Notes under the pieces: generated by a model | What the model was told of the DNA's origin: nothing | Database searches by the model: none | What the model saw: only the letters and a program-made list of their open reading frames with translations | Part shown: positions 1 through 64,000 of the stretch, in pieces | How the letters are laid out: the number at the start of each line of letters is the position of its first letter | How positions within the stretch are numbered: the first letter of the stretch is position 1 | Source: an uncultured Pseudomonadales bacterium | GTDB lineage: Bacteria > Pseudomonadota > Gammaproteobacteria > Pseudomonadales > Azotimanducaceae | Direction: 5' to 3' | Assembly: GCA_964348085.1 (NCBI GenBank) | Contig: CAYGBI010000012.1 | Location: 215 to 64,214, forward strand | Length of the DNA stretch: 64,000 nt | Program-made: the position numbers and the translations under genes

Positions 1-100
1 CGCGCGCCGCCCATTCCTAGTGCGGGACACTAGGATCATCGAGCCGCGAGAGCGCTCCCGGCCTCGGTGCATACCGCACGAGGCCCTCGGCAAGGTGCGC

Positions 101-628
101 CTAGGCGCCACTCAGTATCACCACCCCCTGCTCGAACGCTGAGCGCGCTCGCGCCTTTAGCTCCGGCACCGTGCGGCTGCCGATGGGGTGTTCCACCATG
201 GCGAATGGGTAGTCCGGCAAGCCGAGCGCCCGAGCGATATTGCGCCCGGTGGGTTCGAACGGGCGGGTGCAGATCACCAGCGCCGGTTTGCCGAATTGTT
301 CGAAGGAGATGCCGTCATGCACACTGCACGTTGAGCAGCTCCCTCAGTCGCCGACCGCCGTGATGAGGAAATCCGCCGCCTGCGCCAACGCGCGATGATG
401 TTCCGGTAGCGCCGGACGGCTGGCATTGCGCTTGTCGATGAAGTGCGCCGAGCGGCAACCGTAGGCATCGGCGAAGAGCGCGGCGGTTTCCCGCAGCAGA
501 ACATCCGCGTTCGCCTTGCCGTTGGCGAGCAGCCCCATTCTCAGGCCGGTGAGGTCGGCGAGGCGCGGGGCAGCGGTGCGGTTCGTATTCCCGCCTCGGC
601 CGCCCGGGTCGATCAAGGTAATCGTCAT
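101..628 (-). CDS. UGSC-motif selenoprotein candidate (175 aa, in-frame TGA at 344..346 read as selenocysteine)
   Basis: Tracked ORFs 344..628 and 101..322 share one frame. Between them lie only TGA and then GGG AGC TGC TCA ACG TGC AGT, giving ...ITAVGD-U-GSCSTCS-VHDGISF... U-G-S-C is the signature of the UGSC (seleno)protein family and a UxxC redox motif. Confidence 0.65.
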
Positions 629-646
629 TTGCTTGCTTTCTCCTAG

Positions 647-1699
647 CTAACAGTCGATGCACACGCCGACCGGTTTGGACTGCATCAGCGAACTGCGACT
701 TCGGCTCCACGACGGAATGAAAGCCGAGTGGCCGCCGGCGTCGCCGCCCGCGACGAGGATGAGAATGTCGCTCGGGTCGAAGCCGCGATGCACATCTTGG
801 GTGCCTTGGCGCTCGTGCTCCCGCGGTACGTACTTCCCCACCCGTCGCATGTCCGAGACCGTTTGCCGCGCACGATCAAAAAGGTAGCGCTGAACGTCGG
901 CTCTCGTCCAACCGGTGCCGGCGACGATGTCCGCATGTTCCGGCGACAGCACCGCCACGGACTGACCGCTGGTAATGCAGCCCAAATTGGCCATTGAATC
1001 CGCCATGCAATCGAGAATCGCCTCCGGCGTATTGCCGCCGTGGTTTTCGACGTTGCCGAACCCGGCGCCGGCGAACACGGTGACGCTGGAGATGTCCTCG
1101 CCGTAGCCGAGTTCCACATGCAGGGGCGGCCACGGGCTGCGTTCCGCCCGTTCGGCGATGCACGAACAATACTTGCCGGGATGGCCTTGGGTGGATTGGT
1201 CGGAAACGCCGGGGATCATCTCGAAGACGTTCAGGATGATGAGACGCATGGCGCGGCCGATGGTGGCGTTGGCGCGGTTGCCCGGGCCGAAGACGTTGCC
1301 GGCGGCGTTCATGCCGATGTCCCGCACCACCGGCCCGGAGACGATCAACAGCGGCGCCGCACCGCCGGTGCTGGCGGTGGAGGCGTGGAAGTTGTAGGCC
1401 GGCTCGTTGGCGGCTTCGAGCGCCGCGACGATGACCGGGAAATACTCCGGCAGGCAGCCCGCCATCACCGCGTTCACCGCCGCGGCCAGCACGCTGCACT
1501 CCAGACCCGTGGCGGGATGGGTGGCCAGCGTCGTTTCCGGCGGACGGCCCTCCATGGCGAGCATCGCCTCGACCCGGGGCGCCTCCGGCGGCACCACGGG
1601 CAGGCCGTCCGTCCAACCCCGTTCGTAACACTCGTCGATCGCCGCGAGGGCGTCGCTGGCCACTGCCACGGTCTTCGCTGAGTTCGGAATGCTGGTCAT
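647..1699 (-). CDS. conserved hypothetical protein (350 aa), co-operonic with the TRAP genes and the UGSC gene
   Basis: Long ORF with coding-like composition, 19 nt downstream of the TRAP large permease and 18 nt upstream of the UGSC gene on the same strand. No family recognised by eye (GWTDGLPVVPPEAPRVEAML N-terminal motif). Confidence 0.7.
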   Translation of the reverse strand: MTSIPNSAKTVAVASDALAAIDECYERGWTDGLPVVPPEAPRVEAMLAMEGRPPETTLATHPATGLECSVLAAAVNAVMAGCLPEYFPVIVAALEAANEPAYNFHASTASTGGAAPLLIVSGPVVRDIGMNAAGNVFGPGNRANATIGRAMRLIILNVFEMIPGVSDQSTQGHPGKYCSCIAERAERSPWPPLHVELGYGEDISSVTVFAGAGFGNVENHGGNTPEAILDCMADSMANLGCITSGQSVAVLSPEHADIVAGTGWTRADVQRYLFDRARQTVSDMRRVGKYVPREHERQGTQDVHRGFDPSDILILVAGGDAGGHSAFIPSWSRSRSSLMQSKPVGVCIDC

Positions 1700-1718
1700 T
1701 GGTATCCGCTCCTTCGAC

Positions 1719-3074
1719 TCATCGAATCCCGTAAGCCTGCCCCGGCAGCCATGTCGCCAGCGCTTGCCAATTGAAGATGATGGCGAGGCCGATGAGCTGA
1801 ATGATGATGAATGGCGTCACGCCCCGGTAAATCACCGGCAAGTCCACGCCCGGCGGCGCGACGCCGCGTAAATAGAACAACGCCCCGCCGACGGGGGGCG
1901 TTAGAAAACTCGTCTGTAAACACACCGCGAACATCACCGTGAACCAGACGGTGTCGAACTCCAGCGCCGCCACCACGGGCGCGACCAGCGGCAAGATTAT
2001 CAGGGTGAGTTCGAGCCAGTCCAAGAAGAACCCCAACAGGAAGGTAGCGATGAGAATGCAGATGATGATGCCGGTTGGGCCGAAGGGCAGGCCCAGCAGC
2101 GTGCGTTTGATGATTTCGTCGCCGCCCAAGCCGCGCAACACCAAGGTGAAGCACACCGCGCCGAGAATGGCGGCGAAGATGAACGCGGTGGTGCGCGAAG
2201 TTTCTTCCACCACCTCCGCCATCACCTTGCGGTTTAGGGAACGCTTGAACGCCGCTAACAGCAGGGCGCCGGCCGCGCCGACGCCGGCGGCCTCGGTGGG
2301 GGTGGCGAGGCCGAAGAAAATGCTGCCGAGCACCGCCAGAATGAGTAGCGCCGCCGGCACTACGGCGAGCGTGAGCTCCCACGCCGCCCGCCAATCCATG
2401 GTTTGCGCTGGGGCGGCCGGCGCACGATCGGGTTTCAGCAAACCGACGCCAAGCAGATATACGATGTACAAGCCGCCGAGCAGCATGCCGGGGAACAACG
2501 CCCCCAAGAACAAGTCGCCGACGCTCATCGCCATGCGGTCCGCCATCACCACCAGCATGATGCTCGGCGGAATGAGAATGCCGAGTGTGCCGACGGCGCA
2601 AACCGTCCCGGATGCCAAGCGCTTGTCGTAGCGGTTGTCGAGCATCGCCGGCAAACCCAGCAGGCCGAGCAGCACCACCGACGCGCCGATAATGCCCGTG
2701 GACGCCGCAAGCAGCACGCCGATGATGGTTACCGCGATGGCGAGGCCGCCGCGCACCGGGCCGAACAGTCGGGCAAAGCCGGTGAGCAGACTGCGGGCGA
2801 TGCCCGAGCGGTCCAACAGCACGCCCATGAAGATGAACATCGGCAGCGCCACCATCACCCAGTTTTCCATCACGTCCCAGATGCGATCGACGCTCATGGA
2901 GGCGTAGAACCAATCGACATTGGTGGGAATAGCGAAATCCACCTCGAAAACGATGGCCAGCACCGTGAACAGCACGGCCAAGCCGCCGAGCACCCAAGCG
3001 ATGGGATAGCCGGTGAACACCAGCGCGATGAAGGTGATGATCATCGTCAGCGCCAAAGCCTCCGACCCGCTCAC
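1719..3074 (-). CDS. TRAP transporter large permease (DctM family)
   Basis: Polytopic membrane protein with DctM-like sequence (MIITFIALVFTGYPIAWVLGG..., ...PPVGGALFYLRGVAP...). The start is either GTG at 3074, overlapping the DctQ stop as GTGA, or ATG at 3044. Confidence 0.9.
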   Translation of the reverse strand: MSGSEALALTMIITFIALVFTGYPIAWVLGGLAVLFTVLAIVFEVDFAIPTNVDWFYASMSVDRIWDVMENWVMVALPMFIFMGVLLDRSGIARSLLTGFARLFGPVRGGLAIAVTIIGVLLAASTGIIGASVVLLGLLGLPAMLDNRYDKRLASGTVCAVGTLGILIPPSIMLVVMADRMAMSVGDLFLGALFPGMLLGGLYIVYLLGVGLLKPDRAPAAPAQTMDWRAAWELTLAVVPAALLILAVLGSIFFGLATPTEAAGVGAAGALLLAAFKRSLNRKVMAEVVEETSRTTAFIFAAILGAVCFTLVLRGLGGDEIIKRTLLGLPFGPTGIIICILIATFLLGFFLDWLELTLIILPLVAPVVAALEFDTVWFTVMFAVCLQTSFLTPPVGGALFYLRGVAPPGVDLPVIYRGVTPFIIIQLIGLAIIFNWQALATWLPGQAYGIR

Positions 3075-3595
3075 GACGCCACCTTGGTCAGATACGCCCA
3101 CAGCCGACTGAGGCGGGACGCCAAGGCCGCGAGCAGGAGGAGAAACGCCGCCGGCAAGACGCCTTTCAAGAACCACCGAAACGGCAACCCGCCGGGCGAC
3201 GAGGAGACCTCCGACGCCGCCCAGCTATGGCCCACGAAATTCCAGCTAAACGCGAGCACCGCGATGATGAATGGCAGCAGCAAGAGCAACGTGCCGTAGA
3301 GCTCGATCCACACTTGCAGCCTCGGGCGCAGTCGATTGGCGAGCAGGTCGATACGAATGTGGGCGTCTACGCGGTAGGCGTAGGCGATGGCGAGCATGAA
3401 CGCCAACGCATTGATATGCCACTGTAGTTCCTCGAGCTCGATGCGGCCTTCGTCGAACACGTAGCGCAGCGTGACGTTGACGATCACCACCACGAGCAGG
3501 ACTACCCACAGCCAGCTTGCCGCTTTGCCGATCAGCGTCAACCCGCCGTCCACCGCGCGGGAAAACCGGGTTTCGGGAAGCTCGATGCCGGTCAT
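3071..3595 (-). CDS. TRAP transporter small permease (DctQ family)
   Basis: The C-terminal 174 aa of tracked ORF 3071..4948 is a four-TM DctQ-like protein. Its ATG at 3595 overlaps the DctP stop (ATGA). Confidence 0.85.
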   Translation of the reverse strand: MTGIELPETRFSRAVDGGLTLIGKAASWLWVVLLVVVIVNVTLRYVFDEGRIELEELQWHINALAFMLAIAYAYRVDAHIRIDLLANRLRPRLQVWIELYGTLLLLLPFIIAVLAFSWNFVGHSWAASEVSSSPGGLPFRWFLKGVLPAAFLLLLAALASRLSRLWAYLTKVAS

Positions 3596-4704
3596 TTGAA
3601 GTCCTTCGGCAGATACGCCAACCGCCGCCACTCGCGATAGGTCTCTTGAAACGCGCGCTGCGACTCGAGCACGGTCGCGAAATCCGGGTCGTTGGCCGCC
3701 TCTTCGTCGAGAACGGCGTCGGTTTCTCGTTTGAGCAGCCGAAGCAGCTCGTCCGAGAGGTAGTTGGCGGTGACGCCGATGTTCTCGAAGTTGGCCACTA
3801 CCGGCCCCTGCAAGGACTCCGTGAGGCCGAGGCTTTGCGCGACGGACCCCGCGCAAGCGACATCGAGCAGCGCTCGGTCCGCATCGGCGATATTCCGCCA
3901 CACCTCTAGGTTGACCACCAGATGCGTCGCGCTGAACGGCTGATGCCAGCCCGGAAAGTGGTTGTATTTGGCGATACGGGCGAAACCCAAGGCTTGGTCG
4001 GTGATGGGTTGGGAGAACTCCGTGGCGTCGATGACGCCGGTTTCCAAGGCTTGGAAAATCTCCCCGGCGGGCAGCATGGTGACCGAAGCGCCGACCCGGT
4101 CCATCACCTTGCCGCCAAGCCCGGCGAAGCGGATCTTCAGCCCTTGAAGATCGTCCGTGGAACGCAGCGGCGCACGAAACCAACCGGCGGTTTCCGGCCC
4201 GGAAATACCGCACAAGAGCGGGCGAATCTGGTGCTCCGCGTAGATACGTTCCGCCAACTCCTTGCCGCCGCCGAAGTGCCACCAGCCGATGTAGGCCCAA
4301 GGATCCAAGCCGAACGGCGTGGCGCCGAAGAGCGGCGAGACCGGCAGCTTGCCCTGATCGTAGCCCAGCCAAGTAAAGCCGGCCTGCACCTTGCGCTCCC
4401 GCACGGCGTCCGTTATTGCGAACGCCGGCGCGAGTTCGCCCGGGTCGAAAAGTTGCAGCACCACGCTGCCGCCCGACGCCGCCCGTACGGCGTCGGCCAG
4501 CCAGATGGGCGTCTCCCCGGAGCCCGGTAAGCTGCGCGGCGCGCTCAGCGGCACCCGCCAGCGAATGCGCACCGGCTGGCCGCCCTCCTGCGCGGCTGCC
4601 ACGGTGCGAGTCCCCGCCCCGGGCGGGCGTACCGCCAAGCTTGCCGCCAGCCCGGCGACGAAAGCGACGACAACCGCGACGATCACGGCGCGTTTGGAAA
4701 ACAC
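3592..4704 (-). CDS. TRAP transporter substrate-binding protein (DctP-like, COG4663-type)
   Basis: 370 aa with an N-terminal signal/anchor and TRAP solute-receptor-like sequence. It is followed directly by the Q and M components. Confidence 0.9.
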   Translation of the reverse strand: MFSKRAVIVAVVVAFVAGLAASLAVRPPGAGTRTVAAAQEGGQPVRIRWRVPLSAPRSLPGSGETPIWLADAVRAASGGSVVLQLFDPGELAPAFAITDAVRERKVQAGFTWLGYDQGKLPVSPLFGATPFGLDPWAYIGWWHFGGGKELAERIYAEHQIRPLLCGISGPETAGWFRAPLRSTDDLQGLKIRFAGLGGKVMDRVGASVTMLPAGEIFQALETGVIDATEFSQPITDQALGFARIAKYNHFPGWHQPFSATHLVVNLEVWRNIADADRALLDVACAGSVAQSLGLTESLQGPVVANFENIGVTANYLSDELLRLLKRETDAVLDEEAANDPDFATVLESQRAFQETYREWRRLAYLPKDFK

Positions 4705-4931
4705 GTGGCGGCCTCCCCGAGTGGCAATGCGTTGAGTAACCCGAATGTGCTTGCGCGGTCAACCTTGGATCGACCGACGGAGTTTGACGCAGCGCCCCCG
4801 TTATCGGAAACCGCCTGAATCCAAAAAGCGATTGCCCTCGGGCACTCGGCGCCTTCGCCGCCCCGTCACCCCCTGCCCACACGCTATACTGGCTGTCCCT
4901 TACTTCTCCCAAGATCAAGGAAATCAGCAGC

Positions 4932-7070
4932 ATGGCACTGCTTGGCACGGTTCACTACGAGGTCCGCGACGGCGTGGCGGTGCTCACCATCGATAATCCG
5001 CCCGTGAATCCGTTGAGTTCGGGCGTGCGTTTTCATCTGTCGCGGCATATGGCGACGGCGTTGGCCGACGATGCGGTGGCGGCGGTCGTGGTCACCGGCA
5101 AGGGACGCGCTTTCATCGCCGGGGCGGACATTCGCGACTTCGGCAAAACGCCGAATCCCGACGAACAGCCGGCGCAACCGGTGGGCGTGCTCATGGAGGC
5201 CGCCGAGAAACCCATCGTCGCCGCCATCAACGGCACGGCGTTCGGCGGCGGTTTGGAGCATGCACTGATGTGCCACTATCGGGTGGCGGCGCCTGGCGCG
5301 CCGGTTGGGTTGCCGGAGATCAAGATCGGTCTGTTGCCGGGTGGTGGCGGCACGCAGCGGTTGCCACGGTTGATCGGCGCGGAACGCGCCATGGACGCCA
5401 TCCTCACCGGCGATCCATTCGACACCGAAGAAGCGCTCGAACTCGGCATTCTCGACGAGATCATCGACGGCGACCTGGTCGAGGGGGCGATCACTTTCGC
5501 GAAGGGCAAGGCCGAGGCCGGCGGACCGTACCCCTTGGTGCGCAATCGCCGGGACAAGGTCGAAGCGGATCGTGGCAATCCGGACGCCCTCAAGGCCGGC
5601 GAGGCGTATCTGCGTCGCCGAATGCGTGGCCAGTTCAACGGCCGCATGGCCTTCGAGTGCGTGCGGGCGGCGGTGGAGGTCGACGACTTCGACGAAGGCA
5701 TCCGCATCGAGCGAGCCAACTTTCAGCGCTGCCACGACCACGAGCAACGCGCCGCCATGATTCACGTTTTCTTCGCCGAGCGGCGTGCGGCGCGCATTCC
5801 CGACGTCTCCGCCCACACGCCGAGCGGGACCGTCGCCACGGCCGCCACCGTTGGCGGCGGGTTGATGGGCGGCGGCATCGCCATGTGTTTCGCAGACGCC
5901 GGCATCCCGGTGAAGATCCTCGAAACGAGCGAAGAGGCGTTGGCGAACGGGCTAAAGGTCATCGCCAACAATTACTCGCGCATGACGCGTAGCGGCCGCA
6001 TCACCCCAGAGGAGCGGGAGCAGCGCTTGGCGCTCATTGACGGCACGCTGAACTATGACGACATCCGAGACGCGGACGTGGTGGTCGAAGCCGTCTACGA
6101 GAACCTCGACCTGAAGAAAGAGATATTCCAAAAGCTCGACCGCACCATGAAGGCCGGAGCCGTGCTCGCCAGCAACACCTCCGGGTTGGACTTGGACCAA
6201 ATGGCCGCCAGCACCGAGCGTCCGGGCGACGTGGTCGGCATGCACTTCTTCAGTCCCGCCAACATCATGCAGCTATTGGAGGTCGTGCGCGGGGCGGAAA
6301 CCGCCAAATCGACGCTGGCGACGGCCATGACGCTCGGCAAGATCATCGCCAAGAAGCCCGTGCTGGCCGCCAACGCGCCGGGCTTCATCGGCAATCGAAT
6401 GCTGGGCGGCTATACCCGGCAGGCCGGCGAGATCATCCTGCACGGTGCGCTGCCGGAGCAGGTGGATAAAGTGATCGTCGATTTCGGCTTCAATATGGGG
6501 CCGTTCGCGATGAACGACTTGGTGGGTCTCGATCTTGGTTGGCGGGCGCGACGGATGTCCGGAATGAAGCCGGAAGACAAGCCGCTCACCACCATCGTGC
6601 CAGACAAACTGTGCGAACTGGGTCGCTTCGGGCAGAAGACCAGGGCCGGCTTCTATCGCTACGCCGAGGGCGCGCGCCAAGGCCAACCCGATGCCGAAGT
6701 CGCCAAGCTCATCGCCGAAACATCGGCCGAACTCGGTATCGAGCGTCGCACGATTGGCGATGAAGAAGTGTTGCGACGCTGCCTCTATCCGTTGATCAAC
6801 ATTGGCGCCCAATTGCTTGAGGACGGAATCGCGCTGCGTGCCAGCGACATCGACGTGGTATACGTCTACGGCTACGGCTTCCCCAAGTACCGGGGCGGGC
6901 CGATGTACTACGCCGATCAGGTCGGCTTGCGGAACATCTACCGCGACATCGCCTCGCTACATCAGGAATACGGCGACGTCTGGCGGCCGGCACCGTTGCT
7001 GAAGCGATTGGCGGAAGAAGGAAGCACGTTCCAAGCGTGGGATGCCGCCAACGCCGCGGCCAGCGGGTGA
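4932..7070 (+). CDS. fused enoyl-CoA hydratase / 3-hydroxyacyl-CoA dehydrogenase (FadJ/FadB-like)
   Basis: 712 aa. The N-terminal part is a crotonase fold (VVVTGKGRAFIAGADI). The central part is a Rossmann fold (VGGGLMGGGIA) followed by 3-hydroxyacyl-CoA dehydrogenase C-terminal domains. Confidence 0.9.
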   Translation: MALLGTVHYEVRDGVAVLTIDNPPVNPLSSGVRFHLSRHMATALADDAVAAVVVTGKGRAFIAGADIRDFGKTPNPDEQPAQPVGVLMEAAEKPIVAAINGTAFGGGLEHALMCHYRVAAPGAPVGLPEIKIGLLPGGGGTQRLPRLIGAERAMDAILTGDPFDTEEALELGILDEIIDGDLVEGAITFAKGKAEAGGPYPLVRNRRDKVEADRGNPDALKAGEAYLRRRMRGQFNGRMAFECVRAAVEVDDFDEGIRIERANFQRCHDHEQRAAMIHVFFAERRAARIPDVSAHTPSGTVATAATVGGGLMGGGIAMCFADAGIPVKILETSEEALANGLKVIANNYSRMTRSGRITPEEREQRLALIDGTLNYDDIRDADVVVEAVYENLDLKKEIFQKLDRTMKAGAVLASNTSGLDLDQMAASTERPGDVVGMHFFSPANIMQLLEVVRGAETAKSTLATAMTLGKIIAKKPVLAANAPGFIGNRMLGGYTRQAGEIILHGALPEQVDKVIVDFGFNMGPFAMNDLVGLDLGWRARRMSGMKPEDKPLTTIVPDKLCELGRFGQKTRAGFYRYAEGARQGQPDAEVAKLIAETSAELGIERRTIGDEEVLRRCLYPLINIGAQLLEDGIALRASDIDVVYVYGYGFPKYRGGPMYYADQVGLRNIYRDIASLHQEYGDVWRPAPLLKRLAEEGSTFQAWDAANAAASG

Positions 7071-7085
7071 GCCCGCCTTTGCGTC

Positions 7086-7655
7086 GTGCAGTTCACCACT
7101 CGCAATAGCGAGGCCATTCGCGCCGGCGACGTCTCGGTCACCTTTCGCAATTGGCGGCGACCGCATGCCAAGGTGGGCGGCGTGTATCGCTTGCGGCCAG
7201 ACGGCGCCATCCGAGTCACCGGCGTGCGTGCCGTGCGGCTGTCGGAAGTCAGTGCGGCGGATGCGGCCCGGGCCGGGTTCGAGGATGTCGCCGCGTTGGC
7301 GAGGTTTCTCAAGCTGCCGGCAACGGCCGAGGTCACCCGCGTCGATTTCCAGTTGACGGACGAAGCGGCACTGAGACGCCCGCCGGTATTGACCGCGGAA
7401 GAAGCGCTGGCGCGACTCGCCGCCACCGACCGGCGCAGCGGGACGCCTTGGACGGCCGCGGTGCTAGCGTTGATCGCGGCGCACCCAGCTACGCTGGCCG
7501 CGAAGTTGGCGGTGGCGTTGGGATGGGAGACGCCCCGCCTCAAAGCCAATGTGCGCAAGCTGAAAGCCCTCGGCCTCACCGAGAGCCTGCAAACCGGCTA
7601 TCGACTGACCGAATTGGGTGCCCGAGTGACCGGCCGGTTGGCGGACCGCAAGTGA
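7086..7655 (+). CDS. ASCH-domain protein with C-terminal winged-helix-like region
   Basis: GTG start. The N-terminal ~90 aa resemble an ASCH fold (RNSEAIRAGDVSVTFRNWRRP...). The stop overlaps the next gene's GTG. Confidence 0.55.
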   Translation: MQFTTRNSEAIRAGDVSVTFRNWRRPHAKVGGVYRLRPDGAIRVTGVRAVRLSEVSAADAARAGFEDVAALARFLKLPATAEVTRVDFQLTDEAALRRPPVLTAEEALARLAATDRRSGTPWTAAVLALIAAHPATLAAKLAVALGWETPRLKANVRKLKALGLTESLQTGYRLTELGARVTGRLADRK

Positions 7656-8263
7656 AGGCGGCGCTGTTGGATATAGGCGGCGTTGTCGTCGACGTCGACC
7701 CGCGGGCGTGCTTTGCGTCTTGGGCCCAATCCGCCAACGTCGACGCCGAGCGCATCGCCGAGCGCTGGCTGGTGGACGACGCTTACAAGGCGTTTGAGGT
7801 CGGCGCCATCGAGTTCGGCGAATACGCTCGCCACCTTGCCGCTCGTCTCGGCATCACGTTGTCGGAAGAGGATTGGCGCACGGGTTGGAACGCGCTACTG
7901 CGCGAACCGATCACGGAAGTTACCCGGTTCCTGCCGAGCGTGGCTACGACCGTGCCGCTGTACGGCTTCTCCAACACCAACGCCGAGCACCAAGCGGTGT
8001 GGCAGGTGCGACTCGCCGACAGCCTGCGAGCCTTCACCAAAGTTTACGTTTCTTGGCGAATCGGTTGCCGCAAGCCGGACGTCCAAGCCTTCCGCCAAGT
8101 GGTGGACGACATCGGCGTCGCCGCGGGCGACATTCTGTTTTTGGACGACAACCTTGAAAACGTCGCCGGCGCCATCGCCGCCGGCTTGGACGCTAGACAT
8201 GTGACCGGGCCGGCTGCAACGCTAACCGTGTTGCGCGAGGTCGCCGGCGGCGTGGCGCCATAG
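7652..8263 (+). CDS. HAD-superfamily hydrolase (subfamily IA-like)
   Basis: The in-frame GTG at 7652 overlaps the upstream stop. HAD motif I is LLDIGGVVVD, a FSNTN motif follows, and the C-terminal motif is FLDDNLENV. Confidence 0.8.
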   Translation: MKAALLDIGGVVVDVDPRACFASWAQSANVDAERIAERWLVDDAYKAFEVGAIEFGEYARHLAARLGITLSEEDWRTGWNALLREPITEVTRFLPSVATTVPLYGFSNTNAEHQAVWQVRLADSLRAFTKVYVSWRIGCRKPDVQAFRQVVDDIGVAAGDILFLDDNLENVAGAIAAGLDARHVTGPAATLTVLREVAGGVAP

Positions 8264-8346
8264 GCGCCGGCGCCTGCGGTCGGTTAGCCAGTGGCGCGAG
8301 TCGTACCGCGCCACGTCCCTCGGCACATAGGCGCCGGCACTTGGGC

Positions 8347-9279
8347 CTATAGCTCGGTCAGCCGGATCGAACCGCCCGAAGTGCGCAACGCCAGCAGCGG
8401 GCCGCCGCCGTTGACGTCCCCGCGCAGGCTCTGCCTTTCCACCTCCGCCTGCTCCACCGGCAAGTCGGCGACGACGCGGCCTCCCGAAGTGCGCGCCGCC
8501 ACTCGCACGCCAACGCCGGCGGCAAGGGCCACTTCGATGTTGCCGCCGGAAGTCCTGAGTTGGCTGTCCTCGGTCGGCTGCGCCAGCAAAGCGAGGCGAA
8601 TGGAACCGCCGGAAGTTCGCGCTTGCACCGTGTTCGATGCGCCGGCGATACGAATAGAGCCGCCGGAAGTCTTGGCGTCGACCGCGCCTGCCGCTTGGCC
8701 GATACGCACCGAGCCGCCGGATGTGGTCGCTCGCACCGAGCCGTCGGCGTCGCCGATTTCGATAGTGCCGCCGGAGGTCTTGGCGCTTGCGGCGCCGCCG
8801 ACGGCGCCCATACGGATCGAACCGCCCGAAGTGTGCGCATCCGCGGGACCGGCGATGTCGCCGAACGCGATTCGGCCGCCGGAGGTGCGGGCTTCGGCTC
8901 GCCCCGCCAAATCGCCGAGGGTGATCGATCCGCCGCGGGTGGTGAGATCGACATCGTGTTGTTTGGGGATGGTTAGGCTGAACTTGATGCCGCGACAGCT
9001 TTCGCGGGCACTCCACATGTCGCAATCGCTCTTGGTGCGCGAACGAACAATGGTGGTGTTGTCTTCCAGTTCGTATTCCAAGTCGACCTTATCGGCCCCT
9101 TCGACAACCAGCTCGAGTTTCTCGCCGGCCGCGCCGGTCGAGACTTCAATAGCGCCCCGGTCGGCGTCCACGAGCAGGCGCCCACCCAAGGCGACATCGA
9201 AAGTACGTCGCTCCGTGTTGTCGGCATGGACGCCAAGGGCTGCGAGAGCAAACGAGGCGAAAGGTACGGCGGCTTTCAT
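8347..9279 (-). CDS. secreted DUF4097-type beta-strand repeat protein
   Basis: Signal peptide (MKAAVPFASFALAALGVHA) followed by about 10 tandem ~20-aa units ending in TSGGSIR/TSGGRI. Confidence 0.8.
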   Translation of the reverse strand: MKAAVPFASFALAALGVHADNTERRTFDVALGGRLLVDADRGAIEVSTGAAGEKLELVVEGADKVDLEYELEDNTTIVRSRTKSDCDMWSARESCRGIKFSLTIPKQHDVDLTTRGGSITLGDLAGRAEARTSGGRIAFGDIAGPADAHTSGGSIRMGAVGGAASAKTSGGTIEIGDADGSVRATTSGGSVRIGQAAGAVDAKTSGGSIRIAGASNTVQARTSGGSIRLALLAQPTEDSQLRTSGGNIEVALAAGVGVRVAARTSGGRVVADLPVEQAEVERQSLRGDVNGGGPLLALRTSGGSIRLTEL

Positions 9280-9288
9280 ATCAACTCC

Positions 9289-10287
9289 TCATTGGAAGGC
9301 CCAACCGCTCCAGATGTTGCCCGCGGTCGCTGGTACGTCCTCTCGGAAGTTGCGCGTATCCACCCACCACTGGTACTTCTCGCCCGGGCCATACTCGTCG
9401 TCGTCGAAATAACTGTAGCCCGCGCATTGGTAGTCGCAAGGCACCACCAAACGCACGGTCGGTTGGTCGCCTTCGGCGGAGTAGTTGACGCCGGCCGAGT
9501 GCAACGTTCGCGGATGCCAGAATATCACGTCACCGGCGTCGCCCGGGAACTCCACCGGCGTCGTATCGCGCAATATCGCATCGCGAGTCGAGCGAAACCC
9601 CTCGCCGCGCGCCGGCGCGATCCTGCCGCCATGGACCGTGTCCCAGTGCGGGTGCAAGCGCAGGTGCGAACCGGGCCAAAGGGTGAAGCCGCCGCCCCGC
9701 GCCTCGACCGGATGCACCAGCACCATGGCCGACAACTGCGCCGCCATGTAGTCCGCATGCGGTCCCAAGCGGCCAACCGAGTCCACCGGCTTCGGGAACA
9801 CGGCATAGATGCCGCGCACCCGCTTCGACGGCTTGATCGGCGCCCCCAAGAACGCCCTTGCGACGGCGTGCATGTGCGGATGGTTGGCGATCCGCTCGAC
9901 GAGGAAGGGTTCCGTGCCGATGCCGCGTGGCCCGGGCGAGCGCATCTTCCAACTGCCTTGCGCGAAGCGTCCAACTCGTTGTACGTCCGAGTCCGTCCAC
10001 TTCTCGTGCGCATCCTGCCATGTGGCGGGCTGGTCGCGGCGCATGACGCCCCGTGGGACATGGCGCCACAGATGGTCGATCACGTGGGCGAAAGCCGCCT
10101 CGTCGTCGATCAACCCGCGCTTGACGATGAATCCGTGCCGCTTGAAGTGCGCAACCTCGCCGGCCGAGAGCGACGCGCCCGGCGTTGCGCAATCCGGGTC
10201 TCGAAACGGCACCGGCTGGCGAACGACGATGTCCTCGGCCGCCGGCTGGCCGGACAGGTGACCTACGTTGTAGTCGGTGTAGCCCAT
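9289..10287 (-). CDS. phytanoyl-CoA dioxygenase (PhyH) family protein
   Basis: 332 aa with PhyH-like features (HFKRHGFIVKRGLI, HADY..., WHPRTLHSAG). Confidence 0.8.
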   Translation of the reverse strand: MGYTDYNVGHLSGQPAAEDIVVRQPVPFRDPDCATPGASLSAGEVAHFKRHGFIVKRGLIDDEAAFAHVIDHLWRHVPRGVMRRDQPATWQDAHEKWTDSDVQRVGRFAQGSWKMRSPGPRGIGTEPFLVERIANHPHMHAVARAFLGAPIKPSKRVRGIYAVFPKPVDSVGRLGPHADYMAAQLSAMVLVHPVEARGGGFTLWPGSHLRLHPHWDTVHGGRIAPARGEGFRSTRDAILRDTTPVEFPGDAGDVIFWHPRTLHSAGVNYSAEGDQPTVRLVVPCDYQCAGYSYFDDDEYGPGEKYQWWVDTRNFREDVPATAGNIWSGWAFQ

Positions 10288-11108
10288 CGCATCAGTCCTT
10301 CTTGCAGGCAGGTGGCGACGAGTTCGCCCTCTCGATTATAGAACCGACCGCTGGCGAGGCCGCTCTCGCCGCCGGTCGCCTCCACGGTCTGCGCGAACAG
10401 CAGCCACTCGTCGGCGCGTGCCGGGCGGTGAAACCACATGGCGTGATCCAAACTCGTGCCGTCGACCCCGGTATCTTGCCAGCGCTTGCCTAACGGCAGG
10501 AGAACGTGATCGATGAGCGTGCTGTCGGAGAGGTAGGCGAGTCCCGCGTGGTGGAGGGCCGGCGACTCGGGCAACGTTTCTCGAATGCGCATCCACATGA
10601 GTTGGGTCTGCGTCACGGCGACCCCGCGTGGGGCCGTTGGTGGATTGATGTAGCGGATGTCCATCGGCCGAGCGGCGCCGTACCAGACCTCCTTCCCCGT
10701 TTGCGCCAACGTGAATTCGTCGTAGGTATAGACGACTTCCTCGGGGGGCGGTACTTCCGGCATGGCGAAGGCGGCGTATTCCGGCGGTCCGTGCGGCACT
10801 TGGAACGAGGCCAGCAAGCGAAAACGCTCCTTGCCACGCTGTTCGGCGACTACTTGACGAGAGGAGAACGCCCGCCCGTCGCGAACTTCCTCGACGCGCA
10901 ACAACAACGGCAAGTCGACATCGCCCGGCCGCAGGAAGTAGGCGTGCAGCGAATGCACATCCCGCCCGGCGGGCAATGTCGCCTGCGCCGCCGCCAAGCT
11001 CTGCGCCAAAAACTGCCCACCGAACATGCGCTCGCCCTTGTCCGGCGACGGTGGCGCGGTGAACGTGTCGTCACCGTTCCGGTCGAGGTCGAGAAGGCGC
11101 GCGAACAT
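10263..11108 (-). CDS. tesB: acyl-CoA thioesterase II
   Basis: 281 aa double hot-dog thioesterase with close TesB-like sequence (FGGQFLAQSLAAA..., HSLHAYFLRPGD...). Confidence 0.9.
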   Translation of the reverse strand: MFARLLDLDRNGDDTFTAPPSPDKGERMFGGQFLAQSLAAAQATLPAGRDVHSLHAYFLRPGDVDLPLLLRVEEVRDGRAFSSRQVVAEQRGKERFRLLASFQVPHGPPEYAAFAMPEVPPPEEVVYTYDEFTLAQTGKEVWYGAARPMDIRYINPPTAPRGVAVTQTQLMWMRIRETLPESPALHHAGLAYLSDSTLIDHVLLPLGKRWQDTGVDGTSLDHAMWFHRPARADEWLLFAQTVEATGGESGLASGRFYNREGELVATCLQEGLMRWATPTTT

Positions 11109-11185
11109 CGACGCAGTTTGCGTAAGGGTGGTGTTTTGCGCAAGTCACGGGATTAAGGTTGTGCCCATTTGTTGTGGATCGCCTG

Positions 11186-11220
11186 TTGACAGACCGTTAA
11201 AACTGTACACAATTACAGTA
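11186..11220 (+). promoter_or_regulatory. sigma70-like promoter overlapped by a LexA (SOS) box
   Basis: TTGACA at 11186..11191, a 16-nt spacer, then CACAAT at 11208..11213. AACTGTACACAATTACAGTA at 11201..11220 matches the gammaproteobacterial CTGT-N8-ACAG consensus. Confidence 0.6.
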
Positions 11221-11306
11221 TTCGAGCGGTGTCGCAGGCGCTAGCCGCTTCGCCGTAGAAACCGCGAACTTCGCGATTCTTCAGACTAGGTAAAGGAGTT
11301 AAAAAC

Positions 11307-11816
11307 ATGAATGCCAACGTCTGTTCCCCTGCCCCCACCGACCAATCCATGGTCGACGACCTCATCGAAAGCCACCGCGCCATGGCTAGGCAGACCTGCC
11401 GTTTTCTCATTCAACTGCGGGAGTTCGACCTGCATCGCGCCTACAAGCACGGCACGCGCCATCTGGGCCATGTCGAGGGAGGTGGGGACGCAGGCGCCTC
11501 AGCCGAGACGGACAGTGCCTCGCAGGTTTGGGGTGCCGCCAGTTGCACGGAGTGGCTTGCGAAAGCGTGCGGCATGGATGAGGACGTCGCCCGGGAGAAA
11601 CTGGCGGTCGCTTACTCGCTGGCGAACTTGCCGCGGATTGAGGAGGCCTTTGAGGCGGGGTCCCTTAGCTATTCGAAAGTCCGTGCGCTGGTGCGCGTAG
11701 CGACCACCGAGAACGAAGGTTCCATGCTCGATTTCGCCCGCGTCATGACGGATGCGCAAGTGGCGACTTACTGCGAAAGGCTTGCCGCCCGTGAGCGCAG
11801 GCGATCAAGCGAGTAG
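11307..11816 (+). CDS. DUF222-domain protein (N-terminal module of HNH endonucleases, HNH part absent)
   Basis: Strong SD (AAGGAG, 8 nt upstream of the ATG). The sequence WLAKACGMDEDVAREKLAVAYSLANLPRIEEAFEAGSLSYSKVRALV is typical of DUF222. The ORF stops at 169 aa without an HNH motif. Confidence 0.6.
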   Translation: MNANVCSPAPTDQSMVDDLIESHRAMARQTCRFLIQLREFDLHRAYKHGTRHLGHVEGGGDAGASAETDSASQVWGAASCTEWLAKACGMDEDVAREKLAVAYSLANLPRIEEAFEAGSLSYSKVRALVRVATTENEGSMLDFARVMTDAQVATYCERLAARERRRSSE

Positions 11817-11902
11817 CGGTGGCGAGTGGTGAGCGGCGAGTAAGCAGTCGGGTTGTTGGCAACGGCGTATACTGGCTGAACCGGGTTGGGAGGAAACGCC
11901 AA

Positions 11903-12253
11903 ATGGCTCGCATCGTCCTTTATCACAATCCAGCGTGCAGCAAGTCGCGGGGTGCGCTTGCGCTCCTCAAGGAGCGGGATGTCGAGTTCGAAGTCGTCGA
12001 ATACCTGAAAAACCCGCTCGACGAAGCAGCGCTCGCCGCCGTTCTCGGCCTGATCGAAGACGCCCCCGAGGAACTCGTGCGCAAGGATGGCAACTTCCGG
12101 GAACTCGGCCTCGCAGCGAAGGACTTCACCACGCCCGAGGCGGTCGCTAGGCTGCTTGCGCAGCACCCGAAGTTGATGCAGCGGCCCGTCGTAGTGCGTG
12201 GCGAACGGGCAGTCATCGCACGGCCGCCGGAAAGAGTCGAAGAGTTGCTCTGA
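11903..12253 (+). CDS. arsC: arsenate reductase, glutaredoxin-coupled ArsC family
   Basis: 116 aa from the internal ATG. The catalytic HNPACSKSR motif and Arg residues in R773 ArsC-like positions (MQRPVVV, IARPPE) are present. Confidence 0.75.
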   Translation: MARIVLYHNPACSKSRGALALLKERDVEFEVVEYLKNPLDEAALAAVLGLIEDAPEELVRKDGNFRELGLAAKDFTTPEAVARLLAQHPKLMQRPVVVRGERAVIARPPERVEELL

Positions 12254-12374
12254 CTGCTGGTCGGAACTTAGGCGACGGGAAGCACGGCGCCTGCGCTGTA
12301 GGAGTCGCGTAAGCGAAAAGTCGCTATCGCCGTCCCTTCGGCTGATCGATTGAGAATAATGTCGGGGCGACATC

Positions 12375-13940
12375 GTGAAGCTCGACCGAGTTGTTGCCGC
12401 ATCGTCGACGGTCGCCGGCACGCGCAGCCGCAAAGCCAAACGAGATGCGCTGGCGGAATGTCTAGTGGGCTTGGGCCCCGAGGATGCCGTGGTGGGCGTG
12501 TGTTACCTCTCCGGCGCGTTGCCGCAAGGCCGCATCGGGGTGGGCCCGGGGCTGTTGCGGGCCTGCGAGAGCGTGCCCGTCGCGGATTCGTCAACCCTTG
12601 AGCTTCGCGACGTCGATCAAGCGGTTCGCGCCTTTGTCGCCGCCAAGGGCAAGGGGGCGGTGGCTGTTCGGCGCGAGTGTCTGAGGTCGCTGTTTCGCCG
12701 GGCGAGCGCGGCGGAACGCGACTTCCTGATCCGACTGTTCGTTGGCGAACTGCGTCAGGGCGCCCTCCAAGGCGTGATGGTGGAGGCCATCGCCAAAGCG
12801 TGGAGCGTGGCGCCGAGCGAGGTGCGACGCGCCCATATGCTCTGTGGCGACATCGCCGAAGTTTCGGGAGTGGCGGCCGCCGCAGGGGAGAGCGGCTTGC
12901 GACGCATCCGCTTGCGGTTGGGCAGGCCGATCCAATCCATGTTGGCAAAGACCGCGGAGAACCTCGACGACGCCTTCGGCAGCTTCGCCACGGACGGCGG
13001 GGCCACGGATGCAGGGGAAGGCGCGCCCGTGGTGGTGTTCGACGTGAAAATGGACGGTGCCCGGGTTCAGGTGCATAAAGAGGGCAACGATGTGGCCGTC
13101 TTTTCCCGGCGGCTGAACGATGTGTCCGCTAGCGTGCCGGAGGTAGTCGAAGCGGTGCGCCGGCTGCCGGTGCACAGACTGCTGCTCGACGGCGAAGCCA
13201 CCGCGATTGCCAAAGACGGGCGGCCGCTGCCCTTCCAAGTGACGATGCGGCGTTTCGGGAGGCGCTTGGATGTGGCGGCCATGCGCGCCGAACTGCCGCT
13301 TACGGTCTATTTCTTCGATTGTCTTCATGCCGACGGCGCCGACCTGTTGGAGCAGCCCTGCACCGAGCGGTTGCGACAGCTCGATCTCGCCGTCCCGCCG
13401 GAAGAGCGTATGCCGCGTTGTGTCACCGCCCTCGCCCGGGAGGCGAGCGGCTTCTTAGATGAAGCGATGCGAAGCGGTCACGAAGGGGTCATGGCCAAGC
13501 ATCCCGCGTCCGTTTACGAGGCCGGTACGCGGGGCGGCTCTTGGCTCAAGATCAAACACAGTCACACGCTGGACCTAGTGGTGCTCGCCGCCGAGTGGGG
13601 GAGCGGGCGGCGTCGGGGGTTTCTCTCCAACTTACACTTGGGCGCGTGGGATCCGGCAACCGGTGGTTTCGCCATGCTCGGCAAGACCTTCAAAGGGCTC
13701 ACCGATGCGCTGCTCAAGTGGCAGACGCGCGCGCTCTTGGACCTCGAGACAGGGCGCGCCGGCCACGTGGTCTACGTCGAACCCAAGCTGGTGGTCGAGA
13801 TCGCCTTCAACGACGTGCAGATCAGTTCGCAGTACCCGAGCGGCGTGGCGTTGAGATTCGCCCGCGTCAAGCGCTATCGCGAGGACAAGGAAGCGACACA
13901 GGCGGACACGATCGACGCCGTGCGAGCGTTGCTGCCGTGA
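12375..13940 (+). CDS. ATP-dependent DNA ligase (three-domain Lig1/LigB-like)
   Basis: 521 aa with an N-terminal DNA-binding domain and adenylation motif I VKMDGAR. Motifs EGVMAK and WLKIKHSHTLD, and a C-terminal OB domain, are also present. Confidence 0.9.
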   Translation: MKLDRVVAASSTVAGTRSRKAKRDALAECLVGLGPEDAVVGVCYLSGALPQGRIGVGPGLLRACESVPVADSSTLELRDVDQAVRAFVAAKGKGAVAVRRECLRSLFRRASAAERDFLIRLFVGELRQGALQGVMVEAIAKAWSVAPSEVRRAHMLCGDIAEVSGVAAAAGESGLRRIRLRLGRPIQSMLAKTAENLDDAFGSFATDGGATDAGEGAPVVVFDVKMDGARVQVHKEGNDVAVFSRRLNDVSASVPEVVEAVRRLPVHRLLLDGEATAIAKDGRPLPFQVTMRRFGRRLDVAAMRAELPLTVYFFDCLHADGADLLEQPCTERLRQLDLAVPPEERMPRCVTALAREASGFLDEAMRSGHEGVMAKHPASVYEAGTRGGSWLKIKHSHTLDLVVLAAEWGSGRRRGFLSNLHLGAWDPATGGFAMLGKTFKGLTDALLKWQTRALLDLETGRAGHVVYVEPKLVVEIAFNDVQISSQYPSGVALRFARVKRYREDKEATQADTIDAVRALLP

Positions 13941-13947
13941 CGGCGCC

Positions 13948-14763
13948 GTGACCGGTGGCGCTTCGGTAGTGCTCGGCGTCGAATACGACGGCAGCGCATT
14001 CCACGGTTTTCAGCGTCAGCGGGACGTGCGCAGCGTGCAAGAGGATTTGGAGACCGCGATCTCCCGCGTCGCCGACGAGCCGGTGCGCATCGTCGCCGCC
14101 GGACGCACGGATGCCGGCGTGCATGCCACGCAACAGGTGGTGAGTTTCGTTACGGACGCCCGCCGGTCGCCGGAATCTTGGCGACGCGGCGTGTCGAGTT
14201 TGACTAGGGATGCGCTCGGCGTCGTCTGGGCCAAGACGCTGGATGCTCCCTTCCATGCCCGTTTCGATGCGCTGTGGCGACACTACGTATACATTTTCAG
14301 CGACGCGCCGGTGCGACCCATCATCCATCGCCACTTGCTCGCTTGGTCGCACGCGCCGGCGGCAAGGGGGAGCGGCGCCTTGCTGGACGCGCCGCGCATG
14401 CACCACGCCGCGCAGTGCCTCGTCGGCGAGCACGACTTCTCGTCGTTCCGCGCCGCGGCTTGTCAGTCCAAGTCGCCGTGCCGACGTATCGATTCCATCT
14501 CGGTCAAGCGCGTGCATGGCTACGTGGCAATCGAAGTGATCGCCAACGCGTTCCTGCTGCACATGGTGCGCAATGTCGCCGGGGCGTTGCGCGCGGTGGG
14601 CCTCGGCGAGTCGAGCTTGGACGCGCTGCGGGAACTGTTGCGCCGTCGCGACCGCACGTTGGCGCCGCCGACCGCGCCCGCACACGGCTTGTATCTTGTC
14701 GGCGTGGGTTACCCGGGCTGGCGGCTCCCGCCGCGACCGCCGCCGCTCTTGGCCTGCGGCTAG
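13948..14763 (+). CDS. truA: tRNA pseudouridine(38-40) synthase
   Basis: Contains YDGSAFHGFQRQ and the catalytic GRTDAGVHA motif. Confidence 0.9.
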   Translation: MTGGASVVLGVEYDGSAFHGFQRQRDVRSVQEDLETAISRVADEPVRIVAAGRTDAGVHATQQVVSFVTDARRSPESWRRGVSSLTRDALGVVWAKTLDAPFHARFDALWRHYVYIFSDAPVRPIIHRHLLAWSHAPAARGSGALLDAPRMHHAAQCLVGEHDFSSFRAAACQSKSPCRRIDSISVKRVHGYVAIEVIANAFLLHMVRNVAGALRAVGLGESSLDALRELLRRRDRTLAPPTAPAHGLYLVGVGYPGWRLPPRPPPLLACG

Positions 14764-14848
14764 GAGCCAGTTGAACTTCACAGCTTTTGCCGCCAAGTCC
14801 AACGGACTGGTACGATGCGCGGCTTTCTCGTTCTCGTGGCGTCGGCAG

Positions 14849-15481
14849 ATGGCGAAATCGCGCACGCGCGTACGCGTAAAGATCTGCGGGGTAACGACGA
14901 CCGCGGATGCTCTTCTCGCAGCTAACGCCGGCGCGGATGCGGTCGGCTTGAACTTCCATCCGCCGAGCCCGCGTGCCGTTGACGTGGCGACCGCGGGCGA
15001 GATCGCGGCGGCTTTGCCGCCGTTCGTGGCGACCGTCGGGTTGTTTGTCGATGCCGCGCCGGAAGCCGTCTCGGCGACGCTGAAGGAGGTACGGTTGGAC
15101 AGCCTGCAATTTCACGGCGACGAGTCCCCCGCCTTCTGCCGCAGCTTTGGTGTTCCTTATATAAAGGCGGCAGGCATGTGCGAAGGCTTCGACTTCGACG
15201 TCTTTTCGCACCGCTACTCGGATGCCTGCGCCTTGCTGCTCGATGCTTACTCGCCAGACTTGAAAGGTGGCACCGGACGGACGTTCGACTGGGGCACATG
15301 GCCGCGTAGCGAACGCCCGCTCGTGCTCGCCGGTGGTCTCCACGCCGACAACGTGGCAGCGGCGATCGCCACGACCCGCCCCTATGCGGTGGACGTGGCA
15401 AGCGGTGTCGAGGGCGCCACGAAGGGGCGCAAGGACGTGCGCCGAGTAACGCGTTTCTTGGCGGCGGTGGCCAATGCCTGA
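14849..15481 (+). CDS. trpF: phosphoribosylanthranilate isomerase
   Basis: Internal ATG at 14849 ([17 protein letters not shown]...). TrpF-like throughout. Overlaps the trpB start. Confidence 0.9.
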
Positions 15482-16688
15482 ACGCAATCGCGAACGCTAC
15501 CGAGCGCCGACGGCGGAGGGCCGATTCGGCGATTACGGCGGCCGTTTCGTGGCCGAAACGCTGATGCATGCGCTGGCCGAGTTGACGGGGCTCTATCAGA
15601 CCGTGTCCGCGGACGAGGGATTTCAAGCTGCGCTTAAAGTCGAACTGGAACGCTATGTCGGCCGGCCCACGCCGCTGTACTGTGCCGAACGGCTTACGGC
15701 GCACGCCGGCGGCGCACGCATCTACTTGAAACGGGAGGACTTGAGCCACACGGGTGCGCACAAGATCAACAACACCGTCGGTCAAGCGATGTTGGCGAAG
15801 CGCATGGGCAAGACGCGGGTGATCGCGGAGACCGGCGCCGGCCAGCATGGTGTGGCCACCGCTACCGTGGCGGCGCGCTTGGGGCTTGCGTGTCGCGTCT
15901 ACATGGGCGCGCTGGACATCGAGCGTCAGAGTGTGAACGTCTACCGCATGAAGCTCTTGGGTGCCGAGGTGGTCGCCGTCGAGTCCGGTTCCTGCACGCT
16001 CAAGGACGCCATGAACGAGGCCATGCGCGACTGGGTGACCAACGTCGATACCACGCACTACATCATCGGCAGCGTCGCCGGGCCGCATCCGTACCCCATG
16101 CTGGTGCGCGACTTCCAAGCCGTCATCGGCGTCGAGACGAAGGCGCAGTGCTTGGCCGCCGAGGGCCGTCTGCCGGACCTCTTGGTGGCTTGCGTCGGCG
16201 GCGGCTCCAACGCCATGGGCTTGTTCTATCCCTTCGTGGACGACGACGGTGTGGACATGGTGGGGGTGGAGGCGGCCGGCGACGGTTTGGCGACTGGCCG
16301 CCACGCCGCACCGCTTGCCGCTGGCACGCCCGGGGTGTTGCACGGCAGCCGCACCTACATCATGGACGACGACGACGGGCAGATCGTGGCTACCCACTCC
16401 ATCTCCGCCGGCCTCGACTACCCCGGGGTCGGTCCCGAACACGCGCATTGGAAGGACATCGGCCGCGCCAAATACACGAGCGTCACCGACACCGAAGCGC
16501 TGGCCGCGTTCCGTCTGCTTACCCGCGCCGAGGGCATCATGCCGGCGCTGGAGTCGAGCCACGCCGTGGCTTGGGCGCTTGAGGAGGCAGCCCGACGTCC
16601 ACCGAGCGACGTGATCGTGGTCAACTTGTCGGGGCGGGGCGACAAGGACATCCACACCGTTGCCGGCATCGACGGCATAGAGGTGTAA
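15474..16688 (+). CDS. trpB: tryptophan synthase beta chain
   Basis: Contains the [12 protein letters not shown]-lysine motif. Full-length TrpB similarity. Confidence 0.95.
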
Positions 16689-16690
16689 AC

Positions 16691-17494
16691 GTGAACCGGC
16701 TGAACCAGCGTTTGACGGCAAGGAAGAACGCGGGACGAAAGGTGCTCAACGCCTTCGTCACCGCTGGCGATCCCCAGCGCGCGGTCACCGTGCCGGCGAT
16801 GCGGGCGCTGGTACGAGGTGGCGCTGACCTCGTCGAGCTCGGCGTGCCGTTCTCGGACCCCGAGGCCGACGGGCCCGCCATCCAAGCGGCGTCCGAGCGG
16901 GCGTTGGCGAACGGCATGACGTTGGCGGACGTGCTCGCCATGACGGCCGAGTTCCGCACGCTCGACGCCGATACGCCGGTGGTGCTCATGGGTTACTTGA
17001 ATACGTTTCTGAAGATGGGCTTGGCTACGTTCTGCGCCAAGGCGGCGAGCGCTGGCGTGGACGGCGTAATCGTCGTCAACATGCCGCCCGAAGAGTCCGG
17101 CGAGTTCAAGGCGCGATTGGCCGAGCATGGCATCGCCTTGGTGTTCTTGGTGGCGCCTACCACCACCGCCGAACGCGCCGCCTACATCGCCGAACACGGC
17201 GACGGCTTCATCTACTACGTCAGCTACAAGGGCGTCACCGGCGCCAAGACCGCGGACGCCGATGCCATTGGCGCACGGCTCGTCGAGTTGCGCCGGCACA
17301 TCCGCGCCTTGCCGCTGTTGGTCGGCTTCGGCATCCGGGACGGCGCATCCGCGGCCCGCGTCGCCCCGCACGCCGACGGCGTCGTGGTGGGCACCGTCTT
17401 CGTGAATACCATGGCGGAGGGTGACCCGGCCGCCATCCCAAGCCGCCTAGCTGGCCAAGCCGGAGAGATTCGGCAGGCGTTGGATGCGCTGTGA
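16691..17494 (+). CDS. trpA: tryptophan synthase alpha chain
   Basis: TrpA-like (ELGVPFSDPEADGPAIQ) and lies immediately after trpB. Confidence 0.95.
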   Translation: MNRLNQRLTARKNAGRKVLNAFVTAGDPQRAVTVPAMRALVRGGADLVELGVPFSDPEADGPAIQAASERALANGMTLADVLAMTAEFRTLDADTPVVLMGYLNTFLKMGLATFCAKAASAGVDGVIVVNMPPEESGEFKARLAEHGIALVFLVAPTTTAERAAYIAEHGDGFIYYVSYKGVTGAKTADADAIGARLVELRRHIRALPLLVGFGIRDGASAARVAPHADGVVVGTVFVNTMAEGDPAAIPSRLAGQAGEIRQALDAL

Positions 17495-18765
17495 ACACGC
17501 CAACGGACCTTGCCGGCTGGCTCGAACGCATCGGGGTCGAACATCCCCGTGGCGTGCTGCGCGGCTTGGACGGCGTGCGCGTGGTTGGCGAGCGCTTGGG
17601 CGTGCTGCCGCCGGCGCCAACGACGATCGTGGTTGCCGGCACCAACGGCAAGGGGTCGACCACCGTCTTCGCCGAGCACTTGCTGCTCGCGGCTGGGCGC
17701 TCCGTGGGCACCACCACCTCGCCCCATGTCCACGTCTTCAACGAACGCATCCACATCAATGGCGAAGCGGCGAGCGATGCGGCCATCGTCGCCGCCTTTG
17801 ACGCCGTCGAAGCAGCCCGGGGCGACGTCGGCCTGTCCTACTTCGAATACGCCACGCTTGCCGCACTGCTTGCGATCACCCGGGCGCAAGTCGACTTCGC
17901 GGTATTGGAGGTGGGACTCGGCGGGCGGTTGGACGCGGTGAACGCAGTCGATGCGGATGTCGCGGTCATCACCAGCATTGGCTTGGACCACCAGCAGTAT
18001 CTAGGCAACACGCGGCACATAATCGGGGCTGAAAAGGCCGGCGTCTTGCGGCGCGGTCGCCCGGTGGTGGTCGGCGAACCCAGCCCACCCGCCTCCGTAC
18101 TCGCGCGAGCTCGGGAGTTGCGCGCGCCGGTTTACCTCGCCGGGCGGGACTTCGGTCAAGGCGATGGCGTACTGTGGTACGAACGCGGTCGCGACCGGCA
18201 ACGGTTCCACTATCGGTGTGGCGCCATCGACCCTACCAACGCGGCGACCGCACTACAGGCGGTGCAAGTCGCCGGCCGGCAGGTGGACCAAGCCGCTCTG
18301 GACCAAGCGGCGGTCACGGTGCGGAACCCCGGACGCTGCGAAGTCCTTCGCCGCGACGAACGAACTTGGGTGCTTGACGTGGCGCACAACCCCGACGGCG
18401 CGCGCTTCTTCGCCAACCAATTGCGGCGGCGTTTTCCGGGCCGGCGCATGGCCGGCATCGTCGGCTGCTTGGCCGACAAGGACGTCGCCGGCATCGTCGC
18501 GCCCCTCAAGCCCTTGGTTTCCGAGTTCGCTTACGTGTCGACGACGGGCGAACGTGGCCGCGGCGCGGAGTCGTGCCGCGCGGCGGCCGGCGACTTGGCG
18601 GCGTTCGCAGGTTCCTTGGACGCCGCGATGACGCGCCTCGCCCGCGCCAACGATGTTATTCTCGCGTTCGGTTCCTTCGACTTGGTGGAGCGGTTGCGCC
18701 GTCGGTTGCTGGCGCAGCGAGCGAAAGCCTGCGGGGAGGTGCGCGGGGGATCGCCCCGCGCTTGA
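17491..18765 (+). CDS. folC: bifunctional folylpolyglutamate synthase / dihydrofolate synthase
   Basis: Mur-ligase P-loop VAGTNGKGST with FolC-like sequence. Has a 4-nt overlap with trpA. Confidence 0.9.
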   Translation: MNTPTDLAGWLERIGVEHPRGVLRGLDGVRVVGERLGVLPPAPTTIVVAGTNGKGSTTVFAEHLLLAAGRSVGTTTSPHVHVFNERIHINGEAASDAAIVAAFDAVEAARGDVGLSYFEYATLAALLAITRAQVDFAVLEVGLGGRLDAVNAVDADVAVITSIGLDHQQYLGNTRHIIGAEKAGVLRRGRPVVVGEPSPPASVLARARELRAPVYLAGRDFGQGDGVLWYERGRDRQRFHYRCGAIDPTNAATALQAVQVAGRQVDQAALDQAAVTVRNPGRCEVLRRDERTWVLDVAHNPDGARFFANQLRRRFPGRRMAGIVGCLADKDVAGIVAPLKPLVSEFAYVSTTGERGRGAESCRAAAGDLAAFAGSLDAAMTRLARANDVILAFGSFDLVERLRRRLLAQRAKACGEVRGGSPRA

Positions 18766-18772
18766 GCGGAGC

Positions 18773-19318
18773 GTGCTGACGGAGCGAAATCGATATCGCC
18801 TGACGGGGACGATTTTTCTGGTCGCCGTCGCCGCGGTGGTGCTGCCCATGCTGTTCGATGGCGAGGGCGTGGCGCCGCTGGAGCTAGAGGCCGTCGCCCC
18901 CGCCGATTTCGAAGTTGAACGGGACCGCTCGCCCGTGCCCGATGTGACGGTCGCCGTGGCGGCGCGGGATGAACTGAAGGCGGCGGTCGACGAAGATGGC
19001 TACGCCACCGATACCGGCACGCGCTTGGGCGAGCCGGCGCTGCTGACGCGCCGGGAGGCCTTGGCGCTCGGGCTTCCCGATTTGAAGTGGGCGGTGCAAG
19101 TGGCGAGTTTCACGCAGCATGAAAACGCCACCGCGCAGCGGGACCGGCTGCTGGCGGACGGCTACGAGGCGTTCCTTTCCAACGTCAAGCGACGCGGCGA
19201 AATCACTACCCGCGTCGCCGTCGGCCCGCTCATCAACCAAGACGACGCCGAGCGACTGAAGGACGAACTCAACGAGCGCTATGCGTTCAGCGCCGTATTG
19301 GCGAGGTTCAGCCCCTGA
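18773..19318 (+). CDS. SPOR-domain cell-division protein (DedD-like)
   Basis: GTG at 18773 just after the folC stop. One TM segment and a C-terminal SPOR domain (WAVQVASFTQHENATAQRDRL...). Occupies the dedD slot between folC and cvpA. Confidence 0.7.
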   Translation: MLTERNRYRLTGTIFLVAVAAVVLPMLFDGEGVAPLELEAVAPADFEVERDRSPVPDVTVAVAARDELKAAVDEDGYATDTGTRLGEPALLTRREALALGLPDLKWAVQVASFTQHENATAQRDRLLADGYEAFLSNVKRRGEITTRVAVGPLINQDDAERLKDELNERYAFSAVLARFSP

Positions 19319-19845
19319 TGCTGGCCGAGTTCGCGGTCGTTGACATCGCGATGGTGGTCGTCCTCCTCGCCTCCGCGGCGGTGGGGTTGATGCGAGGCTT
19401 CGTCAAAGAAGTGGTGTCGTTGGTGATCTGGGGCGCGGCGCTCTTTCTCGGCTTGGCGTTCGGTCGCCCGTTGGGCGAGTTCCTGGCGTTGGACCTCGGG
19501 CCGAAGCTGCCAACCGTAGTCGGTTTCCTAACGGTATTCGTTGCAGTGCTCATCGTCGGCGCCGTCGTCCAGCGTCTACTGCGCGGCTTGGTCCAGTCTG
19601 CGGGACTGTCCGGTTCCGACCGGACCTTGGGCTTGGTGTTCGGCGCCGTGCGCGGCTTGGCGGTGGTGGTCGTCGGGCTGATCGCCATACGTCCGTTCGC
19701 CGAGGAGCAGGCTTGGTGGCAAGAATCCCGATTCGCGCCGGCGGTGCTGACCTTTGAGCCAGAAGTGCTGGCCGCGGCCGACGCGCTGATGGGCGTGCTC
19801 GGCGAAGGCGAGCCGACGAGCGTCGTGAACGAGGGGGCAAGCTAA
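19318..19845 (+). CDS. cvpA: CvpA family membrane protein
   Basis: 175-aa four-TM protein in the conserved cvpA-purF position. Confidence 0.85.
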   Translation: MLAEFAVVDIAMVVVLLASAAVGLMRGFVKEVVSLVIWGAALFLGLAFGRPLGEFLALDLGPKLPTVVGFLTVFVAVLIVGAVVQRLLRGLVQSAGLSGSDRTLGLVFGAVRGLAVVVVGLIAIRPFAEEQAWWQESRFAPAVLTFEPEVLAAADALMGVLGEGEPTSVVNEGAS

Positions 19846-21461
19846 TGTGCGGCGTAGTCGGCATCGTCAGCCAAGGTCCGGTCAACCAGCAGATCTACGA
19901 CGCCTTGCTGGCGCTCCAGCATCGCGGCCAAGACTCCGCCGGCATGGTGACTTGGGAGAGCCTGCTACGCCACGGCACGACCACCCCGGCGGACGACGAA
20001 TTGACGGTGCAAGCGCCCGGGCGCCTGCACCTGCGCAAGGGCAACGGTTTGGTGCGCGACGTATTCGCGGAACGTCACATGCGACGGTTGCGCGGCAAAA
20101 TGGGCATCGGCCACGTCCGCTATCCCACGGCCGGCACGTCGAGCGCCGCCGAGGCGCAGCCCATGTACGTCAATGCCCCCTACGGCATCAGCTTGGCGCA
20201 CAACGGCAACCTCACCAACGCGCGGGAGTTGGAGGCGGGCGTATTTCGCGCCGGCCTGCGTCATGTCAACACGGATTCGGATTCCGAGATACTGCTCAAC
20301 GTATTCGCCCACGAACTGCAGAAGATCGGCGCACCGCACCCCGAAGCGAAGCACATTTTCGCCGCGGTGGAGGGCGTGCATCGACGCTGTCGCGGCGCCT
20401 ACGCGGCCGTGGCGATGATTAACGGCCTCGGCGTGGTGGCGTTTCGCGACCCGCACGGCATTCGCCCACTCGCTTTCGGCAGCAAGCGAACGGCCAACGG
20501 GCAAGAGGTGATGGTGGCGTCGGAAAGCAACGCCATCGACATTCTGGGCTTCGACTTCGAGCGCGACTTGGCGCCGGGCGAGGCGATCTTTATCGACGCC
20601 GATGGGCGCGCGGTCACCCGGCGCTGCGCGCGGCCCGCCGAGCATGCGCCGTGCATCTTCGAGTACGTCTACCTCGCCCGCGAGGATTCGGTGCTGGACA
20701 ACGTTTCGGTCTATCGGGCGCGTCTGCGCATGGGCGAGAAGCTCGCGTCGCATGTCCTCAAGCGCTATGCCAAACGGCGTGTTCGCCTCGACAGCCGCCA
20801 CGCCAAGCAGGGCCACGACATCGACGTGGTGATTCCGATTCCCGAATCCAGCCGCGCCTGCGCGATTCCGTTGGCGCACGCCCTCGGCGTTCGCTTCCGC
20901 GAGGGCTTCGTGAAGAACCGGTATATCGGCCGCACGTTCATCATGCCGGGGCAAACGCAGCGCGCGAAATCCGTACAGCAGAAGCTGAACGCCATGCCGG
21001 TGGAGTTTCAAGGCAAGAACGTGCTGCTGGTGGAAGACTCCATCGTGCGCGGCACGACCACCGGCCAAATCGTTCACCAGGCGCGCAAGGCCGGCGCCAA
21101 CAAAGTGTTTATGGCCGTGGCCGCGCCGCCGGTGCGTTATCCCAACGTATACGGCATCGACATGCCGGCGTCGCACGAGTTCATCGCCTACAACCGCACC
21201 CAAGAGCAGATCGCCAAGCAGATCGGCGTGGACTGGCTGGTGTATCAGACGCTGCCGGACTTGGTGGCCGCGACCTCGGGTGGCAACAAGAAGCTCACGC
21301 GCTTCGAATGCTCCGTATTCGACGGCGAGTACATCACCGGCGACATTGACGAAACCTACTTGACCCGGCTCTCCGAAGTGCGCAGCGACCGGGCGAAGCA
21401 GAGCCTGACCATGGAACAAGCCGACGAACCGCCGGTGATCGAACTGCACAACCATGCGTAG
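19845..21461 (+). CDS. purF: amidophosphoribosyltransferase
   Basis: Begins MCGVVGI (N-terminal nucleophile Cys). Carries a PRTase motif VLLVEDSIVRGTT. Confidence 0.95.
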   Translation: MCGVVGIVSQGPVNQQIYDALLALQHRGQDSAGMVTWESLLRHGTTTPADDELTVQAPGRLHLRKGNGLVRDVFAERHMRRLRGKMGIGHVRYPTAGTSSAAEAQPMYVNAPYGISLAHNGNLTNARELEAGVFRAGLRHVNTDSDSEILLNVFAHELQKIGAPHPEAKHIFAAVEGVHRRCRGAYAAVAMINGLGVVAFRDPHGIRPLAFGSKRTANGQEVMVASESNAIDILGFDFERDLAPGEAIFIDADGRAVTRRCARPAEHAPCIFEYVYLAREDSVLDNVSVYRARLRMGEKLASHVLKRYAKRRVRLDSRHAKQGHDIDVVIPIPESSRACAIPLAHALGVRFREGFVKNRYIGRTFIMPGQTQRAKSVQQKLNAMPVEFQGKNVLLVEDSIVRGTTTGQIVHQARKAGANKVFMAVAAPPVRYPNVYGIDMPASHEFIAYNRTQEQIAKQIGVDWLVYQTLPDLVAATSGGNKKLTRFECSVFDGEYITGDIDETYLTRLSEVRSDRAKQSLTMEQADEPPVIELHNHA

Positions 21462-21592
21462 ACGGCCGCGCCTTGTCGGGCGGGCGCCGGACCGTTGTCG
21501 GTGCGACGCGGACTTTCGCCACGGACTGCGAGAGATGGGGGAGAGGTGGTGCCGATAATCGGCGTGCGCGGCGTTTGGCGTGGGTTCGCGGC

Positions 21593-22042
21593 ATGACGCG
21601 CTTGGTTGCTTCGATGAAGCGCCGCACGCCCTGCGTAGGTGTCTGTTCCACCACCTATGGCGACTTGGTGTGTCGCGGCTGCAAACGCTTCGCGCATGAA
21701 ATCGTCGGCTGGAATGGTTATCGGGAAAGTCAGCGCGAGTTGGTGTGGACGCGGTTGCACACGCTATTGGCGCAGAGCGTGGGCGTATTCCTCGGGGTGG
21801 CCGACGAGCGCGAATTGCGCGCCGTTGCCAAGGCTGCCCGGGTGGCGGATGCCGATGTGCTGCCGGCGGAGGTGCTTGCCTTTCACACCATGCGCTCGTG
21901 TCCGTTGGCGCTTCGCGAACTGGGTTTGGCGAGCCGCTCGGACGCGACGGAGACGCCCGAGGTGGTGCGCATGATCGACCGGGAGTTCTACCTACGCTCG
22001 TGCGCCCATTTCGAGGCGAGCTTCAAGACCCCGGCTGCCTAG
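21593..22042 (+). CDS. DUF1289-domain protein
   Basis: Internal ATG at 21593. The Cys motif CVGVCSTTYGDLVCRGCKRF is characteristic of DUF1289. Confidence 0.65.
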   Translation: MTRLVASMKRRTPCVGVCSTTYGDLVCRGCKRFAHEIVGWNGYRESQRELVWTRLHTLLAQSVGVFLGVADERELRAVAKAARVADADVLPAEVLAFHTMRSCPLALRELGLASRSDATETPEVVRMIDREFYLRSCAHFEASFKTPAA

Positions 22043-22045
22043 GAC

Positions 22046-22249
22046 ATTAGCGTTACGAAAGCTGCTGCCTCCCGGCACCGCCTTCGCCCTAAGCCCAAGC
22101 CGCCTACACGACGGAGATCGGACTTCGCGGTTGACGCCGCCGACGGCCACTAGCGCCACGACAGCCGCTGCCTGCCGGCACCGCCTTTCGCCCCTGCCCA
22201 ACTGCCCTATCACCCCGTCGGACTTCGCGGCTAATACCGCCAAGTCCGA
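22046..22249 (-). repeat. two tandem copies of the CTAG-bounded ~100-bp palindromic repeat family (about 22046..22145 and 22150..22249)
   Basis: Both copies contain GCTGCCT(C/G)CCGGCACCGCCTT(T)CGCCC...GTCGGACTTCGCGG. This is the reverse complement of the core seen at 30797, 32751 and 56165. Confidence 0.8.
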
Positions 22250-22255
22250 TGGATG

Positions 22256-22966
22256 CTACGTCAGCGGGAAGCACTCCAAGGCGGCATCGCCGCGCTGAAG
22301 CCGCAGTCGCCAACCGCAACGGCGCCAATCGCCGAGCACGATACGACGGCCGGCCGCGTGCCGGTGGATGCCGGGCCGATGCGTATGCCCGTGGACCAAG
22401 AGCCTTGCGTCCGCCTCGGCGAGGGACGTTTCCACGGCCGCCGGCGTCACATCCATGATGTTGTCCGCCTTGTTCTCGTTGGCGGCGATGCTCTTGGCGC
22501 GCAACGTCGCCGCGAGGGCGCGCCGAGAAGACAAGGGCGTGGCCAGCACTCCGGCCTGCCACTCGGCGGAGCGAAATAGCGCTCGGGCGCGTTGGTATTC
22601 GGCGTCGCCGGTGCAGTAGGCATCGCCATGCGCGATTAGCACACGCTCGCCGTCGACGTCGATGACGCTGGGGTCCGGCAAGAGCGTGGCGCCGGTGTCG
22701 GCGGCAAAGCGCTCGCCGAACAGGAAGTCGCGGTTGCCGTGCATCACGTAGAGGGCGCAGCGCTCGGCCGCTTGGCGCAATACCTCGCGGGTGGCATCGG
22801 CCACCGCGGCATCGTCGTCGTCGCCGACCCAGACTTCCACCAAGTCTCCCAGTATGTACAGCGCATCGACGGTGGCCGCCTCGCTCGCCAGCATACGTCT
22901 CAGCCCGGCCAAGACGTGCGGGCGCGTCTCGTCAATGTGCAGGTCGGAGATAAAGAGGGCGCTCAT
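22256..22966 (-). CDS. lpxH: UDP-2,3-diacylglucosamine diphosphatase
   Basis: Internal ATG at 22966 (MSALFISDLHID...). Calcineurin-like metallophosphoesterase motifs GDLVEVW, HGNRD and HGHTHRP. Confidence 0.9.
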   Translation of the reverse strand: MSALFISDLHIDETRPHVLAGLRRMLASEAATVDALYILGDLVEVWVGDDDDAAVADATREVLRQAAERCALYVMHGNRDFLFGERFAADTGATLLPDPSVIDVDGERVLIAHGDAYCTGDAEYQRARALFRSAEWQAGVLATPLSSRRALAATLRAKSIAANENKADNIMDVTPAAVETSLAEADARLLVHGHTHRPGIHRHAAGRRIVLGDWRRCGWRLRLQRGDAALECFPLT

Positions 22967-22991
22967 GCACTGGACTCCACGAGTCGTCTGG

Positions 22992-23849
22992 CTAACCGGC
23001 GGCGGCGAGTTCGGCGGCGGCGAGGGTGTTCTCCAACAGCGACGCGCGGGTGACCGGACCGACGCCGCCCGGCACCGGCGTAATCCAGCCGGCGCGCTCG
23101 GCCACCTCTTCGAAGCGCACGTCGCCGCGCAACGACCCGTCGGGCTGCGCGACGATGCCGACGTCGATAACGACGGCGCCGGGTCGCACCCAGTCCGCCC
23201 CCAACAAGCCGGCTTTGCCGGTGGCGGAGACCACGACATCCGCTTGTGCCACGTGTTCGCGGGCGGACTTGGAGAAGCGATGCACCGTGGTCACCGTGCA
23301 GCCGGCGAGCAGCAACTCGAGCCCCATCGGCCGCCCCACATGGTTGGAGGCGCCCACCACCGTAGCGTGCAAGCCGCGCAGGGGAACGCCGGTCGCGGCC
23401 AACAAGGACATCACCGCCTTCGGCGTGCAGGGGCGAATGCTGGGTTCGCGCAACACCAAGCGACCCATGTTGTGTGGATGCACGCCGTCGACGTCTTTCT
23501 TCGGCAGCACGTGCTCGGTCACCCGCAACGCGTCGATATGCGGCGGCAACGGCAGTTGCACCAAGATGCCGTCGAAGCCGGCATCGGCGTTTAGCTCGTC
23601 GATGATCGCGAGGAGTTCCGCTTCGCTGGTTTCGGCCGGCAAGTGACGGACTTTCGCCTTGAGTCCGACCTGCTCGCAGTCCTTGCGCTTGAGGCGCACA
23701 TAGATCAGCGAGCTAGGGTCGTCGCCGACCAGCAACACCGCGAGCCCCGGCGCACGCAGGCCACGCGCGCGCCGGGCGCGTACCTTGGCGGCCAAGTCGC
23801 GGCGGATGGCTCGGGCGATGGCGTTGCCGTCGAGTATTCTGGCGGGCAT
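22992..23849 (-). CDS. folD: bifunctional methylenetetrahydrofolate dehydrogenase / methenyl-THF cyclohydrolase
   Basis: Internal ATG at 23849 ([12 protein letters not shown]...). FolD-like throughout ([33 protein letters not shown]). Confidence 0.95.
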
Positions 23850-23925
23850 GGACGTTCCTTGGCAGCGTGGGATTGTACGCCAACGTCGCATGACGGCAGT
23901 CGGTCAAGCGCTTGCGCCACAAGGC

Positions 23926-24792
23926 TCAGGCGGGTGTTTGGCGATTGACGAAGACGCCGGGGGTGCCGCGCAGGCTGATGCGATAGAGCAGGCGCGTGTC
24001 GCTTGGCCCCGTCGCCGCCGGCAGCGGTGTCGCGCTGTGCATCACGGTGGGGTTGTCCCACATCACCAAGTCGAACGGGCGGTAGGCGTGACAGGCGAGG
24101 AAGCGATCCTGAAACGCGTGTTCGCACAGCGCTTTGAGCAACGCGGTCGCCTCCGCTTGCGCCATGCCGCGGATGCCCTGACTGGTGCCGGTCGGCGCAT
24201 AGAGCGTCTTCTCCCCGGTAATCGGGTGTCGCCGGACCAAGGGGTGATGCACGGTATGGCTCTGATCCCAGCCTGTCGGCGGCACTGGCTTGTGGTCTCC
24301 GGGCCGCGCAGCGACCGAGGTGCCGTGGCGATGCGCCACGACTAGATCTTCGATCTCCCGCTTACGCTCCGCCGGCAGCGCTCGGTAGGCCGCCGCCATA
24401 TCGCAGAACTTGGTCTCGCCGCCCTGCATTGGCGCTTGCACGGAGTACAGCATGGTCACCGACGACACCGTTCGCCTGAACGACTGATCGGTGTGCCAAT
24501 GCGCCGCCCCCTGCAGTGATCGCTCGGTATCCACACCGATGTTGGTGAGGTTGGCGATCTCCGGATAGTCGGCATCCTTGCTGAGCCGGATGGGTTGGCC
24601 CACTCGCCGTGCGAAGGCGACGTAGTCCGCCTTCTTCACCCCGTTGGTGCGCAGCACGGCGAAGCGGTGCCGGTAAAGGTCGAGCAGGAGACGCTTGAGG
24701 GCGTCATCCGTCAGACGCGGTATATCGACGTCCACGACTTCGACGCCGAAGTTGCCGCCGAGCGGACGTAGGGTGTAGTTCTTGACCTCCAT
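23926..24792 (-). CDS. TauD/TfdA family Fe(II)/2-oxoglutarate dioxygenase
   Basis: 288 aa with HWHTDQSF (the HxD of the facial triad) and a TauD-like C-terminal region. Confidence 0.85.
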   Translation of the reverse strand: MEVKNYTLRPLGGNFGVEVVDVDIPRLTDDALKRLLLDLYRHRFAVLRTNGVKKADYVAFARRVGQPIRLSKDADYPEIANLTNIGVDTERSLQGAAHWHTDQSFRRTVSSVTMLYSVQAPMQGGETKFCDMAAAYRALPAERKREIEDLVVAHRHGTSVAARPGDHKPVPPTGWDQSHTVHHPLVRRHPITGEKTLYAPTGTSQGIRGMAQAEATALLKALCEHAFQDRFLACHAYRPFDLVMWDNPTVMHSATPLPAATGPSDTRLLYRISLRGTPGVFVNRQTPA

Positions 24793-24873
24793 GACAAGCG
24801 AAATTGCCTAGGGTTGGTGCGCGTGTCAAACAGCCTCACGACGCCTTAGGGCCAGCCACCGGATTGGCAGCCC

Positions 24874-24980
24874 ACCGAGCCGGGGACACCCACCGGCCAT
24901 CGAACCGGGGACACCCACCGGCACCGAGCCGGGGACACCCACCCCGACCGCCACCGAGCCGAGACACCCACCGCCGACGG
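24874..24980. repeat. four imperfect tandem 24-30-bp repeats (core ACCGAGCCGGGGACACCCACC) in a divergent intergenic region
   Basis: Units start at about 24874, 24899, 24923 and 24953. They lie between the TauD start (24792, minus strand) and the acyl-CoA dehydrogenase start (25138, plus strand). Confidence 0.75.
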
Positions 24981-25137
24981 GCGACCAACCGCCCGACCCA
25001 TAGGCATCGCCGCCGCCCCTTGCACTCGTCGCCAAGCGCGGATTTACTTAACACTCACAACCCCCGCCGCAACAACAGGCCATTGGCCTGCTGTGGTCTG
25101 TCGTAGTTTGTTGAGAGTGGCCTCTATGGGAGAAGCG

Positions 25138-26310
25138 ATGAGTTTTCGAGAGGAAGTGCGAGATTGGCTGGATGAGAACTGTCCGCCGAGCATTAGACGT
25201 CCCGCCCGTGCGAACGAAGGCACCGGCGGCGGGCGGCGAGCCACCTACCCCAACCCGGAAGTGAAGCTTTGGTTGGACCGCATGGCCGAGAAGGGCTGGA
25301 CCGCGCCGATGTGGCCGAGGGAGTACGGCGGCGGTGGTCTGAACAAGGAAGAGGCGGGCGTCCTCGGCGAGGAACTGCGCCGCATTCGGGCACGGCCGGC
25401 GCACACGGGCATGGGGCTGTCGATGATCGGCCCGGCGCTCCTCGAGTTCGGCAGCGAAGAACAGAAGCAGGAGCATCTGCCGAAGATCGTACGCGGCGAT
25501 ATCTGGTGGTGCCAAGGCTACAGCGAACCCGGCTCCGGTTCCGACTTGGCCAGCCTGCAAACCCGCGCTGTCGACGACGGCGACGACTTCATCGTCAACG
25601 GCTCGAAAATTTGGACCTCCGGCGCCAACTTCGCCGACTGGATGTTCTGCTTGGTGCGCACGGACCCCGACGCGCCGAAACACGAAGGCATCTCGTTCAT
25701 CCTGTTCGACATGGAGACGCCGGGGGTCTCGGTAAAGCCCATCAAGCTCATCAGCGGCGCGTCGCCGTTTTGCCAGACTTTCTTGGACGATGTGCGCGTA
25801 CCGAAGAGGAATCTGGTCGGCGAACGCGGCAAGGGTTGGACGGTGGGCAAGCGCTTGCTGCAGTACGAGCGCACCTCCATCGGCGGCATGGGCGGCAGCG
25901 GTGGCGGCGGGGATCCGCTGGCCGAACTGGCCAAGCGCTACGCCGGCCACGCGAACGGCAAGATCGACGATGTCGCCTTACGCAGACGGCTGCTCGATCA
26001 TCGCATCACGGACCGCGCGTACGGATTGACCGTTCGGCGTAGCGGCGAGGAGATGCGCTCGGGGCGGGCACCGACATTCCTGTCGTCGATGTTCAAGCTG
26101 TACGGCACGGAACAAAACAAGAGGCGTTACGAAATCATGCTCGACATCATGGGCAGCCAAATGCTCGGCTGGGAAGGCGAGGACTTCCGCCCGCGCGAAC
26201 TCTCGGCCACCCGCGAGTGGCTGCGTTCCCGCGCCAATTCCATCGAAGGCGGCACGTCCGAGGTGCAGCTCAACATCATCGCCAAGCGTATTCTCGGCTT
26301 GCCGGACTAA
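25138..26310 (+). CDS. acyl-CoA dehydrogenase family protein
   Basis: ATG at 25138 preceded by GGGAGAAG. ACAD motifs are present (WCQGYSEPGSGSDLASL, GSKIWTSGA, C-terminal GGTSEVQLNIIAKRILGLP). Confidence 0.9.
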   Translation: MSFREEVRDWLDENCPPSIRRPARANEGTGGGRRATYPNPEVKLWLDRMAEKGWTAPMWPREYGGGGLNKEEAGVLGEELRRIRARPAHTGMGLSMIGPALLEFGSEEQKQEHLPKIVRGDIWWCQGYSEPGSGSDLASLQTRAVDDGDDFIVNGSKIWTSGANFADWMFCLVRTDPDAPKHEGISFILFDMETPGVSVKPIKLISGASPFCQTFLDDVRVPKRNLVGERGKGWTVGKRLLQYERTSIGGMGGSGGGGDPLAELAKRYAGHANGKIDDVALRRRLLDHRITDRAYGLTVRRSGEEMRSGRAPTFLSSMFKLYGTEQNKRRYEIMLDIMGSQMLGWEGEDFRPRELSATREWLRSRANSIEGGTSEVQLNIIAKRILGLPD

Positions 26311-26353
26311 GCGAGCGGATTGAAGCGGGTCGAGAGCAGCGGAGGGAGACAGG

Positions 26354-27337
26354 ATGAGACGATTACTGTCCGCGTTGGCGGTTATCGGGTGTGCCAGCGT
26401 TGGCGGCGGCCAAGAGGCGAGCGAGTCGGCGGTCGAGACGCTTGATCTCGATCAGCTACTCGAGCGGTTCGGCTGGAGTTTCGACACGACGGAGATCACG
26501 TCGCAGAAAGTCGGCGACGGCCTCTATGTGCTGTTCGGCGTCGGCGGCAACATCGCCGCCTCCGTGGGCGAGCAGGGCGTGCTCATCGTCGATGACATGT
26601 TCCCGGAGATGATTCCCAAGATAGAGGCCGCCATCCGGGAAATACGCGGCGACACAGCCGGCAACGGTGGCATCGACTTCGCCATCAACACGCACTGGCA
26701 CTTCGACCATGCCGAGGGCAACTTGGCGCTCGGCCCGGCGGGCACTTGGATCGTGGCGCACGAAAACTCGGCAGCGATGATGGCGAAGCCCAACATCATC
26801 AATCTCGTGAGCCTAAAGTACGCGCAACAAGCCTATCCACCGGCGGCACGACCGGCCATCTCCTTTGATGACCGCATGCGCTTTCACTTCAACGGCGAAG
26901 AAATCGACGTCGTGCATGCCGGCCCGGCGCACACTGCCGGGGATGCGGCGGTCATCTTTCGCAACCACAACGCCGTACATTTCGGCGATGTGTTCAACAA
27001 CACCGGCTATCCGTTCATCGACGCCGACAGCGGCGGGGGCATAGACGGCATGATCGCCTTCTGCCAAGCCATCCTAGACGAGATGCAGTCGGGCGCGGTC
27101 ATCATTCCGGGCCACGGCGAAGTCACCGACATCGCCACCTTGCAGGCGTATATCGACATGCTCACGACCGTGCGCGAACGGGTGGCCAAAATGATTGCCG
27201 AAGGCAAGGGACTCGCGGACGTGATCGCGGCCAAGCCGACGGCCGGTTTCGACCAAACCTACGGCCCGGCGGAGAACGCCCTCGGCTTCGTGGACCGGGT
27301 GTACACGAGTCTGGTGCGCGATATGGCCGCCGACTAG
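26354..27337 (+). CDS. secreted MBL-fold metallo-hydrolase
   Basis: Signal peptide, then the HxHxDH motif (NTHWHFDHAEGN), with HTAGD and GHG downstream. Confidence 0.85.
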   Translation: MRRLLSALAVIGCASVGGGQEASESAVETLDLDQLLERFGWSFDTTEITSQKVGDGLYVLFGVGGNIAASVGEQGVLIVDDMFPEMIPKIEAAIREIRGDTAGNGGIDFAINTHWHFDHAEGNLALGPAGTWIVAHENSAAMMAKPNIINLVSLKYAQQAYPPAARPAISFDDRMRFHFNGEEIDVVHAGPAHTAGDAAVIFRNHNAVHFGDVFNNTGYPFIDADSGGGIDGMIAFCQAILDEMQSGAVIIPGHGEVTDIATLQAYIDMLTTVRERVAKMIAEGKGLADVIAAKPTAGFDQTYGPAENALGFVDRVYTSLVRDMAAD

Positions 27338-28173
27338 CGAATCGGGGGTAGCACGCTACTCCCCGCTACTCTCGCCGAGGTGCTATCGCCGAGGTGATTC
27401 TTGAAGAACGCCACGGTTTCCTCGCGTGCGCGCTGTTGCGCCTCGCCCCGAAAGCCGTGCTTCGCGCCTTCGATCACCACCACCTTGTTGGTCACGCCCA
27501 CCTCGTCAAGCGCGGCGCTCATACGCTCGCTGTTGCTTAAGGGCACGAGTTCGTCCAAATCGCCGTGAATCAGCAAGACCGGCGGGTCGTCGTCGCTCGC
27601 GTAGTTGATGGGCGAGATTCCGGCGGCGAGTTCCGGGTCGAAGTCCAAGGCGGGGAAGCGTTCACTCGGCCCGGCGATTCCCGCTAAATCCACGGGCGGG
27701 AAGTAGGCGACTACCGCTTGCACGCGATTGCCGCCTTCGGGCGCCAGCCCCAGCATCAGCGACAGATGCCCGCCGGCGCTGCCGCCATGGACGCCCAAGC
27801 GCTCGGCGTCGATGCCGAATTGCTCCGCGTTGGCGCGAACATGCTCGACGGCTTTGCGCACGTCCGCCACCGCCTCCGGTACTTTGAAGCGCGGCGCACT
27901 GCCGTGATGCACGGCGAACACGGTGAAACCCGCGTTCAACAGATGATCGAACCACGGCAGCCGTTCTTCCGGCGGTCGCCAGTTCGAGAACCAGCCGCCG
28001 CTGACCATGAACAGCACTGCCGCGCCATTGGGGCTCTCCGGCTGTATCACGTCGTAAGTCAGCGCCATGCCGGCCTTGTGGCCGTACACCACATCGGGCG
28101 TGATGGCTGGCTTGGCAGCCGCGACGGAGCCGATTGCGAACGCCAAGACGGCGACCAACGCGCGAGCTTGCAT
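27334..28173 (-). CDS. secreted alpha/beta hydrolase (esterase/lipase-like)
   Basis: ATG at 28173 with a GGAGG SD. Signal peptide MQARALVAVLAFAIGSVAA and nucleophile elbow GGSAGG. The rest of tracked ORF 27334..28530 upstream of this ATG is not supported. Confidence 0.85.
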   Translation of the reverse strand: MQARALVAVLAFAIGSVAAAKPAITPDVVYGHKAGMALTYDVIQPESPNGAAVLFMVSGGWFSNWRPPEERLPWFDHLLNAGFTVFAVHHGSAPRFKVPEAVADVRKAVEHVRANAEQFGIDAERLGVHGGSAGGHLSLMLGLAPEGGNRVQAVVAYFPPVDLAGIAGPSERFPALDFDPELAAGISPINYASDDDPPVLLIHGDLDELVPLSNSERMSAALDEVGVTNKVVVIEGAKHGFRGEAQQRAREETVAFFKNHLGDSTSARVAGSSVLPPIR

Positions 28174-28314
28174 TTCCCCTCCAGAGGAACTGTCGACCGG
28201 ACGCATCATAGCGCACCCATGCGACCTTGCGACCGGCTGCCGTCGGCCGCCGCCTTGACACGCCAAGCAACGCCGGTGAGACTCGCGCCACCCTAGAAAG
28301 CGCCGGCAAGGCCA

Positions 28315-29040
28315 ATGATTGAGAAAGAAATCGACATCGCGACCCCCGACGGCGCCATGAACACCTTTGTCACGCATCCCGAAGAAGGCGGGCCGTTTCC
28401 GCTCGTCATCTTCTATATGGACGCCCCCGGCAAGCGCGAGGAGCTGCACGACATGGCGCGTCGCATTGCCACGGTCGGCTACTACGTCCTGCTGCCGAAC
28501 CTCTACTACCGGCAGGTGCGCGAGTTTCACCTAGGGATGCCGAACGCCACTCGGGAGCGTATGGCCGAGCTGATGGGTAGCCTGACCAATGCAAAGGTGT
28601 GCGCCGATACGCAAGCGCTGCTCGACTTCGCCGGCGAGGAGGAAGCGGCGAGCGACGGCCCGGTGGGCACGGTCGGCTACTGCATGAGCGGCCCGTTCGT
28701 GTTCGCCGCAGCGGCCGAGTTCGGCGAGCGCATCAAGGCGTCGGCGTCCCTGCACGGCGTCAGGCTATGCACGGACGCTGCGGATTCGCCGCATCTGACC
28801 GCAGATCGCATTCAGGGCGAAATCTACTTCGGTTGCGCCGAAAACGACGCTTGGGCACCGCCGGAAATGATCGATGCGCTTGGCCAGCACTTGGCCGAAG
28901 CGGGTATCGACTTCCGCATCGAATGGTATCCCGGCACCGGCCACGGCTTCGTTTTCCCGCAGCGCGACGGGCTGTACCACAAGGCCTCGGCGGAACGGCA
29001 CTGGGAACGCCTTTTCGCGCTGTTCCAGCGGAATCTCTAA
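28315..29040 (+). CDS. dienelactone hydrolase family protein
   Basis: 241 aa, DLH-like (GYCMSGP nucleophile motif, C-terminal GTGHGF). Confidence 0.85.
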   Translation: MIEKEIDIATPDGAMNTFVTHPEEGGPFPLVIFYMDAPGKREELHDMARRIATVGYYVLLPNLYYRQVREFHLGMPNATRERMAELMGSLTNAKVCADTQALLDFAGEEEAASDGPVGTVGYCMSGPFVFAAAAEFGERIKASASLHGVRLCTDAADSPHLTADRIQGEIYFGCAENDAWAPPEMIDALGQHLAEAGIDFRIEWYPGTGHGFVFPQRDGLYHKASAERHWERLFALFQRNL

Positions 29041-29082
29041 GCGCCGCCCACTGCCCCGCTACGCGTCGAGGGAGAGAGAGCC

Positions 29083-29973
29083 ATCAAGATTGAGCCGTGC
29101 GGCGGCGCCTTTGGCGCCGAGATCACCGATGTTGCCTTGAACGACCTGAGCGACGGCGAGTGGCGCATGATCGAGGACGCCTTTCACGCATACGCCGTGC
29201 TGATCTTTCCGGGCGCGAATCTCACCGAGGCGCAACACATCGCTTTCAGCCGCCGGTTCGGTCCGCTCGAGCGCACCCTCTCGCGACGCGCAACGCGGCC
29301 GGAAATCTCGCTGCTCTCCAATGTCGGCAAGGACGGCGAGGTGGCGAAGCCGAACGACCCTTTGGGACTCTTTCTCAAGGGCAATCGATATTGGCATACG
29401 GATTCCTCCTTCAAGAAGGTAGGTGCCAAAGTCTCGCTGCTGCGTGCGGTAGTCGTTCCCGATAGCGGCGGCGACACCGAGTGGGCGGACATGCGCGCCG
29501 CTTGGGACGCGCTCGACGCGGACACGCAGCGGCAACTCGACGGCCGCCAAGCCGTACATTCCTATGCTTGGTCGCAAGGGCGAATCGGCGGCATCGGTGT
29601 GCTTTCCAAACAGGAATTGGACGCCCTGCCGCCGGTAGCGCATCCCTTGGTGCGCACGCATCCGGTCACCGGGCGCAAGAGTCTCTACGTCGGTCGCCAT
29701 GCGTCGCACATTCTTGGCATGGCCGCGGAATCCGGCAGAGCGTTGCTCCAGCGCCTGACGGAAGACGCCTGCCAGCCGCCGCGCATCATCCGGCATCACT
29801 GGCGAGCGGGCGACATCGCCGCGTGGGACAATCGTTGCGTGCTGCACCGTGGCCATCCTTGGCCATTCGAACAGCGACGGGTGATGAGGCGCACGACGGT
29901 GGCTGGCGACGGGAACAACCCTTGGGCCGTCTCCCCCGCCGACGGGCTGCTCGCGGAGACGGCGGATGCTTAG
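29083..29973 (+). CDS. TauD/TfdA family dioxygenase (start codon uncertain)
   Basis: The tracked ORF starts at TTG 29137. The in-frame upstream stretch IKIEPCGGAFGAEITDVAL is typical TauD N-terminal sequence, and GGAGAGAGAG lies just upstream of ATC 29083. The HTD triad motif (YWHTDSSF) is present. Confidence 0.75.
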   Translation: MKIEPCGGAFGAEITDVALNDLSDGEWRMIEDAFHAYAVLIFPGANLTEAQHIAFSRRFGPLERTLSRRATRPEISLLSNVGKDGEVAKPNDPLGLFLKGNRYWHTDSSFKKVGAKVSLLRAVVVPDSGGDTEWADMRAAWDALDADTQRQLDGRQAVHSYAWSQGRIGGIGVLSKQELDALPPVAHPLVRTHPVTGRKSLYVGRHASHILGMAAESGRALLQRLTEDACQPPRIIRHHWRAGDIAAWDNRCVLHRGHPWPFEQRRVMRRTTVAGDGNNPWAVSPADGLLAETADA

Positions 29974-30799
29974 GCGGGCCGGCGGCTACCTGCTGCCGCG
30001 CGACGAAGCGCCGGCGGCGAGTAGGCAATTGGAGCAAGAGGGCTATGCGGTGCTGCGCGGCGTGCTCGCCGAAGACGAGCTGCCGTCCATCCATGCGGAA
30101 ATCACCCGTGTCTACGAGACCATGCCGACCGACGGCCGCGCCCGCGTTCACGACGACGACTTCCGCTACGAAATGTTCAACAAAAGCGCGACTGCACAAC
30201 AGCTCGTCGCACGTCGCGAGATCCTCGACACCATCGAGCCGCTCTTGGGCGAGGACTGCCACATCATCGCCAACACCTGTTGGCGCAACCCCGCCGGCGC
30301 GACGCATCGTCACGGGGGAGGCGGCTGGCATATCGACGCGGGGCCGCACATCCCGCGTCCGCCGGGGGTGGAGTGGCCGGCGGAAATCCCCTACCCGGTG
30401 TTCGCCATCGGCGTACACATCTTCCTCGAAGACTGTTCGCTTGCGTCTGGCCCGACGGCGGTTATTCCGCGTAGTCACAAGAGCGGGCAGCCGCCGCCGG
30501 CGGACCGTCGGGACGACGAAACGCTAACCTGCAACGGCCGGAGCGCCCGACCGTTGGTGGCCGCCGCCGGCGACATCGCATTCTTCGTCTCCGATGTTTG
30601 GCATCGGCGTCTGCCGACCCGGGAGGAAGACGAGGGCCGGTTCTTCCTGCAAGTACACTACGCTCGTCGCGACATCGCGCAGCGCATAAAGCCGACCGCG
30701 GCGGTCAATCACATCGATGCCGACGCCTTGGCGCGCGTGGAATCGGAACGTGAAAGGCGGCTGCTCGGCATTCACCCCCGTGGCTTCTACGACGGCTAG
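29966..30799 (+). CDS. phytanoyl-CoA dioxygenase (PhyH) family protein
   Basis: 277 aa with WHIDAG (HxD) and a distal His (VWHRRLP). Overlaps the upstream TauD stop by 8 nt. Confidence 0.8.
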   Translation: MLRRAGGYLLPRDEAPAASRQLEQEGYAVLRGVLAEDELPSIHAEITRVYETMPTDGRARVHDDDFRYEMFNKSATAQQLVARREILDTIEPLLGEDCHIIANTCWRNPAGATHRHGGGGWHIDAGPHIPRPPGVEWPAEIPYPVFAIGVHIFLEDCSLASGPTAVIPRSHKSGQPPPADRRDDETLTCNGRSARPLVAAAGDIAFFVSDVWHRRLPTREEDEGRFFLQVHYARRDIAQRIKPTAAVNHIDADALARVESERERRLLGIHPRGFYDG

Positions 30800-30905
30800 C
30801 AGTCCGTCGGGCTTGGCAGCGGAAGCCGCGAAGTCCGACGGAGTGCTAGGGCGGCTTGGGCTGGGGCGAAAGGCAGTGTTTCGAGGCAACGGCGCCAAGC
30901 CTAGG
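30797..30905 (+). repeat. CTAG-bounded palindromic repeat, copy 3
   Basis: TAGCAGTCCGTCGGGCTTGGCAGCGGAAGCCGCGAAGTCCGACGGAGTGCTAGGGCGGCTTGGGCTGGGGCGAAAGG... Its first TAG is the stop codon of the PhyH gene, and it ends at CCTAGG. Confidence 0.8.
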
Positions 30906-30916
30906 ACGTAAGACAT

Positions 30917-32113
30917 ATGGTGCTCATCCCCGAACGTTGGCGCACGCCGATCGCATTCCTTGTGCTCGCAAGCATCGCGATGCCGCTCGGTTTCGCCGCG
31001 TGGCAAGCGCTGCTCAACAACTTCGCCATTGAAGAGGCGGGGTTCACGGGGCGGGAGATGGGCTGGCTGCAAAGCCTGCGCGAAGTCCCCGGCTTCCTCG
31101 CCTTTACCGCGGTATTCGTGATTCTGGTGCTGCGCGAGCAGACCTTCGCCATCGTCTCGGTGGCGGTGTTCGGCCTCGGCGTCGCCATTACCGGTTTCTT
31201 CCCGAACGAATACGGCCTGTATTTCACGGCCGTGCTGATGTCCATCGGCTTCCACTACTTCGAGACCATCCGGCAGTCCCTGTCGCTGCAATGGCTGAGC
31301 AAGGACGAAGCGCCGCGCATTCTTGGCCGACTCATCGCCGTCGGCTCGGCGACATCGCTGGTGGCATTCGGCGCGATGTACGTCGTGCTCGAAGTCTTCA
31401 ACGTCGACTATCACTGGATATATCTCGTCGCCGGCGGCGGCGCACTTGTCATCGCCATCGCACTCTCGCGTTTCCCGCACTTCGAGGGGCGAACGCCGCA
31501 GCGCAAGGAGATCGTGCTGCGCTCCCGCTACTGGCTGTACTACAGCTTGACCTTCCTATCTGGTGCGCGCCGGCAGATTTTCGTCGTCTTCGCCGGTTTT
31601 CTGATGGTGGAGAAGTTCGGCTATTCGGCGGCCAATATCGCCGCGTTGTTCCTCGTCAACCACCTGTTCAACTTCTTCTTCGCCGAGCGGATTGGCGCTT
31701 GGATCGGCCGTATCGGCGAACGCCACGCTTTGACGCTGGAGTACGTCGGCCTGATTCTCGTCTTCACCGCCTACGCGTTCGTCGACAACGCCTATTTCGC
31801 CGCCGGCTTGTACATCCTCGACCACCTGTTCTTTGCCTTGGCGATCGCCATCAAGACCTACTTCCAGAAAATCGCGGACCCGGCGGACATCGCCTCCACG
31901 GCCGGCGTTTCCTTCACCATCAACCACATCGCCGCGGTCATCATCCCCGCCGTGCTCGGCTACGTCTGGCTCGAATCCCACACGGCAGTGTTCTTGATCG
32001 GTGCCGTGTTCGCGCTGCTGTCGCTTACGATGGCGCAGAACGTGCCGTCAAGCCCGCGACAGGGCAACGAGACCGTGGTGGGGCTGGCGTTAGGGCGAGC
32101 CCGGGCGGGGTAG
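30917..32113 (+). CDS. MFS transporter
   Basis: 398 aa with about 12 predicted TM segments and MFS-like composition. Confidence 0.85.
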   Translation: MVLIPERWRTPIAFLVLASIAMPLGFAAWQALLNNFAIEEAGFTGREMGWLQSLREVPGFLAFTAVFVILVLREQTFAIVSVAVFGLGVAITGFFPNEYGLYFTAVLMSIGFHYFETIRQSLSLQWLSKDEAPRILGRLIAVGSATSLVAFGAMYVVLEVFNVDYHWIYLVAGGGALVIAIALSRFPHFEGRTPQRKEIVLRSRYWLYYSLTFLSGARRQIFVVFAGFLMVEKFGYSAANIAALFLVNHLFNFFFAERIGAWIGRIGERHALTLEYVGLILVFTAYAFVDNAYFAAGLYILDHLFFALAIAIKTYFQKIADPADIASTAGVSFTINHIAAVIIPAVLGYVWLESHTAVFLIGAVFALLSLTMAQNVPSSPRQGNETVVGLALGRARAG

Positions 32114-32281
32114 CTGCGCCGACTATTCGGCCCCGCGGTGCCAACTCCCGCCACCGTAGCACCTCGCTCCGTTGACGATAACCGTGCGTCAGAGAGAAGG
32201 GCTGAGCTCGTGTGGAACCACCGAAACGAGGCGTGATCGATGCCTCGCACGTTGGCGCCTCAAGCAACGGTAGCGTTTGCG

Positions 32282-32662
32282 TTACCGTGCAGCGCGCAGC
32301 AGTTCCGCGATCTCGGCCTTGCCTTCCTTCATCGCCTCCGGGTCCGTCAGCGGAATCCGAAATGCCCTCGCGACGGTTTGGGTGGATTGCCAATCGAGTT
32401 CCGCGACGGCTTGAGCGTTGACGCCGTTGTTGTCGGTCGCGTGTACATCTGCGCCGGCGGCAAGCAGCATCTTGGCAATCTCCGCCCGGCCTAGAAGGGC
32501 GGCGAAGATCAGTGGCGTGCTGCCCATGTCGGGATCTCGTGCGTTGGCATCGGCACCCTTGGCGAGGACCACCTTAACGGTAGCGGCATCGTCGCCAATG
32601 ATCGCAAACGCGATTTCTTGGAAGCCAACACCGGGCGAACCGTCGCCGGACCCGCCTAGCAT
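32282..32662 (-). CDS. ankyrin-repeat protein
   Basis: Two to three ANK units (GSTPLIFAALLGRAEIAKMLLAAGADVHATDNNGVNA). The frame stays open upstream of the ATG, so the N-terminus is uncertain. Confidence 0.65.
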   Translation of the reverse strand: MLGGSGDGSPGVGFQEIAFAIIGDDAATVKVVLAKGADANARDPDMGSTPLIFAALLGRAEIAKMLLAAGADVHATDNNGVNAQAVAELDWQSTQTVARAFRIPLTDPEAMKEGKAEIAELLRAAR

Positions 32663-32750
32663 CGCAATGATCCCGGTTCGCTCCGTCTCGCGGTATTCTG
32701 GCCCACGGTCAGTTGCCGCCTGCCGATTCGCGCTGGTCGTACGTCGCCGC

Positions 32751-32832
32751 TAGCAGTCCGACGGAGTGATAGGGCGGCTTGGGTTGGGGCGAAAGGCGGC
32801 GCCGGGAGGCGACGCCTTTCGTGGCGTTAGCG
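32751..32832 (+). repeat. CTAG-bounded palindromic repeat, copy 4 (lacks the 5' hairpin arm)
   Basis: CTAGCAGTCCGACGGAGTGATAGGGCGGCTTGGGTTGGGGCGAAAGGCGGCGCCGGGAGGCGACGCCTTTCGTGGCGTTAGCG. Confidence 0.75.
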
Positions 32833-32846
32833 CACTGCATTGGCTG

Positions 32847-33033
32847 TAGTTCGGCGCCGGTATGAAGCCGAACCCGGCCTGTTCCAGCAACTTCGCCACG
32901 CCAATGGTGACCAAGTCGCCGTACTCCGGCCCGATGATCTGCACGCCGATGGGTAGGCCGCTGGCGTCGGGGCCGGTGGGGATGACGGTGGATGGTAGGT
33001 AGGCGACGCTCGCCAGCCCCGCCCAGAACACTT
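32847..33033 (-). pseudogene. 3' fragment of the amidase gene (duplicate of about 33639..33825)
   Basis: Encodes ...FWAGLASVAYLPSTVIPTGPDASGLPIGVQIIGPEYGDLVTIGVAKLLEQAGFGF..., nearly identical to the C-terminus of the 33632..35077 amidase. About 8 mismatches in about 190 nt by eye. It has no 5' part. Confidence 0.85.
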
Positions 33034-33306
33034 TTGTCCGCCATCAAGACCTACCTCCAGAAAATCGCCGACCCGGCGGACATCGCCTCCACGGCCGGTG
33101 TTTTCTTCACCATCAACCACATCGCCGTGGTCATCATCCCCGCCGTGCTCGGCTACGTCTGGCTCGAATCCCACACGGCAGTGTTCTTGATCGGTGCCGT
33201 GTTCGCGCTGCTGTCGCTTACGATGGCGCAGAACGTGCCGTTGAGCCCGCGGTAGGGCAACGAGACCGTGGTGGGTCTGGCGTTCGGGCGAGCTTGGGCG
33301 GGGTAG
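33034..33306 (+). pseudogene. 3' fragment of the MFS transporter gene (duplicate of about 31840..32114)
   Basis: Encodes AIKTYLQKIADPADIASTAGVFFTINHIAVVIIPAVLGYVWLESHTAVFLIGAVFALLSLTMAQNVP..., matching the MFS C-terminus. About 13 mismatches in about 265 nt by eye. A premature TAG is present and the 5' part is missing. Confidence 0.85.
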
Positions 33307-33325
33307 CGACGAGCGCCGCATGCTC

Positions 33326-33580
33326 CTAACAGCCCCGATCCCTTTCGATCCCGCCGGCTCGGACTCCTGATTGAGAGGAATCCTCCGTTGGTGGCGGGCT
33401 CGTCCACCCAATTGACGGAACCACGACGGCCTCCGGGGCGTTCACATGGGCCTTAACTACGACCACGCCATGTTGTGTCTGTGCCGAGCGACTGGACCAG
33501 TCGACCGTATCGGAAACATGAAAGGAAGTAGCTGCCGTACCCTCCAGAATATAGGAGACGCTGCGTTGCCTATTGGTCAT
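33326..33580 (-). CDS. hypothetical small protein (84 aa)
   Basis: Strong SD (GGAGGAAGG) 4-5 nt upstream of the ATG. It lies 51 nt downstream of the amidase stop on the same strand. No recognisable family. Confidence 0.35.
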   Translation of the reverse strand: MTNRQRSVSYILEGTAATSFHVSDTVDWSSRSAQTQHGVVVVKAHVNAPEAVVVPSIGWTSPPPTEDSSQSGVRAGGIERDRGC

Positions 33581-33631
33581 TCAACCTTCCTCCAACCCTC
33601 GAAGCTGCGTGATGCCCGATCCACTCACCGC

Positions 33632-35077
33632 TCAACCATAGTTCGGCGTCGGTGTGAAGCCGAACCCAGCCTGCTCCAGCAACTTCGCCACGCCAATGGT
33701 GACTAAGTCGCCGTATTCCGGCCCGATGATCTGCACGCCGATGGGCAGGCCGCCGGCGTCGGGGCCGGTGGGGATGACGGTGGATGGTAGGTAGGCGACG
33801 CTCGCCAGCCCCGCCCAGAACACTTGATCGAAGTACGGCTGCTGCTTGTCATTGACCGCTATCGTGCGTTCGCCAAAGGGACCTTGGTCGTGCGGGAACG
33901 CCGAGGTGGCCATGATCGGCGCCAGCACGATGTCGAAACGGTTGAAGAAGTCGTGCCAGCGCCAACGAATGTGCGTTCGCTTTTCGTTGTTTGCGGTCCA
34001 GTCGCGGAAACGCGCCACCTGCGAGCGTTGGATGACGGCGGAAAGGCTCATGTCTTCCGGCGGCAGGTCTTCTACTTGACGCACGATGGTCTGATAGCGG
34101 TCTTCCGGCATCCGCGCGGACATGGTGGCTTGCAGCAGGCACTGATACACGAAGTGGGTGTGCTCCGAATCCACAGGACGAGCCTCGAAATCCACCGTCG
34201 CGCCCATTCCGGAGAGCGCGTCCGCGACCGCATCGACGCGCGCGGATACCGTGGCGTCCACCGGCGCCATCGCGTCGTCGCGCCATACCGCGACCTTGAG
34301 TTCGCCTGCCGTCTTGCGGAGTTCCGGCAGCGCCAGCGCGAGACCCCGGCTGTCGATTTCGTTCGGTCCGGCCATCGCCCGCACCGTCGTTTCAAGGTCC
34401 GACGCCGAGCGTGCCAGTGGACCGATCACGGAGATGTCGGAGGGCGTCAGAACGCCCGGCATGGCGTGGCCCCTCGGCGGCAATAGGTTCCAAGTGGGTT
34501 TGTGGCCGAAGACGCCACAGAAGTGCGCCGGGTTGCGAATGGAGCCGCCGATATCCGAGCCGGTCTCCAAGCCGGTGAGCCCCGCCGCTAGCGCCGCCGC
34601 CGAGCCGCCGGACGAGCCGCCGGGCGTGCGCCGCAAGTGCCACGGATTGTTGGTAGTGCCGTATATCGCGTTGTAGCTCTGGAAGTCCGAGAGCATGAGC
34701 GGCACGTTGGTCTTGCCGAAGATGACGGCGCCGGCGGCTTTTAGGCGGGAGATGGAGAGCGCATCCCTTGCGGCGATGTTGTCCTTGAGCTCGGGCACTC
34801 CCCACGTCGTAGGGGTGCCGGCCACGTCGTAGGACTCCTTCACCGTCATTGGCACGCCGTGCAGCGGTCCCCAATGTTCACCTCGCGCCAGCGCCTCGTC
34901 CGCTTGCCGTGCCCGTGCCATAGCTTCCTCGCGGACCTGCACGATGATGGCGTTGAGGTCCGAGTTGAAGCGGTCCACACGCTCGAAGTAGTACGCCAGC
35001 AGTTCGGCGCTGCTGATGTCCTTGTTTCTGACTCGTCCTGCTAGTTCGCCGGCGCTGGCGAATGCCAAGTCGCCCAC
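33632..35077 (-). CDS. amidase (amidase-signature family)
   Basis: 481 aa with the AS signature GGSSGGSAAALAAG and a catalytic Ser-cisSer-Lys context. Confidence 0.9.
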   Translation of the reverse strand: MGDLAFASAGELAGRVRNKDISSAELLAYYFERVDRFNSDLNAIIVQVREEAMARARQADEALARGEHWGPLHGVPMTVKESYDVAGTPTTWGVPELKDNIAARDALSISRLKAAGAVIFGKTNVPLMLSDFQSYNAIYGTTNNPWHLRRTPGGSSGGSAAALAAGLTGLETGSDIGGSIRNPAHFCGVFGHKPTWNLLPPRGHAMPGVLTPSDISVIGPLARSASDLETTVRAMAGPNEIDSRGLALALPELRKTAGELKVAVWRDDAMAPVDATVSARVDAVADALSGMGATVDFEARPVDSEHTHFVYQCLLQATMSARMPEDRYQTIVRQVEDLPPEDMSLSAVIQRSQVARFRDWTANNEKRTHIRWRWHDFFNRFDIVLAPIMATSAFPHDQGPFGERTIAVNDKQQPYFDQVFWAGLASVAYLPSTVIPTGPDAGGLPIGVQIIGPEYGDLVTIGVAKLLEQAGFGFTPTPNYG

Positions 35078-35143
35078 AAGCCCCTCCTGTGGTGCGGTAG
35101 AGATGGGTAGATCGAGCGGGCGACTGTGACGGCGGAGGGCGGA

Positions 35144-37888
35144 TTAGTCAAGCTTCGACAACTGCCGCCGCAGCAATTGCGCCGCTGCGACATCGGCGGG
35201 CTTTGCCGAAAGCAGTATCGCATCGTCCATGGAGAGCGCCGCTCGCGGGCCGTGTTCGCTGATGAGCCGCCCGAGCACGGTGGCGTCGGTGTGGAAGCGG
35301 TGCGACGGCGACACTTGATCGAGGGCAGTGGCGATGGCCGACGTAGTTGTCCGCGCCAAGTCCACGCCGGCCGCCGCCAAGCAATCGAACACCTCCTCGC
35401 CGGTGATCGGCGCGAGCGTCGCGTGCCGCACGGGTTGTCGCGTCAGTAGCGCGTCCACTAGCGCTCGACACACGACGTCTCGGGTAGTGAATTGCCACCG
35501 CCAACCGCGCTCGACGTCTGGAAAGACGCCGGCGGCGATCAACGCCTTCAGCGTGCTCGCGAGACGATCATTGCGCGGGTGGCCGAGGAGGTGCGGAATG
35601 CGCACTACGCTCGTCGGCAGGCCACGCGCAGCCGCTTGCTGAAGCAATGCTTCCGCGGCGAGTTTGGTTCGCGAGTATGCGTCGGCGCCCGAGGCCGCCA
35701 ATCGCTGCGCTAGCAGCCCTTCGACCTCAGGGGTAGCCTCCTTCCGCTCGCCGTCGCCGAGCGGAAATATGGCGCTGGAGGAGACGTGTACCAACGGCAC
35801 GGCGCGTTCGGCGGCCAGTCGAATCAGCCCTTTGACGGCGTGCGTGTTGAGCGGCGCCAAATCGTCGTAGGACGCGAATGCGTCGACGTTGGCGGCGATG
35901 TGGACGATCGCGTCGATCCGCCGCCCCAACTGGACCCATTGTCGAACCGGGAGGCCGAATCGCGGCTCGGTGAGGTCGCCGTGAATCGCGGTCCCGCCAC
36001 GGACCTTGCCACTGCGAACGAGCGCCAACACCTCGAACCGGCCACGGGCAGCGTCGACGAACGCTCGACCGACGTAGCCCGAAGCGCCGGTGACGAGCAC
36101 TGTGCGCGGCGGCGTCATCGGCGAGGGAGCGGCGCTGCCGATGCGTAATCCCGGCGCGAGTTGCGGCAGTCGCCAATCCTTGACTTCGCCGACTCGTGCG
36201 CCTGCGGCGATGAAGGCCGCAAGCGCGGCCGGGCGCGAATGCTGCAGGAAATCGGCGACGCGAATGCGCCTACCCGTGCGTTGCTGCAATATGCCGCAAA
36301 GCGCGATTGCCGAAAGGCTGTCGCCGCCGCAGTCGATGAAGTCGTCTTTGCGGGTAACGGTCGGGTCGTTCAGCACTCGGTGAAAGGCCGCCAGCACGTC
36401 GCGTTCGAGGTCCGCGGGTCGCCCGGGCGCGACAGCGGGCGCCGCACGCCGATCCGCTTTGCCCGACGAGGCAAGCGGCAACGCCGAGACGGTTTCGATG
36501 CGCCCCGGCACGGCGTGAGCGGCTAGGCGCGCGGCCGCGAACTCGCGCAGGTCGGCGGCGAGCGTTCTCGCGTCCGCGTTTGGCGTAGGAACGACGAAGG
36601 CAACCAACTTGCCGTCCGCCTCGCGTACGGAAACGTCGGCGACGTCCGGATGCCCGGTGAGCATGTCCGCGACATGCTCTGGGTTCACCCGAGCGCCGCG
36701 AATCTTGATGCCGTCGCCGCACCGGCCCAGTACGCGCAACCGGCCGTCGGCCGTCAATACGCCCAAATCACCCGTGTCGTACACGCGAGCATCGCCCCAC
36801 GGGGCGCCCGCGAGTGTGAAGAACGGCGATTCGGATTGCCCTTCGGCGCCGGCGACATAGCCGGACGCCAAGCCTGGGCCGGAGACGAGGATGCGGCCCG
36901 GCCGACCGACCGGCAGCAATCGCTCGCGCTGGTCCACATCGGCGATGGCGACGCGGGCGAAGTCCGCGACCTCGAGCGCCGGCATCTCGCCGTCGTCGTT
37001 GATCGGCGCGGCGGCGACATCCGCGCACTCGGCGGTGGAGTAGAGATTGAGCACGGCAACCTCGGGCAGCGCGCGCCGCACCCGCTTGGCGAAATTGTCG
37101 GTCACCCGTTCGCCGCAGAGCACCAGCCAGCGCAGCTTGCGGAGCGCGTTCACGGCTTCGGCGGAGTTGAGGCAGGCGGCGAGCAGCGTTGGCGTCACCA
37201 TCAAGCGGGTGATCGCGTGGCGAACGAGTACCGCTGCCAAGGCTAGAGGATCGCGCATGGCGTTGTCCGGAATCATCACCGCCGGCACACCGTTGAAGAG
37301 CGCCGGCACGACGTCCCAAATGCCGAAGATATTGCAGCCGACGGCATCGTCCGGTCGATACGGCATCAGCGCCGTGCGCCAAGCGTGGGAGCGCAGTGAG
37401 CCGATTTGGTCTGTCGTCACCGCCTTCGGCGAGCCGGTGGAGGTGCCGGAGGTCAACAGGATATGCGCCGTTCGGCTGGTGGTCCGTGGGACTTCGGGCG
37501 GCGACGCCGTGGGCGTTGCGGGAGGCGCGGTTCGGAGCAAGATTTTCGGCACGCCGAAGTCCGTCGCTTCGTCCGTCACCAAGACGTCAAGGCGTAGCAG
37601 CGCGAGCACCTTGGCCATCACCGGCGCCGGCAAGCGACTCAGCGGCGTGAACACCATCCCGGCGCGCAAGCAGGCGAAGTAGGTGATCACCAACTCGACG
37701 CTCGGTTGCAGCAGGACGCCCACCCGGGCGCCCACGCCGTGGCCGTCGCGCAGCGCCGCCGAGCACACCTCGATGGCGTGGCGCAATTGCCGATAGGTGA
37801 GCGTGCGAGTGGCGTCGACCAGCACGACTCTGTTCGGGGCGCGACGCTCCGCGCGCAGGAGATTCGCAAGTAGAGTCATGGCGCCCAC
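35144..37888 (-). CDS. NRPS-like adenylation - carrier protein - thioester reductase (A-T-R) enzyme
   Basis: Adenylation motifs are LLTSGTSTGSPK, YDTGDLG, GRCGDGIKIRGARV and LPLASSGKADR. The phosphopantetheine attachment site is GGDSLSA. The C-terminal SDR reductase has VLVTGASGYVGRAF and YSRTK. Confidence 0.9.
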   Translation of the reverse strand: MGAMTLLANLLRAERRAPNRVVLVDATRTLTYRQLRHAIEVCSAALRDGHGVGARVGVLLQPSVELVITYFACLRAGMVFTPLSRLPAPVMAKVLALLRLDVLVTDEATDFGVPKILLRTAPPATPTASPPEVPRTTSRTAHILLTSGTSTGSPKAVTTDQIGSLRSHAWRTALMPYRPDDAVGCNIFGIWDVVPALFNGVPAVMIPDNAMRDPLALAAVLVRHAITRLMVTPTLLAACLNSAEAVNALRKLRWLVLCGERVTDNFAKRVRRALPEVAVLNLYSTAECADVAAAPINDDGEMPALEVADFARVAIADVDQRERLLPVGRPGRILVSGPGLASGYVAGAEGQSESPFFTLAGAPWGDARVYDTGDLGVLTADGRLRVLGRCGDGIKIRGARVNPEHVADMLTGHPDVADVSVREADGKLVAFVVPTPNADARTLAADLREFAAARLAAHAVPGRIETVSALPLASSGKADRRAAPAVAPGRPADLERDVLAAFHRVLNDPTVTRKDDFIDCGGDSLSAIALCGILQQRTGRRIRVADFLQHSRPAALAAFIAAGARVGEVKDWRLPQLAPGLRIGSAAPSPMTPPRTVLVTGASGYVGRAFVDAARGRFEVLALVRSGKVRGGTAIHGDLTEPRFGLPVRQWVQLGRRIDAIVHIAANVDAFASYDDLAPLNTHAVKGLIRLAAERAVPLVHVSSSAIFPLGDGERKEATPEVEGLLAQRLAASGADAYSRTKLAAEALLQQAAARGLPTSVVRIPHLLGHPRNDRLASTLKALIAAGVFPDVERGWRWQFTTRDVVCRALVDALLTRQPVRHATLAPITGEEVFDCLAAAGVDLARTTTSAIATALDQVSPSHRFHTDATVLGRLISEHGPRAALSMDDAILLSAKPADVAAAQLLRRQLSKLD

Positions 37889-37994
37889 CCGGGCGTTGGC
37901 CGCCGAACTTGGGTCACTGGCCGGACGTCTCGGCCGAGAAGCCGACGCGAGCGCTTCTCGGCGTCGCTGCCGCCGCCGACAAGCCCGTTGGACG

Positions 37995-38309
37995 CTAGCT
38001 GATGACCGAGTTTGGCGTCGGTACGATACGGGTGACTTCGATATCCGGTTGCATCAGCGCGGCCACGGTCGGCGCGATGTCGTTCTTCCACTCGTCGGTC
38101 TGATAGACAGCCGCGTACAAACGCTCTCGTTCTTCCTCCGAGGCGAAGCGACGCAGCCAAACGTAGGTGGTTTCGTCCTCTCCTCGGAAACTGCCGGCGA
38201 TCACCATGCCTTTCGCCACTTGGAAGGGGATGATGGTGCCTTCCATGAACCTCACCCACTCGTCCATCTTGCCGTCGTTGATCTTGTAGCGCCGCAATTC
38301 GTAGAACAC
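37995..38309 (-). CDS. NIPSNAP family protein
   Basis: GTG at 38309 preceded by AGGGGA. FYELRRYKINDGKMDEWVRFMEG... is typical of the NIPSNAP dimeric alpha-beta barrel. Confidence 0.7.
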   Translation of the reverse strand: MFYELRRYKINDGKMDEWVRFMEGTIIPFQVAKGMVIAGSFRGEDETTYVWLRRFASEEERERLYAAVYQTDEWKNDIAPTVAALMQPDIEVTRIVPTPNSVIS

Positions 38310-38445
38310 TCGTCTTCCCCTTCGTCGCGGCGGGAGGGCCGCGTATGAACACATACGTTTAGTTTACACGCCGCGTTCAGTTCATGCCGCGGGCGCTACG
38401 CCGCGTTCGAACTATACTGCCGCCTCCAACAAACGGAGAGCAGCG

Positions 38446-39600
38446 ATGGCGGCGTTGGACGGTATGCGCATTCTCGACATGACGCAGTGGGAGGCGGGCA
38501 CGTGCTGCACGCAAAGCCTCGCCTTCCTCGGCGCCGACGTGGTGAAAGTGGAGCGCCCCGAAGTAGGCGATCCGGGTAGGGGACGCGCCCGGGGAGAGGT
38601 GCGCGACGCCGAGTACTTCGTCAACTGGAACAGCAACAAACGCAGCATCACCTTGCACTTGGACACCCCGGAAGGCCGCGACTTGCTATTGAAGATGGTG
38701 CCGCACTACGACGTGTTCGTCGAAAACTACGGCCCCGGCGTGGTGGAGAAGCTCGACATCGGCTACGACGTGATGCGCGAAATCCACCCCACCATCATCT
38801 ACGCGCGCATCAAAGGCTTCGGCACCAACGGCCCGTACGCGCACTACAAGTGCATGGATATGGTGGCGCAAGCCGCCGCCGGGGCGTTCTCCATCACCGG
38901 CGAACCAGACGGCCCGCCGATGCGCCCCGGCCCGACCATGGGCGATGCCGGCACCGGTATGCAGGCGGCGCTGGCTATCGCCGCCGCTTGGGCGCAAAAG
39001 CAGCGCGACGGGGTGGGCCAGCTCATTGAACTCTCCATGCAGGAGGCGATGACCTACTACCTGCGCACCGCGGTTTCCCGCACTCGCTTCGGCACCGAGC
39101 CGACGCCGCGCACCGGCAACGGCGACAATCCGTTCGTGTCGCTGTATCCGTGCTTGGGCAACGGCGCCAACGACTACGTGTTCATCATGGCCGTCAACCC
39201 ACGCATGCGGGCGGGCGTATGCCGCGCCATCGGCAAGCCCGACCTACAGGGCGACGCGACGACCGTGCGCCGAGAAATCGAAACGTGGACCCGCACCAAG
39301 AGCAAGCGCGAGGCGATGGCGACGCTCGCCGAAGAGGGCGTTTGCGCCAGCCAAGTCTACGAAACGCACGACCTGTTCACCGACCCGCACTTGCAGGCGC
39401 GGGGCTTCATCCAAGAGGTGAGTCACGCCGAGCACGGCGATGTGCGCTTGCTCGGCTGGCCGGCGCGCATGTCCAAGAGCGCCGTGTCGATGCGCGCCGC
39501 GCCGTTGCTCGGCGAGCATACGGACCAAGTGCTGGCCGAGGATCTCGGATTGACGCCAAGTGCGGTCGAAGCGCTGCGGGAACGCGGCGCCGTCGGTTGA
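38446..39600 (+). CDS. CaiB/BaiF family III CoA-transferase
   Basis: Begins LDGMRILDMTQWEAGTCCTQSLAFLGADVVKVERP. Full-length family III CoA-transferase similarity. Confidence 0.9.
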   Translation: MAALDGMRILDMTQWEAGTCCTQSLAFLGADVVKVERPEVGDPGRGRARGEVRDAEYFVNWNSNKRSITLHLDTPEGRDLLLKMVPHYDVFVENYGPGVVEKLDIGYDVMREIHPTIIYARIKGFGTNGPYAHYKCMDMVAQAAAGAFSITGEPDGPPMRPGPTMGDAGTGMQAALAIAAAWAQKQRDGVGQLIELSMQEAMTYYLRTAVSRTRFGTEPTPRTGNGDNPFVSLYPCLGNGANDYVFIMAVNPRMRAGVCRAIGKPDLQGDATTVRREIETWTRTKSKREAMATLAEEGVCASQVYETHDLFTDPHLQARGFIQEVSHAEHGDVRLLGWPARMSKSAVSMRAAPLLGEHTDQVLAEDLGLTPSAVEALRERGAVG

Positions 39601-39685
39601 GGGTCGGGTTGAGGGTCGGCTGAGAAATGGCGCGCACGGTCGAGTAACGCCGGGAACTCGAGCGCGGGGAGCGCCGAGGGCGTCG

Positions 39686-40717
39686 TTAGTCGAGCGTGCT
39701 ACCGTCCTTCGCCACCACCAGCTTGCCTCGCCCGGGCTCGCCCGCTCTCGCCATCCGTCCGATTACCCATGCGCGTTCCCCTGCGGCGGTCAAGTCCTCG
39801 CAGATCGCTGCGGCGTCGGCCTCCTCCACACACAGCACGAAGCCGACGCCGACGTTGAACGTGCGCAGCATTTCGAGCTCCGCTATTCCGCCGGCTTGCT
39901 GCAGAAACGCGAACGTGGCCGGTCGCCGCCAAGCGTCGAGGTCGATGTGCGCCGCCAACCGGGGCGGGAACATGCGCGGCAGGTTGTCCACGAAGCCGCC
40001 GCCGGTGACGTGACACATGCCCTTCACCCGGTCCAGCACCGAGCGCACCGAACGCACGTAGATTCGCGTGGGGGCCAGCAAGTCGTCGAGCAATTTCCCC
40101 GTCACGCCCCCGCCTTGCGTCGCTAGGATGCGGCGGATCAACGCGTAGCCGTTGGCGTGAGGTCCGCTCGACGCCAAGCCGACGAGGGCGTCGCCAGCTT
40201 TGATGCCATCGCCGGTGACGATGCGCTGCCGCTCCACCACGCCGACGCAGAACCCGGCTAGCTCGTAGTCGCCCGGGCGGTGGAGCCCCGGCAGTTCGGC
40301 GGTTTCGCCGCCGGCCAATGCGCAACCGGCCAGTTCGCAACCGCGCGCGATGCCGGCGATGACCCGCTCGGCGACATCCACGTCCAAGACGCCGGCGGCG
40401 TAGTAATCCAAGAACAACAGCGGCTCGGCGCCCGAGACGAGCACGTCGTTGACGCACATCGCCACCAAGTCTTGCCCGACATCGTCGTGGCGCTGGTGGT
40501 CGATCGCGAGGCGAAGCTTGGTGCCGACGCCGTCGGTACCGGCCACTAGGACGGGCTCGCGATAGCCTTCGGGCAGCGTGCAAAGCGCCGCGAAACCACC
40601 CAAGTCCGAGAGCTGCTCCGGTCGCCGCGTGCGTGCCACCGAGGACGCAATACGTCTCACCAACTCGTTGCCGGCGTCAATGTTCACGCCAGCGTCGCGA
40701 TATGTCAGTCGGCTCAT
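39686..40717 (-). CDS. purM: phosphoribosylformylglycinamidine cyclo-ligase
   Basis: Begins YRDAGVNIDAGN... followed by DGVGTKL. Full-length PurM similarity. Confidence 0.95.
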   Translation of the reverse strand: MSRLTYRDAGVNIDAGNELVRRIASSVARTRRPEQLSDLGGFAALCTLPEGYREPVLVAGTDGVGTKLRLAIDHQRHDDVGQDLVAMCVNDVLVSGAEPLLFLDYYAAGVLDVDVAERVIAGIARGCELAGCALAGGETAELPGLHRPGDYELAGFCVGVVERQRIVTGDGIKAGDALVGLASSGPHANGYALIRRILATQGGGVTGKLLDDLLAPTRIYVRSVRSVLDRVKGMCHVTGGGFVDNLPRMFPPRLAAHIDLDAWRRPATFAFLQQAGGIAELEMLRTFNVGVGFVLCVEEADAAAICEDLTAAGERAWVIGRMARAGEPGRGKLVVAKDGSTLD

Positions 40718-40771
40718 CCCGCCCCCTCGAATAGCTTCACAGTTTAAGCAGCTTCGCCGATTTCATTACAC

Positions 40772-41938
40772 TTGGCCAATGCCGCCAATCGTCTAAGCCC
40801 GATGCTTGTGACGCGCTTGATCCGCCTGTTGACCATCCTCGCCGCCGCCGGCGCTGCCGACGTGGCGGCGGATGTCGTGCCTTGGCTGTACGACATCGAG
40901 GTGCCGGTATCGTCGCAGAGCGCCGTCGAGCGACAGCGCGCCGCTCGTACGGCCTTGGCGGAACTGTTGACGCGCTTGACCGGTTTGCGCGAGTTGCCGC
41001 CGCATCCGGCGGTGAGCGACGCGCTGCGGCTGCCGACGCAGTTCTACTCGCGCTTCGAGTTCGCCCAGCGTCCGCTCGCCCAAGTCGATGACGACGCCGA
41101 GGCTACGCGGGAAGCCGCCGAAACCGTGCTCGTCGTGTCTTTCGATCCGGTCTCCGTGTTGGATTTGCTGCGTGATGCCGAACTACCGATCTGGGCCGCG
41201 GACCGACCCACCATTCTCCTTTGGCTGGCATTGGAAGACCACGGCGAGCGGAGCATCGCATCGGTGACCGCAACCCCTGAACTCGCCGCTGCGCTGGCCG
41301 AACGCGCTCGCCGACGGGGTCTGCAGGTCACGCTGCCGCTCATGGATTTGCAGGATATGCATCTTTCGCCGACAGACATCTTCGGTGGCTTCTTGGAGGC
41401 CGTCCATGTCGCATCGGCGCGCTACGCACCGGACATGCTGCTCGTCGGTCGAGCATCCAAGGGGTCGGACGGCCGCTGGCGCAGCGACTGGCAGCTACAG
41501 ACGTGGCGCACCGCACGGCCCGTGGACCTCTATATAGGCGCCGGCGCGAACATGATCCCGGGCGGCGTGGCTTTCGACGAGCGCTTCGACCACCAAGCGG
41601 AGACGGCCCAGGCCGCTGCGCACGAGGCATTGGACAGCGCCGCCGACACGCTCGCCGCCCGCTTCGCCGTGCGCGGCGACCTGCACGCCATCGCGGTCAC
41701 CGTTAGCGGCGGGCAAACGGTGCGCGGCTATGCGTCGTTGCTGAGATACTTAAACTCCCGCGAGTATATTGAGCGTGTGGAAGTCGCCGCTGTTCGCCCG
41801 GATGCGTTTCTGCTGCGCTTGCATTCGCGTTCGAGTGTCGATCAGTTGCGCGAACTGCTGCCTATGGGCGGGTCGATGAGAGCGGCACCGGCGGACGCCG
41901 GGGGCACGCTTGGTTTTTCTTGGACGGGCGCGAAGTGA
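40772..41938 (+). CDS. DUF2066-domain protein
   Basis: Signal peptide and the LYDIEVPVSSQSAVERQRAARTALAELLTRLTG motif. Lies in the conserved position between purM and hda. Confidence 0.7.
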   Translation: MANAANRLSPMLVTRLIRLLTILAAAGAADVAADVVPWLYDIEVPVSSQSAVERQRAARTALAELLTRLTGLRELPPHPAVSDALRLPTQFYSRFEFAQRPLAQVDDDAEATREAAETVLVVSFDPVSVLDLLRDAELPIWAADRPTILLWLALEDHGERSIASVTATPELAAALAERARRRGLQVTLPLMDLQDMHLSPTDIFGGFLEAVHVASARYAPDMLLVGRASKGSDGRWRSDWQLQTWRTARPVDLYIGAGANMIPGGVAFDERFDHQAETAQAAAHEALDSAADTLAARFAVRGDLHAIAVTVSGGQTVRGYASLLRYLNSREYIERVEVAAVRPDAFLLRLHSRSSVDQLRELLPMGGSMRAAPADAGGTLGFSWTGAK

Positions 41939-42612
41939 ACAACCAGCCGCCACAGCGCGCGAGCGGTACCGCCGACCGGCGGGCCTTTGCCGCGAGCCGT
42001 CGCCAAGCGATCCGCCAGCTACCGAACCTCATCACCATCGTCCGCTTCGTACTGATCTTTCCCGCCGGCTGGTTCTTGTGGCACGGCGCGATCGTCGAAG
42101 CGTTGATCTTGATCGCCATCGCTGGCGTCTCGGACGCCATCGACGGCATTCTCGCGCGCCGCTTCGATTGGCGGACGCGCTTTGGCGCGATCGCCGATCC
42201 AGCCGCCGACAAGCTGTTGGTGCTGGTGGTGTATGTGCTGCTGACCTTGCAGGATCATCTGCCGCTTTGGCTGCTTGTGATCGTTGTCGGCCGCGACTTG
42301 GTCATCGTCGGCGGGGCGCTCGCCTACCGGCAGGTGCTCGGCAACTTCGAGGTGGAACCAACGCTTATCAGTAAGGTGAACACCGCCTTGCAGATCATTA
42401 TGTTGGCGTTGGTGCTCGTCGCCTTGACCCGCTTCGAGCCGGTGGCCGGCATCGCCGCCTTCGTGGATCCCTTCGGCTTCTTCTTGGTCGGCGCGTCCAG
42501 CATCCTCTCGGGAGGTCAATATGTGTTCGTCTGGGGACATCGGGCGCGGTTGCGGCTTCGGGCGCGCCGCTCACCGGAGAGCGATGGCGTGGGCGACGTA
42601 GGCGGCGGGTGA
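41920..42612 (+). CDS. CDP-alcohol phosphatidyltransferase family protein
   Basis: Signature D-x2-DG-x2-AR...G-x3-D-x3-D (SDAIDGILARRFDWRTRFGAIADPAADK). An alternative GTG start at 41935 overlaps the upstream stop. Confidence 0.8.
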   Translation: MDGREVNNQPPQRASGTADRRAFAASRRQAIRQLPNLITIVRFVLIFPAGWFLWHGAIVEALILIAIAGVSDAIDGILARRFDWRTRFGAIADPAADKLLVLVVYVLLTLQDHLPLWLLVIVVGRDLVIVGGALAYRQVLGNFEVEPTLISKVNTALQIIMLALVLVALTRFEPVAGIAAFVDPFGFFLVGASSILSGGQYVFVWGHRARLRLRARRSPESDGVGDVGGG

Positions 42613-42619
42613 TCCAAGG

Positions 42620-43321
42620 ATGGGATCGAAAGTGACCGCGGAACAGATGCCGCTGCCCTTCGAACTGCGGGAACAAGCCACCTTCGACCGTTTCGTGGCC
42701 GGCGCCAACAGCGAATTGCTGGCGCATCTCCGCCAGCGACCGAGCGGTTTCGACTGCCTGTGGCTGGTTGGCGAACGCGGAGTCGGTAAGACGCACCTGT
42801 TGCACGCGCTCTGCCATGAGCAGGCGGCATCGGCTTACGTTCCAGCCGATAGGATTCGCGCCGGTGCGATCGACGCATCCAGCACGACGCTGGACGCCTA
42901 CGACCGGTTTGCAGCCGTTGCCGTTGACGACGTGTCGAGCTGGCTCGGTGACCGTCAAGCCGAGCTCGCCCTCATGGGACTCTACAACCGCTTGCGCGAG
43001 CGCGACGCGCGTTTGGTGATGGCGGCGCGCCGCTCGCCAACGGACATCGATTTCGCGCTCGCCGATTTGGCGTCCCGGTTGCGTGCCGCCGCTTGCTATG
43101 AAGTCATGCCGCTGAACGACTCGGGCAAGCGTCAGTTGCTGCTTGCCGCCGCCAGCGAACGTGGCCTGCACTTGAGCGATGACGTGGCGAGTTTCCTGCT
43201 CGTTCGCGTCAGCCGCGAGCAGCGCGAGTTGATGCGCGTGGTTGAACGCTTGGACCAGTATTCCTTGGCCGCCAAACGGCGCCTCACCATTCCATTCGTC
43301 AAACAAGCACTGTGCCTTTAG
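42620..43321 (+). CDS. hda: DnaA regulatory inactivator Hda
   Basis: 233-aa AAA+ protein (GERGVGKTHLLHA) of Hda-like length, in an Hda-like position next to purM/DUF2066. Confidence 0.85.
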   Translation: MGSKVTAEQMPLPFELREQATFDRFVAGANSELLAHLRQRPSGFDCLWLVGERGVGKTHLLHALCHEQAASAYVPADRIRAGAIDASSTTLDAYDRFAAVAVDDVSSWLGDRQAELALMGLYNRLRERDARLVMAARRSPTDIDFALADLASRLRAAACYEVMPLNDSGKRQLLLAAASERGLHLSDDVASFLLVRVSREQRELMRVVERLDQYSLAAKRRLTIPFVKQALCL

Positions 43322-44409
43322 TCAGCGCGGTGGTGACGGGCGGCGGCACCGCGGGTCATGTGGTGCCGGCGATTCCGGTGATGCTGAGGCTGCGCGAAGG
43401 CGGCTGCCGAGTGGCGTTCGTCGGCGGCGTCGTCGGCCCCGAGCGGGAGTTGGTGACCGCGCTCGCCATCCCCTATCACGCCGTCCAGAGCGGCAAGCTT
43501 CGGCGCTACTTCTCGCTGCGCAACGTCACGGATTGTTTTCGTATCGTGGCCGGCGTATGGCAGGCGTGGCGGCTGCTGGCGCGCCTGCGGCCGCAGGTGG
43601 TGTTCTCGAAAGGGGGCTTCGTTTCGTTTCCGTGCGTCGTTGGCGCGTGGCTGAACCGCATCCCCGTCGTCGCCCATGAATCGGACTTGTCGCCGGGATT
43701 GGCCAATCGACTCGCCAAGCCGTTCATCGCCTCGCTGTGCGTCAACTTCCCGGCGACCGCTGTGGGCCGAGACGACCGAGTGTTGGTCACCGGCACGCCG
43801 CTGCGACGGGAACTCTTGGCCGGCGACGCCCGCCGGGGACGAGTGTCGCTCGGGATCGACGCGACGGCTAGGGAGGACAAGCGCGTGCTGTTGGTGGTGG
43901 GCGGCAGCTTGGGCGCGGCGACGCTGAACCAAGTGGTGCGCGAGGCGCTCGATGAACTGCTCCTCGAGCACGTCGTCGTTCACATTTGCGGCTCGGGCAA
44001 GACGGCCAGCGAACTGGCCGACAAACCCGGCTATGTGCAGCGCGAGTATGTCAACGAAGGATGGGGCGATATAATCGCCGCCGCCGATTTGGTGGTTTCG
44101 CGCGCCGGCGCGAATGCCCTCTACGAGTGGTTGTCGTTGGGCAAGCCGCACCTCTTGGTGCCGTTGCCGGCTTCCGCGAGCCGGGGCGACCAAATCGAGA
44201 ACGCGGCCTATGCGGCCGACAACGGCTGGAGTTTGGTGATTGCCGAACATGAACTGAATGCAACGACATTGGTTGCCGGCATCGCTAAGCTCGCGGCTCT
44301 TTCGCCCGACATTCGTCGCCGACTGAAGACGTTCACCAGCCGCGACAGCACCGCGCTCATCGTCCGCGAACTCGAACGCGCCGCGGTAGTCAAGCAACGA
44401 CACGAGTAG
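43312..44409 (+). CDS. MurG-like glycosyltransferase (GT28 family)
   Basis: N-terminal G-loop TGGGTAGHVVPA, with HESD, GGSLGA and SRAGANALYEWL motifs as in MurG. Located outside any dcw-type cluster. Confidence 0.8.
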   Translation: MPLVSAVVTGGGTAGHVVPAIPVMLRLREGGCRVAFVGGVVGPERELVTALAIPYHAVQSGKLRRYFSLRNVTDCFRIVAGVWQAWRLLARLRPQVVFSKGGFVSFPCVVGAWLNRIPVVAHESDLSPGLANRLAKPFIASLCVNFPATAVGRDDRVLVTGTPLRRELLAGDARRGRVSLGIDATAREDKRVLLVVGGSLGAATLNQVVREALDELLLEHVVVHICGSGKTASELADKPGYVQREYVNEGWGDIIAAADLVVSRAGANALYEWLSLGKPHLLVPLPASASRGDQIENAAYAADNGWSLVIAEHELNATTLVAGIAKLAALSPDIRRRLKTFTSRDSTALIVRELERAAVVKQRHE

Positions 44410-44443
44410 GAGGCGCCGCGGCAACGCGACTAAGCGCAACGAG

Positions 44444-45625
44444 ATGTACAGAGTTAGAACCTTCAACCAAATCGCCGCCAAGGGGCTGGCTCGGTTTCCG
44501 GACCACGGCTTCGAGGTCGGCCCGGATGTGGACTACCCGGATGCCGTTTTGCTGCGCAGCCACCGGCTGACCACTGCCGACTTGGCGGACGGCGTGCGTG
44601 CGGTGGCGCGCGCCGGCGCCGGCGTAAACAACGTGCCGGTGGCCGACTGCACCAAGCGCGGCATCGTCGTTTTCAATACCCCCGGGGCCAACGCCAACTC
44701 GGTGAAGGAACTTGTGCTGGCGGCGTTGCTGCTGTCGTCGCGCGACGTGCTCGGGGGATTCGACTACGTGCGCTCGCTGGCGAGCGTCGCCGACGAGCAC
44801 GAGCTGCACCGCCTAGTGGAGCAGGAGAAGCGCCGCTTCAAGGGGCATGAAGTGGCCGGGCGCGCGTTGGGCATCGTCGGCCTCGGCGCCATTGGCTCTC
44901 GGGTGGCGCGAGCCGCCTTGAATCTAGGCATGGAGGTGTTGGGCTACGACCCGGCCCTGTCGGTGGATGCCGCTTGGCGTTTGCCCAGCGACGTGAAACC
45001 CATGGCGAACTTGCCGACGCTTTTCGCCCGCTCCGACTATGTGACCTTGCACATCCCCGCCATAGCCGAAAACCTCCGCATGGTGGATGCGAAGGCGCTC
45101 GCGCAGTTCAAGCCCGGCGCGGTGCTGCTCAACTTCGCTCGTCAAGAAGTGGTGGACGAGGCGGCGGTGAGAGACGCGCTGACCGCAGGCAAGTTGCGGG
45201 GCTTTTTCGCCGACTTCCCGAGCACCGTGTTGGCTGGCGTCGCCAACGTCCACACCACGCCTCATCTGGGCGCGAGCACTGCGGAAGCCGAGGAGAACTG
45301 CGCGGCGATGGCCGTGGATCAACTGAGCGCCTTCCTGCGCTACGGCAACGTGGCCAATTCCGTCAACTTCCCGGCGGTGACGTTGGAGCCTGCCGGCGGC
45401 TACCGGGTCGGGGTGACCAACATCAATGTCGCCGGCATGTTGGGCCAGCTCATGTCCGTGCTCGCGGACGCCAACATCAACGTGATCGACATGATCAACA
45501 AAAGTCGTGACGGCGTGGCCTACAACCTAATCGACTTGGACACCGCCCCGAGCGAAACGCTGCTCCACCACATGGCGGCAATCCAGGATGTGATGAACGT
45601 GCGGGTGTTCGACCGAATCGAGTGA
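44444..45625 (+). CDS. serA: D-3-phosphoglycerate dehydrogenase with C-terminal ACT domain
   Basis: 2-hydroxyacid dehydrogenase NAD motif GIVGLGAIGSRVA, a catalytic His region, and an ACT-like tail. Confidence 0.85.
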   Translation: MYRVRTFNQIAAKGLARFPDHGFEVGPDVDYPDAVLLRSHRLTTADLADGVRAVARAGAGVNNVPVADCTKRGIVVFNTPGANANSVKELVLAALLLSSRDVLGGFDYVRSLASVADEHELHRLVEQEKRRFKGHEVAGRALGIVGLGAIGSRVARAALNLGMEVLGYDPALSVDAAWRLPSDVKPMANLPTLFARSDYVTLHIPAIAENLRMVDAKALAQFKPGAVLLNFARQEVVDEAAVRDALTAGKLRGFFADFPSTVLAGVANVHTTPHLGASTAEAEENCAAMAVDQLSAFLRYGNVANSVNFPAVTLEPAGGYRVGVTNINVAGMLGQLMSVLADANINVIDMINKSRDGVAYNLIDLDTAPSETLLHHMAAIQDVMNVRVFDRIE

Positions 45626-45646
45626 TCGGGGCCCGCTCGCGTGGGC

Positions 45647-46264
45647 TTACGGCAGCGGAATCTCGCCGGTCTCGAACGGCACGTTCCAACCTCGTTGCAC
45701 TGCCGGACGGTCGGCGATCGCGAGGTACCAACGCCGTAGGTTTGGCAATTTCAGCCAGTCGATGCGGTGCCACGGCCAGCGGGCGATCCACGGCCAAGTG
45801 GCGATGTCGGCGATGGAGAACTCGTCGGCCAAGTACTCTCGATCTTCGAGGCGACGGTCCAAGACGCCGTAGAGCCGCGACGCTTCCGCCGCGTAGCGCG
45901 CTTCGGCATAGGCGCTCTTGCCGGCGTTGAAACGCAGGAAGTGGTTGGCTTGGCCGAGCATCGGGCCGACGCCTCCCATTTGCAGCATCAGCCACTCCAA
46001 GGTCGTCCACTTGTCGGTGCCGCCGAGTTTGCCGGTCTTGTCGGCGAGGTAGAGCAAGATGGCGCCGGATTCCATCAGCGACCGTTCGCCGTCGACGATC
46101 GCGGGGATCTTGTTGTTCGGCGAGATGGCGAGGAAATCCGGGGCGAACTGCTCGTCCTTGCCGATGTTCACGGCGTGCGCTCGATAATCGAGGCCGAGTT
46201 CTTCCAAGGCGATGGAGACCTTGCGCCCATTGGGCGTTGGCCACGTGTAGAGCGCTATGGTCAT
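45647..46264 (-). CDS. glutathione S-transferase family protein (YfcG-like)
   Basis: Begins LYTWPTPNGRKVSIALEELGL...NKIPAIVD..., then ESGAILLYLA. Has the GST N- and C-terminal domains. Confidence 0.9.
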   Translation of the reverse strand: MTIALYTWPTPNGRKVSIALEELGLDYRAHAVNIGKDEQFAPDFLAISPNNKIPAIVDGERSLMESGAILLYLADKTGKLGGTDKWTTLEWLMLQMGGVGPMLGQANHFLRFNAGKSAYAEARYAAEASRLYGVLDRRLEDREYLADEFSIADIATWPWIARWPWHRIDWLKLPNLRRWYLAIADRPAVQRGWNVPFETGEIPLP

Positions 46265-47202
46265 GGCGTATCGTCCTCGTCGGCGGATTCGTCGTCCGAC
46301 GCGCTATCCGCCTCCTCGTCCTGCGCGGGTTCGGCAACCAGATCGGCCAAGGTCACGTCCATCTGCTCGGCCGTATAGGAAGAAATCTCGTAAGCGCCCA
46401 TCACCCGGTCCGAAGTCGCGGCATAGGCATCTTCGTCGTCCGCCCCCGGCAACCGATACAGCGAGAAAGTATGCGCCCCGTCTTCGTCCGTCAACGCGAA
46501 CGTCACGGTTGGCATCGCCGGCAAGGCCGCGTCGCTGACGCCGAGCACGGTAAGGCCGGTAAAGCGGCCAGCCAGCGTCTCCACCTTGCCTTGGTCGAGG
46601 ATCGTGCCGTCGGCCGATGTCCAACCGTCGGCTTCTTCCTTGGTCAACTCGAAGCCGCCTTCCCGACGCAAGGCGGTGAGCGGACGCTTGGCGCGCAGCA
46701 GCGACTTGTCCAGCCAATCGGCTGGCTTCACCCCGGCTTGGTAGTTGGCGAACGTGATTGCGTAGACATCGCCGCCGTCGACATGACGGGCGTGCGTCTT
46801 GCGATAGCCGGGCGAGGTGCCGAGATAGATGTCGGCCACGGTCTCGTCGCCGGCCTTGAGCGTCAAGTGACGCTGGTAGTTGTCCTCGGTTACCTCGAAG
46901 CGTTCCGCAGTGGCGGCGCTAGTGGCCACTGGCCAGCCGCCGGACGCATTGGCGAGCTTTTCTACCACCTCGTCGACCTTGCCGCCGTCCGCCGGCACGT
47001 CGTTCGGCAGCAGCCACTTGTCTTCGGCTTTGACGAGGGTGAGCTCGCCTTCGTCGTCCGCCACCGTGACGGTGTCCACCACGCCGGCGTCGAAGCGCAA
47101 GAACGGCTCCGGCTCCGTCACGCCGCCGGCACGGGCCGCGAGCAACGCGCCGATCAGCGCCAACTGGATTGCCAAGGCGGCGATTAAGGTGTTTCGACTC
47201 AT
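46261..47202 (-). CDS. DUF4340-domain protein with acidic C-terminal tail
   Basis: The ATG at 47202 overlaps the stop of the upstream permease (ATGA). N-terminal TM segment. This is the third gene of the ABC-type (GldA/F/G-like) cluster. Confidence 0.7.
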   Translation of the reverse strand: MSRNTLIAALAIQLALIGALLAARAGGVTEPEPFLRFDAGVVDTVTVADDEGELTLVKAEDKWLLPNDVPADGGKVDEVVEKLANASGGWPVATSAATAERFEVTEDNYQRHLTLKAGDETVADIYLGTSPGYRKTHARHVDGGDVYAITFANYQAGVKPADWLDKSLLRAKRPLTALRREGGFELTKEEADGWTSADGTILDQGKVETLAGRFTGLTVLGVSDAALPAMPTVTFALTDEDGAHTFSLYRLPGADDEDAYAATSDRVMGAYEISSYTAEQMDVTLADLVAEPAQDEEADSASDDESADEDDTP

Positions 47203-50153
47203 GACGATACTCCCAATTGCGCTTGGTACGCCTGCTTGCTCGCCGCGCGCCGCTGACGGCTGATGCCGAACACGAGGCCGAGCCCGGCCAATGCCAAACC
47301 GTAGTTGACGTATTCCCACACCCGTTGTTGTTGTTCCGGCATCGGGTCCAGCGTGCGGTTGAAGTGACCACGCCCGCGAATACCGAGCAAAGACTCGTCC
47401 TCGACCGCCCAATCGACGACATTGGCCATTAGCGCCAGCGAGTTCGTATAGATGGTCCCGTCCGCCGAGCCGATCATGCGCACCGTCTGGTCGGCCAAGA
47501 AGTCGTCCGAGCCGAGGACGATCAGGCGGGCGGATTCCGGCGACCTTTCGATCACCGTGGTAACGGTTCCCAAGGTGTCCTCGTCTTCGTTCTCTTCACC
47601 TTCTCCGCCCTCTTCGCCGTCCTCGCCGTGGTCGTGCTCCGCCCCGATTTCATTCGGCTCGTCGGCGGCAGGCGCTTCGTCTTCCATAAGCGGCGACTCG
47701 TCGAAGTAGGAGTCGAACCGCCCGGCCACCATCACGCCCAAGAGCTGGGTGTCCTGCTCGCCGACGGGCGTGTAGACGACATCGCCGGCGGCGCCCAAGT
47801 TGGGCATGATGTCGGTGGAGGTGGAACGCCAACTCGCCGGAGAACTGGAAATCAGCGGGGTGACGACACGCGCCGCGTTGGCCTCTTCGTCTACATCGAC
47901 AGGGGACGCCCAAGCCATCGTGAGCTGCGACAACTCGGCGGTGAACGGCAAGTCTTGGTTCAGTCCGTCTTCCCGCACGTCGATGAAGTAGGGGTAGTCG
48001 CGCAACTGCACGTCTTGAAAGCGGAAGCCGGCCACTTCCCGGACCACCGGCACGGGAAAGGCCGCGTTTTGCGGATCCATGACGAACGACTCGTCGAGCG
48101 TCACGCCATGGTGTTCGAGCCAGCCCTCCAGGCCGGACTGCACGCGGGTCGCGTACAACGACTGCTGGGCCAAGGTCGCGCGGTAGCTGCCGGCGGCAAT
48201 CACCACGGTGCCGCCACGCATCAGGAACTGATCCACGGCGAACACCGCTTTGTCGTCCAAGTTGGCCGGATCAACCACCATCAACACGTCCGCCGAGGCG
48301 GTGACTACGCCATCGCTCAAGGCCGCGCTATCAACGTCGAAATCCGCGCTTAACACTTCGCGCAGGCTTTGGAACTCGTTGCCGGGCGGTTGCCGCATCT
48401 GCATTTGCTGCTGCATGTACGGCGGCAACGCCTCTGGCGCGGAAAACGCCACTGTCTTCAAGAGGCCGGTGGCGAAACGCTTCAACCCCTCTTCGATGCT
48501 TCGCCGCAGGCCATCGGCATCGAGCGAATCCGGCAGCGGCAACTGCAACACGGTGTCGCCGTCGGACAGCGTGAGATAGAAATAGAAGGTGTTGAGGTCG
48601 AACAGGCTCGCCGCCATGGGGCGAAAGCCGTAGTCGTCGGCGATTTGCTGCGCGACCTCGCCGGTGCCGGCGTCCGGGTCGATGATCTCGGCGGTAAGCG
48701 TGCCGCTCGACTCGGCCGCCAACTCGCCAAGCACGGTGTCGAGTTCCGCGCGCAGTTCCGCCAATGTCGCCGGCAGGCGTTCGTCGGCGGAAATGTAGCC
48801 CGTGAACTCGACCGGCGTGCTTACGCTGTCGAAGATGCTGCCGCCGCCCTGAAAGCCGTACAGCACTTTCTTGACGGCTCGGGTAATGGCGTACTCCGGG
48901 TTCTTGAGCCGCACGTCCAAGTCCGCTTCGCCGCGCACCTTCACCTCGATGAGGTCGCGAAAGCCCAGCACTTCGTACTCGTCGCCGTACTGCACCAGCA
49001 CGTCGAAGTACGAGTTCACCAAGCTCGCTTGGTACCGGTCCGCGACCTGGAAGGGCACCGGGCGAATGCCGTACTTGGTGTTCGCCTCGTCTTCAAGCTC
49101 CGGATTTTGCGCCGGATCGATCAGTTCTAGCCGCACTTGGCCGCCACCGGCCACCTCGTACTCGGTCAAGAGATCCTGAAGCTGCGGCGTCAGCGGCGCC
49201 AGTAACGGATGCGTCTTGGCGCTGAAGTAGCCGCGCAACAGCAACGGCTCGCGCAACTCCCGCACATAGCTCTTGGTGGCGTCGGAAATCGAATACTGAT
49301 TGCCTTCGGTGACATCCCAGCGCAGGAAGTTCACCGACGCCAGCCAGAGGTTGGCGACGAGGAAGTTGGCCGCCACCAAGGCCAGCATCGTGCGCCGCTG
49401 CATGTGGCGCCGGGCATTCCCGTCGGCCGCCCAGCCTTGGGCATCGACGGCGTATATGTTGATGGCGACGAACACCACAAGCACGGAGACGTAGAAATAC
49501 AGATCACGCAGATCCAGAACGCCTCGGGTAATGGACTCGAAGCGCGAACCCGCGCCGATGGCGCGCAGCCAGTCCGCCACTTGGTGGCTCGCCAACTCGG
49601 TCAGGAACGGGCTGCCGATCAAGTAGAACGCGCCGCAGCCGAATACGCCGAGAATGAGCGCCACGATTTGGTTGTCCGTCCTAGCGCTGGCGACGAGACC
49701 GATGCTCAAGTATGCGCCGCCGAGCAGCGCGGCAGCGATATAGCCGGCGAACACCGGCCCCCAGTCCAAGTCGCCGAGCATGGCGACGGTAATCGGCAGC
49801 GGCAGCGTCAATGCCAGCGCGATGGCGAGTAATCCCCAACAGGCGAGCAGCTTGCCGACCACGAAGTCCGCGCTGCTCGCCGGCACGGTGACCACCAACT
49901 CCAACGTGCCGGCGCGCCGCTCGTCGCTCCAAGCGCGCATGGTGAGCGCCGAGGCGAGGAAGATCAGCAGCACGGGCAGCCACTCGAACATCGGCCGTAC
50001 GTCGGAGATGTTGCGGGCGAAGAACGCCTCGCCCCAGAAGAACACGAACAGCGTGACGGCAAGGAACGCCGCTAGGAACAGGTAGGCGATCGGCGAGATG
50101 AAGAAGAGCGCGAGTTCCTTGCGCGCGATGCGAAGGGCGTTGTCGATTCTCAT
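47199..50153 (-). CDS. fused ABC-2 permease / GldG-like ABC-transporter auxiliary protein
   Basis: 984 aa. The N-terminal ~250 aa form a six-TM ABC-2 (GldF-like) permease. A large extracytoplasmic GldG-like region and a C-terminal TM segment follow. Confidence 0.8.
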   Translation of the reverse strand: MRIDNALRIARKELALFFISPIAYLFLAAFLAVTLFVFFWGEAFFARNISDVRPMFEWLPVLLIFLASALTMRAWSDERRAGTLELVVTVPASSADFVVGKLLACWGLLAIALALTLPLPITVAMLGDLDWGPVFAGYIAAALLGGAYLSIGLVASARTDNQIVALILGVFGCGAFYLIGSPFLTELASHQVADWLRAIGAGSRFESITRGVLDLRDLYFYVSVLVVFVAINIYAVDAQGWAADGNARRHMQRRTMLALVAANFLVANLWLASVNFLRWDVTEGNQYSISDATKSYVRELREPLLLRGYFSAKTHPLLAPLTPQLQDLLTEYEVAGGGQVRLELIDPAQNPELEDEANTKYGIRPVPFQVADRYQASLVNSYFDVLVQYGDEYEVLGFRDLIEVKVRGEADLDVRLKNPEYAITRAVKKVLYGFQGGGSIFDSVSTPVEFTGYISADERLPATLAELRAELDTVLGELAAESSGTLTAEIIDPDAGTGEVAQQIADDYGFRPMAASLFDLNTFYFYLTLSDGDTVLQLPLPDSLDADGLRRSIEEGLKRFATGLLKTVAFSAPEALPPYMQQQMQMRQPPGNEFQSLREVLSADFDVDSAALSDGVVTASADVLMVVDPANLDDKAVFAVDQFLMRGGTVVIAAGSYRATLAQQSLYATRVQSGLEGWLEHHGVTLDESFVMDPQNAAFPVPVVREVAGFRFQDVQLRDYPYFIDVREDGLNQDLPFTAELSQLTMAWASPVDVDEEANAARVVTPLISSSPASWRSTSTDIMPNLGAAGDVVYTPVGEQDTQLLGVMVAGRFDSYFDESPLMEDEAPAADEPNEIGAEHDHGEDGEEGGEGEENEDEDTLGTVTTVIERSPESARLIVLGSDDFLADQTVRMIGSADGTIYTNSLALMANVVDWAVEDESLLGIRGRGHFNRTLDPMPEQQQRVWEYVNYGLALAGLGLVFGISRQRRAASKQAYQAQLGVSS

Positions 50154-51064
50154 CGCTTGTCCTCCTGCGCGCCGCCTGCGCTGACTTCCCGGAACACGGT
50201 CTCCAAGTCGCGCTTTTCCGCCGCCAAGCCGTGGATGGCGACCCCCGCGGCGACCAAGCGCTTCGCAAGTTCCGCCGTTCGCGCCTCGTCCGGCGAACTG
50301 TCGAACTCGATCGAGAAGCCACTCGCACTCGGCATCACCTTGGCAAACCCGTCGACTGCCATGCGCACGTCGTCTTGCCCTGCGTCGGTGGTCAACGTCA
50401 CCCGCGAGCTTTCCTTCAACGCGGCCAGTCGCTCGTCAAGCGCCAATTCACCGGCGCGCAAGATCATCACCCGGTCACACACGGCATCCACCTCTTGCAT
50501 GATGTGCGTGGAGAGAATCACCGTGGCTTTCCGGGCCAAGCGGCGGATCAGATCGCGCATGTGCTGGGTTTGCCCGGGATCCAAACCGTTGGTGGGTTCG
50601 TCCAAGATCAACAGCCGCGGTTCGTGGATGATGGCTTGCGCCACGCCCACCCGCTGTTGATAGCCGCGCGAAAGTATGCCGACGGCGTCGTACGCCCGCT
50701 CCGCCAAATCGGTTGCGTCCAACACGGCACGCAACGCGGCCGGTCGGTCGGACACGCTGCGCAGCGCCGCTACGTAGTCCAGATACTCCACCACGGTCAT
50801 CTCTGGATACACGGGACAGTTTTCCGGCAGATAGCCAAGCTGCCTCTGCACCGTCTCCGGCGCTTCCCAGACATCCACGCCATCCACCAGCGCCCGGCCG
50901 GCGCTCGGCTCCAAGTAGCCGGTGAGCATCTTCATCGTCGTCGTTTTGCCGGCCCCGTTATGGCCCAACAGCCCGACGATTTCGCCGCCGCCGATGGCGA
51001 AGCTGACGGCGTCCACCGCCAGCGTATCGCCGTACCGGCGCGTTAATCCCTCCGCGTCGATCAC
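50150..51064 (-). CDS. ABC transporter ATP-binding protein
   Basis: GTG at 51064 with GAGGAGG upstream. Walker A GHNGAGKTT, signature LSRGYQQR and Walker B LLILDEP are present. Confidence 0.9.
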   Translation of the reverse strand: MIDAEGLTRRYGDTLAVDAVSFAIGGGEIVGLLGHNGAGKTTTMKMLTGYLEPSAGRALVDGVDVWEAPETVQRQLGYLPENCPVYPEMTVVEYLDYVAALRSVSDRPAALRAVLDATDLAERAYDAVGILSRGYQQRVGVAQAIIHEPRLLILDEPTNGLDPGQTQHMRDLIRRLARKATVILSTHIMQEVDAVCDRVMILRAGELALDERLAALKESSRVTLTTDAGQDDVRMAVDGFAKVMPSASGFSIEFDSSPDEARTAELAKRLVAAGVAIHGLAAEKRDLETVFREVSAGGAQEDKR

Positions 51065-51274
51065 CTTGGCACACGCCTCCTCTAGCGTTTCCTTAGCCCG
51101 CCCTAATCGCTCGCACGCGATCCTTAAGCGCCGCGAAAGATACAAAGCTCAAGAGCGTGTTTCCAGCCCTTGACCAGCGGCGCCGGCGCGACGGCTAGCC
51201 GTTGAGGTTACACTTCGGCTGTCTGTCGGCCTACGGCGACGCAAACTGGGTTGTTGCAGCACGCACGTTCACCT

Positions 51275-52675
51275 ATGCCAGTGACATCTGACGAACAGTT
51301 GGCACTCCCGCCAACAAACGGTGGCGAACAGGCCGATATGTTCGCTGCACAGCTGCGGGTAGGCGACTCCGGCAGCGACGCGAGAGGAAGCGCGGCCTTC
51401 CGCGACCCTGCTTTCATGGCCAACCGAGACGCGCCCGTACACCGCTGGGTGCCGTGGATCGCCGGCTATTCCAAACACTTCGTGGCCGACGCCTTGGCAC
51501 GCTTCACCAACGGTCCGGGCGTCGTCCTCGATCCGTTCGCCGGTGTCGGGACGACACTCGTCGAGGCCGACTTGGCGGGTCACCAAGCGGTGGGGTTCGA
51601 GATAAACCCGTATGCCGTCTTTGTCGCACGCACGAAGTTGCGGGCACACCGGGCGATGGCGGAGCAAGTGCGGAGTGCCATTCGTGCGTTCGACGCCTTC
51701 AGCCGCCAAACGCGCCGCGAAGGTACGGAGCCGGCGCTGGCACCGCCTTCTGGTTTCCGTACGCGGGCACCGTTCTACAGCCCGAAGGTGCAACGCAAGG
51801 TGCTGCTTTCCTTGGAGTTCATACGCCGGCAAGACGAGTTGGTGGGGGATCTGTTCCGGCTCGCGTTCGCCGCGACGATGGTGGACTACTCCAACTATTC
51901 CTACGAGCCGAGCCTTGGTCGCAAGGCCGCAGTTGGGCGTGCCGACGTAAACGACTTCCCGGTGATGGAGACGCTCGCTGCTAAGGTCGGCCAAATGGCT
52001 ACCGACGTGACTTGGTATATGCACGCTCGCGTCAACCGCGAACGCCCGGACGGCTGCGTTTACGAAGGCTCGTTCTTCGACAGCTACCAACGCATCGAAC
52101 GTGGCAGCGTGGACTTGCTCATCACCTCGCCACCGTATCTGAACAACTACCACTACAACCGCAACACCCGCCCGCATCTCTATTGGCTGGGGTTCTGCCA
52201 GTCGCCGCACGATTTGAAACTTCTGGAGCCGCTGAACTTCGGCACGTATTGGCAGCACGCAAGAGACTTGCCGCACGTCGATCTCGATCCAGCCATTACC
52301 GCCCCGGAAATCCAAGAGACGCTCGACGAGTTACGCAGTAAAAACCCTGACAAGGGCATCTACGGCGGGCGCGGGTGGGCGAACTATGCGACCCTGTATT
52401 TCAACGACTGTGCTCGCTTCGCGACCGCGGCCAGGTGGTGTCTGCGGCCTGGCACTAAGGCGCTGGTGGTGATCGGCAACAGCATTCTCCAAGGCGTGCC
52501 GATTCCGACGGATCGCTTTCTTGCCAAGATCGCCGAGGCGCACGGGCTTGAACTTATCGCCATCCATGTGCCGCGCAATACCCGAGTGGGCAACAGCATC
52601 GTCAACTCCAGTGTCCGCACCGGCGGCGGCAACCATCGACTCTACGAATCCGTCGTTGAACTGCGCCGACCATAA
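51275..52675 (+). CDS. DNA amino-methyltransferase (N6-adenine or N4-cytosine)
   Basis: AdoMet motif I VLDPFAGVGTT lies near aa 90 and catalytic motif IV SPPY (LLITSPPYLNNY) near aa 290. The stop overlaps the downstream endonuclease start (TAATG). Confidence 0.85.
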   Translation: MPVTSDEQLALPPTNGGEQADMFAAQLRVGDSGSDARGSAAFRDPAFMANRDAPVHRWVPWIAGYSKHFVADALARFTNGPGVVLDPFAGVGTTLVEADLAGHQAVGFEINPYAVFVARTKLRAHRAMAEQVRSAIRAFDAFSRQTRREGTEPALAPPSGFRTRAPFYSPKVQRKVLLSLEFIRRQDELVGDLFRLAFAATMVDYSNYSYEPSLGRKAAVGRADVNDFPVMETLAAKVGQMATDVTWYMHARVNRERPDGCVYEGSFFDSYQRIERGSVDLLITSPPYLNNYHYNRNTRPHLYWLGFCQSPHDLKLLEPLNFGTYWQHARDLPHVDLDPAITAPEIQETLDELRSKNPDKGIYGGRGWANYATLYFNDCARFATAARWCLRPGTKALVVIGNSILQGVPIPTDRFLAKIAEAHGLELIAIHVPRNTRVGNSIVNSSVRTGGGNHRLYESVVELRRP

Positions 52676-53265
52676 TGGCCGACCTTTACGACCCGTTTAC
52701 CTACGACAACTTGATGGCCGGAGTGATTCGGCACTTCGAGACCCTAACCTTGGAACCGCTAGACACGGCCTCCGACATTGAGGGGCCGGGTATATACGCA
52801 CTGTTCTATGCGGGCGACTTTCCCGCCTATAGGGCGATTGCAGACACTGGTCATCCAATTTACGTAGGGAAGGCGGTGCCGCCGGGCTCCCGTCGGGGAG
52901 ACGATGTGAATGTCCAAAGCCCAGCCCTCAGAGCAAGATTAAGGGAACACGCTAACTCAATCCGTCGAGTGCGAAACTTGGCGCTAGCGGACTTTTCTTG
53001 CAGACGGCTCGCGGTGGTACCCGTTTGGATCGGCTTGGCAGAGCGTTTTCTGATCAACCACTACCGGCCCGTATGGAACCGGTGCTTAGACGGGTTCGGA
53101 GATCATGATCCTGGGCGTGGCAGGCGGAACAGTCGCCGTAGCTGGTGGGACACCATGCATCCGGGTCGGCCTTGGGCCGTCGCACTTTCGGCGGACAAGA
53201 CCCCGGAAGACGCGGTGGCGATGGTCGCGGCGTTTTTCGCGGACCAAAGAGAGGAGGCGGGCTAG
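52675..53265 (+). CDS. Eco29kI-family GIY-YIG type II restriction endonuclease
   Basis: GIYALFY...PIYVGKAVPPG...REH...FSCR...PVWN..LDGFGDHDPGRGR...SWWD..HPGRPWA matches my recollection of the Eco29kI sequence pattern. Confidence 0.75.
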   Translation: MADLYDPFTYDNLMAGVIRHFETLTLEPLDTASDIEGPGIYALFYAGDFPAYRAIADTGHPIYVGKAVPPGSRRGDDVNVQSPALRARLREHANSIRRVRNLALADFSCRRLAVVPVWIGLAERFLINHYRPVWNRCLDGFGDHDPGRGRRNSRRSWWDTMHPGRPWAVALSADKTPEDAVAMVAAFFADQREEAG

Positions 53266-53272
53266 CGGCGAC

Positions 53273-53382
53273 ACTGCAAGCGCCACGAAAGCCGTTGCCT
53301 CTCGGCACCGCCTTCGACTTATTAAGCCCAAGCTGCCCTATCAGGCAAAGTCGGGCTTTGCGGAACGCCGCCAAGTCCGACT
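53273..53382 (-). repeat. CTAG-bounded palindromic repeat, copy 5
   Basis: GCGCCACGAAAGCCGTTGCCTCTCGGCACCGCCTTCGAC...CCCAAGCTGCCCTATCAGG...CGCCGCCAAGTCCGA, immediately after the endonuclease stop (GCTAGCGG). Confidence 0.75.
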
Positions 53383-53412
53383 TGCCGGCCAGCCGTTACT
53401 TCCCTGTCCTGC

Positions 53413-54093
53413 CTACCCCGACACGGTAACCCGGCACAGCAAGGTGTTGTGCCGATGAAGGTCCTCCGACCAAATCAACTTGGCGCTCTCATGCCAATCG
53501 ATTTGGTCGTAGCCGCCCTTGGGTCGCACCCTCGCAGGTGTATGTTCCAACGCGTTCGGCCACGAAGAGTCGTCGAACGCCCCGTCCCGCCAACCGACCG
53601 GCTCTTCGACGCGGCGGAACCCGCACGGCCCGCTTCCCGGCACCGGCTGCGCTTCTTCTTCGCAGGCGGGGTCGGTCGGCGCTTCGTGAATCACCAAGCA
53701 CTTCCACTGCGAGTTCGAAGCGGCGAGTACCCGACCCGTCGTCGAGTCGATGAACTGCGCGATGAAGCCGCCGTCGCCCATCTGCTGGTTGCCCCTGCCG
53801 ATGTATTCCAGCCCGCTGTCGTCTTCGCGGAAGTCCATGAGTACGAAGTTCAACTGCATGGGGTAGTCGGCCTTGAAACGGAACGACTCCGCATTGAAGG
53901 ACCGTTCGGTGGTGATGGGCGTGGCATCTTCAAGGATGAGCCGATCGCCGAGGTAGAAAGCGAACCAGTTGTCCGCCCAGACGTCCGCTTGGATCGATAC
54001 GGTTCCCGTCGTCGCTACCTCGGAGACCCGGACATCCGAGTCTCCGCCGCCGCACCCGGTCGCCAGTACCAGTAGCGGCACAATTCTCTTCAT
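53413..54093 (-). CDS. hypothetical lipoprotein
   Basis: Internal ATG at 54093 gives MKRIVPLLVLATGCGG (lipobox LATGC). No family recognised. Confidence 0.65.
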   Translation of the reverse strand: MKRIVPLLVLATGCGGGDSDVRVSEVATTGTVSIQADVWADNWFAFYLGDRLILEDATPITTERSFNAESFRFKADYPMQLNFVLMDFREDDSGLEYIGRGNQQMGDGGFIAQFIDSTTGRVLAASNSQWKCLVIHEAPTDPACEEEAQPVPGSGPCGFRRVEEPVGWRDGAFDDSSWPNALEHTPARVRPKGGYDQIDWHESAKLIWSEDLHRHNTLLCRVTVSG

Positions 54094-54212
54094 CGCATTC
54101 GAGCCTAGACGATTCGGTTGCCTTGGATGCTGGCACAACGAAGGAAGACGCGACACCCCCAAGCGTCGAGCGGTAGTAGACTAAACCCGACATCCGAGAA
54201 GAGGCGACGAAG

Positions 54213-55076
54213 ATGCGAGACGTTACCGGCAAGACCGCGTTCATTACCGGCGGGGCTAGCGGCATGGGCTTGGCGATGGCGCGCTCCTTCGCCAAAGCCG
54301 GCATGAAGGTGGTGATCACCGACATCGAACAAGCCGCGCTCGATGCCGTTGAAGCCGAGTTCGAGGCCAGCAATGCCGAGTTCCTAACGCTGCGCTTGGA
54401 CGTCACCGACCGGGAGGGCATGGAGCAAGCGGCCGAGGCTGCCGAAGCGCGGTTCGGCAAAGTGCATGTGGTGTGCAACAACGCAGGCGTCGCCGTCGGC
54501 GGCGCCATCGACCAAATGACGTACAACGATTGGGACTGGGTGACCAGCGTCAACTTGAACGGCGTGGTCAACGGCATCCAAGCGTTTGCGGAGCGCATCA
54601 AGGCGCACGGCGAAGGCGGCCATTTCGTCAACACGGCGTCGATGGCCGGGCACATATCCATCCCCGGTCTTTCGGTCTATACCGCGACGAAGTTCGCCGT
54701 GGTTGGCATCTCCGAAACCATGCGAGCTGATCTCTTGCAGCACAACATCGGCGTCTCGGTGCTCTGCCCGGGCATCGTCAACACCAATATCTTCAGCTCG
54801 GACCGCAACCGCCCCGAAGAACTGCCGGGCACCGACGCCTCCGGTGTGCTGGTTAGCGACTTGCCGGCCGAGGACCAAGCCACCCGCATGGAGGAACTGC
54901 TCGCCGGCGCACTCGACCCGGCCGTCGTGGGCGACATGGTGCTGCATGCCATTCGCGAGGACGAGTTCTACATTTTCACCCACCCGGAACTGGAACTGAT
55001 GACCGACGCGCGCAAGAGCGAGATGGCCGAAGCGTTCGGGCGTTGGCGCGAATATCGGCAGGAGCGGGGCGTCTAA
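54213..55076 (+). CDS. SDR family oxidoreductase
   Basis: TGGASGMG cofactor motif, NNAG, and catalytic YTATK. Confidence 0.9.
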   Translation: MRDVTGKTAFITGGASGMGLAMARSFAKAGMKVVITDIEQAALDAVEAEFEASNAEFLTLRLDVTDREGMEQAAEAAEARFGKVHVVCNNAGVAVGGAIDQMTYNDWDWVTSVNLNGVVNGIQAFAERIKAHGEGGHFVNTASMAGHISIPGLSVYTATKFAVVGISETMRADLLQHNIGVSVLCPGIVNTNIFSSDRNRPEELPGTDASGVLVSDLPAEDQATRMEELLAGALDPAVVGDMVLHAIREDEFYIFTHPELELMTDARKSEMAEAFGRWREYRQERGV

Positions 55077-55117
55077 CGACCAAAGGTCGTGGCATAGGAA
55101 ACGAAGAGGTAGACCAA

Positions 55118-56167
55118 GTGACCGTCTCCCGTCGTATCGCTTGGGTCGCAGCGGGGCTCGCGCTCGTCGTTGTAGCCGCCGTCTGGTTCGTCGTGGGTAG
55201 CCGCACCGGGCAGGATTGGCTGTTCGCCCGGGTCGCCACCGGGGTGTTCAGCAATCCAGCGCCGACCTCGTTCGATGGCCTGCGGGTATTCGTTTGCGGC
55301 TCCGCGTCGCCATTGATCGCGCCGGGCCACGCACAGGCGTGCATCGCGGTCACCGCCGGCGAGGATCTCTACATCGTCGATGCCGGCATGGGTTCCGTCG
55401 GCCCCATGCAATTCGCCGGCGAACCCCTTCAGCACTTGCGCGCCATTTTGGTGACGCACTTCCATTCCGACCATATCACCGGCATCCCGGACTTCAATCT
55501 GAACTCTTGGGTGGCCGGGCGCCGAGCCCCGTTGCGGATTGTCGGTCCTACGGGGGTCGAGCGGTTGGTGGCCGGTTACAACGAAGCGTTCGCTCTCGAT
55601 GCCGGCTATCGCGTCGCCCATCACGGCGCGGAGATGTTGCCGCCGCATTTGGGCGCAATGGTGGCGGAGCCCGTGCAGGAGGGCGTGATCTTGGCACAAG
55701 GCGAACTCACCATCCGGGCGTTTGCGGTGGATCACTCGCCCGTTCAACCGGCGTTCGGCTATCGCTTCGACTATGGCGGCCGTTCCGTGGTCGTCAGTGG
55801 CGACACGGTGGTGACGGAGGGTTTGCGCGAGGCCGCCACGAACGCGGACTTGCTCATGCAGGACGCCCTTTCCTTGCCGATGGTGCAGGCGCTCGAAACC
55901 GCGGCCAAAGCGGCCGGCGCTTCGCGACCCGCGAAGATCATGGCCGACATCCCAAGCTACCACGCGCACGCAGCCGACCTGCCGGCGTTGGCCGAAAGCG
56001 CGAACGTGAACGTGGTTGCGCTCTACCACCTGATACCTATGCCGCGCAACTACTTGATGCGGCAGATTTTCAGGCGCGACCTACCGAGTAACGTCGTGCT
56101 CACCACGGACGGGATGGTGTTCGAACTCCCCCGTGGCACCGAGACGGTGCATATCCGCGAGCCTTAG
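55118..56167 (+). CDS. MBL-fold hydrolase (RNase Z/ElaC-like) with N-terminal TM anchor
   Basis: GTG at 55118 preceded by GAAGAGG. HFHSDH motif, with downstream Asp/His motifs. Confidence 0.75.
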   Translation: MTVSRRIAWVAAGLALVVVAAVWFVVGSRTGQDWLFARVATGVFSNPAPTSFDGLRVFVCGSASPLIAPGHAQACIAVTAGEDLYIVDAGMGSVGPMQFAGEPLQHLRAILVTHFHSDHITGIPDFNLNSWVAGRRAPLRIVGPTGVERLVAGYNEAFALDAGYRVAHHGAEMLPPHLGAMVAEPVQEGVILAQGELTIRAFAVDHSPVQPAFGYRFDYGGRSVVVSGDTVVTEGLREAATNADLLMQDALSLPMVQALETAAKAAGASRPAKIMADIPSYHAHAADLPALAESANVNVVALYHLIPMPRNYLMRQIFRRDLPSNVVLTTDGMVFELPRGTETVHIREP

Positions 56168-56262
56168 CAGTCTGGCGGACTTGGCGGCGTCAGCCGCGAA
56201 GTCCGACGGAGTGCTAGGACGGCTTGGGCTGGGGCGAAAGGCGGCGCCGCCAGACTGCTACT
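56165..56262 (+). repeat. CTAG-bounded palindromic repeat, copy 6 (best preserved)
   Basis: Perfect 14-bp terminal inverted repeats TAGCAGTCTGGCGG / CCGCCAGACTGCTA. There is an internal hairpin GGCGGACTTGGCGGC...GCCGCGAAGTCCGAC. The termini contain the stop codons of both convergent flanking genes. Confidence 0.85.
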
Positions 56263-56884
56263 AGCGGCGGCGAAGCACCGCATCCACTAGGGCAACGGCG
56301 GCCAATAGCGCGAGGAACAGCAGCAGTCTGGCGTCGCTGAAGAAAAGCTGCGGTCGCACCGGGAAGGCGATGGTCTTCTCCAGCGCCGCCATCTTGAACA
56401 CATGCTTCTCTCGGAACACCGGATTCATCGCGATCTCCAACAAGTCCCGGCGGCTGCGATAACGCATGAGGGCGGCGCTCGTCCACTTCTCGGCACCCTC
56501 GATACCTGTCACATCCATCGTGGCGAAGATGGCGGAACCAGCGAACACCGGGTGGCTCGCTCGCTTCGCCAGCTCCGGATACATGTGCGCCATGTACCGG
56601 CTCAATACGGCATCGGCGGACTCATCGGCAGGCACGCCCGGCACCGGCTTTGGCGTGTCCGCCATGTGCAGGACATTCACCATCAGAAACTGACGCCCAT
56701 CGTCCTGCGCCATGAAGCGGCGCAATTCGGCGATCTGTTCCGGGTCTCGACCGGCGCTCCGCATTTGCTCGACGAAAGTGTCGATCTCATCGTCCGACAG
56801 GGGCCCAGAGGTGTTGGTGTACCACCAGAAAAAAGCCCCGTAGAGCAGGGCGCTCGCCAGCCACAACAGCAAACGACCGTTCAT
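56261..56884 (-). CDS. hypothetical membrane protein (N- and C-terminal TM segments)
   Basis: Internal ATG at 56884 (MNGRLLLWLASALLYGAFFWWY...). A central ~150-aa soluble domain of unrecognised family. Confidence 0.6.
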   Translation of the reverse strand: MNGRLLLWLASALLYGAFFWWYTNTSGPLSDDEIDTFVEQMRSAGRDPEQIAELRRFMAQDDGRQFLMVNVLHMADTPKPVPGVPADESADAVLSRYMAHMYPELAKRASHPVFAGSAIFATMDVTGIEGAEKWTSAALMRYRSRRDLLEIAMNPVFREKHVFKMAALEKTIAFPVRPQLFFSDARLLLFLALLAAVALVDAVLRRR

Positions 56885-57175
56885 GGAAGACCTACGCAGT
56901 GTCGTCAACGCTGACCACAGGCGCATTTTGCCAAAGCAAAGTAGAACTGTCCCCTTCTCTCCGAATTGAGAAATGACGCCTTGGTACGGAGCGGCCTCGG
57001 CCTTGAAGCCAGCGCCCATATGGTCCAGTGCCGGACCCCGTTCCAGTGGACCGTCGGTGAAGTCGGACGGGCGGAGCTGGCCTGGCGGATGGGCTGTCGG
57101 AACATGAGTCCTGTTGGCGCTTGAGTAGGACAGGAATACTTCGTCGGCAACAGACAACGGCGAGTGGGGAAACCG

Positions 57176-57580
57176 TCAGGGGTGACTGAGGATTGCCTCC
57201 GCGATCGGCCCAATTCTCGGAGGCTCGGTGTCGTCCAGCGCGAACCAAGGCATGCGTCGGACGATCCAAGGCATCACAGTGGCGGGAAAGCGCTCTGGGT
57301 CGCCAACAACGACGGGAATCAGGCGGTTGCTGTAGTTTTTTGACCCAAGCGCATACTCGATGTTGCGTTTGACGTCAGGCGACGTGGCGGTCGCCGGCGT
57401 GAGCAGGACGACCATGGCTTCAGATTCTTCCAAGGCTCGCGCAACCTCGCTCGCCCAGTTATCACCGGGGAGGTGGTCGCGGTGTGGATCGGACACCTCC
57501 AGACCGTTGTCGGCAAGCGCCTTGCGGACGCGCTCGGCAAGGGCAGCGTCGGCGTGCGCGTAACTCAGGAAGACCTTCAC
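57176..57580 (-). CDS. stand-alone TIR-domain protein (134 aa)
   Basis: GTG start. KVFLSYAHAD is the bacterial TIR beta-A motif. A conserved-position Glu candidate lies in SPDVKRNIEYAL. No additional domain is present. Confidence 0.75.
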   Translation of the reverse strand: MKVFLSYAHADAALAERVRKALADNGLEVSDPHRDHLPGDNWASEVARALEESEAMVVLLTPATATSPDVKRNIEYALGSKNYSNRLIPVVVGDPERFPATVMPWIVRRMPWFALDDTEPPRIGPIAEAILSHP

Positions 57581-57667
57581 TGATGCGCGCGTCGGTTGAC
57601 GACTTTAACCTGTGATCTTCGCAACGTAGCAAGTGTGTGGCAGGCTGTCATGTCCGTTGTAGCGGCT

Positions 57668-57800
57668 CTATCGGCGCAGCACACTGGCACCGAAGAACCA
57701 GGCAGCTTCCGAGGTGACAAAGTACTCGTTGGGCGTCCGATACCCCAGCGCGGCCACGAGGTCCATCGGGAAGCGTTTAGCACTACTGGCGGTCCGCGAG
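57668..57800 (-). mobile_element. short remnant of an rve-type (IS3/IS481-like) transposase C-terminus
   Basis: The minus-strand translation contains ...DLVAALGYRTPNEYF..., resembling the conserved (S/A)LGY(R/L)TP.E motif at the end of DDE integrase-core transposases. No intact ORF or inverted repeats were seen. Confidence 0.3.
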
Positions 57801-57987
57801 CAGCCGTGAGAAGCGGGTGTTGGACGCCATGCTTCTGGCCGTGCCGACGCGACGAAACGGCGCTCCTCATTGACAAACAACATACTGGTAGCAACGCTCT
57901 GCCGACAGACTGTCGGATCCCAGTTGGCGCCGAGGTTGATCCGGCCTGTTTGACGAATCCCGAGAAAGAGAATCCAAGGAGAAAACC

Positions 57988-58242
57988 ATGACTCGAAAGA
58001 CCGACCTGCTTGATCGCATCACCGTTCGCCCGGATGTCTTCGGCGGCAAGCCGATCATCCGCGATATGCGGATTGCCGTAGAGCACGTCTTGGGAAAGCT
58101 GGCCGCAGGCGATACTGCCGAGACGATACTGAGCGAGTATCCGTTTCTCGAACCGGAGGACATCCAAGCATGTCTGGTCTTCGCTCATCGTTCGATGGCC
58201 GGCGAGCGTGTATATGATCTGGTCACTGTCCGAGAGGCATAG
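57988..58242 (+). CDS. DUF433-domain protein (putative antitoxin)
   Basis: ITVRPDVFGGKPIIRDMRIAVEHVL...EDI..CL is typical of DUF433. The stop overlaps the downstream GTG. Confidence 0.8.
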   Translation: MTRKTDLLDRITVRPDVFGGKPIIRDMRIAVEHVLGKLAAGDTAETILSEYPFLEPEDIQACLVFAHRSMAGERVYDLVTVREA

Positions 58243-58616
58243 TGAGGTTTCTCTTGGATGTCTGCGTCGCATCGCGCGTTCTGCACACGACGTTGACTGG
58301 CCTCGGGCACGATGTCCTCTCTGCTCGCGACGGCTACGCAAGTGCTTGGGACCAAGAGTTGCTTGAACTCGCATACCGGGAAAACCGCGTACTTGTCACC
58401 GAGGACAAGGACTTCGGGGAACTCGTTTTTCTGCGTCGGCTTCCTCACCCCTGCGTCGTGCGGTTGGACGGTCTGACAGCTACGGAAGAATCAGTCGCCA
58501 TGCGCAACCTGATCGAACGCCATGCGGATGCGATGCGCGAGGGAGCGATCATTGTCGTCACCGGCGGGCGCGTGCGCATACGACCGGCAACAAGCGCCGG
58601 TCGCAACGACAACTAG
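58242..58616 (+). CDS. DUF5615 PIN-like protein (putative toxin)
   Basis: MRFLLDVCV...VLVTEDKDFGELV pattern of DUF5615/Mut7-C-like PIN proteins that pair with DUF433. Confidence 0.75.
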   Translation: MRFLLDVCVASRVLHTTLTGLGHDVLSARDGYASAWDQELLELAYRENRVLVTEDKDFGELVFLRRLPHPCVVRLDGLTATEESVAMRNLIERHADAMREGAIIVVTGGRVRIRPATSAGRNDN

Positions 58617-58760
58617 ACATCCTTGTGTAAGACCGGCTCGCCGGCGGGACGCAGAACACATCCCCGGTGCTCATCCTCGTCGCCCAGTTTTGGCGGCGGA
58701 AAAGCCCCATACGCTGACCGCGCTCTCTCCCGACGCCTACTTACTGACGCTTTCGATTGA

Positions 58761-58854
58761 CTGGCGAAACGGTAGTGTAGCGACTGGTGAAACGGTAGTG
58801 TAAACAGTGGCGAAACGGTAGTGTAGTAACAGTGGAACGGGTGGTGGGTAGGTG
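58761..58854 (+). repeat. 3.5 tandem direct repeats of 23-25 bp (core GGCGAAACGGTAGTGTA) abutting the ATPase start codon
   Basis: Units lie at 58761..58783, 58784..58806 and 58807..58831, with a degenerate fourth at 58832..58854 that includes the GTG start at 58852. Confidence 0.85.
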
Positions 58855-60138
58855 CAGTACGAAGTGAAGTACCGACGGCGCGTGGTGGATGAGGAACTCG
58901 ACGAGCTGATGTCCGAGTTGCCGGCTATTGCGCTGGAAGGTCCCCGCGGCGTGGGTAAAACCGCCACCGCGGAGCGGCGGGCGCGGACCGCGCATTACTT
59001 GGACGACCCGGCACAGCGGGCGGTGGCCGAAGCCGACCCGGCCCTGATGCTGTCGGGGGAGCCGCCCGTACTGATCGACGAATGGCAGCGGGTTCCGGGG
59101 GTCTGGGACGCCGTGCGGCGGGCGGTGGACCGAGGATGCGCTCCTGGGAGCTACCTGCTGACGGGTTCCGCAGGGCCTGTCACGCCGCCGTCGCATTCGG
59201 GGGCGGGCCGGATCGTAACGTTGCGGATGCGCCCGATGTCGTTGTTCGAGCGTGGGTGCGGAAAGCCCACGGTAAGTCTTTCGAAGCTGCTGCGGGGCGG
59301 CGGACAGGCCGAAGTGTCGGGAAGCACGGAAATCTCCCTCGGGGACTATGTGCGGGAGATCGTGCAGTCGGGCCTACCGGGTATCCGGGGGCTCGGGAGC
59401 CGGGCGCTGCGACGGCAACTGGATGGTTACCTGCGGCGCATCGTGGACACCGACTTTCGGGAGCAGGGGCACGTTGCCCGCCGCCCGGAGATGCTGGAGC
59501 GATGGATCGCGGCTTATGCGGCGGCGACCGCCACGCCCGCGTCCTACGAGACTATCCGCGACGCGGCAACCGGAGGCACGGGTAACAAGCCTTCGAAGAC
59601 CGCCACACAGCCCTACCGCGAGATACTGGAACGGATGTGGGTCGTCGATCCCGTGTCGGCTTGGCTGCCTACGCGCAACCGGCTGAACCGGTTGGGTCAA
59701 CCGCCGAAGCATCACTTGGCCGACCCTGCGCTGGCGGCGCGTGCGCTGGGCCTAGACGAGAACGCCTTGCTGAACGGAAAGCAACCCGGGCGGCGAATTC
59801 CCCGCGAAGCAACGTTGTTGGGGCATCTGTTCGAGTCGCTGGTGACGCTGAGCATACGGGTCTTCGCTCAAGCCTGCGAGGCTCGGGTCCGTCATTTGCG
59901 GACGCACGGCGGAAGGCAGGAGGTCGACCTGATCGTGGAGCGAGCCGACCAGCGGGTCGTGGCCTTCGAGGTGAAGTTGGGCGGGGTGGTGGCGAACGCC
60001 GACGTCAAACACCTGCTGTGGTTGCGTGAGCAACTTGGAGACGATCTGCTGGATGCGGCAGTGATCCACACAGGCTCGCAGGCCTATCGGCGCACAGACG
60101 GCATCGCCGTGATTCCCGCCGCGCTACTCGGGGCATGA
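58852..60138 (+). CDS. AAA-family ATPase with DUF4143-type C-terminal domain (COG1373-like)
   Basis: Walker A GPRGVGKT, Walker B VLIDEWQ, and a C-terminal region resembling DUF4143 (EVDLIVERADQRVVAFEVK). Confidence 0.8.
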   Translation: MQYEVKYRRRVVDEELDELMSELPAIALEGPRGVGKTATAERRARTAHYLDDPAQRAVAEADPALMLSGEPPVLIDEWQRVPGVWDAVRRAVDRGCAPGSYLLTGSAGPVTPPSHSGAGRIVTLRMRPMSLFERGCGKPTVSLSKLLRGGGQAEVSGSTEISLGDYVREIVQSGLPGIRGLGSRALRRQLDGYLRRIVDTDFREQGHVARRPEMLERWIAAYAAATATPASYETIRDAATGGTGNKPSKTATQPYREILERMWVVDPVSAWLPTRNRLNRLGQPPKHHLADPALAARALGLDENALLNGKQPGRRIPREATLLGHLFESLVTLSIRVFAQACEARVRHLRTHGGRQEVDLIVERADQRVVAFEVKLGGVVANADVKHLLWLREQLGDDLLDAAVIHTGSQAYRRTDGIAVIPAALLGA

Positions 60139-60399
60139 TCGCGGATCGGGTGGGTGTGATTGGGGCGGTGGTGGAAACGTTGCGGCAGCACGGTGCAGCG
60201 AGACGGCTGGGATCGGGGTGCGGCAAGTCAAGCGGCTGGCTTGGCGGTACCGGTTTACAGTCCAGTGGGGCTAGTGTCGGGGCATCGTAGGAATGGTTGA
60301 CCCTCTTTCCCTCTTAATTACGGAAAGTGCCGTCAAGTTCCTTGACTGGCCGGCGGGGAGCAGGTTAAGCGGCTTGTCGGCAGGCCGACCACCGGGATC

Positions 60400-61095
60400 T
60401 CAAGATAGTCCGTTATCGTCGAGACGCCGTTTTTCGTGAACCGCAGCGATTTGCTGGCCGTCCCAGACATAGCAGAGATGCCGCTCTTGCCGGGCGTTCG
60501 AGAGAAGGGGTGGACGGAATACGGCGGCGCACTCGCCCCCAAGCCGGCGGACGCTGTCGTAGGTGATGCCGTTGGCCCCAGCCTGACGCAGCGTTTTCCC
60601 CAAACGCTGACCTGCCGCGTAGTTGTGGGCGTGGTAGATGAGCGGCTGCGTGTCCTGCTGTCCGCGCAAGTCATGCATATCTCCCTGGAGGTCGACGAGA
60701 TAGACCCGCATGTCCAGTTCCATACGAGGCTGCGCGGTGGCGCGCATGAACTGCTGGCGGTGGTACTTGGTTTCAGCGATGGCCGTGTCGAGGTCGTTGG
60801 CGGCATAGAAGACGCCGTAAGTGCCATCCGAGAACCGGCTGCCATGTGGATTCAGGTGGGTGAACGCCGCCATGACGACGCTGGCACCCGGTCCGCTGAC
60901 CTGGTCCTCGGGCGGCACAAGACGGACATCGCCGGCCTCGTTGCGAAGCCTGAGGTTGGTCAGCGCGTCCAACTCGAAGATCGCTTCCAGATCCTGTGAC
61001 TCCGTCACCCTCTCGAAGAGTTGAATCGGCGGAAATCGGCTGGGGATGATCCGCCGGCACGGCTTCCACTCGATGCGGACAACCGGCGGCGTCAC
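60400..61095 (-). CDS. RES-domain toxin (NAD+-targeting RES family)
   Basis: The GTG at 61095 overlaps the antitoxin stop. RES-like pattern (R...GSRFSDGTYGVFYAANDLDTAIAE...S). The portion of tracked ORF 60400..61548 upstream of this GTG is not supported. Confidence 0.8.
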   Translation of the reverse strand: MTPPVVRIEWKPCRRIIPSRFPPIQLFERVTESQDLEAIFELDALTNLRLRNEAGDVRLVPPEDQVSGPGASVVMAAFTHLNPHGSRFSDGTYGVFYAANDLDTAIAETKYHRQQFMRATAQPRMELDMRVYLVDLQGDMHDLRGQQDTQPLIYHAHNYAAGQRLGKTLRQAGANGITYDSVRRLGGECAAVFRPPLLSNARQERHLCYVWDGQQIAAVHEKRRLDDNGLS

Positions 61096-61490
61096 ATCCA
61101 GCCGCCCCGCTCTGCGTCGAGGTACTGGCGAACCACGAAAAGATCTGCCACTTGGCCGGACAACATCCGTTCGAGCGCCGGCCGACTGCCGAACAGGGGT
61201 GCTGCGTTCGGTCGCCTCACCCATTCGTCGGCTGCCCTTTCGTCGGGCAGCAGAATCTGAAGCGCCTTGTAGATGCCGACAATGTAGGAAATCCGCTCCA
61301 GCGTATCTTTGGGTAGAACGACGTTCGGATCCTTCTTCCACTTGAAGAAGGTCGATCGGGCTGCCACGCCGAGGAGGATCATCTGTTCTTTGACCGAGAG
61401 GCCCCAAAGCTCGGCAATTCGAAAGAACGTGCGCAGCGCGGGGCCAGATAGGTTCTTGCGGTCCGTCGCCTTTGCCTTGCGTGCGATCAT
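61092..61490 (-). CDS. Xre-like antitoxin with DUF2384 domain (MbcA/ParS type)
   Basis: DUF2384 C-terminal pattern (PNAAPLFGSRPALERMLSGQVADLFVVRQYLDAERGGW). ATG at 61490 (alternative TTG at 61502). Lies upstream of, and overlapping, the RES gene. Confidence 0.8.
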   Translation of the reverse strand: MIARKAKATDRKNLSGPALRTFFRIAELWGLSVKEQMILLGVAARSTFFKWKKDPNVVLPKDTLERISYIVGIYKALQILLPDERAADEWVRRPNAAPLFGSRPALERMLSGQVADLFVVRQYLDAERGGWM

Positions 61491-61507
61491 GGGTTGGTCC
61501 AAATATG

Positions 61508-61525
61508 TATATTGTTGCTAATATA
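61508..61525. promoter_or_regulatory. perfect inverted repeat TATATT-N6-AATATA upstream of the Xre-RES operon (candidate operator / -10 region)
   Basis: TATATTGTTGCTAATATA lies 18-35 nt upstream of the antitoxin ATG, in an AT-rich patch that is unusual for this window. Confidence 0.5.
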
Positions 61526-61554
61526 GTCCATAAATGAACTTCATGCAAGAGCCT

Positions 61555-61577
61555 GACGGCCGCGGGCCGTCCGTTTT
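61555..61577 (+). terminator. intrinsic-terminator-like hairpin (GACGGCC-GCG-GGCCGTC followed by CGTTTT)
   Basis: 7-bp GC-rich stem, 3-nt loop and a T-tract on the plus strand. No plus-strand gene lies upstream of it. Confidence 0.3.
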
Positions 61578-61749
61578 AAAGCGACGGCACCGCCAGTAGC
61601 GCAGATGATGATCTTGGTGAGCGGATTGATCGCCGGCCCGGCACAAGTGTACATTCCGTGACGCCCACCAATTCAGTCACTACACTGGCTGACGGCTCGA
61701 AGACAAACGCCCAAAGCGCAAGGCGCTCGCGCCAATAGCCGAGGCACAC

Positions 61750-63438
61750 ATGAAGAAACTGGCAATCACGCTCGCGACGCTCGCGATTCTGGCTTGCTTG
61801 GGCTACTGGTATCGGCTGGAGCTGCTGATCGCGGTCTTGCCGATTGTCGACGACATCCGCGAACCCATCGGCGCACATCGCGCCGTGGCGTGGCGCGAAG
61901 GCCCGGCCAACGCCACAACGCCGCCGCTCGAACGGCCACCCAACATCGTCGTCATTCTCGCCGACGACTTGGGCTTCAACGACATCTCCTTCACCAATGG
62001 CGGTGCCGCCGACGGCACACTGCAAACGCCGAACATTGACTCCATCGCCCGAAACGGCGTTGCCTTCAGCAACGGCTATGCGGCCAACGCAGTCTGCGCC
62101 CCTTCCCGGGCAGCGATTATGACTGGCCGGTATTCAACGCGATTCGGCTTCGAGTACACGCCCTTTCCGAGGGTTGGGGTGACGATCTTCCAGTGGATGG
62201 CCGACGCCAATCCCGGCCTGCTGCCGGTGACCATCCACCACGACCTCGCCGAAGCCCTGCCGCCGATGCACGAACTCGGCATGCCAACGAGCGAGGTCAC
62301 TATTGCCGAGGTGCTCAGGGAAGGCGGCTATCAAACCGCCCATATCGGCAAGTGGCACCTCGGCGGCGCCGTTGGCTCGCGGCCGATCGATCAAGGATTC
62401 GACGACAGCTTGAACATGGCGAGCGGGTTGTATCTGCCCAAGGACTCGCCCGACGTGGTCAATGCCGAACTCCCATTCAGTTCCATCGACAAGATGGTGT
62501 GGGCGTCGATGCGCTACGCCGCAACCTTCAACGGTGGCGAGTTGTTCGAACCGAAGGGATACCTGACCGACTACTACACGGACGAAGCGCTACGGGTGAT
62601 CGACGCCAATCGCAACCGGCCGTTCTTCCTCTATCTCTCCCACTGGGGAGTACACAACCCCCTGCAAGCCTCGCGGGAGGACTACGATGCGTTGTCGCAC
62701 ATCGAAGATCACGCCCTGCGCGTCTATGCAGGCATGATTCGCGCCTTGGACCGAAGCGTGGGCAGAGTGCTGGCGGCGCTTCGCGAACATGGCTTGGAGG
62801 AGAACACGCTGGTGATCTTCACCAGCGACAATGGCGGCGCCGGCTACCTTGGGTTACCCGATATCAACAAGCCCTACCGCGGTTGGAAGCTGACGTTGTT
62901 CGAGGGTGGCATTCACGTGCCGTTCTTCATGCAGTGGCCGGCGAAGATCGACCCCGGCACGGTCTTCGACCACCCCGTTGGCCACATCGACATCTTCTCG
63001 ACGGCCGCGGCGGCGGGCAATGTCGCCTTGCCGACAGATCGCGTCGTCGATGGCGTGGACCTCCTGCCGCACGTAATCGGGCAGACCCCTACGCCGCCTC
63101 ACGAGACCCTGTTTTGGCGGGAAGGCCACCACCAAGTGGTCTTGCATGACGGATGGAAACTCGTCGTTTCCAAGCGGGCGCCCGGCCACGAGACGCCCCC
63201 CGGCGAAGAGGCGAACCAACGCTGGCTGTTCGACATGCGCGACGATCCCACCGAACGTCGAAACGTCGCACGACGGATGCCGGAACGGGTGACCGAGTTG
63301 CAGGCGCTGCTCGACGAACACAACGCCGCGCAGGCCGAACCGATGTGGCCAAGCATCGTCGACTCGCCGCAGCTCATCGACAAAACCGAAGCGGAAGCCT
63401 ACGTCGAAGGCGACGAGTACATCTACTGGCCGAATTAA
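61750..63438 (+). CDS. formylglycine-dependent sulfatase (arylsulfatase family)
   Basis: N-terminal anchor or signal peptide, the CAPSRAAIMTGRY sulfatase signature, and the GKWHLG motif. Confidence 0.9.
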   Translation: MKKLAITLATLAILACLGYWYRLELLIAVLPIVDDIREPIGAHRAVAWREGPANATTPPLERPPNIVVILADDLGFNDISFTNGGAADGTLQTPNIDSIARNGVAFSNGYAANAVCAPSRAAIMTGRYSTRFGFEYTPFPRVGVTIFQWMADANPGLLPVTIHHDLAEALPPMHELGMPTSEVTIAEVLREGGYQTAHIGKWHLGGAVGSRPIDQGFDDSLNMASGLYLPKDSPDVVNAELPFSSIDKMVWASMRYAATFNGGELFEPKGYLTDYYTDEALRVIDANRNRPFFLYLSHWGVHNPLQASREDYDALSHIEDHALRVYAGMIRALDRSVGRVLAALREHGLEENTLVIFTSDNGGAGYLGLPDINKPYRGWKLTLFEGGIHVPFFMQWPAKIDPGTVFDHPVGHIDIFSTAAAAGNVALPTDRVVDGVDLLPHVIGQTPTPPHETLFWREGHHQVVLHDGWKLVVSKRAPGHETPPGEEANQRWLFDMRDDPTERRNVARRMPERVTELQALLDEHNAAQAEPMWPSIVDSPQLIDKTEAEAYVEGDEYIYWPN

Positions 63439-63511
63439 CCACGCTCGTTCAGCACACAGCCACAGAACGGATTGCCATCGACGGTGGAGCTGAAACCATC
63501 ACCCACCGCAC

Positions 63512-63961
63512 TTACGAAGCTCGCAGTTCCTCGGCGCGTTTCCGTAGGTGCTTGACTATACGTTCGGGCGCGAAGTCGAGTTGCGCCATGGCCATGCCGG
63601 TATTGAACTGCTCCCGATAGCGGGAAATCAGCTCGCCGGCGAAAGTAAATTGCGCAATGCCGTCGAACACCACGGTATTCCCGGCCACATTTGGCAGTTT
63701 CGATGCGTAGCTGAATAGGTAGCGGGCATAGCCGACGGTGCCGTCGCATACCGGCTCGAACATCCGCCAAGTGAACCCTTCGGCGTGGCCCCAGAACTTC
63801 TCTTCCAGCATTCGACGAATCGCTTCAGTGCCTATGGCAGCGCCGTAGAAACCGTCGTGATAGACGCCGTCCGGTGTGAACAGGCGCGCGAGCGCTTGGC
63901 CATCGCCGGCTTCGACGGCGGCAGTGAAGCGGTTTAACACGGTTGTGAAGTCGACGCTCAT
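63512..63961 (-). CDS. SnoaL-like / NTF2-fold protein
   Basis: 149 aa with an N-terminal pattern (FTAAVEAGDGQALARLFTPDGVYHDG) typical of SnoaL-like polyketide-cyclase-fold proteins. Confidence 0.7.
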   Translation of the reverse strand: MSVDFTTVLNRFTAAVEAGDGQALARLFTPDGVYHDGFYGAAIGTEAIRRMLEEKFWGHAEGFTWRMFEPVCDGTVGYARYLFSYASKLPNVAGNTVVFDGIAQFTFAGELISRYREQFNTGMAMAQLDFAPERIVKHLRKRAEELRAS

Positions 63962-64000
63962 TGGGGTTCCTCGTTTGGCATTGGTTTGTGGCGTGTTGTG

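Follow-up and report, generated by a model that had tools for sequence, protein, structure and literature searches.

A probable selenocysteine-encoding UGSC gene and its conserved upstream partner in an uncultured Pseudomonadales bacterium

The archetypal bacterial selenocysteine insertion sequence (SECIS) is that of E. coli fdhF, in which G23 and U24 are the SelB contacts. UGSC is an established selenoprotein family that has been in the literature since 2007-2008 (PMC1976440; PMC2398784). A 'UGSC-containing protein' was first reported from Hyphomonas neptunium and ocean metagenome data (PMC1976440), and in the GOS data the family was among the most abundant, with 255 Sec forms compared with 21 Cys forms (PMC2398784). 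The protein was described in 2008 as 'likely Trx-like', and some of the reads were fused to a domain termed 'Unknown_1' (Zhang and Gladyshev, 2008; PMC2398784). A 2026 review lists UGSC together with the NCBIfam model NF041046 and calls such proteins functionally uncharacterised (PMC13188914).

The gene described here lies near one end of a 64,000-nucleotide stretch of contig CAYGBI010000012.1 from an uncultured Pseudomonadales bacterium (64.7% GC), subsequently referred to as the window. The features of the locus are collected in Table 1. On the minus strand an ORF of 94 aa (344..628) opens with ATG and terminates ...ITAVGD-TGA, with the TGA at 346..344. Beyond the TGA the same frame continues with GGG AGC TGC TCA ACG TGC AGT before reaching a GTG (322..320), which opens a second ORF of 73 aa (101..322), and the first later stop is the TAG at 103..101. 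The fused product of 175 aa reads ...VGD-U-GSC-STCSVHDGISFEQF..., and the minus-strand translation of window positions 95..700 is ...MTITLIDPGG...FLITAVGD-stop-GSCSTCSVHDGISFEQF...VVILSGA-stop. A first-pass annotation made from the letters of the sequence had joined the two ORFs in this manner, and its ORF coordinates, TGA, intervening codons, GTG and 175-aa fusion are exact in every detail; the length of about 175 aa that it gave for the family is indeed that of the product. It had also expected standard gene callers to split or shorten the gene. Dozens of MAGs show this split, and the annotation deposited for the 65,146-bp source contig contains the 94-aa stub only (P0173).

Table 1. Coordinates of the features of the UGSC locus in the window.
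Feature	Position	Strand	Details
Complete coding sequence of the probable UGSC-family selenoprotein	101..628	-	ATG 628..626, TAG 103..101; 175 sense codons including one UGA (Sec)
In-frame UGA, proposed selenocysteine codon	344..346	-	Residue 95, position 1 of U-G-S-C; from conservation and Cys in relatives
AGGAG, Shine-Dalgarno-like	640..644	-	11 nt 5' of the ATG; identified by eye from the sequence
SECIS-like hairpin	301..346	-	nt 1-46 counted from the U of the UGA; from stability, pairing and covariation
Upper stem-loop of the hairpin	316..330	-	nt 17-31, CGUGCA-GUG-UGCAUG; G23-U24 at 324..323
Conserved partner gene	647..1699	-	350 aa, directly 5' of UGSC; from context and fusions

A pair of ORFs abutting at a TGA carries little weight alone, since the window holds 148 in-frame TGAs that have an open frame of at least 50 codons on the 5' side and at least 40 on the 3' side. 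This pair is raised above chance by a single protein-family profile that runs across the TGA, and by the homologous loci, of which 88 of 89 retain both the TGA and an open frame beyond it. TGA is also the commonest normal stop in the window, where it ends 15 of the 29 likely genes; the standard code is therefore in use and recoding at 346..344 would be site-specific. A scan of the window gave no other convincing gene with an in-frame TGA, and a second selenoprotein gene was not found there. The hairpin that ranks next among the SECIS-like ones (49018, minus strand) was rejected because its TGA is off-frame inside a 984-aa ORF.

With U written as C in the query, the product matches Pfam PF24696 ('UGSC family') with a score of 167.7 bits (E = 3.4e-49, cut-off 25 bits). 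Residues 5-172 align with positions 2-170 of the 172 in the model, and a single domain model thus crosses the TGA, with U-G-S-C falling at the family column in agreement with the earlier assignment to UGSC. The NCBIfam model NF041046, 'UGSC family (seleno)protein', gives 124.1 bits for the same query, which is 0.9 under its cut-off of 125. The product also has the U/C-G-S-C motif following an ...ITAVGD strand and the length of a single domain of ~170-185 aa. As the family is present in the literature, in Pfam and in NCBIfam, the gene is an added member and not a new kind; it is a correctly identified new member of an already-described family.

The first homolog search returned four proteins ending ...ITAVGD and one starting MHDGISFEQ, which are the same two stubs, and the DNA of their loci has TGA at the column with the frame open past it. 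Peptide patterns that leave out the Sec column were used to scan 185,579 species genomes, giving 80 loci. The first-pass annotation had proposed that orthologs be compared for Cys or Sec at this column and for continuation beyond it, and its expectation is borne out on both points. Of 89 loci, 88 have TGA as the codon and the remaining one has TCA (Ser); ~80 in-frame codons follow in every locus, and the Cys-type relatives read GDCGSC. The motif is TGA-GGN-(AGY/UCN)-UGY in the same proportion of loci (88/89). These loci span Pseudomonadales/Azotimanducaceae, Dehalococcoidia, Rhodospirillales, Reyranella, Burkholderiales and Myxococcota (at least four phyla), the closest being from Pseudomonadales/Azotimanducaceae with 86% identity. 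The TGA form is carried by OZ242340.1, OY282447.1 and OZ241908.1 and by cultured Reyranella soli NBRC 108950 (BKAJ01), the motif region of which (locus L061) reads ...GLGD-U-GSCSTCSLHDGISFEQ....

This distribution bears on the possibility that a nonsense change (TGC to TGA, for example) or a base-calling error has split a Cys-type gene into non-functional fragments. The TGA is one base from TGC or TGT and the annotated product is a stub, as would be expected of such a gene. However, this TGA is shared across several phyla by 88 of 89 independent loci, independent assemblies give an identical sequence (L001), and the downstream frame is intact, with purifying selection and protein-level constraint evident in the codon alignment. 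The retention of the TGA and the open frame in these loci excludes a pseudogene or a sequencing error for all practical purposes.

The sole locus of the 89 without TGA (L080, encoding P0001; locus position 6283) has TCA (Ser) and the motif S-E-S-C. It retains the upper stem of the SECIS-like element, CGUGCA-GUU-UGCAUG, which suggests a recent single-base conversion from Sec to Ser. Its kin P0128-P0132 have Thr, Ser, Cys or Asp at the column, and there is a small clade in which Ser, Thr or Asp replaces Sec/Cys.

Profile searches also give full-length relatives of 165-191 aa, several of which, from actinomycetes, are named 'UGSC family (seleno)protein' by NCBI. The full-length relatives have GVGD-C-GSC at the Sec column. 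An exhaustive HMMER search over 1.84 billion cluster representatives yields 1,585 relatives with E <= 0.001, of which 337 reach E <= 1e-10. Among the relatives ~100 full-length cluster representatives carry GDCGSC and the matches of 92-94 aa are Sec forms cut off at the TGA. Cysteine at the UGA column in relatives that lack the TGA is a hallmark of Sec/Cys pairs. The gene therefore combines the features expected of a selenoprotein gene, namely a conserved in-frame UGA with coding sequence downstream and Cys homologs at the UGA column.

The contiguous Cys-type homologs are equally relevant to whether the locus could encode two polypeptides, in which translation would stop at the TGA and re-initiate at the GTG seven codons on to give a UGSC domain split into 94 aa and 73 aa. 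ORF callers do give a 73-aa ORF from the GTG at 322..320, and gene callers output both halves in many assemblies. The seven codons between the halves (G-S-C-S-T-C-S) are nevertheless in frame and invariant at the protein level, and contain the GSC of the family motif, which the Cys-type homologs encode without a break. The supposed start is CTG in several lineages (not a table 11 start) and TTG in others, and the GTG itself has no Shine-Dalgarno sequence. In addition, the AlphaFold2 (AF2) model of a homolog (see below) places the motif mid-way in a single domain. Production of two separate polypeptides is thus very improbable, and the evidence favours one product read through the UGA.

The 51 nt that start at the UGA fold into one hairpin of -22.3 kcal/mol (z = -3.0), with 1 of 200 shuffles equally stable. 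The UGA itself is paired, as part of a lower stem formed by nt 1-8 and 39-46. Above it a middle stem is followed by an internal loop, A15-A16 / A32-C33, and then by an upper stem of six pairs (nt 17-22 with 26-31) closed by the loop G23-U24-G25. In stability alone the hairpin is only in the top 4% of the 1,275 TGA triplets in this GC-rich window, although it is the most stable of the 7 window TGA sites that have SECIS-like geometry. bSECISearch looks for an apical loop with G/U about 16-37 nt from the UGA; here a 46-nt hairpin 3' of the UGA presents the loop G23-U24-N25. Neither a scan of the whole window at the Rfam gathering thresholds nor a permissive one of 1..800 gave anything relevant, which is uninformative since we know of no curated bacterial SECIS family in Rfam.

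The fold recurs in 60 distinct sequences. Across the 60 distinct segments 93.8% of cells are paired, compared with 30-50% when the partner strand is slid, and the observed pairing or covariation is reached by 0 of 500 shuffles. Pair nt 6:41 covaries, being G:C in 24 sequences and C:G in 22. In roughly one sequence in three the lower-stem pairs 7:40 and 8:39 do not form. In the upper stem all six pairs are invariant or G:U/G:C; four of these are forced by the conserved peptide T-C-S-(V/L)-H-D, so that conservation of this stem is partly a protein-level constraint. A second caveat is the retention of this stem in L080, where the codon is Ser. A switch of codon class between Ser+2 and Ser+13 (AGY...UCN versus UCN...AGY) was considered as a further case of covariation and rejected, with 50 complementary and 32 non-complementary combinations.

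Synonymous sites under the upper stem and loop of the hairpin are frozen in a codon alignment of 84 distinct genes: Thr+5 is ACG in 81/82, Cys+6 TGC in 84/84, Ser+7 AGT in 84/84 and Asp+10 GAC in 82/84. Elsewhere in the gene the same amino acids vary freely in their codons, as at Ser+56 (AGC 68, AGT 13, TCC 3). Two Cys-type genes served as a control, and neither is able to fold into the window-type hairpin (+1.5 and +2.8 kcal/mol). The first-pass annotation had suggested folding the region downstream of the TGA to look for a hairpin, and one is found that is SECIS-like, conserved and in part covarying. Taken together, the sequence comparisons strongly support a bacterial-type SECIS inside the coding sequence, with a putative role in SelB binding.

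The remaining alternative is that the UGA is read as an amino acid other than selenocysteine, either by near-cognate read-through with Trp, Cys or Arg or by reassignment to Trp or Gly, the hairpin merely stimulating the event. No tRNA, including tRNA-Sec, is found by ARAGORN in the 64-kb window, and tblastn with E. coli SelA, SelB and SelD over the window and 90 loci gives only a generic GTPase match in one of the loci (L023). The sel genes usually lie apart from the genes they serve, and it is assumed here that the selenocysteine machinery is encoded in the rest of the genome. Non-Sec decoding could draw on the Sec machinery not being seen in the window, and also on the Trp that one metagenome caller assigned to the UGA of the homolog P0002. 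On the other side, a reassigned code is contradicted by the use of TGA as the commonest ordinary stop in the window, relatives without TGA have Cys at the column, and in its geometry and its G23-U24 loop the hairpin matches a SelB-binding SECIS. The family has, moreover, been classed repeatedly as a selenoprotein in the literature (PMC2398784; PMC13188914; PMC1976440). Decoding as another amino acid is accordingly given only a slim chance. The Trp call itself (GDWGSC, an ENA metagenome call at L007/L008) lies over a TGA in the DNA, and translation table 4 was apparently used on a low-GC marine contig. With the three alternatives weighed, the minus-strand gene at 101..628 is very probably a genuine selenocysteine-encoding UGSC gene in which the UGA at 346..344 does not act as a terminator.

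By analogy with the known bacterial mechanism, we infer that selenocysteine insertion at this UGA would be SelB-dependent. A ribosome reaching the UGA would have unwound the lower stem, leaving the upper stem-loop (nt 17-31, with G23-U24 in its loop) exposed at the mRNA entrance. The exposed stem-loop could then bind SelB.GTP.Sec-tRNA(Sec) and so deliver selenocysteine, after which translation would go on for 80 more codons. In the resulting protein Sec95 and Cys98 of U-G-S-C may alternate between selenol/thiol and selenenylsulfide states. Gene context and fusions (see below) suggest that UGSC would serve the 350-aa protein encoded upstream, probably by acting as its redox-active subunit or reductant, and that it would probably be recharged by a system of the thioredoxin or thioredoxin-reductase type.

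A search of PDB sequences found no solved structure of a UGSC relative. The 50%-identical homolog P0002 was modelled with AF2 in place of the window protein, using a 45-sequence alignment. The model (pLDDT 92) is built of five beta-alpha units in alternation, and the motif lies where beta3 meets alpha3. The top 50 Foldseek matches in the PDB are flavodoxin, WrbA, FMN reductases, TIR domains and GTPases, with TM values of 0.4-0.5, and contain no protein of the thioredoxin fold. The fold of UGSC is thus predicted from the model to be flavodoxin-like alpha/beta, with Sec95/Cys98 at the beta3/alpha3 junction. A thioredoxin fold (beta-alpha-beta-alpha-beta-beta-alpha, with the motif after beta1) was considered and rejected, as the motif of the P0002 model follows beta3. 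The 2008 suggestion of a 'Trx-like' protein (PMC2398784) therefore finds no support in the prediction.

The gene directly 5' of UGSC is separated from it by 18 nt between its stop and the UGSC ATG. Its product gives no Pfam or NCBIfam domain match and has at least 7,985 homologs, all of them annotated as hypothetical. In 75 of 84 loci this partner is the next gene upstream in the same orientation, and neighbourhood analysis identifies it as the sole neighbour conserved across lineages. It is likewise found ahead of genes for Cys-type UGSC (E = 1e-106 and 1e-117), and in five proteins the Cys-type UGSC domain is fused to it (E = 1e-69 to 1e-88). The partner may be the 'Unknown_1' domain of 2008 (PMC2398784). 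Three of its cysteines (C24, C82 and C180) are invariant or nearly so, and a C-terminal C-x-D-C, in the form GVC(I/L)DC, is absent from the Reyranella-type loci.

The AF2 model of the partner has a pLDDT of 87 and a pTM of 0.89. Its best Foldseek match is 7xky_A, the alpha subunit of a class I Fe-S fumarate hydratase (E = 2.7e-5, probability 0.98), with a TM of about 0.3, an rmsd above 12 Å and 8% identity. The alpha-type hydro-lyases of class I (Fe-S) fumarate hydratase and tartrate dehydratase are thus the closest fold, for the partner only, and the likeness is weak. Assignment of the partner as a class I Fe-S hydro-lyase was rejected, the resemblance being too weak to indicate function and a match to the Pfam Fumerase domain being absent.

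UGSC is also fused to Pyr_redox_2 flavoprotein and to NifU-like CxxC domains. Five Cys-type proteins illustrate these arrangements (P0304, P0299, P0326, P0135 and P0311), with Pyr_redox_2, bearing CGTCDG, or NifU-like CxxC domains. The last of them, P0311, joins NifU-like, UGSC and partner domains in one chain of 657 aa. In a further locus (L092) a thioredoxin gene lies upstream of the UGSC-partner cassette. On this basis it is tentatively proposed that UGSC and the upstream 350-aa protein form a widespread, uncharacterised two-component selenoenzyme system, with Sec in marine and soil Proteobacteria and in Dehalococcoidia, Cys in actinomycetes, and the two components sometimes fused. The flavodoxin-like U-x-x-C protein would here serve a catalytic partner of novel fold, possibly Fe-S related.

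In the window two genes of a TRAP transporter (1719..3176 and 3071..4948, both on the minus strand) lie 19 nt 5' of the partner gene on the same strand. They encode DctM and a 625-aa ORF that has a DctQ domain at its C-terminal end and is matchless over its first ~480 residues. The arrangement suggests that the TRAP genes, the partner and UGSC form one operon in the window; neighbourhood analysis shows that the TRAP linkage is not conserved in the other loci. In two loci (L002/L016, 7812..9944) a FadB-like enoyl-CoA hydratase/3-hydroxyacyl-CoA dehydrogenase is found directly 5' of UGSC and the partner is absent. A FadB-like bifunctional enzyme is similarly encoded in the window at 4932..7070 (plus strand), about 4 kb from the cassette, and a gene resembling acyl-CoA dehydrogenase adjoins the cassette in 23 loci. 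A link of the cassette to fatty-acid or acyl-CoA metabolism is possible.

Downstream of UGSC, two near-identical contigs from one sample (L003, 12428..15123; L002, 12349..15154) diverge just 3' of the gene. At this place L003 carries a CBASS-type defence cassette (SMODS, E2-CBASS and patatin) and L002 three unannotated genes, and both variable regions adjoin a PIN/HTH-Peptidase_M78 pair. In the window the minus-strand sequence 3' of the UGSC stop (1..100) contains two GC-rich inverted repeats without T-runs, GGCCTCGTGC-GGTAT-GCACCGAGGCC and CTAGTG-TCCCG-CACTAG. These repeats, at the end of the window, could be a terminator or a REP-like element. Finally, an ATP-dependent DNA ligase (DNA_ligase_A_N, _M and _C) is encoded on the plus strand at 12375..13940, about 12 kb from the cassette; such ligases are uncommon in Gammaproteobacteria.

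The locus provides a lesson in annotation, as a probable selenoprotein gene has been cut in two by standard callers. The same split recurs in MAGs by the dozen and in Reyranella soli, and one pipeline entered Trp for the UGA. Recognition of the recoding restores what is likely to be a full-length redox protein, from a family that ranks among the commonest selenoproteins in aquatic settings, and makes the organism a likely user of selenocysteine. The pairing of UGSC with its 350-aa partner is a concrete two-gene system for experiments and is present in cultured Reyranella soli. The value of the analysis therefore lies in the corrected annotation and in a partner cassette that offers an experimental handle on an abundant selenoprotein.

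The putative SECIS can be compared directly with that of E. coli fdhF, the sequence of which was confirmed as a 100% match under fdhF in 5,419 genomes. Both elements are hairpins within the coding sequence that begin at the UGA, and they share the register of G23, U24 and U26-G27-C28-A29, the last of these forming the 3' strand of the upper stem. The window-type loop has 3 nt (GUG/GUU/GUC), whereas that of fdhF has 4 nt (GGUC). There is also no bulged U17 in the window element, which has the A15-A16 / A32-C33 internal loop below its upper stem.

At the protein level, Foldseek, which gives only generic flavodoxin-like folds, and the PDB sequence search detect no sequence or fold kinship between UGSC and the UxxC/CxxU redox selenoproteins that the thioredoxin system recharges (Trx-like and Prx-like selenoproteins, and the reductase components GrdA/GrdB and PrdB), and the proposed analogy with these is one of function. 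It draws on the placing of Sec-x-x-Cys at the N-terminus of a helix after a beta-strand, on genomic links to thioredoxin, to flavoprotein of the thioredoxin-reductase type and to CxxC domains, and on the combination of a small selenoprotein with a larger partner. From the UGSC family itself the protein differs in nothing essential: its NCBIfam score is slightly short of the cut-off, and the homolog model is flavodoxin-like rather than 'Trx-like'. With that family it shares a profile match from end to end, a length of ~175 aa, U-G-S-C at the Sec/Cys column, an in-frame UGA with a hairpin downstream, and an origin in aquatic Proteobacteria.

Follow-up and report, generated by a model that had tools for sequence, protein, structure and literature searches.

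Back-to-back MFS and amidase gene fragments as the probable remnant of a head-to-tail duplication in an uncultured Pseudomonadales bacterium

How do the 3' ends of two genes come to lie back to back, as fragments, between intact copies of the same two genes? The question arises from a locus in a 64,000-nucleotide stretch of DNA (the window) from an uncultured Pseudomonadales bacterium, hereafter G000. Here, an MFS transporter gene is followed by a spacer (Y1), a 3' fragment of an amidase gene, a 3' fragment of the MFS gene, a second spacer (Y2), and finally the intact amidase gene. The initial annotation took this five-part arrangement for a scar of duplication type, left either by the single-crossover integration of a circle bearing an alternative spacer allele (the preferred reading) or by a tandem duplication with subsequent replacement of the spacer.

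A repeat search and alignments bear out the five-part layout, and revealed two direct repeats: D1 (31846–32114 versus 33039–33307; 269 nt, 95% identity) and D2 (32847–33033 versus 33639–33825; 187 nt, 96% identity). These values agree with the 95–96% first estimated by eye. The dispersed repeat element aside, D1 and D2 are the sole long repeats of the window, and their order is head-to-tail: MFS 3' end, amidase 3' end, then MFS 3' end and amidase 3' end again. Homology between the G000 copies does end within a few nucleotides of the stop codons, as had been noticed (1 nt past the MFS stop, and two codons short of the amidase stop). Likewise, the spacers lack similarity: on neither strand does the Smith-Waterman score of Y1 (32115–32846) against Y2 (33308–33638) reach the mean of the shuffles. 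The locus has a single Y2 and, in Y1, a single ankyrin piece; that is, the interior of the duplicated unit is not present twice. No second copy of the MFS or amidase gene exists elsewhere in the 3.76-Mb G000 assembly, and a promoter and terminator scan of positions 32000–33700 gave nothing that exceeds chance. The features of the locus are collected in Table 1.

Table 1. Features of the MFS–amidase locus, in window coordinates.
Positions	Strand	Feature	Support or comparison
30797..30891		Dispersed 78–91-nt repeat element copy, between PhyH gene and MFS gene	
30917..32113	+	MFS transporter gene, intact, 398 aa	Pfam MFS_1; orthologues in 24 species of the genus
31745..32113, plus base 32114	+	Duplicated part of MFS gene (last 122 codons)	Extent read from L201
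32115..32212		Left part of Y1; fills the former Y2-type site of copy 1	In L201, not in L202
32213..32281		Diverged remnant of Y2-type right end, then 3' flank of ankyrin piece	Colinear with L202 2323–2404
32282..32741	-	Ankyrin gene piece, 5'-truncated	Pfam Ank; tblastn against multi-module ankyrin genes of relatives
32742..32832		Dispersed repeat element copy	Present in G000 and L201, absent here in L202
32833..33033	-	Amidase 3' fragment (last ~64 codons) and ancestral downstream flank	
33034..33035		TT filler at non-homologous joint	Same joint in L201
33036..33306	+	MFS 3' fragment: GTC, 98-nt deletion, then 268 nt matching 31846–32113	
33307..33631	-	Y2, ancestral neighbour of MFS 3' end; holds 84-aa ORF	~79% to L202 2058–2342
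33632..35077	-	Amidase gene, intact, 481 aa; the fragment pairs with 33639–33825	Pfam Amidase, NCBIfam PRK06170

The state of the locus before duplication is provided by a comparison of the three available genomes of the clade: G000, L201 and L202. L201, a 4.12-Mb single contig from another sample, is ~95.5% identical to G000 and matches it in both layout and joint. L202, whose MFS protein is 95% identical at the amino-acid level, has no duplication; its order is MFS, Y2-like segment, ankyrin piece (87% identity), and a full amidase gene ending PNYS-TAA, such that the unit duplicated in G000 is contiguous. Since L202 holds the Y2-like and ankyrin parts in one spacer, Y1 and Y2 are complementary leftovers, the neighbouring halves of one ancestral spacer, rather than alternative alleles or replacements. 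Each gene fragment thus keeps its ancestral neighbour: the contiguity of the MFS fragment and Y2 is ancestral, and so is that of the ankyrin piece and the amidase fragment. The L202 order is not derivable from the G000 layout via recombination between the G000 repeats.

Searches of 5.8 billion proteins with the MFS and amidase sequences turned up just two close relatives, the duplicated L201 and L202, whose single spacer contains both halves; neither carries a Y1-only or Y2-only spacer. The expectation that Y1-type and Y2-type spacers exist as alternative alleles thus meets a sole unduplicated relative in which both parts lie side by side; nor do all relatives share a duplicated structure with homologous Y1 and Y2. 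A metagenome scan with the MFS protein returned relatives of ≤75% amino-acid identity only, with no alleles from the same clade, and no exact-protein matches were obtained for the G000 MFS, amidase or ankyrin products. Scanned against a genome collection, the amidase had its best hits in 'Candidatus Azotimanducaceae'-type MAGs, placing the organism within the Pseudomonadales. In all 24 sampled species of the genus, and in the nearest species (81–84% amino-acid identity), the MFS and amidase genes are far apart, either on different contigs or up to megabases distant on one chromosome, which makes a spacer comparison across the genus impossible.

Both spacers contain remains of other genes. Y1 does carry ankyrin sequence, as annotated, but not an ankyrin gene: by tblastn, relatives have a longer ankyrin gene, of which the Y1 piece, truncated at its 5' end, represents only the final module. 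The 126-aa ORF (32282–32662) is unbroken in all three strains (pN/pS ~0.34), while homology to the longer genes runs on to ~32740 without a start codon. In addition, copy 1 retains ~45 nt recognisable as a remnant of the right end of the Y2-type segment (its score is reached by 2/2000 shuffles in comparison with L202, and by 11/2000 with the Y2 right end). Y2 holds an 84-aa ORF on the minus strand (33326–33580), with a strong Shine-Dalgarno site, that is intact in L201 and L202 and has a homologue in another genus; it had no match in a word-based protein search, and belongs to no Pfam or NCBIfam family. Y2 also keeps the 3' end (~10 codons) of an upstream gene that has been lost (33577–33609, ...SFEGWRKVE-stop), joined by an ATGA stop/start overlap.

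At the point of fusion, the amidase sequence ...ACACTT (to 33033) is followed by TT (33034–33035), then GTC (33036–33038, corresponding to MFS positions 31745–31747), and then MFS sequence from 31846. The joint ACACTT-TT-GTCGGCC is common to G000 and L201, with no shared sequence at the break. The CTT(T) microhomology proposed at this point is absent when the joint is read against both genes and L201; a 2-nt TT filler is seen in its place. Relative to L201, the G000 joint has a 98-nt deletion (known from the G000 assembly alone). Given that the MFS fragment of L201 measures 370 nt, 98 nt longer than that of G000, the "TTGTC" joint of G000 is the derived form, with a later deletion.

On balance, the locus probably goes back to a head-to-tail duplication made via a non-homologous joint, followed by complementary losses and by decay of the joint and the fragments. 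The ancestral state, as L202 shows, had convergent MFS and amidase genes and one spacer containing (i) a Y2-type segment with the small ORF, and (ii) the piece of the ankyrin last module. Within one genome, a unit of ~1.3–1.6 kb, bounded by MFS codon 277 and amidase codon 418, would have been doubled in tandem, by non-homologous joining of amidase ...ACACTT, the filler TT and MFS GTCGGCC.... In Acinetobacter baylyi, which also belongs to the Pseudomonadales, tandem duplications usually arise through illegitimate joints that have 0–5 bp of identity (PMC9997567). A tandem duplication keeps the boundary genes whole on the outside and sets their 3' pieces back to back on the inside, which is the layout observed. 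Separate, later deletions would then have removed most of the Y2-type segment from copy 1 and the ankyrin piece from copy 2, leaving each small ORF once. Deletions into the intact MFS gene, the ankyrin ORF, the small ORF or the amidase gene would presumably have been selected against, and this would explain why the breaks adjoin stop codons. Finally, the fragments decayed as pseudogenes, and G000 lost 98 nt at the joint. The initial recognition of a duplication-type scar, of a layout that tandem duplication yields, is upheld by direct repeats and by a unit that is contiguous in L202; spacer replacement is not, given that L202 presents the two cores as leftovers of one ancestral spacer.

Several counterpoints to the tandem history deserve mention. 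Firstly, fresh, perfect repeats of ~1.3–1.6 kb would have to outlast recombinational collapse until two deletions had occurred. Secondly, the interior is not doubled, and hence later deletions are required. Thirdly, ~98 nt of Y1 (32115–32212) have no match in the G000 genome, nor in any of 300 family genomes searched.

Decay of the fragments is evident. The MFS fragment contains a premature in-frame TAG (33253–33255), and in the amidase fragment the former TAA stop is now CAA (32840–32842; TTG on the plus strand). When MFS changes are polarised with L202 and 10–11 outgroups from the genus, those common to the fragments of both strains comprise five replacement or stop changes at positions that are conserved elsewhere, along with two or three silent changes, most of the total being C to T; the intact MFS lineage has just two or three changes. 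The fragment-lineage changes look like neutral pseudogene decay, and not like silent divergence between alleles. Across both repeats there are 11 silent and 10 replacement differences, which, by our own calculation, matches the expectation for one copy per pair being neutral and the other changing at silent sites alone.

The divergence between copies is uneven. In the MFS repeat, a 113-nt stretch is identical while the last 65 nt contain eight differing sites, and the L201 copies diverge by ~6% in the MFS pair but by ~2% in the amidase pair. The G000 amidase fragment has 2/187 differences from the full amidase gene of L201 but 8/187 from that of G000 itself; the MFS fragment gives no signal of this kind. 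Between the two strains, divergence per 200 nt ranges from 0.5% to 11%, with a block of ~1% (32316–33623) between flanks of ~7.6%. The uneven divergence and the amidase-fragment pattern together require gene conversion or between-strain exchange beyond a simple tandem story.

Such exchange is where a refined form of the integration reading, possible though rather unlikely, finds its support. Two sub-lineages of an MFS-Y2-ankyrin-amidase ancestor would each have lost one spacer half; an MFS-to-amidase fragment of one, circularised by end joining at the TT joint, would then have been inserted into the other through one homologous crossover, located in the 3' end of either gene (Campbell-type integration). 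The strains clearly exchange DNA, the amidase fragment is nearer to the L201 gene than to its own, and mosaic alleles would fit the uneven divergence along the repeats; moreover, the product would be born with short repeats alone, and hence would be stable from the outset. Against this, the relatives found supply no single-half allele, L202 carrying both halves; the fragment-lineage changes resemble pseudogene decay; and the number of events equals that of the tandem model, with two co-occurring lineages needed in addition.

A single complex replication error seems less probable still. By serial template switching of the break-induced or fork-stalling type, synthesis would pass (i) from the MFS stop to the ankyrin piece, (ii) from the amidase interior back into the MFS gene, creating the TT joint, and (iii) from the end of Y2 to the amidase stop, making the final layout directly, so that an unstable intermediate is not needed. 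None of the three novel junctions shows evident homology, and one has the 2-nt filler; the ~98 nt at the left of Y1 might have been inserted at a switch point, with or without a template. However, the searches yielded no source for these nucleotides, random switches are unlikely to copy every functional unit intact exactly once, and the Y2-type remnant in copy 1 is more easily explained by a later deletion than by a clean jump.

More speculatively, and with little probability, the two repeat pairs could constitute a standing recombination device by which the population sheds and, by re-integration of circles, regains either small gene. If so, crossing over between the two MFS repeats would release the ankyrin module on a ~1.2-kb circle, and crossing over between the two amidase repeats would release the 84-aa ORF on a ~0.8-kb circle. 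The 113-nt identical tract within a repeat diverged by ~5%, together with the low-divergence block between strains, hints at continuing exchange.

A chimeric contig assembled from co-existing metagenome strain variants is hardly credible: G000 is a 142-contig metagenome-type assembly, but the same joint and order recur in the independent L201 contig, neither gene has a k-mer in common with the joint sequence (which therefore cannot arise by graph mis-traversal), and the premature stop, lost stop and conserved-residue replacements mean that the fragments are not functional alleles of a second strain. Equally improbable is the involvement of a mobile or repeat element, whether through recombination between dispersed repeat copies (~195 BLAST matches in the genome, with those at 30797–30891 and 32742–32832 in direct orientation) or through an insertion sequence with a long target duplication, as L202 has no element at the site, and no transposase gene or terminal inverted repeats lie within 32114–33638; the repeat-element and transposon readings were rejected on the position of the joint (33033–33039), inside two coding sequences and outside any repeat element. 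An inversion-breakpoint duplication was also rejected, the repeats being direct and just ~1 kb apart.

Bacterial tandem duplications are frequent and usually lost without trace; to our knowledge, old duplication joints open to dating and polarising have rarely been described. The present locus is an ordinary but well-resolved evolutionary scar, whose mechanism is of a known kind and leaves general understanding unchanged. Its three genomes supply the pre-duplication state, the original joint and a further-decayed joint. It may serve as a worked example of a small duplication stabilised by loss of internal homology, of pseudogene-fragment decay in a GC-rich uncultured gammaproteobacterium, and of between-strain exchange blurring duplication histories. 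Annotation is also corrected: the ankyrin "gene" and the short ORFs at 32750–33031 and 32992–33255 are gene pieces, and the 84-aa ORF occupies a secondary position beside the amidase gene.

Several known systems invite comparison. REP-mediated tandem duplications, reportedly described in enterobacteria by Shyamala and colleagues (Shyamala et al.) in 1990, are alike in that the genome is rich in short dispersed palindromic repeats, one of them within the unit; here, however, the join point lies outside the repeat element. The amplification of cat genes in Acinetobacter baylyi (PMC9997567; Reams and Neidle papers cited there) and the spontaneous tandem duplications of Salmonella share with our locus a head-to-tail chromosomal unit. 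In the illegitimate-joint duplications of A. baylyi, as here, genes cut by the unit ends stay intact outside; their novel joints show 0–5 bp of identity, whereas ours shows none and a 2-nt filler, and their units span 12–290 kb as against ~1.3–1.6 kb. Laboratory duplications are young, large and unstable, while this one is old (~4–5% divergence between copies), is under no visible dosage selection, and each of its copies lacks the complementary interior half. The scars of suicide plasmids and merodiploids resemble it in having direct repeats that flank inserted material and two possible excision products, but here vector and replicon sequences are lacking, the relatives found offer no alternative alleles, and the circle would need to be an end-joined chromosomal fragment. 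Lastly, as in reciprocal (differential) loss after gene or whole-genome duplication, redundant units have been lost from different duplicates to leave a single set in a new order; in this case the units are two short ORFs in a 1.5-kb bacterial intergenic unit, rather than whole genes or chromosomes.

A repeat search and alignments within the window agree with the layout described in the initial annotation: the 3' ends of the MFS transporter gene (95% identity) and of the amidase gene (96%) each occur a second time, as fragments lying back to back between the two intact genes. The dispersed element aside, these are the sole long repeats in the window, and no third copy of either gene was found in the 3.76-Mb, 142-contig assembly. 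The spacers on either side of the fragments, Y1 and Y2, are dissimilar, as had been noted: they do not align, and their scores fall under the shuffle mean on both strands.

Features of the MFS–amidase locus and copies of the dispersed repeat (window coordinates)
Feature	Position	Strand	Remarks
MFS transporter gene	30917-32113	+	
MFS repeat	31846-32114 and 33039-33307		direct, 269 nt
Spacer Y1	32115-32846		
Ankyrin ORF	32282-32662		126 aa
Dispersed repeat copy adjoining ankyrin piece	32742-32832		
Amidase repeat	32847-33033 and 33639-33825		direct, 187 nt
Spacer Y2	33308-33638		
84-aa ORF in Y2	33326-33580	-	GGAGGA site
Amidase-signature enzyme gene	33632-35077	-	
Adenylation/carrier/reductase gene	35144-37888		914 aa
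Dispersed repeat copies in window	22150-22258, 30797-30891, 32742-32832, 53279-53380, 56165-56253		

Close relatives were sought with the MFS product among 5.8 billion proteins, and two were found. The first is a sister strain from a different sample (L201; ERZ25070786 ctg150444c, a 4,119,841-bp contig, presumably circular and long-read, judging by its size and name), which shows ~95.5% identity to our genome across 17 kb and shares both its gene order and its back-to-back fragments. At its joint, the amidase fragment ends in ...CCCAGAACACTT, followed by TT and then by GTCGGCCTG..., the MFS sequence from 31745 (codon 277). The joint in the window is identical (...ACACTT-TT-GTC) and is followed by a 98-nt deletion. 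Since the same joint occurs in an independent contig, it is real and inherited, which counters the assembly artefact that the initial annotation had allowed for. The comparison also reveals TTGTC in the window to be a 2-nt filler plus 3 nt of MFS; the CTT(T) microhomology previously read here is absent. Relative to our genome, the left part of Y1 is longer by 33 nt in the sister strain, owing to an insertion (its positions 9337–9369) between window positions 32255 and 32256.

The second relative (L202; a 4.3-kb contig of SRR23261226, MFS product 95% identical at the amino acid level) does not have the duplication at the MFS–amidase spacer. Its order is PhyH, MFS, a Y2 homologue (285 nt, about 79%), the ankyrin piece (87%) and an intact amidase gene ending ...PNYS-TAA. 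This order indicates that two contiguities are ancestral, namely (i) MFS 3' end with Y2, and (ii) ankyrin piece with amidase 3' end; in our genome, both are retained by the fragments, not by the intact genes. Thus, Y1 and Y2 are two halves of a single ancestral spacer, and the idea that they are alternative alleles falls away. We can rule out that L202 is a derivative or mis-assembly of the duplicated form: it has a Y2-to-ankyrin junction that is missing in our genome, and so its order is unobtainable by recombination between our genome's repeats. Copy 1 (the left duplicate) contains a diverged ~45-nt remnant of a Y2-type right end, immediately before the ankyrin flank; in sets of 2000 shuffles, only 2 reached its score in the comparison with L202 and 11 in that with Y2.

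The simplest history, and the one towards which we lean, is a simple tandem duplication followed by losses. In it, a unit bounded by MFS codon 277 and amidase codon 418 would first have been duplicated head to tail; copy 1 would then have lost most of its Y2-type segment, and copy 2 (the right duplicate) its ankyrin piece. Measured on L202, the unit spans 1,329 nt; the extra ankyrin sequence and the repeat element make it somewhat larger. The place of the segment lost from copy 1 is occupied by ~98 nt (32115–32212) without a match elsewhere in our genome or in 300 genomes of the family. In any tandem duplication, the genes cut by the unit ends remain intact on the outside; because MFS and amidase are convergent, what is left on the inside is a 3' piece of each. 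Later deletions would have been barred from the intact MFS gene, ankyrin ORF, small ORF and amidase gene, and hence the copies appear homologous only up to the stop codons. Duplications that shed their internal homology would be expected to survive.

Differences between the copies were polarized with L202 and 10–11 outgroups from the genus. F>L, S>F, A>V, Q>stop and R>W, all at otherwise conserved positions, are common to the MFS fragments of our genome and the sister strain, as are 2–3 silent changes, the majority of common changes being C>T; the two intact MFS genes have just 2–3 common changes. In the amidase fragment, the stop is lost (TAA>CAA), and there are two silent changes and a single replacement. 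Altogether, the copies differ by 11 silent and 10 replacement changes, by our own calculation the ratio expected if one pair member is neutral and the other changes at silent sites only, which gives roughly 3–4% neutral change per lineage since duplication. With pS at 0.08 for the split between our genome and the sister strain and 0.25 for the split from L202, the duplication would be comparable in age to the former and far younger than the latter.

Divergence is unevenly distributed. The MFS repeat is identical over a 113-nt stretch and has eight differing sites in its last 65 nt. In the sister strain, divergence is ~6% within the MFS pair and ~2% within the amidase pair. Our amidase fragment differs at 2/187 sites from the sister strain's intact gene and at 8/187 from its own. 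Between our genome and the sister strain, divergence is about 1% over 32316–33623 and about 7.6% directly on either side; across 23000–40000 it is a mosaic of 0.5%–11% per 200 nt. Judging from these patterns, gene conversion and inter-strain exchange have clearly acted at the locus, and the mosaic indicates that homologous exchange is frequent in this uncultured lineage. Such exchange keeps two rivals to tandem duplication alive: integration of a circularized allele by a single crossover, favoured in the initial annotation, we consider unlikely. A single complex template-switch event, kept in play by the same exchange, seems more improbable still.

Across 24 other members of the genus, as well as the nearest species (81–84% amino acid identity), MFS follows TauD-PhyH and amidase lies beside a NIPSNAP gene; the two loci sit either on separate contigs or on one chromosome at distances of up to Mb. 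The convergent adjacency, with its spacer of truncated gene pieces, is thus specific to this small clade, and it is older than the duplication. Between amidase and NIPSNAP, our genome and the sister strain carry the 914-aa gene; other species of the genus have these two neighbours side by side, with no such gene between them, and it has the look of an insertion specific to the clade. Many more local duplications (85–96% identity) lie on contigs C5, C22, C48, C8, C2 and others of our assembly, which contains 367 repeat pairs of at least 150 nt, several of them tandem arrays of 1–2 kb.

The 84-aa ORF is also intact in both relatives and belongs to a small conserved family; over residues 1–37 it shows 62% identity to a small ORF from another genus of the family. 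In that genus (L210, 1395–2049), a 138-aa ORF precedes it, the stop of one and the start of the other overlapping in ATGA; the upstream product matches the C-terminal portion of the SDH-type Clp-fold protease model only weakly and below threshold. Here, the upstream gene is reduced to its final ~10 codons (...SFEGWRKVE*, 33577–33609), and so the ORF's placement after amidase is secondary, with no operon partnership. The ankyrin ORF matches just the last module of relatives' multi-module proteins, with homology that continues beyond its ATG, on the upstream side, as far as about 32740; it is a 5'-truncated gene piece. It is unbroken in three strains (pN/pS about 0.34) and may therefore still be expressed as a small, one-module ankyrin protein. 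The adjoining dispersed element (78–91 nt, GC-rich, with an internal hairpin) has ~195 BLAST matches across the genome, and weaker ones in other species of the genus.

The locus is a real, well-resolved scar of an ordinary kind. In Acinetobacter baylyi, duplication joints with 0–5 bp of identity are typical (PMC9997567).

Follow-up and report, generated by a model that had tools for sequence, protein, structure and literature searches.

Near the right-hand end of the window (the 64,000-nt stretch of DNA analysed here), two convergent genes, 55043..56167 on the plus strand and 56261..57157 on the minus strand, meet at one copy of a dispersed palindromic repeat located at 56162..56264 (+). The family to which this copy belongs has a consensus of 114 nt, GCTAGCAG…GGCGCTAGC, and is small and non-coding. 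Its unit is laid out as CTAG, hairpin A, (C/A)TAG, a 13-nt tail with hairpin B, and a closing CTAG; hairpin A is a near-perfect palindrome, and every unit pairs it with the second hairpin, B. The copy at 56162..56264 contains a full hairpin A, the 5' half of hairpin B and an inverted version of its own first 12–14 nt. The perfect 14-bp inverted termini reported for it earlier are present (TAGCAGTCTGGCGG and CCGCCAGACTGCTA, at 56165–56178 and 56247–56260) and are restricted to this copy; its closest relative (C16:33485–33597) has a normal 3' end. The copy is probably an A-B-A' array that has suffered an internal deletion. Both convergent genes had been described as terminating inside the inverted repeats. 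This is correct for the left gene, the TAG stop of which (56165..56167, plus strand) lies within the 5' terminus of the element (TTAG), and the orthologues of which finish at the same residue (…EP*). The TAG stop of the right gene (56261..56263, minus strand) is placed directly outside the inverted terminus, and the element's own CTA (56258–56260) forms a second in-frame stop downstream of it.

All six copies listed in the preliminary description exist, in both orientations, and their shared core and 13-bp hairpin arms are as it described. Searching with nhmmer added a copy made up of hairpin A only at 14757..14814, palindromic and matched on both strands, whose CTAG (14760–14763) includes the TAG stop (14761–14763) of gene 13948..14763. 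Two minus-strand copies are arranged in tandem. The one at 22043..22142 has a truncated hairpin A, a full hairpin B and a degenerate 3' terminus (CTAA), and the stop of gene 21473..22042 falls 5 nt outside it; the other, at 22147..22258, is a full A+B copy with the 5' tetranucleotide GTAG, whose TAG at 22256–22258 (minus strand) terminates gene 22256..23239 (minus strand). At 30794..30905 (+), an A+B copy whose 3' end has diverged or been truncated carries in its 5' CTAG the TAG stop (30797–30799) of gene 29966..30799, and sits between two genes that overlap in relatives (TGATG / ATGGTTGA). The copy at 32752..32834 (+) shows a collapsed hairpin A (CTAGCAGTCCG followed by ACGGAGTG) and then hairpin B, with ORF stops at both termini (TAG at 32751–32753; TAA at 32827–32829, minus strand). 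The region around it is rearranged and partly duplicated; the duplicated segment (31846–33825) was considered as an internal empty site and was uninformative, the duplication breakpoint being 14 nt from the element. Finally, a diverged A+B copy at 53274..53391 (−) has terminal CTAGs that are not intact, and the nearest gene stops are 8 nt and ~20 nt away.

Size, distribution and structure of the repeat family

The source genome (G000) is a 3.76-Mb MAG of a sponge-associated gammaproteobacterium and is 97.8% complete. A genome-wide nhmmer search gave 380 matches, which resolved into 303 non-overlapping copies at 254 loci, equal to 0.9% of the sequence. This number is far above chance, and the boundaries are consistent, with conservation beginning and ending sharply at GCTAGC on both sides. 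Many of the copies are decayed, the median identity to the consensus being 84%. We rejected the notion that A and B are independent modules, since most of the apparently B-only copies retain remnants of a collapsed hairpin A. The element was detected in ~20 of 32 genomes of the genus, at 0 to >300 copies per genome; searches of 16 further families in the order gave no match. Copies are most numerous in the source genome and in a relative, G013 (at least 116 scored hits each); G047, G041, G014 and G023 contain 34–55. None of the Rfam 15 covariance models reached its gathering score when applied to the whole window.

Both hairpins are maintained across the genus by compensatory changes: both partners have changed in 17 of 39 pairs and 91.8% of the cells are paired, a level reached in 0 of 500 shuffles. 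Hairpin B is structurally conserved and displays no similarity to the inverted repeat of the insertion sequence (IS) described below. Counts of G:T against A:C, examined as an indicator of the functional strand, were symmetric for hairpin A, and for hairpin B they were confounded by G:T pairs in the consensus. With respect to the neighbouring genes, 36% of the loci are located between convergent genes, compared with 16% of all intergenic regions, and loci are depleted between divergent genes.

Hairpin A and the ends of an IS1182-family insertion sequence

In hairpin A, a 6-nt loop connects two inverted copies of an IS terminal inverted repeat (CAGTCYGTCGGACTTGG), and the hairpin therefore has the form of an "empty" mini-transposon. 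In the source genome, lone A-arms at the ends of four contigs (C53, C105, C79 and C124) continue as CTAG followed by CAGTCTGTCGGACTTG(G/A)AGACG…; the end of C124 encodes the C-terminus of a transposase on its minus strand (…VEGEWALVMLAYNCRRLNKL*), and on C105 the IS end adjoins the 3' CTAG of an A+B copy. The IS1182 remains of this genome comprise ends at contig breaks, a 27-codon C-terminal piece and one deletion derivative (C9), and no intact IS1182 transposase was found in the assembly.

A complete IS is present in G013. It measures 1617 bp, runs from CTAG followed by CAGCCTGTCGGACTTGGGC to GCCCAAGTCCGACAGGCTG followed by ATAG, and possesses a 19-bp inverted repeat. The 5' arm of the A+B copies in G013 has the same sequence as the first 15 nt of the IS. 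The agreement between the hairpin-A arms and the IS1182-like inverted repeat thus extends over 15/15 nt in G013, and over 17–19 nt in the source genome. The 460-aa ORF of the G013 IS matched the IS1182 model NF033551 with 239.8 bits (E=6e-71), where the curated NCBI cut-off is 270; this score is far above that of any other family, and the Pfam domains DUF772, DDE_Tnp_1 and DDE_Tnp_1_6 were all detected above their cut-offs. G013 contains at least 53 matches to IS1182-like transposases. In most members of the genus with 5–55 element copies, no IS1182 relative was detectable.

The two are physically associated in G013, where an A+B element abuts the same IS end in 10 of 21 IS copies, and nine of these 10 composites share a common internal CTGG junction and have differing outer flanks. 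Direct 4-bp duplications were observed around the IS alone (GTAG/GTAG) and around the element+IS composite (CTAC/CTAC and CTGG/CTGG), with CTAG/CTAG duplications in five further cases; CTAG is therefore the duplicated target, as the CTAG-type preference proposed earlier had anticipated. Solo copies in the source genome also have CTAG-like tetranucleotides at both ends, and those with matching non-CTAG tetranucleotides exceed chance only weakly (8 observed, 3.2 expected). At the 3' end of the A+B unit, similarity to the IS inverted repeat stops at CTAGC. The inverted-repeat feature of a MITE is accordingly present in module A and absent from the dispersed A+B unit as a whole, which leaves unexplained how a standard two-ended DDE reaction would act on the solo unit.

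Based on the shared ends, the composites and the duplications, we consider the element to be a non-autonomous, MITE-like unit tied to an IS1182-family (IS5-superfamily DDE) insertion sequence, with a probability of about 0.78. Of the earlier designation "REP/MITE-like", it is the MITE-like part that we retain, with the hairpin-A arms representing the terminal inverted repeat of an IS1182-family element. The transposase inserts at CTAG-like tetranucleotides and duplicates 4 bp, as G013 shows both for the IS alone and for the composite, in which the 5' arm of hairpin A acts as the outer left end. Solo A+B copies would most likely be remnants left after a composite had lost its IS part; alternatively, they could have been mobilised in trans. 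Tandem duplication may then enlarge local arrays, and collapse of the palindrome may often remove hairpin A. The same model predicts that full IS copies in the source lineage would be 1.6-kb IS1182 elements with CAGTCTGTCGGACTTGG ends, some of them abutting A+B.

Stop codons and CTAG sites

The preliminary description stated that every copy lies at a gene stop and that the element supplies the stop codons. Six termini in the window do coincide with stops (14761–14763, 22256–22258 on the minus strand, 30797–30799, 32751–32753, 32827–32829 on the minus strand, and 56165–56167), and the copies then listed at 22046 and 53273 do not. Genome-wide, the terminal TAG or TAA is the predicted stop at 73 of 254 loci (29%), which is only slightly above the 22% expected from random hits on non-coding CTAGs. 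A C precedes TAG in 77% of the element-borne stops, compared with 33% genome-wide. Far more stops fall on the 5' end of the element than on the 3' end (54 vs. 22, p=0.0003). An origin of the 3' tetranucleotide as an inherited internal junction accounts for this excess only loosely.

The notion that the element supplies the stops mostly failed in orthologue comparisons, in which element-free orthologues stop at the same codon. The stop position is the same in 13 of 13 orthologues of gene 29966..30799 and in six of eight orthologues of gene 55043..56167, and a filled site in G013 agreed with its empty relatives in 5/5 cases. At this last site, 3' of a gene ending …WAMP*, the element is present in G013, the site is empty in G017, G041, G047, G014 and G023, and the right junction is not alignable. 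The closest relatives available for the source genome share ~74% nucleotide identity (genomes of the genus) or 76% protein identity (metagenome contigs); none of the filled/empty orthologous pairs compared had both junctions alignable, and between G017 and G041 the intergenic DNA at the gene 55043 orthologue could not be aligned. From these sequence comparisons, it appears that the TAG stops mostly pre-exist insertion of the element. The possible exception is the 30797 locus, where most relatives have a TGA overlapping the ATG of the next gene, and the element-bearing genome has TAG; here, insertion of the element may have brought in the TAG.

In the source genome, CTAG shows a three-fold depletion. 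Insertions within genes would be purged by selection, leaving as tolerated targets the intergenic CTAGs and those that contain a TAG stop; at the latter, the 4-bp duplication would regenerate the TAG and the C-terminus of the protein would be unaltered. The depletion of CTAG, the selection against genic insertions and the regeneration of TAG would together be the reason why ~29% of the loci have a terminus exactly on a pre-existing stop.

Alternative explanations

A RAYT (Y1 HUH) partner, by which the repeats would be REPs or REPINs, or an IS200/IS605-type palindrome-associated element inserted 3' of CTAG, was the partner suggested by the preliminary description. The two different subterminal hairpins, the lack of an inverted repeat spanning the whole unit and the fixed tetranucleotide at both junctions are features that such an element would share, and a single-copy RAYT (NF047646, 89.9 bits) occurs in the element-bearing clade of G013, G017, G041, G014, G047 and G023. 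Against this, neither Y1_Tnp (PF01797) nor TnpB, searched also by its zinc ribbon, was matched in the source genome with its ~300 copies, and several element-bearing genomes have no RAYT. The palindrome that flanks the RAYT of G013 is another one, 21 nt long (GGGAAGGCAGAACGCCTTCCC) and absent from the source genome, and no match to the element model lies within 1.5 kb of that RAYT; moreover, 4-bp direct duplications are not a feature of HUH transposition. We regard this reading as largely refuted and its probability as minimal. Scarcely more probable is a MITE mobilised by a co-resident IS630/Tc1-mariner-type IS, with duplication of TA within the CTAG target. IS630-type elements are abundant where the element is (29 DDE_3 hits in G013, and at least 19 right ends in the source genome, where contig ends truncate every copy and the comparison was made by right ends) and all are flanked by C-TA-G; 9 of the 19 ends in the source genome lie exactly in CTAGs of the element (p=0.009 vs. 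non-coding CTAGs). Their terminal repeats (GTGTCCCGCACTAGAAATGG in the source genome; GTGTAGTGTCC… and GTAGTTCGTT… in G013), however, resemble neither terminus of the element, the junctions GTAG/GTAG and CTAC/CTAC represent a duplication of 4 bp rather than of TA, and G047, G041, G014 and G023 gave no DDE_3 hit in spite of their element copies. Both systems target CTAG, which explains their co-location. Among other insertion sequences of the source genome, an IS5-like element (L069 1310–2491, inverted repeat GGGAAAGTCTGATCAAG, CTAG duplication) has ends unlike those of the element, and an ISAs1-like element (C87) and a single-copy IS110 (C13) are unrelated to it.

It is also unlikely, if less so, that the repeats are primarily functional elements of the host, such as 3'-end RNA hairpins, terminators, mRNA stabilisers or BIME-like protein-binding sites, with spread being secondary and the IS merely landing on them. 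The compensatory changes in both hairpins, the preference for convergent over divergent gene pairs, the lack of transposon-end similarity in hairpin B and the preferential landing of two IS families in element CTAGs would all fit such a role. However, orientation is unbiased relative to transcription (50 vs. 38 in co-directional spacers, p=0.24), a check that had been proposed earlier; no T-run follows the hairpins, and no Rfam family was matched. Copy number varies widely among genomes of one genus and many copies are decayed, and the enrichment at 3' ends is expected for any mobile repeat under selection against promoter disruption. The covarying stems of hairpin B are not required by the transposon model alone. 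A tentative extension, which we still consider improbable, is that A+B is a portable IS1182 end-cassette shed at CTAG/TAG-stop sites, with hairpin B kept by selection for a function, as its covarying stems would suggest. At gene ends, hairpin B might serve to insulate transcripts or to terminate them, making insertion at stop codons harmless, or it might be a structured landing pad that recruits the CTAG-targeting IS1182 and IS630 elements. If so, the family would amount to a "safe harbour" at stop codons that reinforces itself.

Returning to the element as a MITE-like unit linked to an IS1182-family IS, the repeats are ~300 copies of a small non-coding mobile element, ordinary selfish DNA with an unusual, lopsided two-hairpin build. 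Together with its partner insertion sequences, the family is responsible for ~1% of this symbiont genome and for many contig breaks; its recognition explains the fragmented assemblies of the genus, prevents false ORF extensions through the repeats and accounts for many TAG stops that lie in a conserved motif. Where the 4-bp target is palindromic and includes a stop codon, a mobile element can land exactly on gene ends with the proteins unaltered, and an asymmetric terminal cassette could be carried and shed by an insertion sequence.

Comparison with known repeat systems

Correia elements of Neisseria and RUP of Streptococcus pneumoniae are abundant, small, palindromic, non-autonomous intergenic elements with a short TA-containing target, often located at gene ends; they have matching inverted repeats at both ends and duplicate TA, and RUP is attributed to IS630-Spn1. 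The element resembles them in being small, palindromic, non-autonomous and intergenic, and in its TA-containing target and frequent location at gene ends. It differs from them in that its ends are not those of IS630 and its informative junctions are 4-bp duplications. With REP, BIME and REPIN sequences, it shares the character of hairpin-forming intergenic repeats that are often found between convergent genes, the occurrence of mosaics and tandem arrays, and a conserved tetranucleotide at the foot of the hairpin. Unlike these, its unit is 114 nt rather than 20–40 nt, the source genome has no RAYT, its hairpin-A arms match the inverted repeat of a DDE IS, and direct target duplications flank the element+IS composite.

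In the literature on MITEs associated with CTAG or stop codons, the one precedent found was MITEPsy1 of Pseudomonas syringae, a 100-nt, IS5-derived element with 18-nt inverted repeats that stems from ISPsy2 and targets CTAG (or YTAA) with duplication of 4 bp (PMC3189936). Like MITEPsy1, the present element is ~100 nt, non-coding and dispersed; in hairpin A it has end sequences in common with a resident DDE insertion sequence, and it probably targets CTAG with a 4-bp duplication. Unlike MITEPsy1, its parent belongs to the IS1182 family and not to IS5 proper, and its copies number ~300 rather than a handful. The unit is asymmetric: both of its inverted-repeat copies lie side by side, as hairpin A, at one end, and there is none at the hairpin-B end. 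An element of this MITE-like kind is already known, and the surprise is a modest one.

Copies, boundaries and folding of the repeat

The six copies of the palindromic repeat in the preliminary description were all found where it had placed them, in both orientations and with a core common to all, and a seventh in the window, at positions 14757–14814, consists only of hairpin A, the palindromic part. A genome-wide profile scan for more copies, built on those of the window, gave 357 matches in the 3.76-Mb assembly of the same genome (G000), or 380 with a refined profile; the matches comprise 303 non-overlapping copies at 254 loci, amounting to 34.6 kb (0.92% of the genome), with sharp GCTAGC edges. 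The consensus, GCTAGCAGTCCGTCGGACTTGGCGGCGTCAGCCGCGAAGTCCGACGGAGTGATAGGGCGGCTTGGGCTGGGGCGAAAGGCGGCGCCGAGAGGCGACGGCTTTCGTGGCGCTAGC, comes from 121 full-length copies that were aligned together with their 40-nt flanks; conservation starts and stops abruptly at GCTAGC on each side. Identity to the consensus has a median of 84% among full-length copies and reaches at least 90% in 45 of 174. The terminal tetranucleotide is CTAG at 52% of the 5′ ends and 32% of the 3′ ends, the remainder being mostly one-letter variants, and frequent decay of these terminal CTAGs to CCAG or CTGG was observed in G000. No Rfam family matched across the whole window.

The 114-nt unit folds as two strong hairpins, namely hairpin A (unit positions 2–55), a near-perfect palindrome bordered by CTAG and (C/A)TAG, and, after a 13-nt tail, hairpin B (about 72–106), which runs up to the 3′ CTAG. 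Classification by model coverage gave 212 A+B, 65 "B-only" and 21 "A-only" copies; because most "B-only" copies keep a hairpin A in collapsed form (CTAGCAGTCCG abutting ACGGAGTG at window position 32752 is one such case), A+B is the unit, and its palindrome is often lost. Arrays are mostly head-to-tail, one CTAG being common to neighbouring units, with a few tail-to-tail pairs. Adjacent units within arrays carry the same private variants, so local duplication accounts for at least part of array growth. The perfect 14-bp inverted termini described for the copy at 56165 are real but unique to that copy; its nearest relative, on contig C16, has an ordinary 3′ end, and the 56165 copy looks like an A-B-A′ array with its middle lost. 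With 41 copies drawn from 15 genomes, 91.8% of the cells were paired and 17 of 39 pairs had changed on both sides, values attained by 0 of 500 shuffles, while slid controls paired at only 33–49%. This covariation, together with the pairing relative to the controls, indicates that both hairpins are under structural constraint, acting on either DNA or RNA.

Of the 32 genomes of the genus, 21 gave covariance-model matches to the element at E ≤ 0.001, five or more each in 18 genomes, and 11 gave none. G000 and G013, a closed genome, each have at least 116 matches, and the other carriers have 5–55. A BLAST search of 16 other families of the order gave no element match.

Other repeated sequence was noted in the window. 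Between 31846 and 33825 the DNA is rearranged: 3′ fragments of an MFS gene (31846–32114 and 33039–33307, 95% identical) and of an amidase gene (32847–33033 and 33639–33825, 96%) are duplicated, the cores between the duplicated fragments are non-homologous, and the frame of the amidase fragment reads into the repeat element. A 24–25-nt unit, CCACCGAGCCGGGGACACCCACCGG, occurs in three tandem copies at 24872–24945.

A probable partner insertion sequence of the IS1182 family

Several unpaired hairpin-A arms lie at contig ends of G000 (C53, C105, C79 and C124), where they run into a common sequence, CTAG followed by CAGTCTGTCGGACTTG(G/A)AGACG…. The minus strand of the C124 end codes for a C-terminal transposase motif of IS5/IS1182 type, C9 carries a deletion derivative of the IS without an ORF, and on C105 an A+B copy has its 3′ CTAG immediately next to the IS end. 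In G013 the coding part of the contig-end sequence recurs at least 23 times, and a complete IS of 1617 bp there (segment L077, 2029–3645) is bounded by perfect inverted repeats of 19 bp, CAGCCTGTCGGACTTGGGC, whose first 15 nt match exactly the 5′ arm of the A+B elements in the same genome. Its 460-aa protein contains DUF772, DDE_Tnp_1 and DDE_Tnp_1_6 domains, and its best match is IS1182 (NF033551; 239.8 bits, below the curated cut-off of 270). Since the sequence at arm and IS end is CAGTC(C/T)GTCGG in G000 and CAGCCTGTCGG in G013, the two co-vary between the genomes; the arms of hairpin A and the ends of the IS1182-family IS have their sequence in common. IS1182-like matches number at least 53 in G013, with one apparently intact gene in G047, one with an in-frame TGA in G002, and fragments in G017, G041 and G007; the transposase search found no match in the other genomes, G000 included. 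G000 probably still harbours, or harboured until recently, active copies of the IS that are missing from its assembly. A second sequence with the same arm (CAGTCTGTCGGACTTAGGGGG…) was observed in G000 at C44:31181–31548, C47:1–60 and C57:1–60, and may be another element with the same terminal repeat; on C44 an ORF comes after the arm, and its N-terminus resembles that of a DUF1156-type methyltransferase.

Among 21 copies of the IS in G013, 10 have an A+B element next to one and the same end, always in one orientation. A CTGG internal junction is common to nine of the 10 composites, which differ in their outer flanks; element and IS have therefore moved together, the 5′ arm of A acting as the left end. 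Where the flanks were non-palindromic and hence informative, outer-left and right flanks formed direct 4-bp repeats, GTAG/GTAG for the IS alone and CTAC/CTAC and CTGG/CTGG for composites, and five more copies are flanked by CTAG/CTAG. Such repeats fit the duplication of 4 bp at a CTAG-like target and do not fit a duplication of TA. At the opposite end of several IS copies there is also an inverted A+B (CCAG, then the reverse complement of B), an arrangement that would lead to the tail-to-tail pairs of G000. Solo A+B units most likely arise by loss of the IS part of a composite, leaving a CTAG-bounded cassette; alternatively, the B end could be a cryptic transposase substrate.

Other transposases considered

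The RAYT (IS200/IS605-like) transposase suggested as a possible partner did not materialize: no Y1/RAYT gene and no TnpB gene was found in G000. The G013 clade has a single-copy RAYT (NF047646, above cut-off; segment L085, G013:C1:1210370–1213600, ORF 1321..2232 on the minus strand, between two carboxylase-subunit genes), but it is flanked by a different palindrome, which is absent from G000, and the element model finds nothing adjacent. Two copies of this 21-nt palindrome, GGGAAGGCAGAACGCCTTCCC, which is part of a distinct REP system in that clade, precede the gene. IS630-type elements (DDE_3) are numerous and invariably have C-TA-G flanks; in G000 at least 19 right ends were assembled, all flanked by cTA|G, nine of the 19 lying exactly in element CTAGs. 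Every G000 copy is interrupted by a contig end with its left end unassembled (for example C12:64319–65146, just past the right end of the window; C64:20871–; C17:60077–; and C12:1–222, just left of the window). As a partner, IS630 was rejected on two grounds: in both G000 and G013 its terminal repeats bear no relation to the ends of the element, and its distribution in the genus does not track the element. An IS5-like element (DUF772 + DDE_Tnp_1) with CTAG duplication was likewise set aside, its ends being unrelated. It lies at 1310–2491 of segment L069 (contig C66) and 1267–2484 of L068 (C3), with the inverted repeat GGGAAAGTCTGATCAAG and flanks CTAG/CTAG and CTAA/CTAA, respectively, and is a third CTAG/YTAR-targeting IS in G000.

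Relation to stop codons

Genes of G000 were predicted with our own crude codon-usage gene finder, resulting in 3048 genes that cover 88% of the genome and end in TGA (1538), TAG (1014) or TAA (496). Of the predicted stops, 33% are thus TAG, 50% TGA and 16% TAA, in a genome of 64% G+C; CTAG occurs 4224 times, a three-fold deficit against the roughly 12,300 occurrences that the base composition predicts. Element loci lie between convergent genes in 36% of cases, compared with 16% of all intergenic regions, and divergent spacers are depleted. No orientation bias was seen relative to transcription (50 vs 38).

Some termini do coincide with stops, as had been described, but not those of every copy: a terminus falls on a stop at 73 of 254 loci (29%). 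Predicted stops concentrate at exactly two model positions, the 5′ TAG (54) and the opposite-strand 3′ CTA (22). Outside elements, 2784 CTAGs of G000 are coding, 885 intergenic and 256 on stops; elements landing at random in non-coding CTAGs would sit on a stop in 22% of cases (observed 29%, p = 0.02). TAG stops are preceded by C in 77% of cases when borne by an element and in 33% across the genome, which makes CTAG, and not TAG alone, the target. Stops are 2.5 times as frequent at the 5′ end as at the 3′ end, possibly because many 3′ tetranucleotides were inherited as internal junctions, like those of the composites in G013.

The further claim that the element supplies stop codons was examined in orthologues. 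For gene 55043..56167, six of eight relatives' proteins end in …EP at the identical residue; for 29966..30799, all 13 end in …GFYDG at the identical residue, with TGA in 10 and TAG in three; and for 22256..23239 (minus strand) the stop is at the same position or within one residue in nine of 13. A site that is filled in G013 is empty in five relatives, whose stop, TAG or TAA, falls at the same codon; orthologues of 13948..14763 have C-termini too variable for comparison. Because most orthologue stops occupy the same positions, the element sits on pre-existing stop positions and the proteins are unchanged. What survives of the claim concerns the 30797 locus only, where insertion may have brought the TAG triplet: in most relatives and two metagenome contigs the stop overlaps the next gene's start (TGATG or ATGGTTGA) with no CTAG, whereas in G000 the element parts the two genes and the stop is TAG. 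The association with stops is a by-product of target sequence and selection, not a stop-donating device.

Two observations were made beside these sites. When window 30797–30916 is compared with segments L106–L118, L147 and L148, the downstream gene, an MFS gene, has a new start region (MVLIPERW…) in G000, and G020 appears to retain a short remnant of B after the TAG of its 29966..30799 orthologue. Adjoining the filled-site copy, two more dispersed G013 repeat families (segment L073, G013:C1:4836000–4855999, about 6159–6316 and 7985–8120) are about 135–160 nt long, with copies 83–87% identical in several genomes of the clade.

Comparison with known elements

The repeat is a real, abundant MITE-like element of the IS5/IS1182 superfamily that targets CTAG. 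The MITE-like nature and CTAG preference first suggested are upheld by the hairpin-A arms, which match the ends of an IS1182-family IS, and by the 4-bp CTAG-type duplications around that IS and the composites in G013. As far as could be found, the family has not been described previously, and the asymmetric architecture of its A+B unit is uncommon. The class itself is known. The direct repeats around the IS and the composites in G013 fit duplication of a 4-bp, CTAG-like target as it occurs in the IS5 superfamily and in MITEPsy1 (PMC3189936).
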